From an uncultured archaeon (GTDB lineage Archaea > Thermoproteota > Nitrososphaeria > Nitrososphaerales > Gagatemarchaeaceae): 40,125 nucleotides of DNA. The notes beneath the pieces are model-generated. The model ran no database searches. It saw only the letters and a program-made list of their open reading frames with translations, and was not told the origin of the DNA. Below, in pieces: positions 1 to 40,125 of the stretch. Each line of letters opens with the position of its first letter. Position 1 is the first letter of the stretch. The stretch lies in the NCBI GenBank assembly GCA_963817525.1, contig CAWFOU010000012.1, positions 1-40,125 on the forward strand. Reading direction: 5' to 3'. The translations under genes and the position numbers were made by a program.

Positions 1-747
1 CCAGCCTTGCGCTTGAGAAGGCTGAACGCGGTCCGCGTCCTGATATCTGCCGGTCTGTGACAATACCTCGGGACCGGTGGCGCTCGTCCTCAGCACGTCG
101 TAGATTATGGAGAGCGATTCGAGCCTGTTTTCGCAGGACGCCTTCGACGCGAGCTCGAGTCCCGCTCCGTCGGTCCACGCCCTGAAGCCCTCGCTCCTGA
201 CCCCCGGCAGAGACTTCATCTGGGACAAGAGGTGGCTGGGCGAGGGCACGACCTCCGATTTTAGGAGTTCCGCGTATGCGTAATCGTACGCGGCTGACAG
301 GAGCCAAAAGTCGGCCTCCCTGAACTCCTCCGCGGGCTGCAGCTCCTCGACCCTGCTGATCCCCTTGAGCGAAGAGGCGAGGTGGGATTCCATGAGCGTG
401 ATGCAGTTGAGCCTGAAATGCTCCCTTGAGTCCGAGATGGCCGTCGCCAATAGCAGCGAACTGTCGCGGAGTGGGACCGCATAGGCGAGCGCGACGGAAA
501 GCTCGGGTGTGGGCTGCCTCACCTCCCTCTCGTTCCTGAAGATTATCCTCGCGTAGCTCCCGCCGACGCTGACGACCTTCTCTGGGATGGGGTCGCGGCT
601 TATCACGAGCAAGTCGTACTCGCACGAGGCCCTGGCCTTCCCCGACGCATGGCACCCGACTATCGCGACCTCGTTGGTTGGGAAGGTCTTGAGCGCGGGC
701 AGAATCGTCTTGACGGTGTCGTCGGTGGACTGGAGCGGTCCCTGCAC
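1..747 (-). CDS. Conserved archaeal hypothetical protein, degenerate nucleotidyltransferase-like N-terminus plus helical C-terminus (runs off the window edge)
   Basis: Not in the ORF track. Manual translation from GTG 747: MQGPLQSTDDTVKTILPALKTFPTNEVAIVGCHASGKARASCEYDLLVISRD...EADFWLLSAAYDYAYAELL...PSPSHLLSQMK. GC-x3-G-x5-CEYDL resembles the GS..G..SDxD NTase motif. Confidence 0.65.
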   Translation of the reverse strand, partial: MQGPLQSTDDTVKTILPALKTFPTNEVAIVGCHASGKARASCEYDLLVISRDPIPEKVVSVGGSYARIIFRNEREVRQPTPELSVALAYAVPLRDSSLLLATAISDSREHFRLNCITLMESHLASSLKGISRVEELQPAEEFREADFWLLSAAYDYAYAELLKSEVVPSPSHLLSQMKSLPGVRSEGFRAWTDGAGLELASKASCENRLESLSIIYDVLRTSATGPEVLSQTGRYQDADRVQPSQAQGW

Positions 748-784
748 GGAGCACGAGCATCCGAGACCAGAGATAAGCCTGACG

Positions 785-1634
785 TTACCTGTTCACTACT
801 ATGATTCCCGAGCGCGACAAGGGCGGTCCCGGCTAGCTCGTTCAACGGCGGGATGCTGAGTGCGAATATCGAGCCCATGATCGTGGCGAAGACCGGGACG
901 AGGAAGAAGTACGACGTGAACTGGGAGGCCGGCATGTGGGACAGGATCCTCCAGTACAATACTATCCCGATCCCGCTCGCGAGAATCACGTTGTATCCAA
1001 GGTACAGCCAGAAGTCCGCGGTCGGGTCGATGAACGGCTTCTCGAAGATGAAGAGCGACGGGATGATGAACACCCCACCGATGAGCGACTGCAGCGAGGT
1101 TATCGCGATGACGTTCATCGTGGGCTTCCACCTCTTGAACATCGCGACGGCGACGGCCCAGGAGAGCGCCCCCACGACCGCATAGATGTCACCGACGACA
1201 AAGGTCGAGGCGATTATGCTTGGCAGGAATATCACGATTATCCCGCCGAACGCCGCGGCGATTCCTACCTTCCTCCTCCGCGTGAGCGCGTCGCCCACGA
1301 ACGGCGAGAGCGCGGCCACGAAGACCGGCTGTGTATAGATGAGTGTGGAGTCGACTCCGGGATTGACGGTGAGGAGGCTCAGGTTCAGCAAGATGAGGAA
1401 GAGCGCAATGTTGAGCAGCCCCATGGCGAGCAGCCACTTGAGGTCCCTTCTCGTGATCCCCTTGATGGCGTACCCGCCGATGGCGAAGATGAACGCTCCC
1501 CCGAGGAACGCTCGCAATAGCGCGAACGTGAACGGGTCCACATAGGCGAGCACGCCCTTGACGACGAAGTAGTTCCCCGCCCACACGAGGCAGATGAAGA
1601 TTATCAGCAGGGTGTCCAGGAGCTTCTCTCGCAT
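785..1634 (-). CDS. EamA/DMT family transporter (frameshift near 3' end)
   Basis: About 10 hydrophobic helices, WAGNY, LLRAFLGG and YTQPVFV motifs. Removing one base near 806 gives ...VALGIIVVNR* (TAA at 785-787); the ORF-track tail to 660 is an artefact. Confidence 0.9.
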
Positions 1635-1677
1635 CAGTCCACGCCGCCTGTGCCCCGCTCCAAAAAATCTCTTCCTT

Positions 1678-2706
1678 TCACGCCGTGATGAGGGCCTTCA
1701 TGCACTGCTGCTGGTCGGCTATCGCGAAGGCCTCGCCCGACCTTTCGAGCGGGAACCTGTGCGTAATCATGTCCGAAACGACGATGCCACCACCCGCGAG
1801 CAGCTTGAGCGCCTCGTTCGTCTCCACCTCGCTGGCCGCGTAGCTCGAGACCAGCCTGGTACCGTTGAGGAAGAAGCGTGCTATGTCTATCGTCGCCTTT
1901 GCGTCCTTCTTCGGGGCCCCGAAGAGCAGCACGGTACCTCCGCGTCCTACGACGCGCGTCGCCTCCTCGAAGGCGGCCGCGCTCCCCGTGGCGAGGAGGA
2001 TCAGCTCCGGTCCACCCGGGAGCGACGAGAGGGCCCTGTCGCGTTCCTCTGAGTTCGCAGCGCTGAAGGTGGCGTCTGCTCCCATCTTCGTGGCCAGACC
2101 GAGCCTGTAGTCACTGATATCCGAGACGACTATCCTCTTCTTCCCGTACGTCCTGAGCAGCTTCAGGTGCAGGAGCCCGACCGGTCCGGCCCCGTAGATC
2201 AGGACGGTGCCCGCAGCCCTCGCGTTGGTCCTCCCCAGGCCGCGGATGCAGCAAGCGAGGGGCTCGATGAAGCTCGCCTCCTCATATCCGAGGTTCCCTG
2301 GAAGCGGGAGGACCGCCCCTCTGTCCACGTTGTACTTCGGGACGATGAAGTACTCCGCGAGCCCGCACGGCAGCAGGTTGTGCTTCGAGTACTCTGCGCA
2401 CAGGGTCTGCTCTCCCCGCCCGCAGAGCTCGCACGCCCCGCAGGGCACGTGGTGGTGAGCGTACACCCTCTGGCCGACCGTGAATCCGCTGACGCCAGCG
2501 CCTAGCTCCGCCACCTCCCCGACCTCCTCGTGTCCGAGGATCCTCGAGGTGATGCCGTGACCGTGTATCTTCTCGAGGTCCGTCCCGCAGACGCCGCAGC
2601 ATCTCAGCCTCACCAGGACCTCGCCCTCGGCGGGTGATGGCCTGGGCACCTCGGTGACCTTCACCTCGCCGGGTGCGTCGATGAGGACTGCCTTCAAGCG
2701 AATCAC
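1678..2706 (-). CDS. Zn-dependent medium-chain dehydrogenase (sorbitol/threonine dehydrogenase-like)
   Basis: CGVCGTD, GHE, structural Zn CGACELC...C, EPLAC, GAGPVG Rossmann motif, ITHRFPLE. Confidence 0.92.
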   Translation of the reverse strand: MIRLKAVLIDAPGEVKVTEVPRPSPAEGEVLVRLRCCGVCGTDLEKIHGHGITSRILGHEEVGEVAELGAGVSGFTVGQRVYAHHHVPCGACELCGRGEQTLCAEYSKHNLLPCGLAEYFIVPKYNVDRGAVLPLPGNLGYEEASFIEPLACCIRGLGRTNARAAGTVLIYGAGPVGLLHLKLLRTYGKKRIVVSDISDYRLGLATKMGADATFSAANSEERDRALSSLPGGPELILLATGSAAAFEEATRVVGRGGTVLLFGAPKKDAKATIDIARFFLNGTRLVSSYAASEVETNEALKLLAGGGIVVSDMITHRFPLERSGEAFAIADQQQCMKALITA

Positions 2707-2748
2707 TACTCCCTCGGCGGCGCTCGGGTCACGAGATAAGGCCTTCCC

Positions 2749-2889
2749 TCACTTGGGGAGACCGGAGACGTCCTCGCAGTCGAGGATGGCGCCACATGAT
2801 GGACATCGAAACTTGCAGGTCTGTATCTCCACCATCTTCGTGCCACAGTAGCAGATCTCGCACCGGCAAGGATTTCGTAATTGAGCCAC
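2749..2889 (-). CDS. Small CPxCG-type zinc-finger protein (46 aa)
   Basis: Manual translation from GTG: MAQLRNPCRCEICYCGTKMVEIQTCKFRCPSCGAILDCEDVSGLPK*. Below the ORF-track cutoff; fills the intergenic gap. Confidence 0.7.
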   Translation of the reverse strand: MAQLRNPCRCEICYCGTKMVEIQTCKFRCPSCGAILDCEDVSGLPK

Positions 2890-2966
2890 TATCCTTATAG
2901 ACTTTCGAGGAGCGATTCTCTCACCTTATTCTCGGAAGCGTTCTGGAGACTGGAGATAGATAGGAA

Positions 2967-3644
2967 TTGAGACGACCCGAAAGCGGGCGGCGGTTTCGAC
3001 GACAGTGGCGTTCTCTTCCTCTCGTAGGTGTGGCCGTCGTGGGAGGACTTTCGTACTACGTCTTCTCGTCCGCCGCAAAGGGCACAGCGACGCTCTCGAC
3101 CACCAGCATCGACCAGACCACGGGCACCCGGTCAACGACTTCGCTTGCGACCGGTTCGAGCGGTCAGACGACAACGAGCACTACGACTTTTTTTGATACG
3201 TCATCCGAGGCTTCGACTACGAGCATATCCTCTACACTCCGCTCCAGTGCGACCTCCGACCAGACATCCTCGGCTTCAACCTCAACCGCCTCCACGACGA
3301 GCTCGAGCGGCTTTGTCGTGCCTCCCGGAGGTTCCGAGGTGGTCATCCCTCCGGGGATTCAGGACGCAAACGCCAAGCAGCAGAACATCACTTACGACCC
3401 CGTCGACATTAGGGTCGTAATCGGAGTGAACAGCACGATATACTTCTACGACGCCGACATGCAGGACGTCGAAGGCCACATCCTCGAGACCAACTCGTGG
3501 CCCAACGCCGCCCAACCCTTCGCCTTCGACATCCTTCCAGGACAGGTGGTGAACGTCACCCTCACCGTTCCCGGGACCTACAACTACAACTGCGAGTGGC
3601 ACCCAGTCTGGATGGACGGGACAATAGTCGCGGTAGCAGGGTAG
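2967..3644 (+). CDS. Membrane-anchored blue (type 1) copper protein, cupredoxin/plastocyanin-like, with Ser/Thr-rich linker
   Basis: Arg-rich N-terminus, one TM helix, long S/T linker, then H(ILET)...PGTYNYNCEWHPVWM with C-x2-H-x3-M copper ligands. Confidence 0.85.
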   Translation: MRRPESGRRFRRQWRSLPLVGVAVVGGLSYYVFSSAAKGTATLSTTSIDQTTGTRSTTSLATGSSGQTTTSTTTFFDTSSEASTTSISSTLRSSATSDQTSSASTSTASTTSSSGFVVPPGGSEVVIPPGIQDANAKQQNITYDPVDIRVVIGVNSTIYFYDADMQDVEGHILETNSWPNAAQPFAFDILPGQVVNVTLTVPGTYNYNCEWHPVWMDGTIVAVAG

Positions 3645-3651
3645 CGTAGAG

Positions 3652-5171
3652 TTGCAGGAACCCACCCGAAAGGTCGGGAGGAATGCAGTCATGGTTTTCG
3701 CAGTCGTGGTCTTGCTGGTCGTGGGTTTGTTCGCCGCCTACACTTCCTTGGCTCCTGAATCTTCTTCCCCCTCCATATCGAGCTCATCGTCCACTGCCTC
3801 CGGCGGTTGCCTATCAGCCCTCTGGCGTAGAGAAGGCCCAGCTGAGCGCTACGAACTTCGGTGAGGTGACAACGTACGCCCTCCCGAAGCCGCTCAAGGC
3901 TCCCAACTCGATAGCATCCGCATCCGACGGCTCCGTATGGTTCGGTGAGATAGGGCTCAGGGGGGTAGCGCACCTCTTCCTCAACGGAACTCTACTGGAG
4001 TACGCATGGCCCGCCTCCGACTTCTCCCCCTCGGAGAACTGCCTTGACATCAACGCGCTCTGGGGACTCGCAATCTGGCACGGTCTCGTCTGGGCCACGG
4101 ACTATTCGAACGACCAGATAGTCGGGCTCGTGCCTTCGAACGACACCTTCCACACCATCGCACTTGCGCCCGGCGACGCTCCCGCGGTTCCTCGCCATCG
4201 ACCAGGCGGGGAACCTCTGGTTCACTTCGTCATCGACGACCGCCACGGAGATAGGGGTGCTCGACTCGCCGACTGCAACGCCGCGCTACTTCGATGTCCC
4301 CGCCGGCGCCGGGCAGATTTCCGCGTCCATAGTCATCTACAACTCCAGCCTCGCCTACGTGGTGACCGTCAACCAGTCGAACGCCGCGGGTGAGGTCTTC
4401 TCCTTCGACCCGGCCTCCTCCCAACCGGCGTTCGCCGAAGTCGGATCCAACCAGAGCCTCCTGGCTCCCTATAGCGCCGCCGTTGCGAACGGTGGCATCT
4501 GGGTCGGGGAGCACGACGCCTCCGACGTCGCCTTCCTACAACCAGACCTCCTCGCAGTGGTCGTTCTATCCGACCTCGGTGAATCCCGAGGTCCCGCTCA
4601 CGCTCCCTTACTATCTGCTCGCCAACGGAAGCTCCGTCTGGTTCAACGAGCACGACAGCAACAAGATAGCGGAGCTCACCGGCGCGACGTCCTTCACGGA
4701 GTTCAACATCTCCAGCTCGCCGTTGGGCAGCCCCGTGGTGGGCGGCGTGGGGAACGCGCTGACTATAGGCCTCGACCACAACCTCGTGTGGTTCACGGAG
4801 TGGACCGGCAATAAGGTCGGGTTTGTCAACGCCTCAATCTCACCAGCGTTCTCGATAACCTCGTATGCGAACTCCACCCTCACGAGCGTCGCTCCAGGGT
4901 CCTCCACCAGCGTCCCCTTCACATTAACGAGCGCGACCTCCGCGACCCTCACCATGCAGTTCGCCGACTCCGAGTCTCACACCGCGATTCCAGTGGACCT
5001 CTCCTTCAACTCGAGCATAGCCCTACATCGACGGCCTCTCCGGGCGCGTGACTCGGGGGCGCTGACAATAAGCGCGAAGCCCGGAACGCCCGCCGGAGAG
5101 TACCTCGTCCTCCTCACCGTCACCGACAGATAACCTACCGGTCAGTCTACATCCCCGTCGAGGTCACGTGA
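3652..5171 (+). CDS. Membrane-anchored Vgb/streptogramin-lyase-like beta-propeller protein (several frameshifts)
   Basis: Joined from ORFs 3652, 3683, 4164 and 4390: N-terminal TM helix, repeated blades (DGSVWFGE, GNLWFT, GGIWVGEH, SSVWFNEH, NLVWFTEW), Ig-like tail ending ...VYIPVEVT*. Confidence 0.8.
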
Positions 5172-5217
5172 GAGCATGCGAAAAGCGTTTAAGCGCTCGG
5201 TTGCGACTGCGTCACGA

Positions 5218-5428
5218 ATGCCCGCCGAGGACGAAGACTCAAGCAAGCCCGAGGTTAGTGAGGAGGGGCGTCCTCGCCTAGTGCCCAGGCTGTGCCCTTC
5301 GTGCCTCACCCCCTGCAACGGAGTGAGCGAGCTCGGGGGATGGATGCCCCACAGGACTACTACTGCCCCAACTGCGGCTACCCGGGACACGCCTATCTCG
5401 AAGCCATCCCGACAAGCCGGCGGACTGA
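5218..5428 (+). CDS. Small zinc-ribbon protein (frameshifted)
   Basis: MPAED...RLCPSCLTP...LGGWM, then in another frame PQDYYCPNCGYPGHAYLE: two CxxC pairs. TTTAAG at 5188-5193. 3' end approximate. Confidence 0.65.
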
Positions 5429-5433
5429 GACGT

Positions 5434-6464
5434 TTGGAAACTCCGCACTGGAACGCTTTCGGCATGCTCTACGCGGCGATAATGCGGATCACGTCGTCAT
5501 GCTCGTGCTGTCCATCCCATACGGGACGTACGCCTTATTCTACACCCACCTCTCCTCGACGTCCACGCCGCCCGTGAACGCCCAGAGTCATCCACCGACG
5601 TGCCGTTATACATCGGTCTGCTGACTGTCGAGCTGCCGGTCAGCCCCACCTTCGGCATGCTCTTCCTCGGGCCTCACCGCGTATCTATCTGCGTGATGAT
5701 CATGGCCTTCGCGCTGTACGACGGCGGCGGATTCGTGCGGGCGCTCGTCAGCTCCACCAGAGGGAGGGACTCCAGGCGCTGCTCCGAGAACCCGTTCTCA
5801 GCGATGATCAGTGATTCTCGGCGCGACACTCCTCGCGACCGTCATCCTGCAGGACCTTCAGACCCCGTGGGCGTGCGGACCGGGGGGCTCTCCGGCGACC
5901 CCTTCCTGCTTCTTCATGGACCTTCACTCTTCGCCTCTGATCGAGGAGATAGGCTACAGGTTCTTCCTCATCGGCGTCCCGCTCGCCGTGCTTCTGCTCG
6001 CCACACGCCCGAAGCCGCGGGAAGTCCTCAGGACCCTCTGGAGGCCATCCGCGGCGTGGGAGCAACGACGCGACGGCCGACCCGGAGCACATGCAGGTTC
6101 CAACAAGAGCACCCTAAGGAACTTCACCTACTTCCTCATCGCGTTCAGCTCGATCCTCTTCGGCCTCGCCCACTATCTCTCGGGGGCCGGCTGGGAGGTG
6201 GGCAAGATCAGCGAGGCCGCTCTCGACGGCGTCGCCCTCGCATACCTCTACGTCCGCTACGGGCTGCACGCTAGCATCATATTCCACTGGGCTGGTCGAC
6301 TACGCATCGAACGCGTTCGCCTTCTATGGCCAGGGAGTCTACGGCATCTCCTGGACCGCAAATTCCGTCGAACTGGTCCTAACATCCCGACGCTCGACAT
6401 ACTCTTCTTCGTGGGCATCCCCGGCTTACTCTCGTCGTCAACATCTTCCTCAAAGGGCATATAA
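5434..6464 (+). CDS. CPBP (CAAX/Abi-like) intramembrane glutamic protease (frameshifted)
   Basis: PLIEEIGYR (EExxxR), FGLAH and LYVRYGLHASIIFHW motifs; multiple TM segments. Ends approximate. Confidence 0.8.
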
Positions 6465-6488
6465 GGCCGAGAGAGCAGACCACCGCCG

Positions 6489-7031
6489 ATGACAGTAGTC
6501 GGCAAATCAATCCTGGCACAGCTGGTGGAACAAGTACAAGGTTATCTCCCCGACGATTCCTGAAGGCTTCGACGGGGACGGTTACGTGCTGACCGTCAGG
6601 GAGGACAGGACCCTGAACTACCTCGAGCACAGGAACATGATCTCCAAGGAGGTCATCTTCACGCCTCCCAACTACGTCGCCCACCTGACCGCGAAGAGCA
6701 GGTTCGGGAGGATGGGCCTCTCATTCCTCAACTCCGTCAAGGTCCACAGCGGTTTCGTCGGCCGGCTCGCGCTCGAGCTTGTGAACCTGAACAACGAGAG
6801 GTCTCCGATAACCATCAAGCAGCGGCGACCCGCTCATCCACATCGAGTTCATCACGAGGGAGGGCGAGCCCGATCCCTACAGGGGGGACTACATGTTCCA
6901 GTACATGGACCAGGCCGAGGCCGACAAGTACTGCGCAGATCCTTTCGACCGACTTCCCAACGCTCTTCACAGCCGCTGAGCTGGAGAGGAAGATGAAGCA
7001 GAGCAGAGTGAACAGCGAACTGAGTTGTTAG
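6489..7031 (+). CDS. dcd: dCTP deaminase/trimeric dUTPase family protein (frameshifted)
   Basis: SKEVIFTPPNYVAHLTAKSRFGRMGL...VHSGFVGRLALELVNL...GDPLIHIEF...PYRGDYMFQ. Ends with TAG 7029-7031 followed by TTTTT. Confidence 0.75.
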
Positions 7032-7105
7032 CTTTTTCATGGAGAAATCGACATTATCCCAAGAATACGCTAAGTTTAAGGGCGCGGCCATGCTGACCAC
7101 GTGGC

Positions 7106-7227
7106 ATGACTATCGACCAAAAGGTCCGATACGGAATGATGGCTGTGGCGGCCGCGAGGTTTTCTTCTGGCGAGCCTAGGACTTGCACATCGGCCCTCTC
7201 GACCCGACCGGCGTCCCGGACCGCTGA
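7106..7227 (+). CDS. Putative small membrane/secreted peptide (~40 aa, probably frameshifted)
   Basis: TTTAAG at 7075-7080 lies 26 bp before ATG 7106. MTIDQKVRYGMMAVAAA, then with frame corrections FLLASLGL.HIGPLDPTGVPDR*. Confidence 0.4.
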
Positions 7228-7243
7228 CCTGAGACGAAGAGCT

Positions 7244-8467
7244 AAGGACTCTGAAGTCGGACGGCACGGCGCGAGCCGTGCCCTCCCTTATTTCTAACAG
7301 CAGTTTGTCACAGTCGCGCGCGAGCCGGGCCCGTTGAACTGCCACCTCTGCCTCGCTTCGTCGTAGAGCTCCGGGATTATCGTGAAGGCGAGCGAGTTCG
7401 TCTGGTCGACTATGAAGTACTTTGCGGTGCTCCTCGTGTCCGCGATGACCTCGGCGAGGTACTGCAGGCCCTCCGTCAGGCGACTCGATGGGGAAGACGA
7501 GCTCCGCCTCGTAGGTGTCGCCCACCGCCTCGGACCAGATGAACGGCAGCTGGTTCAGCCTCGCCATGACCTCGAGCCTCCTCGCCTGGTCCAGGTCCGT
7601 GAACATAACCACGACCCACAGGTAGGTGTGCTTCTTGTTGGCCGACCTCTCTGCCTTGTAGTCGTACGTCGTCCCCATCCACTTGATGACGTATCCTTTG
7701 ATGAGCTTCCTCTCCTCGATGTGCTTCCTGAAGTGCCAGGTGAGCGTCTTGTAGTTGATCTTAAGCGACTCGGCCATCTCGGCGAGCGTCCTGTTCCCGT
7801 CCATCTGAAGCTGCTTCAGGATGAGCAGGTCCGACATGTCGAATTTCTCCTTCCCGGAGGGCAGCGTGCGCGGCGGCCTGCCTGTCGAGCTTCTTCTCGG
7901 TCGACCAGTCGAAGTCCCACGCGCCCTCGTCGAAGTCGTAATGTTCGGTCTTCATCGGCGGGTTGCGGAACCACTGGAAGGTGTGGAACTCCAGCGACTT
8001 GAAGATCCCTCCTGCTCTGGAGAGTCCCGAAGAACTCCCTGTAGTCCTCGAGGCACTCGTCCGGCACCGAAGCGTGGACGATGTACTTCCCGTCGGGCAG
8101 CACCTTCTCGAAGCTCACCAGGAAACCCTCTCGCTGAGCAGCCTCATCATCCTCTGGGCGACGCGCTTGTAAGCGTCGGCGAAGTCGATGAGCATGATCA
8201 CACGCTCTGAGCCCCAGCTTCTCGTGGTCGATCGCGACGTGGACGGCGAATCCCTTGCTCAGAAGCTTCTCCTTGTACCTGTACCTGACGCTCTCCTTGA
8301 ACTGGCCCGAGCTGCCTTGCTATCTCGGAGATATTCGGCCCGATCTCTGTAATCATCCGGGCGAGCTGGCCGGTCTTAACGTTGGAACTGGCTTCCTCTC
8401 CGGAGACGTTCGGGTTTGGCGTAGGGCCATAGGAATAACCTAACCCGTTGGCTTGAAGCCCTTCCAT
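7244..8467 (-). CDS. Double winged-helix Lrp/AsnC-like transcriptional regulator (frameshifted)
   Basis: HTH1 IGPNISEIARQLG..KESVRYRY...IDHEKLGL; HTH2 DMSDLLILKQLQMDGNRTLAEMAESLKINYKTLTWHF. Joined from ORFs 8198, 7816, 7761 and 7076; 3' end approximate. Confidence 0.7.
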
Positions 8468-8557
8468 ACTTATATATTGCATATCACGCAGTTTATGTAA
8501 AATCTAAGTCTTCTTAGAAGAATAAAGGAAGAACCTGGCCCGAGAGGGCCCAATTTT

Positions 8558-9500
8558 CTAGATGCTGAGGGCCGACCTGCAGGCCCTTGTAGCGGTTTCT
8601 GATAGTTACCTCTGTCACACCCGCGGCCTCCGCTACGTCGCGCTGGGTCTTGTCCTCTCCCTCGAGGGTGCAGGAGACGTAGAGCGCGGCTGCGGCCAGG
8701 CCCATGGGGTCCTTGCCCGGCGGATATCCTCGCTTCCTCGGCCTTCTTGAGTATCTCGAGTGCCCTCCTCTTGGTCTTCTCCGAGAGGCCCGCCCTGGAA
8801 GCGATCCTCGAGACGCACTTGGTCGGGTCCACCACGGGCATCTTGATGTCCATCTCCTTGAGGAGCAGCCGGTAGCACCGGGCGATGTCCTTCTTCTTCA
8901 CGTTGGAGACGACGCGCAAGGTCCTTCAGGGTCCTCGGAGTCTCCCTGTCCCGGCAAGCAGCATAGAGCGACGCCGCGATGATGGCTGAGATCGACCTTC
9001 CCCTTACCAGTCCCCTCTCCAGGCGCCTTTCTGTAGATGTACGCCGCCTTTTCGACTACGGCATCAGAGACCGCCAGCTTGTCCGAAAGCCTATCGAGCT
9101 CGCTGAATGCCTGTCTAAGATTCCTGTCCATCGGCTCGTGGACCTGGCTCCTGCTGTCCCAAGTCCTGAGCCTCTCCACTGTCGCCTTCATCGATGCGGA
9201 AAGAGACTTGCCTGAGGCGTCCTTGTTGACGCCGCCGATGACCGTGGCGAGTCCCATGTCGTGCATTGCTATCGAGGTCGGGATTCCTCCCCGGGAGCGG
9301 TCGTCCTTCTCCTCCTTCGAAAATGCCCTCCACTCGGGTCCGACCTCCTCGATCTTCTCCTTAACGACGAATCCGCAGTTGCTGCAGAAGAGCTCCCCTC
9401 CGTTGGTGTCCACTATCATGGGACCCTTGCCGCAGCGGGGGCACTTGTCCAGTGCCTTCTGCAGTTTCATCAGCCGCGAGAAGTCTCTTTCGTAGGTCAT
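8558..9500 (-). CDS. tfb: Transcription initiation factor IIB (frameshifted)
   Basis: Zn ribbon CPRCG...CSNCG, GPEWRAF, B-reader HDMGLAT, cyclin repeats, [33 protein letters not shown]. Confidence 0.96.
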
Positions 9501-9517
9501 CGCAACAAGCACACGAA

Positions 9518-9532
9518 AAGATTTTTAATCTT
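9518..9532. promoter_or_regulatory. tfb TATA-like box inside the palindrome AAGATT-N3-AATCTT
   Basis: Minus strand reads ATTAAAAA ~25 bp upstream of the tfb ATG, embedded in a 6-3-6 inverted repeat. Confidence 0.45.
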
Positions 9533-9695
9533 CGAACCCGGCTGGAGCCGTCAAATATATTTAAGTGTTATGGATTCTTCATCTATTTTGCAGTCAAGTG
9601 GCAAAGAATCATATAATCTCCACACTAGTTACGGCGGCCAAATATGGAATAATTCAGATTAATGGACCATGATATTGCAAACCCTCGCGGAGCGC

Positions 9696-9710
9696 TGAGC
9701 AATTTGCTCA
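9696..9710. promoter_or_regulatory. Perfect palindrome TGAGCAA-T-TTGCTCA, putative operator
   Basis: 7-1-7 inverted repeat in the AT-rich divergent intergenic region, directly before TTTATGTA (9713-9720). Confidence 0.45.
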
Positions 9711-9820
9711 TGTTTATGTATGTGCCGCGTCTTTCCATATAGCCGCACTAAGACGGAGATGTGGAAGATAGTTTCATCACGACTTTTATAGAACAAGAGG
9801 CCATGCCGTTCGTACGCGGC

Positions 9821-10461
9821 ATGCAGGGGCTCCTTTTGTTAGAGAACGTTCTCCAGTTCGTAGGGGCATTCGTCGCGTTTTCTATAGCGATAGTCTCCTA
9901 CAAGGGTGTCAGGCAGACCAGGAGCTCTCGCTCCTCAGGCTTGCGGCGGCTTTCGTCTTTCTGGGTGCCGGCTTCCTGCTGGAGGGGCTATACGGCTTCG
10001 GCACGCTGGACGCTGATTCCTGGCTTGGAGGTGTCGCTCACGACGCTGTTGATAGCTGGTCTGTTCCTGGAGACGGCAGGATACTTCTTCCTCGCGTTCT
10101 CCCACATGCTCGACGTATTCTTCGACAAGAGGATGGGCGTGATGCTGGTCTTCTTCCCGCTGATGGCGATCAACCAGAGAGCCTCGCCGTGGTACTGACG
10201 AGCCTCTCGTTCTACTTCATCCTCTACGGAGTCGTGGAGACTTTGTTCGCCTACTCGAAGAACAGGAACCCGAACACGCTCCTCATCGCGTCGGGACTGG
10301 CGGTGCTTGCATGCGGGTGGTGGATATCGCTGATGAGCCCGGACAGACTCTTGTTAAATATAATACAGCTTTTGATGAAAGAAGTTGGACTGGTGACACT
10401 ATTCATCCCAGTCCTCAAGTTCTCTCTCACTAAGAAGGGTGGTTGGAATGGCCCAGTATAG
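9821..10461 (+). CDS. Multi-pass (about 7 TM) membrane protein of unknown function (frameshifted)
   Basis: Hydrophobic segments across ORFs 9761 and 10189. TTTTATA at 9784-9790 suggests a start at ATG 9821. Stop overlaps the next gene. Confidence 0.65.
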
Positions 10462-10737
10462 AACGCAGACCAAGATTATAGCGGACATTCTGGCTACCGC
10501 CCGAGACATGAACACGGCGGGGACGGCGTGGGCATCACAACGCTGCTCAGGCAGAGGCAACGTATCCTACTCGAGGATGACCAAAGCTCATCACCGACCT
10601 CGTCGGGGCGGGCCTGCTCGTCGAGCTCAACATCGAGAAGAACTCGAAGTACAAGATAAGCGACAAGGGAATAAGCTTCCTCCAGGCCTACGGCCAGTTC
10701 GAGGACTTCGCCCAGTCGTTCGGCCTGCGGCCTGTAA
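10448..10737 (+). CDS. Small winged-helix regulator (HTH_45/COG3432-like; frameshifted)
   Basis: Reconstructed: MAQYRTQTKIIADILATARD...GVGITTLLR.GNVSYSRMTKLITDLVGAGLLVELNIEKNSKYKISDKGISFLQAYGQFEDFAQSFGL. Confidence 0.8.
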
Positions 10738-11731
<994 letters not shown>

Positions 11732-11813
11732 AGGCACAGGAATTGTGTACGTCGGGCTTCTTCAATAGGTTTAAAATCACACTGAAGGCGGCGCTCGATT
11801 CAGGCCAACGTAG

Positions 11814-13003
11814 ATGCTCATCATCGCGCTCCTGAAAGGAGTTCCCGCGAGGACTACAAAGGTCGTCACCGTGGGGGAGTGCTGAAGCGCAGAGGAGATG
11901 GACATCGTCCTAAATCCGCACGATTCCAAGGCGATCGAAGCGGCCGACTACGTCCGCAGGAGGGTCGGCGGAAAGACCGTCGCCCTGAGCATGGGGCCCG
12001 ACATCAAGCTCTCTCCCCTAATGAAGCCCCTCTACCATGCAGAGGTCTTCGGCGTCGACGAGGCGTTCATTCTCAGCGACAGGAAGATGGCGGGCGCCGA
12101 CACGCTCGCCACGTCCTACGCAGTCTCCCTGGGTGTAAAGAAGGTCCTCGAGAGGCACGTCAAACCCGATCGAAGAACTCTCGACAATGATCAGCAGCGG
12201 CGCGGCGCCACTGACGCGGTCGTCGCCAAGGCCAAAGAATTCTATCACGCAGAACCTCCTGCCGAACATGGTATACTCCGAGCTACCGGCCGTGAAGGAC
12301 AGCGCCATATCGCAGCTGGCCGTCGGGAACGATATCCCGGCGGACCAGGCCCTGATCAAGAACTGAGGGAAGTCGAGGGAAGGGTACTCACGCTTCATCA
12401 TCGTCTCGGGGATAAAGACCACCGACGGCGAGACCGGCAGCGTCGGACCCCAGGTCGCCGAGTCTCTCTCCGAGAGCATGGGCGTCGACTTCCCCCACCT
12501 CACCTACGTCGAGGACTTCGAGATAGACCCGAAGACGCTCGTCATACAGGCCGAGAGGAAGATCGGACGGCTGGTCCAGAAGGTCGAGCTCAGCTGCCCT
12601 GCGCTCCTGACGATCTCTCCGGAATATTCTCCACGGCCGCCAGACCCGTCTACCAGGTCTCGACCGCGGGAACAGCTTCAGAGGACAAGACTCTGACCCC
12701 GATGAAGTGGAACGCCGACGAGCTGAGCGCTGACCCGACGCAGGCTCGGCCTCGCGGGCTCCCCACGATCGTCGGGCCAGGCGTCGACATTGGCAAGCCG
12801 CCGGTACAGAAGATAATCGGAAAGAGCATCGTGTTCACCAAGAGGGTGGAGAAATTCTCGAGCGGTGGCGCGGACTACGGTCCCTACGACCCGGGAGACC
12901 TGGCGCAGACTCCTCCCCGAAGCGGTCTACTCTGACTTCAAGGCGAAGGGATTGCTCGGCCCGTTCACTTTCGACATGTTCCAGAAGGAGCTGTTCAGCA
13001 TGA
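11814..13003 (+). CDS. fixA: Electron transfer flavoprotein beta subunit (FixA/EtfB), unusually long (frameshifted)
   Basis: LNPHDSKAIEAA, ALSMGP, SDRKMAGADTLATS, SGIKTTDGETGSVGPQVAE, GLPTIV. TTTAAA at ~11770. Confidence 0.88.
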
Positions 13004-14111
13004 GCGCTCGAGACCCCGGACTACAGGGACGTCTGGGTCTACCTTCAGCGCGACGGCGACTTTTTGTCTGCCGATTCCAAGGAGCTCATAGCGGCCGGGA
13101 GGAAGGTCGCAGACAAGCTCAAACAACAAGTCGTCGGGGTTCTCCTCGGACGCGACCTCAAGCAGCATCGCAACCGAGGCGGTGCAGTACGGCGCGGACA
13201 GGGTCCTCACGGTCGACGACCCCGCTCTCGGCGACTACTTCAGCCTCAGGATCATGGACACCCTCGACTACCTGGTGAAGCAGAGGAAGCCCTATTCTTT
13301 CCTGTTCCTTTCGACCGAGCAGGGGAAGGACCTGGCTCCCACGGCTCGCCTACAGGGCGAAGACCGGGCTCGCGACCGACAACATACAGCTCGAGGTCGA
13401 CGATTACTTCATGGCGAGCACCAAGCTCACCTACAAGAACCTCGTCATACAGATCCGCCCGGACTTCGGGACCAGGGTCGCCAGGATCTATACCCCGCGG
13501 AACCGTCCGCAGATGTCGACGGTCAGGCCCGGTAACTTCGAGCCGCTCCCGATGGACCCGAACCGCAAGGGCGGTCATCGAGAAGCTCGACCTCCCCGAC
13601 AAGGAGCAAGTCTTACACTGCGGTCGTCATGGAGATAAGGGAACTGCCCAAGCCCGCGGTCAACCTGAAGGACGCACAGGTCGTCATCAGCCTGGGGTTG
13701 GGGATCCTGAAGGACAAGACCGGGGAGGTCCGAGACCCTCGCGACGCGCTACGAACTTGCGTTGAAGCTGAAGAAGGTCATCGAGGAGAAGGAGGGGCTC
13801 AGGGTAGAGATAGGCGCGTCCCGGGCGCTCATCTACGCGGAACTCAAGGACCTGCAGGGGCTCATCAGCAAGGACAACCAGGTGGGCCAGACCGGGTACG
13901 ACCGTCAGCCCGCAGCTCTACATCGCGCTCGGGCATAAGCGGCGCGCTGCAGCACAGAGTCGGGATGCAGAAGTCCAAGAAGATAGTTGCGGTGAACCTC
14001 GACCCCAACGCACCCATATTCCAGATCGCCCACTACCCGATCGTCGAGGACGTCTACGATTTCCTTCCCGATATGATTGCCCGAATGGGGGCCGAGCAAG
14101 AATCAGCCTGA
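13000..14111 (+). CDS. fixB: Electron transfer flavoprotein alpha subunit (FixB/EtfA) (frameshifted)
   Basis: [73 protein letters not shown] overlap with fixA. Confidence 0.9.
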
Positions 14112-15839
14112 GTTCGACGCCATAGTCGTGGGCGCGGGCCTGGGAGGCTCCGCGACCGCGCTCACCCTCGCCAGGAAGGGCGCCAACGTCCTGATGCTCG
14201 AGAAGGCGAGGATCCCCGGCGAGAGGAACATGAGCGGCGGAGTCCTCTTCGGAACCTATCCAGGGGCTACGGGTTGCTCGACTTCGTCCCCGACTTCGAG
14301 ACCGATGCGCCGGTCCAGCGGAAGATAGTCGCACACGAGGTCAACGTCCTCTCCGACCCGGACTGGGGCGAGGGCAGCCTATCGCTACTACCGGATCGAC
14401 AAGGGGTCGCTCCCCTCAAGGCTCGGTCTCTTCAACGTCGACCTCGACTCGGGTCACGACTACTCCGTCCTCAGGAGGGACTTCGACCAGTGGTTCGCGA
14501 ACAGGGCCGTCCGGAAGGGGCCATGCTCTCGACCCAGACGAGCGCCGAGAGCCTGATCATCGAGAACGGTGCGGTGGTCGGAGTCAGGACGACCCACGAG
14601 GACCTGAGGGCGAAGCGTCGTCATAGACGCCTCCGGAGTAGTCTCGAACCTGGTCGAGATGGCGGGCCTGCGCGCAAAGCTGGAGCCCACCGAACTCTAC
14701 CACGGGCTCAAGCACGTCTTCAAGCATGGACCCCAGCGTCACATCGAAAAGCGGTTCGGGGTCGCGAAGGGCGAAGGGCAAGGCGCAGGTCTACCTCGGG
14801 CCCTTCATGAAGGGGGTCAACGGCGGCGCATTCCTCTACACCAACCGGGACACCCTCTCCGTCGGGATCGTGGTCTCGATGGACTCGATGGTGGAGGGCT
14901 ACACGAGAGCACTTCGACGGGGTCGGCAAGAGCATCGACATACTCGAGGCGTTCGAGTCCCACCCCATGATAGCCGAGCTCCTCCAGGGTGCCGAGCTCG
15001 TCGAGTACTCTGCCCACAACGTCCCCAAGGGATACAAGTGCATCCTCAAGAAACCGTACGCTGCGGGGTTCATGGCGGTCGGCGACTCGCTCGGCGCGTT
15101 CGTCAAGGTCGGGCCCCTCCTCGACGGGATGAGGAGGGCGATAACCACGGGGATGATGGCTGCGAGAGACGTTCCTGCAGGCGAGCAAGACCGGGAAATT
15201 CGGCGGATGCCGCCCTCTCTTCCTACCAGTCTCGTCTCGCCCCGGTCTATCGCGACATCGGCAGGTCAAGGAACGACAGCAGGGTAAGCGAGAGCAGGTT
15301 CACATACCATTTCCTTCCGAAGATCCTGTTCTCGACTTACGTCCTGTATCAGGAGAAGAAGATCAAGACGTCGACCGGAAGATAGGGCCCGGCAAGGACG
15401 CCATACAGCGCGTGCAGGCTGGCACCAGCCTGCTCAACTACGACGAGGACGAGTCCTATTCGCACATCGCAGTCAACATCGAGAAGGGGTCCCACTCTGC
15501 CGCTCAAGCCCTGGGTCCCCGCCTGCCCGGTGAACTGCTACACGCTCGTGACCAACAAGGGCGTCTTCGTCTCCTACGAGGACCTCCTCGACTACAACGT
15601 GCGGCCCCTCAGGCAGAGATTCATCGAGTCTCACGGTCTGGAGCCGGGCGAGCTACGAGCTCGAGGCGATGGCCTCGGCCGCCAGGGAGACGACGATGGA
15701 CGACATAGCGAAGGGAACCCTGAGGTTCGACCACGTCGCGTGTGTGGCATGCGGCACTTGCGGCGAGATAGGTCCGAAGGAGGTGGTCGCGTTCGGTCCC
15801 GAGCACGAGGGTTACGGCGTGCGCTACCGCTACGGCTGA
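14077..15839 (+). CDS. fixC: FixC flavoprotein (ETF:quinone oxidoreductase-like), probably fused to a C-terminal FixX ferredoxin (frameshifted)
   Basis: [45 protein letters not shown]. Then [25 protein letters not shown] and GYGVRYRYG* (FixX signature). Confidence 0.82.
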
Positions 15840-15843
15840 GCCG

Positions 15844-16633
15844 TCAGAACCCGTGCGTGAGGTAGTCCATCCTTCCGCCGTCCACGAGGACGGTCTGTCC
15901 CGTGGCGAAGCTCGAGTCGTCGCTCGCGAAGAACAGGATCGCCCGGGCTATCTCCTCCGGCTGCCCTATACGGTTCAGCATGCTCTTCGATGAGAGCTCT
16001 GACGCGGAGGCCACGAACTGCTCCTGCGTCCGCCCCCTGTGCGCCATCTCGGTCTCGGTATAGCCGGGCGCGATGCAGTTCACGTTGATGTTCTGTCCCC
16101 GGAAGTCCAGAGCGAAGCGCCTCGTCAGCAACATCACCGCGGCCTTCGTTATGCCATAGGCGGTCGTGCCCTTGACCGCCGTCCCCATCCCGGCGTTCGA
16201 GGCGATGTTCACTATCTTTCCGCCCCTGCCGGCCTCGACCATCCGCTTCCCGACCTGCCTCGTGCAGTATATCGTCCCCTTGACGTTCGATCGCGAACAT
16301 GGCGTCCAGGTCCTCGTCCTTCATCGTCATCACGTCGCCGGGCTTTAGTATCCCTGCGTTGTTGACGAGAATGTCTATCCCGCCGAACCGCTGCACCGCC
16401 CTCTCGACCATCGCGGCGACCTCCTCTTCCTTCGAGACGTCGGCCCTCAGGGCTATGGCCTCTCCGCCCCTGGACTCGATGCCCTTGGCGACTTCGTTCG
16501 CTTCCTTCTCGCCGTTGACGTAGTTCACGCACACCTTCGCTCCCTCCCTCGCGAAGACCTCAGCGGTCGCCTTGCCTATCCCTCTCGAACCCCCCGTTAT
16601 CAGCGCGACCTTCCCCTCGAGTCTTCCGGTCAT
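15844..16633 (-). CDS. SDR family oxidoreductase, FabG-like (one frameshift)
   Basis: TGGSRGIG, DILVNNAG, IVNIAS, YGITK (YxxxK), VNCIAPG, TGQTVLVDGG. Confidence 0.92.
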
Positions 16634-16729
16634 GGGTCGGGCGTCCGGCGCGGGTGTTATTATTCTGTCCCCGGACATGGACGCGCGCTCGGTAAGATTC
16701 AATTACGAATCGGCGGGACCCCCTCGCGG

Positions 16730-17614
16730 ATGTCCGCTCCCGCGAAGTATCTGATCCCCTACATCCTCATCACCGCGTTCACATACGTCTTCGCGAAGAA
16801 CGGCCTCGGTTACACCTCCCCTTTCATCTACGGCGCGATAACGGCCCTCATAACGTGCGTAATCCTCTTCGTCGCCTCGAAGGGACGCGTGATACTCAAC
16901 AGGGACACGGTCCTGATCGGGATATTCTATTGGCTTAGCGGGGTCACGTGGTTGCTGGGACTCGACATCATCTCGTCCGCCCAGTCCGCCATCCTGTCGT
17001 TCACGATGCCGCTCTTCGCAATACCGCTCTCGGTATACATGCTTCGGGAGAGGGCCTCCAAGGTCGAGGCGTACGGCGCTCTCGTCGGCTTCGGCGGGAT
17101 CGTGCTGTACAACCTCCCGCTCCTCGGCGGCACGACCACGATAATCGGCGCCGTACTCACGCTGGTCGACGCGTTCTTCTGGGCGCTGTTCTCCGTCTAC
17201 ATGCGGAAGGTGAGGGTCCAGGACCCCCGGCAGACCCTCGTCACCTCTTCGTTCATCTGCCTGCTGCTATTCAGCGCGTTCGCAGTGACCGACGCGACCT
17301 TCCACCCCACGGTCGACCTAGCGGTCGACCTGACGTTCGGCGGTGCCATCGGCGGGGCGCTCAGCATCTTCCTCTGGATGGTCTTGATCAAGACCGAGAA
17401 GATCTCGAGGCTCACCACGCTCATCTTCATAGCGCCGCTCGTTACGCTAGTGTACGGCGTTGCGACGACGGGGGTCATCCCTGACGACGTGACTCTGGGA
17501 GGCGTCGTCCTCATCTTCATCGGGATCTATGCTTCGAGCTTCCGCGGGCGCGGACAGGAGTCTCCGACCCCGCCGCCCGTGCCTGCTCCGCTCCTGATAG
17601 AACATGATTCATAA
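16730..17614 (+). CDS. EamA/DMT family transporter
   Basis: Intact 294 aa ORF, about 10 TM helices, two-repeat EamA pattern (FTMPLFAIPLS..MLRE). Confidence 0.88.
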   Translation: MSAPAKYLIPYILITAFTYVFAKNGLGYTSPFIYGAITALITCVILFVASKGRVILNRDTVLIGIFYWLSGVTWLLGLDIISSAQSAILSFTMPLFAIPLSVYMLRERASKVEAYGALVGFGGIVLYNLPLLGGTTTIIGAVLTLVDAFFWALFSVYMRKVRVQDPRQTLVTSSFICLLLFSAFAVTDATFHPTVDLAVDLTFGGAIGGALSIFLWMVLIKTEKISRLTTLIFIAPLVTLVYGVATTGVIPDDVTLGGVVLIFIGIYASSFRGRGQESPTPPPVPAPLLIEHDS

Positions 17615-17646
17615 ACGGGCGTGGTGAGCCCGTCGCTGGTGCCAAG

Positions 17647-18957
17647 GTGCAGGATTTCGACGCGGTCGTCGTCGGTGCTGGCATTATTGGGATAGCGTCA
17701 GCTTACCACATCCAGAAGAACAGCCCCGACAAGAAGGTCCTCGTCGTCGAGAGGCTGGGCGACGCGGGGCAGGCGAACACGGGAAGGAGCAACGCGATGT
17801 TCCGGAACACGTTCACCTCGATAGACAACCAAGTGCTCGCGAACTCGGCGATTGACTTCTATCTTCACGTCCAGAACGACCTCGGGATCGACGTCGGGAT
17901 GGATAAGGTCGGGTACCTGTGGCTCATGAGCGAGGCGCAGCTCTCCGCCTCCGAGCGCCACGTCAAGAAGATGACCGCCAACGGCGTCGAGGTGAAGACG
18001 TACAACGAAGGGGAGCTAACGCGCATGGTCCCGGGCCTCCGGACCCGACAGGAGTCCGACGACGCGAGGCTGATGTCGCTCCCCGACATCTCAGCGGGCC
18101 TGTTCGGGACCAAGTGCGGCCGGCTGGCCCCCGAGAAGCTCGTGGGCTTCTACAGGGACCGTTCGTCCGGGCCGGGGGAAGGTGATGTTCAACCAGAACG
18201 TGAAGCAGCTGCTAGCGGAACCGGTGGAGAGCCTCGGGGTCGACGGTGAGCCCTTCGTATGGCAGCGGTCCAGGGTCGCCGGGTTGAGGCTCGACGACGG
18301 AAGGGAGATACGGGCGGGGACGGTCGTCGTGGCGGGCGGCGCCTGGAACAACGAGCTGCTCGACCCGATCGGGATAGACGGGCACGCAAAAGCGAAGAAG
18401 AGACAACTCTTCACCGATACCCGCAGGGGCGCGCCGCGCTCCGGACCTCCTCCTCACCGAAGGATTCAACGAGTCGGGGACGATGCCCTTCGTGATACTT
18501 CCCAAGTCGGGTCTGTTCCTCAAGGCCGTGAAGGAGAGCGGCGAGTTCTGGATAGGCTGCGAGGACGAGATCAACAGGCCCTTCATCAGCTACCCTGACG
18601 CACGACCTCGAGAAGTATCTCGCCGAACCCGCGTATTACGAGCTCAACGTGCATCAGATCCTCAGGGAGTATCTCCCGCAGTTCTCGGGCGTCAGGCCCG
18701 CGAGGATGTGGGCCGGGCTGTACTCCTACAACACGCTCGACAACATGCCGTACGTCTTCGAGCAAGAAGGGCTCATCGTCGTCGGTGGGGACAGCGGCAG
18801 CGGCGTGATGAAGGGGGACTCGCTCGGCAGGGTCGTCGACGCCGTCTACCGAGAGGGGCCGGACGCCGAAGCGGTGCTTACAGGGCGGGGTGCACTACCG
18901 GCTTCAAAGCTCGGCTTCAGGCACAGGGACGTCGAGCGGGAGGAGTGGGTGCTGTGA
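17647..18957 (+). CDS. FAD-dependent oxidoreductase, DadA/sarcosine oxidase beta family (frameshifted)
   Basis: VVGAGIIG, NTGRSNA, GYLWL, VVAGGAW, WAGLY, TLDNMP, GDSGSGVMK. Confidence 0.88.
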
Positions 18958-19048
18958 CGGGCGGGCGCGGTTAGTCCGAATCTGCTGCATCGACTCCGCG
19001 GCCACAACGGAGATAAACCCGCCGGGAGGGTCCGGAATTCGGTTTTTT

Positions 19049-19969
19049 TTGGAGCACGGAGAGCTCCTCTGCCGAGGACCTCACCAAGATATACGACAGA
19101 TTCCACGGGAAGAAGGCGCTGGATCGCATCGACCTGCGCGTCCCCGCGCGCGGGATCTTCTCTCTCATAGGCGTGAACGGGGCCGGGAAGACGACCCTTG
19201 TCCGGATCCTGGCAACCCAGCTCGAGCCCACGTCCGGGTACGGCCCAGATCTTCGGCCTCGACGTCATCAAGGACGCTCGAAGAAGCTGCGCGAGAGGAT
19301 CGCCGCCATCCCACAGGAGGCGAGGGCGGTGCCATGGATGACGCCGATGCAGACGATCTCGTCCTACCTTCTCTGGCGGGGGATCGCCTACGCTGAGGCC
19401 AAGGCGGAGGGCCATCGAGGCGCTCGCGAAGATGGGACTGGAAAAGCAGGCGGACGCCTGAACCGCAAACTCTCGGGCGGCCAGCGCCGCAAGGTGATGG
19501 TCGCGACCGTGCTCGCGGCCGATGCAGAGATCACTTTCCTCGACGAGCCGACGACGGGCCTCGACCCGATATCCAGAAGGGACCTCTGGCAGTCGCTGCA
19601 GGAGATGGCGAAGAACCACTTCCTGATACTAACGACGCACTACCTTGAAGAGGCGGAGCGCTCGCCGACACAATCGGGATACTGGACAAGGGCGGCTGGT
19701 CGGCATGGGCACGTTGGAGTATCTCCGGGGCCTCGTGAAGTACCAATACAGCATAAGGATGCCCGCAGGCGCCACGGTCCTCCCGACGGTGCGAGGACGG
19801 GACGGTGACCACAGGGCAGGGACGGCCAGGTGCAGATACTCGACCGGGGAGGACGAGGCCTACAGACTCTCCGGGGAACTTCTCAAGAGCTGGCGCGAGG
19901 ATCTCGGTCAGCCGCATTCGCTGGACGACGTCTTCTTCCACCTCGTCGGGGAGGAAGGGAGCGAACTGA
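19049..19969 (+). CDS. ABC-2 type transporter ATP-binding subunit (frameshifted)
   Basis: Walker A GVNGAGKTT, signature LSGGQ, Walker B FLDEPTTGLDP, TTHYLEEAE. Confidence 0.9.
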
Positions 19970-20717
19970 TGCTCAGGCCCGCTTGGGTGAGGCAGATTGC
20001 GGCCTCCGTGCTCGTCAACGCAATCTACGCGATGAAGAACTATCCCGTCGTCCTCGTCAACACGGTGCTCGCCCCTGCTCGGCTTCCTGGTCATGGTGAA
20101 CTTCGTCAGCAAGGGAGGGCTGCTCGATCAGGCGATCGAGGGGGCGTTCATCATGAGCATGTTCTCGAGCGGGATGGGCCTCCAGAGCGACCTTTCCCAC
20201 CTCAAGAACGACTTCAAGCTCCAGGACATGGTCGTCAGCTCCCCGGCCTCGCCCGCCGCTTACGTCTTCGGGATGGCCATGTCTGAGATAGTCTACTCCA
20301 TCCCCGGCGCTCATCACGGTCACCATACTACTGTCGGTCTTCGTACACCCGGACGCGTGACAGGCGCTCGACCTGCTTGGGCGTGATACTGATGATGTTC
20401 ACCACATCCGTCACCCTGGGGTTCACGCTGTCGACCTTCTCCAGCGACATCGTGCAGAGCTTCGCCTTCTCCGGTCTGGTCTCGGCGATCTTCACCACGC
20501 TCTCGCCTGTCTACTATCCGATCACCTACATCCCCCTACCTTACAGGTATCTCGCGTACCTCTCTCCAACCACCTACGCAGCCGAGATAGCGCAGTCCTC
20601 GATCGGGACCCTGCAGCTCTCCTCGTCTCCATCGCCGTGGCATGGGGCGTCCTCGCCGCCGTGACCGTGGTCTTCGCGGTCATAGCCGTGACCAAGGCTA
20701 GGTGGCGCGAGGTCTGA
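19969..20717 (+). CDS. ABC-2 type transporter permease (frameshifted)
   Basis: TGATG-coupled to the ATPase; hydrophobic; LSPVYYPITYIP...LSPTTYAA motif; ends ...RWREV*. Confidence 0.82.
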
Positions 20718-21177
20718 AGGCCGAGGTCGAGTTCCAGCTAACTTCTCCGTCGCGCAGAGCCATTCTGAAGGCTACCCTTGAGAGCTCGTCCGCTTCCGTG
20801 TTCTGCTCCCTGGGTATCCACTCGAAGCTGAGCCGGCTGAACTTGCGCGCGACCTCCTTCGCCTCGAGATATTTTTCGGCGTACGAGCCCTCGGTCTTGT
20901 TGTTGTAGGCCTTCTTGCTCACCTTCCACTGGCCGAGCATCTGGTTGACCAGCATCTTCGAATCGGACTTCACGAGTATCTCCTCGTCGGCGAACTCCTC
21001 GACGGACTTCAGCGCCTCTATCAGTCCCGCGTACTCCGCGTGGTTGTTGCTGACGGGGTTCCCATCGAAACCGTGCGACCTCCTCAGCTCCTTCCCGTCC
21101 CGGTAGACTACGAACCCGTACGTGCCTATTCCGGGATTGCTTGGTTCCGCGAGCCCATCAGTGAATATCTCAATCAA
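20698..21177 (-). CDS. rnhA: Ribonuclease HI
   Basis: FTDG, SNNHAEY, KSDSKMLVNQ, WIPREQNTEADELS (D-E-D-D catalytic set). Confidence 0.93.
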   Translation of the reverse strand: MIEIFTDGLAEPSNPGIGTYGFVVYRDGKELRRSHGFDGNPVSNNHAEYAGLIEALKSVEEFADEEILVKSDSKMLVNQMLGQWKVSKKAYNNKTEGSYAEKYLEAKEVARKFSRLSFEWIPREQNTEADELSRVAFRMALRDGEVSWNSTSAFRPRAT

Positions 21178-21320
21178 ACTCGATCACGTGTTATCACACC
21201 AAGACGCGGTTCCTTCGCGTCGACCCGCTTGAAGCCTGAACGCAGACGGCCGACTATTAAGGAATGCGCGACGGACGACCTGAATCTATCCATAAATAAT
21301 CGGGGCTGCCCTCTTCGCCC

Positions 21321-23030
21321 GTGAAAGCCTGGAAGACTGTTGTGGATGCGCTCGTGAAGGAGAAGAGCGAGTTCGCTTTCGGCCTCGTTTCCGGTCCGTG
21401 GGAGTTCTGGGACTACCTCAACGACACGGACATCAGGCCCATCCTTGTCCATCATGAGCTGTCCAGCGTGCAGATGGCCATCGCCCACGCGCGCCTCACG
21501 GGGAAACCCGGCATAGCGATGAACAGCCCGGGGCCCGGAGTCGCGAACATGTTCGCGGGTTTCCTCGAGGCTCACACCGGCTGCATGCCAATGATAGCGC
21601 CCGTCCCCTCCTCCGAGATGCGCACCGAGGGCATGGCGCAGATGCAGGAGACAGACATGGTGAGCAGCTTCAGGCCGGTCTCGAAGTGGGCCTACCGCAT
21701 CACCAAGACCGAGAAGGTGGGCTGGGGCATGAGGAGGGCGTTCAGCCTCGCCACGAGCGGCAAGCCCGGACCGATCTTCCTAGAGATACCGATCGACGTC
21801 GGGAACGCAGAATACAAGGGGCCGCCGTACAAGCGCGTCGTCCCGGGCAAGTCCCGCCCCGACGAGAAGGACGTCAAGGAAGCCGCGAAGCTCATCATTA
21901 AGAGCGAGCGACCGGTGATCGTAGCCGGAGGGGGCGTCATGCTCTCGGGAGCCGGGGGCGCGCTCACGCAGCTGGCCGAGTCGCTCCTCATCCCCGTGCT
22001 GACCACCGCTTCCGGGAGAGGGTGCATCCCGGAGGACCATCCGCTGGCCTTCGGCATGGTAGGGCTGTACCGCACCGAGATCTCGAAGAAGGTCTACCAG
22101 GAGGCTGACCTCCTCATCACGATAGGGTCGAAGAACGAGGAGTTCGCGACGGCGGCGTGGAACTACTATCCGGAGAAGGCCAAGATGATTCAGATAGACG
22201 TCGACGCGTTCGAGATAGGCCGCAACTTCGTCCCCGACCTCTCGCTCGTGGGCGACGCCAGGCTCGCGTTGAAAGACTTGGTCTCTGTCCTGACGACGAT
22301 GATAAGGAAGGACCAGGTCAAGACCCAGCGCATCATCGACCTGAAGAAGGCGAAGCGCGAGTACGAGGAGATCGTCGACGAAGAGTGCAAGACCGACGCG
22401 GTCCCAATCAGGACAAAGAGGGTGGTGCACGAGATGAACGAGGTCTTCGGGAAGAACACGATACTCGCCAACGAGAACGGTTCCCAGGACCTCTGGGCGT
22501 ACTACTTCCCCTACTACAAGGTCCTCGACGCAGGGGGCTTCATGGGGATGGCCGAGCAGACCTGCTTCGGGATGGGAGTGGTCGGCTCGATCGCCGCGAA
22601 GCTGACCAGGCCCGACATGAAGGTCGTCTGCACGACCGGAGACACGGCGTTCCAGTTCTCGATGAAAGAGGTTCCCACGGCCGTGCAGTACAAGGCACCC
22701 GTGACGTGGGTTCTCCTCGACAACGCAGGACTCGGGTGGGAGGTCTATTACCAGAAGTATTGGCTGGACAGTGCCAAGGTTACCGCCACGAAGTTCACCG
22801 CCCAGCCGGACTTCGTCAAGTTCGCGGAGGCCAACCACATACACGGGGAGCGCGTGGAGAAGCCCGGCGACATCAAGGGCGCGCTGAAACGGGCCCTGAG
22901 GGCTAACAACAGCGGAGTCCCGGCGCTGGTCGACTTCGCCGTCGGGACGCTGGAGTTCCCTGAGGGCTTCCACGAGTTCCATCAGATAGCCTGGGGCAAG
23001 CCGGTTCACAAGGTCCGCCACACGAAATAA
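21321..23030 (+). CDS. Thiamine diphosphate-dependent enzyme, acetolactate synthase large-subunit superfamily
   Basis: HHE catalytic Glu, GPG, GKPGPIFLEIP, ThDP motif GDTAF...LLDN, PDFVKFAEA. TATA-like ATAAATAA at ~21292-21299. Confidence 0.9.
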   Translation: MKAWKTVVDALVKEKSEFAFGLVSGPWEFWDYLNDTDIRPILVHHELSSVQMAIAHARLTGKPGIAMNSPGPGVANMFAGFLEAHTGCMPMIAPVPSSEMRTEGMAQMQETDMVSSFRPVSKWAYRITKTEKVGWGMRRAFSLATSGKPGPIFLEIPIDVGNAEYKGPPYKRVVPGKSRPDEKDVKEAAKLIIKSERPVIVAGGGVMLSGAGGALTQLAESLLIPVLTTASGRGCIPEDHPLAFGMVGLYRTEISKKVYQEADLLITIGSKNEEFATAAWNYYPEKAKMIQIDVDAFEIGRNFVPDLSLVGDARLALKDLVSVLTTMIRKDQVKTQRIIDLKKAKREYEEIVDEECKTDAVPIRTKRVVHEMNEVFGKNTILANENGSQDLWAYYFPYYKVLDAGGFMGMAEQTCFGMGVVGSIAAKLTRPDMKVVCTTGDTAFQFSMKEVPTAVQYKAPVTWVLLDNAGLGWEVYYQKYWLDSAKVTATKFTAQPDFVKFAEANHIHGERVEKPGDIKGALKRALRANNSGVPALVDFAVGTLEFPEGFHEFHQIAWGKPVHKVRHTK

Positions 23031-23071
23031 ACGCAAGGCCGTCCATAGCGTCCGCTCTTCGAGTTTGACCG

Positions 23072-23106
23072 AAAAAGGGGGGTGGTTGCCCTTTGGCGGG
23101 ACAACC
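23072..23106 (-). terminator. Putative terminator of the TRAM gene (hairpin + U tract)
   Basis: Minus strand GGTTGTCC-cgccaaa-GGGCAACC stem, followed by CCCCCTTTTT, downstream of the stop. Confidence 0.5.
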
Positions 23107-23131
23107 CGTCACTCAGGACCGTAGACCGTGT

Positions 23132-23467
23132 CTACTGTTCTGCTGATTCTTCTGTGGACTCTTCCCCAGAACTCATGGAGTCTGAAGATGGAGCTGCCGC
23201 CGAACCGTCCACGAGCTGTCCGCTCGCGTACCTGTTCGACACTTGGGTGACCTTGATCCTCACCGTCTGGCCCTGCTTTGCACCGGCTACGAAGATGACG
23301 AAACCGTCAATCTTCGCGATACCGTCGCCGCGCCTGCTGACGTCGGAGATAGTAACATCGTACTCCTTTCCGACCTCAACTGGCTTGGGCTTGAAGGATC
23401 TAAAGCCGCCTCCGCTGCTGCTGCCGAATCCACCGCGGTTATACCCGCCACGTTGTCCGAAACTCAT
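23132..23467 (-). CDS. Single-TRAM-domain RNA chaperone (archaeal cold-shock-like)
   Basis: RGG/Gly-rich N-tail, KPVEVGKEYDVTISDVSRRGDGIAKIDGFVIFVAGAKQGQTVRIKV, acidic C-tail. Confidence 0.92.
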   Translation of the reverse strand: MSFGQRGGYNRGGFGSSSGGGFRSFKPKPVEVGKEYDVTISDVSRRGDGIAKIDGFVIFVAGAKQGQTVRIKVTQVSNRYASGQLVDGSAAAPSSDSMSSGEESTEESAEQ

Positions 23468-23745
23468 CCTTTTTCACTTCCTACCTAAGTTCCCGTCGGT
23501 GATCGGCATTCTTCGCGAGCGCTAATTAAAGCTTACCCATAATCATCTCATCACTTTCCTCACCTCTAGGGTACCAGGAAGAGACGACCCGCAACGCTCC
23601 CTATGTTGGAGATGTTTCTTTTTTGGACGACGGTCCAAATACTCTGGAACCTCCGGTGTTCCGTCGAGAAGGCCCGGATTCTCCCTTTGCGGAGATAGAA
23701 AGGTTGATTAGCTCCGCCCTCCGGTTTTGAGTCGAGTTTTGTGCC

Positions 23746-24270
23746 TTGGCAAGAGTAAGAGATATCATGACCACCGACGTCCCGCGGATTGACGGCTCGG
23801 CGAGCGTCTTGGATGCGGTGAAGCTGATGAACAAGAATAGGAGGAGCGGCGTGGTGGTCTTCGAGGATGGGAAGCCCACCGGGATGTTCACAGAGCGCTC
23901 CTTGCTGAGGAGGTTTGTGGCCGTGGACGAGAAGCCGTCCAATGTCCCTGTCAGGGACGTAATGGCCCCTCTCCTGAAGATAAGCGCTGACGCGCCCGTC
24001 AAGGATGCGGCGCACCTCATACTCGAAAACAGCTTCACCCGTGCCGGCGTCTTCGACGGCGACAAGCTCGTGGGTTGGCTCACGCTCACAGACATAGTGC
24101 GCGCCGGGTCCAAGAAGAACATAGTCGACTCCCTCACCCGGAACAAGACGACGTTCGCAGACGACGAGCTCGTCTGCCCTGAGTGTAGGTCAGCCCTCAT
24201 GAAGAAGATCGTGAACGCCAAGGGCGTGGTCCTACGCTGGGAGTGTCCCAACTGTGGACACCAAGAGTGA
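23746..24270 (+). CDS. CBS-pair protein with C-terminal zinc ribbon
   Basis: VRDIMTTD...GMFTERSLL...VRDVM...VGWLTLTDIV, then CPEC...WECPNCG. Confidence 0.88.
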   Translation: MARVRDIMTTDVPRIDGSASVLDAVKLMNKNRRSGVVVFEDGKPTGMFTERSLLRRFVAVDEKPSNVPVRDVMAPLLKISADAPVKDAAHLILENSFTRAGVFDGDKLVGWLTLTDIVRAGSKKNIVDSLTRNKTTFADDELVCPECRSALMKKIVNAKGVVLRWECPNCGHQE

Positions 24271-24303
24271 GCGAATAGCCTTCTCGCCTGCGGTGGCAAC
24301 CAG

Positions 24304-25347
24304 CTGAAGACCCTGCTCATCTGCAGGTCGACCCGGTTCGAGTCCAACATAGGCGCGGTACCCTACATCAGGCAGTTCTACGGCGCGCTCGGGAAGTTTG
24401 GGACCTCCGACATCCTCGAGACCGAGCGCTTCGACCCATCGCTCCTCAGGAGGGCTGCGAACAAGTATCTGGGCTCCAACTCGGACGCGGCTCAGTTCCG
24501 AGAGCTGAGGAAGCTCTCGTCCGACCTCGACCTAATCCTCATACTCCACGACTACGACTGGCTCAAGGCCGAGAGGCTCTCCTTCCTGAGGCGGAGGTTC
24601 CCTTCGGCCAAGGTCTGGTTCTACGACTACGAGGTCCCCCTGAACTTTCCCGAGAACGCGACCAACCCGGACTACGGCACAAGCCCGTTCCTCCGGAAGT
24701 CCAACCGCTGGGACATTGTCGACGGGCTGGTGATACCGTCCAAGGGTGCCCTGGTCAGGACGAAGGAACTGACGGGCGTCGCGAACATCGTGACACTCTA
24801 CTTCTCGGTTGACCCGGAGTTCTACAAGCCAGAGGAGGCAACGGGTCCCGTCAAGAGCTACGACCTCTGCTTCATGGGCAAGTCCAGGCACTACAGGGAG
24901 AAGGAGATCGAATACCTGCTGGAGAAGCCCGTCGAGCGCAAGGGCTACGCTTCTCTGGACCTCTCAGAAGGGGCGTTCAACATCACGCAGTTCATCAAGA
25001 ACGCGGGGATGAGCCGAGTGAACCTTAGCATAACGAGGCGGCCTTTCGCTGACTGCTATGCTTCGAGCGTGTCGCGCCCGTTCGAACTCGCAGCGATGGG
25101 CTGCTGCATCGTCTCCAACCCCTGTTTGGGGATGGAAGAGTGGTTCGAGAAGGGCAAGGAGATAGACGTGGCGTCGAGCGCCGAGGAGGCGGTCGCGCTC
25201 TACGACGCGTTGCTCTCTGACCCTGAGAGGAGGATGAGGCTCGGGATTAACGCACGGAACCGCGTCCTCGCCCAGCACGACGTCAGGCTCCGAGTCAAGG
25301 CCATGCTAGCGGAGATGAGCTTCGAGGCCAAGGCGCGAGATGAGTAG
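24304..25347 (+). CDS. GT-B glycosyltransferase (CgeB/Glyco_trans_1_2-like), CTG start
   Basis: The frame of ORF 24730 is open back to CTG 24304 (MKTLLICRST...). Motifs SVDPEFY, DLCFMG, SRVNLSI, RPFELAAMGCCIVS, ARNRVLAQH. Confidence 0.8.
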   Translation: MKTLLICRSTRFESNIGAVPYIRQFYGALGKFGTSDILETERFDPSLLRRAANKYLGSNSDAAQFRELRKLSSDLDLILILHDYDWLKAERLSFLRRRFPSAKVWFYDYEVPLNFPENATNPDYGTSPFLRKSNRWDIVDGLVIPSKGALVRTKELTGVANIVTLYFSVDPEFYKPEEATGPVKSYDLCFMGKSRHYREKEIEYLLEKPVERKGYASLDLSEGAFNITQFIKNAGMSRVNLSITRRPFADCYASSVSRPFELAAMGCCIVSNPCLGMEEWFEKGKEIDVASSAEEAVALYDALLSDPERRMRLGINARNRVLAQHDVRLRVKAMLAEMSFEAKARDE

Positions 25348-25361
25348 GTAACGAAGACTCC

Positions 25362-25397
25362 ATATTTTCAATATAGAACATATGAGAAATATTATGT
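25362..25397 (+). promoter_or_regulatory. Four ATAT motifs at 9-bp period upstream of the polyphosphate operon
   Basis: ATATTTTCA ATATAGAAC ATATGAGAA ATATTATGT; ATAT starts at 25362, 25371, 25380 and 25389. Confidence 0.55.
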
Positions 25398-25438
25398 AAC
25401 GGCAGGAACCACGGCCCGCAAGGGAATGACCACCTCTC

Positions 25439-25933
25439 ATGGAACTCATCATACTTAGACATGGGGAGGCGGGCAAGCGCGCGCCCGTCGGGAGCAACGA
25501 CGCCGAGCGCACCCTGACCGTCGCGGGCAAGGACGAAGTCAAGGAAGTCGCAGAGTCGATCGAAGAGCTCGGGTTGAAGCTGGACATCATCGCGACGAGC
25601 CCCCTGAAGAGGGCGCTCGAGACCGCGCAGATCGCTGCGAAGGTGCTCAAGAGGGAGAAGGCCCTCGAGACCTGGGACGAGCTCAAGCCAGAGCAGGATC
25701 CCAAGGAGCTCTACCGCCGACTCTCCAAGATGAAGCAGGATTCTTCGATCCTGCTCGTGGGCCACGAACCATACCTCAGCTCCATGATTTCGGAGCTGAT
25801 AGGGGCGAAGCGCGGCTCGCGGATTTCGCTCAAGAAGGCCGGTCTAGCCAAGGTCGAGATAGAGTCGCTGATCCCACCGTCGGGGGAGTTGCGCTGGCTG
25901 CTCACCCCTCGCCTGCTGAAGAAGGTGTCCTGA
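25439..25933 (+). CDS. sixA: Phosphohistidine phosphatase SixA
   Basis: LIILRHGEA, R.LT..G, TSPLKRALETA, LLVGHEP, LKKAG, LRWLLTP. Confidence 0.92.
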   Translation: MELIILRHGEAGKRAPVGSNDAERTLTVAGKDEVKEVAESIEELGLKLDIIATSPLKRALETAQIAAKVLKREKALETWDELKPEQDPKELYRRLSKMKQDSSILLVGHEPYLSSMISELIGAKRGSRISLKKAGLAKVEIESLIPPSGELRWLLTPRLLKKVS

Positions 25934-25934
25934 G

Positions 25935-27455
25935 CTGCGCGCCTCGGTCATCGACCTAGGATACAACTCGCTCAAGATGGTCAGCTACGACATCAAGAGC
26001 GACAACTCCTTCCGCGCGTTCGACCAGAGGGGGGAGCTGACCCGCATCGGCGAAGGGCTGCACCTCACCGGGTTCCTCGGGCAGGAGCCGATCGAGAGGA
26101 CGCTCCGCGCCCTGAAGGCCCTCAACGAGGCGAACCGGCTCCAGGGCATCAATCAGGTCCTCGCGATAGCGACGTCGCCGATCAGGGAGGCCGGCAACGG
26201 AGCGGAGTTCTTGCGACGCGTCCAGTCGGAGACGGGCATGGTCTTCCGGGTGCTCACGGGGAGAGAAGAGGCGCTCTTCTCATACATCGGTGCGGCCCGC
26301 TCGACGCTCCTTCCCGACGTCCTCTTCTTCGACCTGGGCGGCGGGTCCCTTGAACTGACCTACGCGCGGAACTTCAGGGTCAAGAAGATAATGTCGCTCC
26401 CCGTCGGCGCGCTCAGACTGACAGAGCTCTACGGCGGTGGGAGAGAGCGGTTCGACAAGGAAGAGTATGACGCGCTTCGGCGCAGGATATTGGAGCTCCT
26501 GCCGTCCCGCCAGGACCTGGGGATAACCAGGGAGACCGTCCTCATGGGGGTAGGCGGGACAGTCCGGGCCCTCGCCAAATACGACCAGCGGCTGAGGGAC
26601 TACCCGCTCAACAAACTCCACAACTACGTGATACGCGCCAAGTCGATCTCCGCGATAAACAAGACGCTCAGGAAGATGAACGCCGACAAGATCGCAAAGA
26701 TCGAGGCGATGGGCAAAGACCGCGCGGAGAGCGTCACCGCGGGTTCGCTCGCAGTATCGCTCCTCATGAGACACCTCGGCTTCAACGAGCTCATCGTCAG
26801 CACGCACGGGCTTAGGGACGGCGTCCTCGCCGAGTTCCTGCGCGACCCCTCGGCCTACGAGAAGCACGCCCTCGACGAGGTACGGACGAGGGACGCCCTC
26901 ACCGACTGGTTCGGCAGGAGGTCGGGGACGGAGGAGTTCACGAAGGAGCTCGCCATCCGCAACATCATAACAAGGGAAGAAGGACTCATACTCGACGAAG
27001 CTATCGAAGGATTCCTCGACATCTACCTCTCGACGAGGGCGGAGAGCATGTTCTACTCGATCCTGAACGAGGACAGCTTCCTCGACCACCGGGACCAGGT
27101 CGAGCTCGCGCTCGCGTTCGTGAGGGCGAAGGCGCCAAAGACATCCAACTGGTTCTACGAGAGGTACAAGTCCTTCCTGAAGGACAAGACCAAGGAGTCG
27201 GTCGACAAGCTGGCCGCCTTCATCCAGTTCGCGGAGATACTCGAGCTGACCCAGTCCAAGGCGACCGTGCGCCTGAAGGGCGACCGTCTCAGGTTCTACA
27301 TCAAGTCCTCGAAGAGGGACTTTCCGATGCTGCTGCTGGAGCAGGCCGCCGAGGAGCTCGAAGAGGCGACATCGCTCAGAGTCAAGATATTCACCGAGAG
27401 GACGAGTTCGCCGCCGCAGGCGTCTCAGGTAATCAAGAAGGAGATAGAACGATGA
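25935..27455 (+). CDS. ppx: Exopolyphosphatase Ppx/GppA family, CTG start
   Basis: In-frame CTG 25935 restores MRASVIDLGYNSLKM. Also ATSPIREAGNG, GREEA, DLGGGSLE, GVGGTVRAL, GLRDG. Confidence 0.93.
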   Translation: MRASVIDLGYNSLKMVSYDIKSDNSFRAFDQRGELTRIGEGLHLTGFLGQEPIERTLRALKALNEANRLQGINQVLAIATSPIREAGNGAEFLRRVQSETGMVFRVLTGREEALFSYIGAARSTLLPDVLFFDLGGGSLELTYARNFRVKKIMSLPVGALRLTELYGGGRERFDKEEYDALRRRILELLPSRQDLGITRETVLMGVGGTVRALAKYDQRLRDYPLNKLHNYVIRAKSISAINKTLRKMNADKIAKIEAMGKDRAESVTAGSLAVSLLMRHLGFNELIVSTHGLRDGVLAEFLRDPSAYEKHALDEVRTRDALTDWFGRRSGTEEFTKELAIRNIITREEGLILDEAIEGFLDIYLSTRAESMFYSILNEDSFLDHRDQVELALAFVRAKAPKTSNWFYERYKSFLKDKTKESVDKLAAFIQFAEILELTQSKATVRLKGDRLRFYIKSSKRDFPMLLLEQAAEELEEATSLRVKIFTERTSSPPQASQVIKKEIER

Positions 27456-28153
27456 GCACGCGTAAAACCGTATCAAATCAAAGGCAGGGAAGGCTGATAG
27501 TCGTCGAGGGGATCGACGGCTCAGGCAAGTCCACACAGATGCACCTGCTGGACAAGTGGCTTCGCCACCTGGGGCTCCTGGTGTTCTTCACCGAGTGGAA
27601 CTCTTCGGAGGTGGTGAAGGAGATCACCTCCAAGGGGAAGAAGAAAGCGCTCCTCACCCCGACCACATTCAGCCTCCTGCACGCGACCGACTTCTGCGAC
27701 AGGTACGAGAGGAACGTCCTGCCGCTCCTGCGTGCGGGATACTTCGTCCTCGCGGACAGGTACGTCTACACCGCCTATGCGAGGGATGCCGTAAGGGGCT
27801 GCAACCCCCGCTGGGTCCGGAAGATCTACAGCTTCTCGGCCAAGCCAGACGCCTGTTTCTATTACCACGTCCCGGTCGACATCGCCGTCAAGAGGATACT
27901 CACGGGCCGCCCCAAGCTGAAGTACTACGAAGCGGGGATGGACCTCAACCTGAGCAACGACGAATACGAGAGCTATCGCATCTTCCAGAGCCGCATCATC
28001 GAGGAGTACAAGTCGATGGCCCCTGCGGAAGGCTTCCGGGTCATGGACGGGACCCTCGACATCGAGCTGCAACAGAGGCTGATGAGGGAGCAGGTTCTGC
28101 CGCTGCTTCCCCCCGAGGTTATCGCCGTGGCGAAGAAGGAGCTGATTGCGTGA
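27452..28153 (+). CDS. Thymidylate-kinase-like P-loop kinase 1, probable polyphosphate kinase (family 3-type) subunit
   Basis: EGIDGSGKST, ADRY, YYEAGMDLNLS; TEWN replaces the usual TMK TREP. ATGA overlap with ppx. Confidence 0.8.
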   Translation: MSTRKTVSNQRQGRLIVVEGIDGSGKSTQMHLLDKWLRHLGLLVFFTEWNSSEVVKEITSKGKKKALLTPTTFSLLHATDFCDRYERNVLPLLRAGYFVLADRYVYTAYARDAVRGCNPRWVRKIYSFSAKPDACFYYHVPVDIAVKRILTGRPKLKYYEAGMDLNLSNDEYESYRIFQSRIIEEYKSMAPAEGFRVMDGTLDIELQQRLMREQVLPLLPPEVIAVAKKELIA

Positions 28154-28887
28154 TGACCTCCAAAGAAGTCACGTCGGGAGAGAGGGACCTCGAGTTCTAC
28201 GGGGACGGGATAGCCTACCTCAAGGACAGGAAGATCAAGGGCCGCCTCGTCGTCATCGAGGGGCCTGACGGGTCCGGACGCTCCACGCAGGTCGACCTCA
28301 TCACCTCCAAGCTGGAGTCCGACGGTCACGCCGTCGCGACGACTGGGCTCAAGCGCTCCGAACTGATAGGCAAGGGCATACTCGAAGCGAAACAGAAGCT
28401 CCCGCTGGGCAAGAAGACCCTGACCCTCTTCTACGCTGCGGATTTCGCCGACCAGCTCGAACACAAGATAATCCCGGCGCTCGAGGCGGGTTACATCGTC
28501 CTCGCCGACAGGTACATCTACACCCTCATCGCCCGAAGCACGGTGAGGGGGATCGGGAGGCGCTGGTCCCACGACCTCTTCGGATTCACGATCAAGCCCG
28601 ACCTTGTCTTCTATCTCGACGTCGAGCCCGAGGAGCTCTTCCACAGGGTCTTCCAGAAGTACGCGACGCTCGACTATTACGAGTCGGGTGCCGACCTTGG
28701 CCTCTCGGACGATCTCTACGACTCATTCGTGATGTATCAGAGGATGATGGCGAAGGAGTTCAAGGTGATGGAGGAGAGATACGGCCTCGTTCCCATAAAC
28801 GCGAACCGTCCCATCGCCGAGGTCAACGCGGACCTCCAGAAGCGGATAGATACCTACCTCGCAAGGATAAAGCGGTCTCCGGCTTAA
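28153..28887 (+). CDS. Thymidylate-kinase-like P-loop kinase 2 (Walker A K>R), probable second polyphosphate kinase subunit
   Basis: True start ATG 28153 (TGATG overlap). EGPDGSGRST, ADRY, KPDLVFYLDV, YYESGADLGLS. Confidence 0.8.
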   Translation: MTSKEVTSGERDLEFYGDGIAYLKDRKIKGRLVVIEGPDGSGRSTQVDLITSKLESDGHAVATTGLKRSELIGKGILEAKQKLPLGKKTLTLFYAADFADQLEHKIIPALEAGYIVLADRYIYTLIARSTVRGIGRRWSHDLFGFTIKPDLVFYLDVEPEELFHRVFQKYATLDYYESGADLGLSDDLYDSFVMYQRMMAKEFKVMEERYGLVPINANRPIAEVNADLQKRIDTYLARIKRSPA

Positions 28888-28914
28888 ATCCCTCCTCGCG
28901 CGACGGGTGTCGGA

Positions 28915-29760
28915 TTGCCAGAAGGCTCGTCAAAGCCGGCTAGCGTCTCGCCCGCTCTCTTCGCGGAGGAGCATCGTCGTACAAACGAGAGGGTGGCGCG
29001 AGCGCTGCGAGATTACCTTGGAAACCCGGATGAAAAGAACACCCGGCTGCTTCGCGCCTCGGTCAGGAGGCTCACCACGATGCTCAGGGTCATCCCAAAG
29101 CGGTCGCGGAAGAAGCAGATGAAGCAGGCCCTTGACAGCGGGAGGAAGCTGCTCAGGGTCACATCGAAGGTGCGGGACGTTGACGTCATCGAGGGCAAGC
29201 TCGCGATGATTCCGCGCGACCACACGGTCGAGCTTCTCCTGAACAACCTGAGCGAGGAGCGCGAGGAGTACGTCGGAGACAGCATGAAGGCGGCGTGGCG
29301 GCTCTTCGAGCAGAGGAAGCAGAAGACAGACCGCAAGGACTTCCGGGGCGCGCAGAGGTGGGTGAGGAGCACGCTCATCGAGCTCGACGGGGAGGTCTCG
29401 AAAGCGCTTCCGACAGTCGTCAAGAACGAGGGGAAGATTGAGGAGCTTCACTCTCTGAGGAAGCAAGCCAAGACCTTCAGGTACGCGCTCGAACTTCTCC
29501 CCACGACGCGCGGTTCGGTGCGGACCATCGAGGTGCTGAGATCGTGGCAGGACGTCCTCGGCGAGATAAGAGACAGCGACACCGTCATCGAGTACCTTGG
29601 CAGGGCCAGACAGTACAGGACCGTGAGGGAGGCACTCGTGGCGGAAAGAGCGCTCAGGCACAAGCGATACCGCTCGTTCGTCAGGTCCTGCTCGAGGGAC
29701 TTGAAGACCGGACCCTCACTGCTCAAGCTCGCCGGGTTCAGGCGCGAAGCCTCCGGCTAA
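28915..29760 (+). CDS. CHAD domain (polyphosphate-binding) protein
   Basis: Basic helical protein with LRASVRRL, VRDVDV, LHSLRKQAKTFRY and QDVLGEIRDSD. Confidence 0.88.
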   Translation: MPEGSSKPASVSPALFAEEHRRTNERVARALRDYLGNPDEKNTRLLRASVRRLTTMLRVIPKRSRKKQMKQALDSGRKLLRVTSKVRDVDVIEGKLAMIPRDHTVELLLNNLSEEREEYVGDSMKAAWRLFEQRKQKTDRKDFRGAQRWVRSTLIELDGEVSKALPTVVKNEGKIEELHSLRKQAKTFRYALELLPTTRGSVRTIEVLRSWQDVLGEIRDSDTVIEYLGRARQYRTVREALVAERALRHKRYRSFVRSCSRDLKTGPSLLKLAGFRREASG

Positions 29761-29793
29761 CCGTTAAATCCATCTCTTCCACGGGGTGGCCCG

Positions 29794-29991
29794 ATGCCCA
29801 AAGAGATCAGGAGCAAGGAAGAGTTCCAGAAGCTCCTGCCGTCCGCGACGGAGATCCGCGTGGTGAAGGGCGAGGGCGAGGCTGCCAAGATAAAGCTCCG
29901 CACCAAGGACCAGCTCTACACGTATGTGACCACCGAGGGAGAGGTAGAGGGCCTCACCAAGGGCACCAAGACCCCCGTCGTAGAGATTTAG
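29794..29991 (+). CDS. rpl38e: 50S ribosomal protein eL38 (L38e)
   Basis: MPKEIRSKEEF...KIKLRTKDQLYTYV matches the eL38 pattern MPxxI...KxKxRxxxxLYT. Confidence 0.8.
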   Translation: MPKEIRSKEEFQKLLPSATEIRVVKGEGEAAKIKLRTKDQLYTYVTTEGEVEGLTKGTKTPVVEI

Positions 29992-30861
29992 AGGAAGATC
30001 AGGGCGAGCAGGGTCAGCAGGCCCAGCGCCATCGGTATCGGCAGGCCGGGCAGCATCCTCGAGCGAGACAGTAGATACAGCGTTATCACGACACCCACGT
30101 CAATCGAGGCCATCGTCGCTAGGGCGAAGGGTACGTTGTACTGGAGAGTGACCGACGCCCCCTGGAGGAGTGCGATCGCGGGCAGCATCGAGTAGAATAT
30201 CGTGTCCCCCGTCCCAAGGGTGTACTCGCCCAGCCTGGACGTTACCGCTGTGAGGGCCTGCGCCGGAGCCATCGATACGAGCTGCTTCAGCGGGCCCCTG
30301 AACACGGCGTAGATGTCATAGACCGAGAAGACCGCTGCTAGCAGGAGGGCCGTCAGTATCGGGATCGTCGACGCGAATATGCTGCCTACCTCAGCGGAGA
30401 GCAGTCCCGTCATAAGGGGACCCAGGACGTAGAGCTTGGGCACCCTCGTGATGAACGCGAACGCGACCGTGACCCCCACCGACAGCAATATTCCAAGAGC
30501 GAGCGCGGCGTTCGCGTCGAGGAAGTACGCAGCGACGGTGCTGGTCGTGAGCAGCGTCATCAGGAAGAGCGCGACGCTGGTGAAGGTGAAGATGAGCCAC
30601 GTGAAGATGTTGGCGCGCTTCCTCTTGATTAGCCAGATTGCGATAAGGGTTGTCGTGAAGGCGCCTGCGACCAGGACGAGCGCGCTCGTCGCGGAACCCG
30701 CAGCAGACGTGCCACCGGGCGCGTACGTGAATCCGGTGGAGGCCGTTATTGGCGCGATGAAATAAGTGAAGGCCAGGGCGGCGACCTGGATCACCAGGAC
30801 GAACCCGATCGTGAGCGCCGCGCTCTTCGCGGGAAGTGTCTAGGGGCGCTTCCTCCGCCAT
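29988..30861 (-). CDS. Presenilin/SPP-like GxGD intramembrane aspartyl protease (frameshift near 5' end)
   Basis: YDIYAVF, LGTGD, PGLP (PAL-like) and about 9 TM helices. Likely ATG at 30861. Confidence 0.88.
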
Positions 30862-30866
30862 GAGCG

Positions 30867-32130
30867 TCAGACCTCGTAGACTTCGCCGACTCTCGGGGCG
30901 AAAGCCTCTGACGCCCAGCTCTGTGTGCAGCTCATCGGCGAGGCTCACACAGCTCTCCTCCTCACCATGGACCGTCATGAACTTGGGTTTGCCCTTTATG
31001 CCCTTGAGGTCCGAGAGCAGCGTGCTCTTCCCGCTGTGAGACGAGAAGTCGAACTTCTTTACCTCCGCCTTGACCTTGGTCGGCCTGCCGTTGAGAAGCG
31101 TCAGTCCCCTGTCCAGGAGCGTCCTCCCTGCCGTGCCGGGGACCTGGAAGCTAACAAGAGCGATCGAGTTCTTCTCCTTCTGCGACAGCCGCTCGTTGTA
31201 GAAGACCGAAGCTCCCCCTACCAGCATCCCGGCGGGAGCGATTATCACGCCCGGCTTCTGGATGAACTTGCGCCTCTGCGACCAGCCGGAGATAAGCTCG
31301 GTGCTCTCCAGCGTCCGCCGGAAGAGCGCGGGGTCCCTCAGATATTCCTGGTGCCGCATCAGGACCTCGTTGACCTTGAGTGCCATACCGTCCATCCCTA
31401 CCTGGTGCTTGAAGCCGTTCTTGTGTAGCGTCATGGCGAGCTCCTGAGCCCTGCCTACGGAGAAAGCAGGTGCGAGCAATACCCCGCCCCTCTCGACCAC
31501 CGCGTTGGCATGACTCAACGAACGCCTTCTCGACCTCGGCTCTGTGCGGGTGGTCCGCGGTCGCATAGGTGCTCTCCGTGATGACCATGTCCGCCTCGCC
31601 GAGGTCTTTCCATGACGGGTTGAGCAACTCCGTCTCTGCCCCGTTGATGTCGCCCGTGTAGAGGAGCCTCTTCGAGCCGGCCTCGACAGAGATGATGCAC
31701 GAGCCCGGGATGTGCCCGGCGTCGTAGAAGTTATCGTTCATGTTCCCTATCGAGAAGGTCTGCCTGTACCCGTGCAGGACCGTGCTCTTGTCCATGGCGA
31801 GCAGGTCGAGGTATTCGAACGGCAGGTACGGCCCCGAGATCTTGATGAAATCGTTGATGAGCAGGTTCGAGAGCTCCTGGGTCACGGGGGTGGAGTGCAT
31901 CTTGACCTTGTCCCCTCCGATGAAGAAGACCGGCGTCGGCGCCCGAGTGGTCCAGGTGCGCGTGGCTCAGAACCAGTCCCTGGATGCTCTTCGGCTGCAC
32001 GTGGACCGGGAAGCCCGGCTCCTTCGTCGTCATCGCGCCGTAGTCGAGCAGGATGTTGGTGTCTGCCGTGGGAGACCATGAAGCCCGACCTTCCAACTTG
32101 GCGGGCTGCTCCCAGAATTTTAACTTGCAT
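30867..32130 (-). CDS. Beta-CASP metallo-beta-lactamase ribonuclease, aCPSF-like without KH domains (frameshifted)
   Basis: MQVKILGAARQVGRS, LLDYG, SHAHLDHSG, AGHIPG, YTGD, ESTYA, PAFSVGRAQE, FSSH, VHGE. Confidence 0.92.
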
Positions 32131-32281
32131 AATATAGCTGAATTTTCGACCTCGGCGGCCATTCTTTAAGGGTTTGGTGGGGCTTGGCAAGTCGTCGAAG
32201 GGGTTATGACCGGGGGAATTTATGAGGCTTCGAATAAAACCCTCAATAATTATTATATACGAATGGTCTCCGGTCATTCAG

Positions 32282-33875
32282 ATGAGCGGCACAACCGAAG
32301 AAGGTATTCGCCCGAGAGGCGACGGGTCTGGTAAGGGCACTGGGCGCGAAGGACATCTTCGTCTGGACAATCGTCTTCTTCCCGTTCTTCTCCTCGTGGG
32401 TCGCGAACTTCTGGTACACGCCGAGCCTCGTTGATAACGTGAACTATTACATCGCTCTCGGACTGTGGACCGTACTCTTCTGTGCCATCCCGCCGTTCAT
32501 GTGGTGGATGATGACGACGATCGTCCCCAGGGCGGGAGGAGACTACGTCTTCAGCTCGAGGGGTCTCCATCCGTCGCTTGGTTTTACCGCGAGCCTGCTG
32601 GTCACATTCTCAGTGGGACTCACGGCCATAGGCTCGGCACCGCTGTTCGCGCTCGCCCTAGGCTCGGCACAGCTCGTGACCGCGGGTCAGGTCTCCGGGA
32701 ACGCCGCCATAACGAATCTCGGCAACTTCCTCAACCCATTCGTTACCGGCTCGGCCGAGGACACGGTATGGGTCATTGGGATAATCATCCTGGCCGTTGG
32801 GGCCATAATCGCGGCCGTGGGGACGCGGTTCTTCAACAAGATAATGTGGATAATCTTCGCAGTCGGTCTCCTGGGCCTGGTGATCGAGCTTCCGATTCTT
32901 CTTACCACCACCAAGGCCGCCTTCGACGCCGGGTACAACTCCTACAACCCACGGACAACGTAACGGCCGTCTATGCAGCCGCCGCCGCCACCGCTCATTA
33001 CTTACCCGGATGGACCTGGGCCGCGTCGGTGGCAGCCGTCCCCCTCCTCTTCATCAACTTCGGTCCCTACTACCTGATGTACAACGTAGCGGGCGAGGTG
33101 AAGAACGCCAGGAAGAGTTTCCTCTGGGGCGCATGGGGCGCAATACTGCTGTCCGCGGCGTTCGCGTTCCTGCTCACCTTCCTGCTCGACCGGGCGGTGG
33201 GTCTCGACTTTATCGAGGCCTACACGGTCCAGAACTACTACTATGCACCCGTGGTCAGCGCCTTCCTCGCCTACGTCGTCCCTAATCTCGGCATCAACGT
33301 GATCCTGGCCATCGTGCTGCTTGTCTCCAACATCGGATTCGGATACCTCGGTTTCATGTTCCTTAGCAGGCCGATGCTCGCGTGGTCCTTCGACAGGATC
33401 CTTCCCTCCAAACTGTCCAGCGTCAGCGCCCGTTTCGGCTCTCCGACGGTCGCCATCGCGGCAACGCTGGTGCTGGCCTCGGCGGGCTGGACGCTGGAAC
33501 TCTTTGCGTCGAGCTTCGCAGGAGTGATACTGGACAGCCTGCTGATCAAGTTCGTCGGCTGGGCCGTAATCAGCGCCGCCGCCATCGTCTTCCCCTTCAC
33601 CCAGAAGAAGCTCTTCCAGGACTCGAGCGTCAATTACAAGATAGCTGGAGTCCCCGTCCTGAGCCTGGCGGGACTGGCATCGTTCCTGGTCTTCATCTAC
33701 TTCGTGGTCAACTCGGTGACCACGACGGTCTTCTACACCCCGACGTGGGACCAGGGGGCGTTCCTCATCGCCCTCTTCTTCGGGCGCGATAATCTACTAC
33801 TTCATCGCCGACGCATATCGCAGACGGCAGGGAGTCGACCTGTCGCTTGCGTTCAAGGAACTGCCTCCCGAGTAG
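32282..33875 (+). CDS. APC family amino acid permease (frameshifted)
   Basis: VFAREATGLVR, PRAGGDYVF, AGEVKN, SRPMLAWSFDRILP, terminal FKELPPE*. ATTATATA upstream. Confidence 0.88.
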
Positions 33876-33887
33876 GGAGGACCAGTC

Positions 33888-34712
33888 TCACGCCAGCGAG
33901 CGGTTGAGGAAGTCCAGAGTCAGACGCCACGCCAGCGCAGCCTGCGCAGGGCGGTGCATGTACGGGTTGGTATCGTTGAAGAACGCGTGCGGGGCGCCGG
34001 GATAGAGCTTCATCTCGAAATCCCTCTTGTACTTCACCATGGCCGCGACCAGCTGGTCCAGGCTCGCGTTGAGCCCCGTGTCCTCGACCCCATAGTTCCC
34101 AAGGACCGGGCAGTTGATCTTCTCGACCTGCTCGATCGGGTCGGGGTTCTGGCCGTAGAATACGACGCACGCCTGCGTCTGTCCGGTGCAGGCAAGCCTA
34201 AGCGACATGGTCGCCGCCGAAGCAGAAGCCGATGCTCCCTACCCTGTTGGGGCTGACCCCTGGCTGCTCCTTGAGGTGAGTGAGGGCCTCGCCGACCTCC
34301 GTCACGAACCTCGGGAAGGGCAGCTTGCCCCCGAAGACCGTCCCGAAGAACGTCCCCACGACCGCCCTCTTGTCCTCGGGGAGCTTCGCCAGCTCCTGCT
34401 GGACGAATGTCTGGTCGCGCATCTTCCCGGGCGGGAGGGTGAACATGAACTCCGTCACGGCCGTGACGTTCGCGATCGAGAAGAGCGGCGCAAGAGCGGG
34501 GTCGGAGCCCATGAGGTCGGGCGCGAGCACCGCGTATCCCTCCCTAGCGAAATCTGTCCGCCACGTCCTTGATATGCGGGACCAGCCCCCATATCTCGTG
34601 GACCATCACCAACCCGGGCACGCGTTCCTGCGCCCGCGGGCTTAACGAAGTACGCGTTGATATCGTGGGCAGGGCCCCTGAACTTGACCATAGACGACTC
34701 TATCTGGCTCAT
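33888..34712 (-). CDS. Dienelactone hydrolase family protein (frameshifted)
   Basis: HEIWG, LAPDL, nucleophile GFCFGG, FYG, YPGAPHAFFND. Confidence 0.88.
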
Positions 34713-34798
34713 GCCCTGCAGGCCGACGGGGAGGGTTATTTTGCTTGCGGAACGGACAGATGACTTTAAGGACAGGGGCCGGAACCGGCAGCGTCCAG

Positions 34799-35509
34799 TT
34801 GTCGTCCATCCGAGTCTTGCCCGAGGGGAAGAAACTCAAGGCGAGCACCCTCATAGCCGGCTTCCACGGCATCGGCGCCACCGGCTACTGGTCCATCAAG
34901 TTCCTCATCGAGGAGCTAAAGGCGAGACGCGCCTTCTACATCGACTCTGAGTTCGCGCCGGCCGTATCCTCGACCCTGGGCGGGGCCATCTCGACCCCGT
35001 ACGAGATATTCGTCTGCGGCGAGCTCGCCTTCCTAAAGGCCGAGGTCCCTCCGCTCAGGGAGAACGAGAACAGGTTCTTCCGGGAACTGGGCCAGTGGAT
35101 AGTTGAGTCCGGCGTCAACGAGGTGGCGCTCATAGGGGGTCTCGACGAGTCGTTGCGGGTCGATGACTCCACATACCGCCTGGTGCTCACCGACGCGATG
35201 GTGAAGGCGAAGCAGTTCGAGGGCCAACCCGTGCTCGAGGAGGGCAAGATGATAGTCGGGCCAGTCGCGGTCCTGCTCAACACGCTACAGATGCACAACT
35301 GCGCCGCATTTGCGGTGCTCGCCTATTCCAACACGGAAAGGGTCGACCCGCGCGCCGCGGCGATCGCCGTGGAGTTCCTTGCGGACAGATACGCATTCAA
35401 GGTCTCGACCGCCCCGCTGATAAAAGGCGCCGAGGAGCTCGAGCGCGAGCTCATAGGTCTCGCCCAGAAGGAGAAGGACCGCGGCTCGTCGAGCGCGATC
35501 TATTCCTGA
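34799..35509 (+). CDS. PAC2 family proteasome assembly chaperone
   Basis: LIAGFHGIGATG, ALIGGL, IVGPVAVLL, VDPRAAA, terminal IYS. TTTAAG at ~34765 favours TTG 34799 over the ORF-track start at 34745. Confidence 0.85.
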   Translation: MSSIRVLPEGKKLKASTLIAGFHGIGATGYWSIKFLIEELKARRAFYIDSEFAPAVSSTLGGAISTPYEIFVCGELAFLKAEVPPLRENENRFFRELGQWIVESGVNEVALIGGLDESLRVDDSTYRLVLTDAMVKAKQFEGQPVLEEGKMIVGPVAVLLNTLQMHNCAAFAVLAYSNTERVDPRAAAIAVEFLADRYAFKVSTAPLIKGAEELERELIGLAQKEKDRGSSSAIYS

Positions 35510-36964
35510 GTCCGCCTCTTGTGACCGTCCCCGCGGACGCTGACCTTGTGTAGCCCATCCCGCGGAGGCGCCGCGACAGCGTCGCGGATTTCTTTCCTCC
35601 CCGGGATCATTTCAGTGACGGTCTGGCTGAAGGGGTAGACCATCTCGAGTTCGGCGGGGTAGGGCCCCAGCAGCGGATGCAGTTTGTAGACGTCCACCGC
35701 CTCGCCGCGCGGTTCCTTCAGCACCTTCTCGTAGGCAGCGTTGTTCTGAAGTGGCTTCTCGCCGTTGGAACCGATGAGGATCGCCGTCCTCCCCCTCCTC
35801 TTCATTATTCCCCCCATGTGCGCCCTGACGATCTCGAGCTCCGGCCTGCGTTCGTCGGTCCCGCTCCTCACAAGAAGGCCCCTGTCCTTCACGAACCGCG
35901 TGCCCGAGGCCAGCCACTCGCTGTTCTTGGCCAACTCCTCGAACGCGGAGCCCGCCCGCGGGTGCACCGAGGCCCTCTCCTCGACGAGGTCCCACAACCT
36001 GCCCTCGGAGATCGCCTCCCGGCACCGCAGCACGTCCTGGCGCAGGATGTACAGATTGTGCAGAGCGAGTCGCTTCACGCGCTCGTCCCTCTCCATGAGG
36101 ACGAGGTCCTCCCTGCTCGTCCCGATGCAGACCGGACAGCTGCACGGGAGATACGACATCTGCTCGAGGACCAGGGTCCCCCTCTCCGTCATGTATCTCC
36201 CCTGCTTGGCGAACAGGATGTAGCTAGCGGAGTCGAAGGTGTCACAACCGAGGGCTATCGAGAGTGGCAGGGTCAGCGGGTGCCCCGCGCCGAAAAGGTG
36301 CAGGGGTACGGAGTACGGCATCGCCTTCTTCGCGGCGACTATCATCCTGACCAGCTCTGCGAAGCGGTAGTTGTCCATCAGCTCGACGGGGCTGCCGAGC
36401 GCGAGGATCTCGAAGCCCGCCGCGAGCAGCCCCTTGGCCGACTTCCTCACGAGGTCGTCGAAGAGGCCTCCTTGTATCGGGCCTACCCAGGTCGTCCTGC
36501 CTTTCCCGAGCTTCGCGATGGTCTCCTGCGCCCTCCAGACTGACGCGCATCGTCTCCTTCGCGTACTCCCTGGACAGCGAGTATCCCGTGGGCTGGTCGA
36601 GTGTGACGGCGAGGTCTGACCCTATCGCTGACTGGAACTCTCCTATCACCATCGGTGTGATGTCCATCTTTCCGTACCGGAGGACCTGGTAGCCTCCCGA
36701 GTCGGTCATCACGATGCCGTCGAAGCCGAGCATCCCGTGGAGTCCCTTCTCGATCGCTTCCTCCTTTCTCCTCCTGTACGCGATGAGCGAGTTGGTCATG
36801 ACCGCGCCGAAACCCATCTCTCCGTACTTCGAGAGCGGGATGTCGTGGACCACCGGGTGGACGACCGGGACGAGACAGGGAGTCTCTATGCTCTTGCTCC
36901 CCACCCGGAGGACCCCTATCCTGCCCATCAGGTCCGTGTCCCGTACCTCGAATGAGATGGGCAT
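35500..36964 (-). CDS. tgtA: Archaeosine tRNA-guanine(15) transglycosylase (frameshifted)
   Basis: FEVRDTDLMGRIG, IETP, MTDSGGYQ, LDQPTG, LHLFGAGHP, GCDTFDSASY, CSCPVC...HNL. No PUA domain evident. Confidence 0.94.
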
Positions 36965-36992
36965 CTCTCCGCGTCGGCATCGCGGATTCTGT

Positions 36993-38223
36993 TTAAGTCT
37001 TCTCGAGCCGCGCGGTGCCCTTCATGAACGCCTCGTTCTTCACGAAGAAGACCGGGATTATCAGGATGATCGCGACGATCGCGCCGATGAGCCAAGCGTC
37101 GGAGTACCCAAGGGACAGCACCAGAGCCGAGAAGTACAATGGCGACACGGAGCTCCCGAGGAGCGAGAAGCCGTCAACGTAGGCGATGGTGACGCTCTCG
37201 TACCTCGGATTCGACGAGGCGATCTCGCCTACTATCGCGAGCCCCACCGTGAAGAAGGCACCCGAGGCGAGGCCGCACAGGATCACGGCGATCAGGGCTG
37301 CGTAGATGGAGTCTATCGAGTTTATCGCGACTCCCGCGGAAATGAGCCCCGCAGGGATGATGAGCAGCAGCTTCACCTCCTTCACCCGGTCGTACAGCCT
37401 GCCGATTACCGGGGCCGAGACGGTCAGTATCGTGGCGATGCTCGCGATGCCTCCTGCGAGTCCTGGGCTGAGGCCGAAATTCCCCTCCAGGTAGTAGATC
37501 ATAAAATTGATGACGAGCCCGTAGGTCGACCCGATTCCGAAGAAGGCGATACACAGCACGACCAGGGGTCTGCTCGTGATTATCCCCCTCAGGCGATGCA
37601 GGTCCAGCTTGAAGCCGGTCTCGACGCTGTCGGAGGGAAGGCAGAGGACCAGCGCAAGCACACAGACGAGGTCCAGGAGGCCCGCAACGAAGAGGGAATC
37701 TCTCCACCCCACCGTCTCACCGAGCAACGCCCAGCCAAAGTACCCGGTGACCGAGCCGAGCGCGAACGCGACCGCAGTGAGCGCGACGCTGAAGCCCTCC
37801 GACCCCTGCTTGTAGTACCTGATGATTAGCACTAGGCATCGAAGGGAACGCAAAGGAGAACCCCGCCCCCGCGACGAACCTGAAGACTGCCAGCGCGGTG
37901 AACTGGGGTGAGAACGCGCTCCCCAGCACGCCGGCGGCGTTCGCGACAGTCCCGACGATGGCTAGCTGCTTCGGGCCCACCCTTGCCGCGATTATCCCAC
38001 CCGGGAGCTCGAACCCCCCGTACGCTAGGAAGAAGGCCGAGGTCAGGATTCCCAGCCCGTAGACAGAGAGGTCGAACTCCTTCGAGATGGATTGGGCCGT
38101 CGAGAGCGGGCCGAATGTGAATATCGAGCTGATGTTGACCTGGTTGATGGTCATCACGAAGTTCGCGAGAAGGAGGGACAGCACAGCTGCGAGGTTCACC
38201 ACCTTTCTCGACGGGACTGCCAT
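36993..38223 (-). CDS. MFS transporter (one frameshift)
   Basis: ORFs 37717 and 36993 joined give about 12 TM helices; PGGIIAARVGPK, FRFVAGAG, IGRLYDR. Confidence 0.88.
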
Positions 38224-38296
38224 ATCGGCGACGGCCCAAACCGTCCTTTCATTCGTCTTAAGTAGTCGTCGAGAAGTCGGCGAGACGAAGAGGAGC

Positions 38297-39781
38297 TTGA
38301 CAGAACCTTATCGCGTGCAGGTCCAGACAGGCCTCCCGACTTCCGCGATCTCGGGCCTGGGCGAGTTCATCGAGACTCACTATCTCACGCCGAACATGAG
38401 GTACATGGAGGGCGGCGGGTTCTCCTCGAGCAAAGATGCCGACCACCGCTACTACTCGTGGACGATCGACCCCAACAAGGCGACCCGGTTGTCGCTACCC
38501 GCCGGTTCTCCCGCCGTGACCGTGAATCTCACGATATCTTCCGAGGGCGTGAGCGCCGAGTTCACCGGCTTCGATTCGTCGAACGCCGCTGCCGTCCAGG
38601 TCTGCGACCACGAGGCAGACGACCTCAGGGTCCTGACCGCCTCGTTCCTTGACCACGCGAAGAGGGTGAGCCTCCACTTCGTCTTCTCCGTGGGGCACGG
38701 CGAACACGAGGTCCCGCCCGTAGCTTCCGGGAGCATCAGGCGCTCGATACTGAGGAGGGTATTCGCTGGCAACAACATGAACCTCTACCTCATCCTCATC
38801 GCAGTGAGTTTCATCTCCGTGCTCTTCCTCGGCTATAACGCGATCATCGTCATACTCGCCGTGCAGGGGCTGGCGCTGGTCTTCTCTGATAGGTTGATGC
38901 TCGGCTCGGGGACCGTGCGAGTGACGGCGGAGCATCCAGAGGTGGCCGTGGTCCAAATCAACTGTTCGCCGGAGGTCGCCAAGGAGCTCTCCACGTACGG
39001 GAAGAGTATCGTGGGCGGGATCAAGGACCAGATAGACAGGGCCATCTCCACCGGGGACGTCAGCGACCCTGACGCGAAGGCAGCCATCCTCGAGATACTC
39101 GTGAAGGCCGGGGTCCACTGCTCCCTCGATGACATCAGCATCAAGAAGAGCAACCCCTACAACATAGTGAAGGACGTCTCCGAGAAGTTCGGCCTGCCCA
39201 TTCCGAAGATAACCATGATGAACACGCCCATGGACAACGCGGCCGCGACCGGGATATCTCCCGGCCACGCCTCGATTACGATCACAGCCGGCGCCATCCA
39301 GGACCTCAAGGACACGGAGCTCGAGTCGGTGATAGGGCACGAATTCGGACACATCAAGGGACGCGACCCCATAATCCTCTTCGTCGTGACGATGGTGATG
39401 TACCTCGGAGGGTTGTACCTCTGGCTCCCGATACTCCTCGACCTGGGACTCCTCTACTTCCTCGTCGCGTTCGGGATAATCTACCTCGTCGGCAAGTTTC
39501 TCGAGACTAGGGCCGACACCGAGTCGGTCGCGGTTCTGGGAGGGGCAGGCATCCTAGCCTCGGCGCTCACGAGGATAGGCTTCACACAGCTGTACTTCGA
39601 GCGATACAACCCCCGCGCCCGGTTCCTCGACTGGTTGAGGTTCGACCCGCACCCTCCCATCTACTTCCGCGTCTCGCGGCTTTCGAAGATGGCGCAGAAG
39701 GGAGGTGAGATCAGGCACACGTTGTTGGTCTCGGTCAGGGACTGCATCTCGGGCTTCTTCGGGGCGCTTGCGGGCAGCTGA
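38297..39781 (+). CDS. M48 (HtpX/Ste24-like) zinc metalloprotease with long N-terminal extension
   Basis: [18 protein letters not shown] (HExxH), ETRAD, PHPP. TTG 38297 after GAGGAG; the ORF-track start at 38087 overlaps the MFS gene. Confidence 0.88.
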
Positions 39782-39787
39782 TGCGAG

Positions 39788-40125
39788 TCAGACGGTCCCG
39801 AACGCCCGTCTCGCGACCGGCTTGTAGCCGTCTCCCTTGAAGCGCTCCTCTTCCCAGATGTTCGGCGCGCTCGTGGTAGCCGTACATCTCCCAGTATCCG
39901 TCCTGGTATTCGGGGATGAACTCTATCTCGCCCAGCCACTTGGCGCTCTTCCATCCGTAGAGCTGGGGCATGAAGGGCCGGGCTGGGAAGCCCTGCTCGG
40001 GGAGCAGCGGTTTGTCGTTCATCTTCAGCGCCACTATCGCGTCCTCGTTCAGCGCGTCCTCAAGCGGGATGGGCGCGGTGTATCCGTCATAGCAGTGGAA
40101 CATCACCCAAGTGGCTTGCGGCTTG
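39788..40125 (-). CDS. Sulfite oxidase-like molybdopterin oxidoreductase, C-terminal part (partial, frameshifted)
   Basis: [38 protein letters not shown]. Confidence 0.88.

Follow-up and report, generated by a model that had tools for sequence, protein, structure and literature searches.

The locus and its layout

The window (the whole 40,125-nucleotide stretch of contig CAWFOU010000012.1, from an uncultured archaeon of the Gagatemarchaeaceae) carries five genes on the + strand, all in one direction: sixA-ppx-TMK-TMK-CHAD (Table 1). Reading of the open frames and family scans bore out the original prediction of five intact co-oriented genes with close junctions. The ppx and TMK1 frames overlap by ATGA, those of TMK1 and TMK2 by TGATG, and 27 bases separate TMK2 from the CHAD gene. 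The single base claimed between sixA and ppx is also there, between the sixA stop codon TGA (25931-25933) and the codon at 25935 from which ppx is read, but that codon is CTG and the gene has no canonical start at this point. Translation of ppx and the two kinase genes may be coupled, given the ATGA and TGATG overlaps.

Upstream are genes for a TPP enzyme, a TRAM protein and a CBS protein and a piece of a glycosyltransferase gene, and downstream is a convergent gene for a presenilin-like protease. All are unrelated to the module, which is therefore taken to be the five genes only. An AT-rich box, gagaaatattatgtaa, lies some 40-55 bases 5′ of the sixA ATG, where the window as a whole has about 60% G+C, and may serve the operon as an archaeal TATA/BRE promoter element.

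Table 1. Features of the polyphosphate module, in window coordinates
Feature	Position	Strand	Evidence
AT-rich box, candidate archaeal TATA/BRE element	25385..25400	+	read by eye
sixA, phosphohistidine phosphatase, 164 aa	25439..25933	+	TIGR00249 103 bits (cut-off 74.5), PF00300
ppx, Ppx/GppA exopolyphosphatase, 506 aa from CTG 25935	25935..27455	+	PF02541 157 bits
TMK1, putative cPPK3, 233 aa	27452..28153	+	PF02223 67.7 bits
TMK2, rPPK3-like partner, 244 aa	28153..28887	+	PF02223 83.6 bits
CHAD-domain protein, 281 aa, TTG start	28915..29760	+	PF05235 61.4 bits (cut-off 25.6)

The outer genes are clear members of their families. SixA has the RHG motif (RHGEA at residues 7-11, with GHEP near residue 108) and exceeds the TIGR00249 cut-off, and the CHAD protein exceeds that of PF05235. 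(The CHAD domain is associated with polyphosphate granules.)

The published counterpart and the recurrence of the gene order

In Sulfolobus acidocaldarius, Saci_2019 (catalytic, cPPK3) and Saci_2020 (regulatory, rPPK3) make up a heteromeric polyphosphate kinase, PPK3, with α2β2 composition and reversible polyP:ADP/ATP phosphotransfer activity, encoded in an operon sixA-ppx-c-r-CHAD from saci_2017 onward (PMC12995831, JBC 2026, here and below as excerpted). The excerpted text places the family also in Nitrososphaeraceae and already names it together with its PPX/SixA/CHAD neighbourhood. The two-subunit 'family 3' PPK of S. acidocaldarius that the original prediction named is thus in print. Content and order of the five genes in the window are identical to those given for SaPPK3; in both, two genes for proteins of dTMPK fold stand as a pair, c upstream and r downstream, and in both c has the Walker-A lysine and the DRX arginine. 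Sequence comparisons were anchored on Sulfolobaceae rows other than Saci_2019 and Saci_2020 and on STK_15430 from the PDB.

Pairing of the two kinase genes, and the company that they keep, recur in a survey of neighbourhoods. The r gene directly follows c in 78 of 80 loci (71/73 archaeal, 7/7 bacterial). A Sulfolobaceae-like operon (L089), one of 8 stretches matched by a degenerate pattern on the S. tokodaii gene, led on to 9 more loci with the label Sulfolobaceae, Sulfolobales or Thermoprotei. The order sixA-ppx-c-r-CHAD-like is present in 8 of the 9 named or labelled Sulfolobaceae/Sulfolobales loci, and the ninth (L119) has c-r-CHAD-like within the listed part of the locus. As in the Sulfolobaceae loci, CHAD is in fifth position in the window, where adjacent c and r genes are in a putative operon with genes for PPX, SixA and CHAD.

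Other polyphosphate kinases in the host genus

The absence of PPK1 and PPK2 that was originally proposed holds for the operon and the window, where neither kinase matches PF03976 (PPK2) at E≤0.01, but not for the genus: a separate PPK2 gene is present on contig C7 of the main bin (PF03976, 250 bits), and 17 of the 22 other genomes of the genus have PPK2. For PPK1, there is no match to PF02503 and PF13090 in the bin (95% complete, 8.75% contaminated), and PF13090 exceeds its cut-off in none of the 41 genomes searched. PPK3 is therefore not the sole candidate polyP kinase and, with PPK2 usual in the genus (a difference from the SaPPK3 comparison), is not necessarily the main polyP enzyme. As a caution, archaea of this genus that carry PPK3 should not be regarded as PPK2-free. 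The two families share a logic, since PPK2, including its two-domain class II with an inactive N-terminal domain, is likewise a P-loop polyP-dependent nucleotide kinase in which an inactive paralogous unit serves oligomerisation (PMC12995831, as excerpted).

The window contig seems to belong to another species of the genus and to have been co-binned. Blocks of contigs C1 and C7 with 65-82% identity cover 39.5% of it, compared with 4-8% when five 40-kb pieces of C1 were taken at random; apart from the 148-kb C8 (11.6% covered), the small contigs resemble the window contig in coverage. The window is collinear with one other genome (G007) and scattered in another (G009). Two paralogous operons in one organism were considered as an explanation for the bin and set aside on this coverage and collinearity; as read from the hit table, none of the 22 other genomes of the genus has two pairs, while 15 have one adjacent pair.

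The catalytic subunit

Gene 3 is, by its sequence, assigned as cPPK3. Its Walker A reads GIDGSGKST, R84 is within DRYER and its DRX motif is DRY at 102-104. Both K26 of the P-loop and R103 of DRX are intact, and these are invariant in alignment A1 and in 105 c-type rows (75+10+7+13); the Walker-A lysine, the DRYE arginine and the DRX arginine are present in all c rows from Nitrososphaeria (75), Sulfolobaceae (10) and bacteria (7). Identity to six Sulfolobaceae c rows in A1 is 45-48%. All 29 c rows of the tree, the window's and 8 from Sulfolobaceae/Sulfolobales among them, group together with SH-aLRT 99.

The best match of both c and r among solved structures is STK_15430 of Sulfurisphaera tokodaii (PDB 2plr, 4nzy, 4rzx and 5h70), which was deposited as a 'probable thymidylate kinase' and is called a cPPK3 homologue in the excerpted text of PMC12995831. 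The window c matches it (2plr/5h70) at 202 bits, E 6.2e-59, and r at 115.6 bits. With c it has in common the blocks TEWNSS, HATDF.DRYER and DRY.YTAYARD.VRG; it differs in coming from a thermoacidophile, and the termini of the window c are longer. No c-r heteromer is among the PDB matches of c and r.

Binding of c to r is supported by a predicted model of the complex, which scored 0.73 (the best of 3 controls, 0.00), though its pass may echo solved TMK homodimers, 2plr included. Of 80 solved complexes 58 attained the mark, as did 2 of 110 mismatched pairs, counts that are a rough reference only, since our own alignments were used. Contact agreement between runs is 96% or more and partner pLDDT is at least 86; the N-terminal extension of r (FYG.G) is predicted to contact c.

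The partner subunit

Gene 4 encodes the rPPK3-like partner, a paralogue of c that is probably catalytically impaired. In its Walker A, GPDGSGRST, the lysine is arginine, and ADQLE stands in place of the DRYE of c. Both changes are those of the Sulfolobaceae r rows examined. Arginine replaces the Walker-A lysine in 88 of 89 r rows (72/72 Nitrososphaeria, 7/7 bacterial, 9/10 Sulfolobaceae) and glutamine the DRYE arginine in 84 of 89 (71/72, 3/7 and 10/10, respectively); G42 and R43 are invariant in the r alignment A2. Use of these shared active-site changes as the mark of an r subunit was devised here from the alignment. The window r is 28-39% identical to Sulfolobaceae r and has an N-terminal extension bearing FYGDGI, which most Sulfolobaceae r rows lack. 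It falls in a Nitrososphaeria r clade (SH-aLRT 98); the r rows as a whole form an open grade with no resolved clade in both quick trees, and the r subunits may have a single origin.

One departure of the window from the published system is in the DRX motif of r. Inactivity of rPPK3 has been attributed to loss of the DRX arginine (PMC12995831, as excerpted), and DGY stands at this place in each of the 10 r rows from Sulfolobaceae, whereas the window r has DRY (ADRYIY, arginine R120), and the arginine is kept in the r rows of Nitrososphaeria (72/72) and bacteria (7/7). Loss of this arginine is, consequently, no general mark of r subunits, which corrects a generalisation from Sulfolobus, and the status of the window r as 'regulatory only' is less secure.

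The proposed working of the module

The PPK3 reading is based on homology, on placement in clades, on motifs and gene order, and on a complex model that passed its mark. With these, the five genes are very likely orthologous to the polyphosphate operon characterised in Sulfolobus, gene 3 being catalytic and gene 4 its partner. The original prediction that tandem 'thymidylate kinases' form a heteromeric polyP kinase is supported by clade placement, motifs and gene order, the activity itself being a matter of analogy. That idea is right but already published, and the window is a further member of a known family.

That the pair acts as a polyP kinase, which direction it favours and that r regulates it are inferences. 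The gene 3 product would transfer terminal phosphate from polyphosphate to ADP or, in reverse, from ATP to polyphosphate and, by analogy with SaPPK3, would mainly make ATP from polyP at a low ATP/ADP ratio. The gene 4 product would bind it and boost its activity via oligomerisation. Ppx would hydrolyse polyP, the CHAD protein would sit on polyP and SixA would be a co-expressed phosphatase. The operon had been characterised only in a thermoacidophile, and the same order is now seen in mesophilic soil Nitrososphaeria; the locus raises no question beyond those that the excerpted text of the 2026 paper (PMC12995831) poses.

Somewhat doubtfully, we suggest that r of Nitrososphaeria and bacteria is not disabled in the way that it is in Sulfolobus. 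With the DRX arginine kept and only the Walker-A lysine and DRYE arginine changed (to Arg and Gln), it may still bind nucleotide or a polyP end and sense energy charge allosterically, or be weakly active. PPK3 and PPK2, both polyP-dependent nucleotide kinases, would also operate side by side in this genus, which would imply that each has its own share of the work.

A stronger version, in which both subunits are active kinases and the gene 4 product, with enough of its active site left (DRX arginine, lid), itself catalyses phosphotransfer, perhaps with another nucleotide or acceptor, to give a heteromer with two activities, is improbable. The DRX arginine kept in every Nitrososphaeria and bacterial r row, against 0/10 in Sulfolobaceae, is what would be expected of it, and in Melainabacteria/Clostridium pairs all 13 extracted copies, from both genes of the pair, have the Walker-A lysine and DRY. 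Against it is the near-universal presence in Nitrososphaeria r of the two substitutions described above, as change of the Walker-A lysine to arginine usually abolishes catalysis by P-loop kinases. Also against it, r has fewer basic residues (K+R) than c, both in the lid and in the helix that precedes it (the Nitrososphaeria median for each region is 2 in r and 4 in c), a count that is a proxy for the positively charged cleft residues of Fig. S16 of the paper and does not cover the residues named there. This proxy agrees with the statement in the excerpted text that cleft charge is kept in c and not in r.

The start of ppx

The ppx frame is open from 25920, after an in-frame stop at 25917-25919, to its end at 27455. 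Between that stop and ATG 25977 there is no ATG, GTG or TTG in frame. Starting at ATG 25977, the first canonical start, would cost the protein its conserved N-terminal loop, VIDLGYNS. From 25938 onward the encoded residues (RASVIDLGYNSLK) align to the start of the exopolyphosphatase profile (TIGR03706 positions 2-299; 237 bits, below the cut-off of 307), and in relatives their equivalents come directly after an ATG, GTG or TTG start. Read from 25935, the product has both the PF02541 domain and the N-terminal phosphate-binding loop of the Ppx/GppA family.

There is a slim chance that the module is partly decayed, with loss of the ppx start leading to Ppx that is poorly made or N-terminally truncated and to an operon shifted to polyP retention. 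Five loci (L010, L011, L016, L025 and L030) have ATG, GTG or TTG where the window has CTG 25935, and the next start would remove the VIDLGYNS loop. CTG is repeated, with no other letter at 25935, in contigs from three soil runs that belong to a single study, support which is not independent because the runs may be the source sample. Decay fits poorly with a frame whose 506 codons are otherwise open and conserved. CTG is also present in the closest relative (L009), albeit with an additional in-frame GTG upstream, and the 1-base spacing after the sixA stop would permit re-initiation at a near-cognate codon.

Distinction from dTMP kinases

The very orthologue of the PPK3 pair that is favoured here is called 'dTMP kinase' twice over in databases, as the original prediction had foreseen for annotation pipelines; public sources so name the relatives of both genes. 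Of the outcomes named beforehand as speaking against the idea, grouping with canonical TMKs is not seen, and the pair is apparently not the only tmk. A branch of 3.3 with SH-aLRT 100 sets apart 11 canonical TMKs from the order, with a second tree similar, and both window proteins are outside that clade. A separate canonical tmk is present in the main bin (G000:C7:636242-636781, 102.9 bits) and in the collinear G007 (108 bits); the window contig itself seems to come from the co-binned second organism.

That both genes are ordinary dTMP kinases that merely adjoin ppx is scarcely credible: PF02223 matches both, relatives carry that name and TMK2 exceeds the TIGR00041 cut-off (89.5 versus 83.25 bits), but TMK1 is under it (78.8 bits), the separation from the canonical clade and the higher-scoring canonical tmk elsewhere stand against it, and dTMPK activity is absent in Saci_2019/2020 and present in Saci_0893 (PMC12995831, as excerpted).

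The canonical dTMP kinase of the bin is of the same fold family as the window pair, and its P-loop and DRX-type motifs align with theirs. In canonical enzymes, SFPDY and ANRWE blocks take the place of the TEWNSS and ATDF.DRYE of c, and the insert around KLKYYEAGMD is missing. For re-annotation, c and r can be told apart by Walker-A GK(S/T) versus GR(S/T) and by DRYE versus DQ.E.

The operon and its published counterpart

The five frames of the operon (c and r being its third and fourth genes, both annotated as thymidylate kinases, TMKs) are open and all co-oriented, and coordinates, junction bases and family profiles all agree with the order sixA-ppx-TMK-TMK-CHAD originally described. The upstream neighbours (a TPP enzyme, TRAM, CBS and a glycosyltransferase piece) and the convergent presenilin-like protease gene downstream are unrelated. 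A 205-aa frame upstream of the operon has a glycosyltransferase-like match at profile positions 47–144 of 144, the C-terminal part only, and may be a truncated gene or have a mis-called start.

Features discussed, with coordinates in the window unless a contig is named (profile scan matches in the last column)
Feature	Coordinates	Detail	Profile match
Glycosyltransferase-like frame	24730-25347		
In-frame stop before ppx	25917		
sixA	stop 25931-25933	single base, then ppx codon	SixA TIGR00249, 103 bits (cut-off 74.5)
ppx	codon 25935	CTG	Ppx/GppA PF02541, 157 bits
First canonical ppx start	25977	ATG	
ppx/c junction	27452-27455	ATGA overlap	
c (gene 3)	27452-28153		Thymidylate_kin PF02223, 67.7 bits
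c/r junction	28151-28155	TGATG overlap	
r (gene 4)			Thymidylate_kin PF02223, 83.6 bits
r N-terminal extension	28153-28240	r residues 1-30	
CHAD		27-base gap after r, then TTG start	CHAD PF05235, 61.4 bits
Second operon	G000:C1:77956-82399	sixA 77956-78453, CHAD 81584-82399	
PPK2 matches, split over frames or with stops	G009:C2:122817-123460		
	G020:C82:6924-7560		
	G021:C1:361936-362642	TGA	
	G038:C1:1770500-1771177	one TAG, one TAA	

The reading of the TMK pair as a heteromeric polyphosphate (polyP) kinase is well supported, the sequence-based tests named for it being in its favour. The two-subunit ‘family 3’ kinase (PPK3) of Sulfolobus acidocaldarius, to which the original description pointed, does exist in print (PMC12995831, JBC 2026, and its preprint). 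As described in PMC12995831, two genes with thymidylate kinase annotations, saci_2019 and saci_2020, encode a heteromeric α2β2 enzyme of which Saci_2019 is the catalytic subunit (cPPK3), while Saci_2020 (rPPK3) has no activity by itself and activates. The reaction is reversible, with ADP + polyP to ATP strongly preferred. According to the same source, the operon of these two genes also contains sixA (saci_2017), ppx (saci_2018) and one for a CHAD protein; the true dTMP kinase is a third gene, saci_0893, and PPX, SixA and CHAD are listed as the typical PPK3 neighbourhood. The operon system is already in print (preprint 2024, paper 2026), with both the lineage and the neighbourhood of the window named. 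Beyond PMC12995831, its preprint and a single paper on CHAD, the literature search found nothing. The points left as new, each of which may already be in the supplements of PMC12995831, are the retained DRX arginine, Walker-A Lys to Arg as the general signature of r, the co-occurrence of PPK2 with PPK3 in the genus, the CTG at the window ppx start and the co-binning of the contig.

Subunit identity and phylogeny

Gene 3 matches STK_15430 of S. tokodaii (PDB 2plr/5h70), a cPPK3 homologue according to PMC12995831, at 202 bits (E 6.2e-59), and gene 4 matches it at 115.6 bits. The anchors were Sulfolobaceae other than S. acidocaldarius, namely L089, a Sulfolobaceae-like locus from the motif scan, and nine further loci reached from it; the nine are titled Acidianus hospitalis, Metallosphaera (two), Stygiolobus, Sulfolobus sp., Sulfolobaceae archaeon, Sulfolobales archaea (two) and Thermoprotei archaeon. 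Eight of the nine have the window order sixA-ppx-c-r with a CHAD-like fifth gene, and the ninth, L119, has c-r-CHAD-like in the portion of the locus listed. Two of the fifth genes score 24.3 and 23.8 bits with PF05235, slightly below the 25.6 cut-off.

A 69-row tree (IQ-TREE quick search, LG+C20) held 29 c rows, 27 r rows, two second copies from Melainabacteria/Clostridium and 11 canonical TMKs taken from same-order genomes and the bin; rows of 13 loci were left out (L012-L015, L030, L057, L073, L091, L102, L105, L117, L123, L126). The canonical TMKs separate at SH-aLRT 100 on a branch of 3.3, so the window pair does not group with them. All 29 c rows, that of the window included, fall in a single clade (SH-aLRT 99). 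The window r lies inside a Nitrososphaeria r clade (SH-aLRT 98), the r rows overall being an unresolved grade. An earlier 73-row tree without the extra Sulfolobaceae rows had the same outcome.

Active-site residues

The c rows of the census came from Nitrososphaeria (75, with the window and the bin C1 copy included), Sulfolobaceae (10), bacteria (7) and Melainabacteria/Clostridium (13).

Active-site residues of c and r in the census
Residue	c	r, Nitrososphaeria	r, bacteria	r, Sulfolobaceae
Walker-A Lys	kept in all	Arg in 72/72	Arg in 7/7	Arg in 9/10
DRYE Arg	kept in all	Gln in 71/72	Gln in 3/7	Gln in 10/10
DRX Arg	kept in all	kept in 72/72	kept in 7/7	Gly in 10/10

PMC12995831 and the preprint alike explain the inactivity of rPPK3 by a replaced or absent DRX arginine. 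In the census this is true of Sulfolobaceae r only and, judged from the aligned residues, Walker-A Lys to Arg is a wider mark of r than DRX loss. The main texts of PMC12995831 and the preprint make no mention of a change of this lysine, which Fig. S16 might show.

In Clostridium sp. and Gastranaerophilales MAGs (L090-L096) both copies of a tandem pair keep the Walker-A lysine and DRY, and the second copy branches next to the c clade, not with r; because of this, the pair may be two active subunits.

A modelled c-r complex

With 29 c and 27 r rows aligned as input, the model of the c-r complex scored 0.73, the best of three controls 0.00. Of the solved complexes, 58 of 80 attained this mark, as did 2 of 110 mismatched pairs; both counts are rough, since custom alignments were used. 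At least 96% of contacts agree between model runs, and partner pLDDT is at least 86. The predicted interface involves c residues 53-87 and 116-128 and r residues 71-104 and 138-145; residues 17-22 in the N-terminal extension of r (FYGDGI motif) also take part. As TMKs homodimerise and 2plr is solved, the pass may reflect likeness to TMK homodimers.

The r extension has a conserved FYG.G(I/L)P.L motif in Nitrososphaeria and bacteria, and is missing from most Sulfolobaceae r rows. Three proteins of double length (P0122, P0171 and P0199, 454–471 aa), each matching the window r along two separate segments, look like fusions of c and r. The first half of P0122 holds a P-loop of c type (GKST), and the protein has two DRY motifs; in P0171 and P0199 the second half holds a P-loop of r type (GRST).

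Other polyphosphate kinases

The claim that neither PPK1 nor PPK2 is present holds for the window contig, which has no match to either, and for PPK1 in the bin (95% complete, 8.75% contaminated), where its profiles found nothing; none exceeded the cut-off in the 41 genomes searched. It fails for PPK2, which is an open frame of 296 codons on bin contig C7 (250 bits) and is present in 17 of 22 further genomes from the genus, among them single-contig G007. PPK3 is therefore not the sole candidate polyP kinase of the lineage. PPK2 was found in one of 16 genomes from other families of the order. The PPK2 matches that are split over frames or have stops may reflect its decay in some PPK3-bearing lineages, or assembly errors.

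The ppx start codon

The original description of five intact genes stands in that all five frames are open, but ppx codon 25935 is CTG, where relatives have ATG, GTG or TTG at the same position. There is no ATG, GTG or TTG in the ppx frame between the preceding stop and the first canonical start, use of which would delete the conserved VIDLGYNS loop; residues from 25938 on form the strand and loop that are conserved at the N-terminus in the Ppx family. Locus L009 has the same CTG, and covering contigs from three soil runs have no other letter at the site.

Origin of the contig

The main bin has a second complete sixA-ppx-c-r-CHAD operon, on contig C1, whose DNA is about 75% identical to that of the window operon. 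Its ppx starts with ATG and overlaps sixA by 40 bases, and its c and r have longer N-termini. Two paralogous operons in one genome would account for this, but the coverage pattern, collinearity, tree placement and the wider genus all speak against it. Blocks of C1/C7 at 65–82% identity cover 39.5% of the window contig, as against 4–8% for five random 40-kb pieces of C1; the remaining small contigs of the bin resemble the window contig in coverage, except the 148-kb C8 (11.6%). Positions 18000-36000 run collinear with a single stretch of 17 kb in G007 (72–84% identity), and their counterparts are scattered over G009. In the trees the window pair goes with L009-L013 and the C1 pair with L047. 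From the hit tables, no other genome of the genus has two c-r pairs. CheckM contamination of the bin is 8.75%. Most simply read, the window contig comes from a second species of this genus that was binned together with the main species, so that for anything said of the ‘genome’ the main bin and G007 serve as proxies.

Distribution and labels

Relatives of c occur in at least 587 stretches of species-representative genomes. The best 80 of these loci comprise 73 archaeal (nearly all titled as Nitrososphaerota/Thaumarchaeota groups) and seven bacterial; c is directly followed by r in 78 of the 80. Among the 73, many of them cut by contig ends, ppx is present in 54, sixA in 46 and CHAD in 36. All five genes stand in the full order in 14 loci, and in 14 ppx-sixA is divergent from c-r. 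Public sources do name these proteins dTMP kinase, the mislabelling that was foreseen. One locus titled Thermoplasmata archaeon (L014) has a full Nitrososphaeria-type operon on a 7-kb contig, with c 78% identical to the window c; since it nests within Nitrososphaeria clades, the contig is probably mis-binned.
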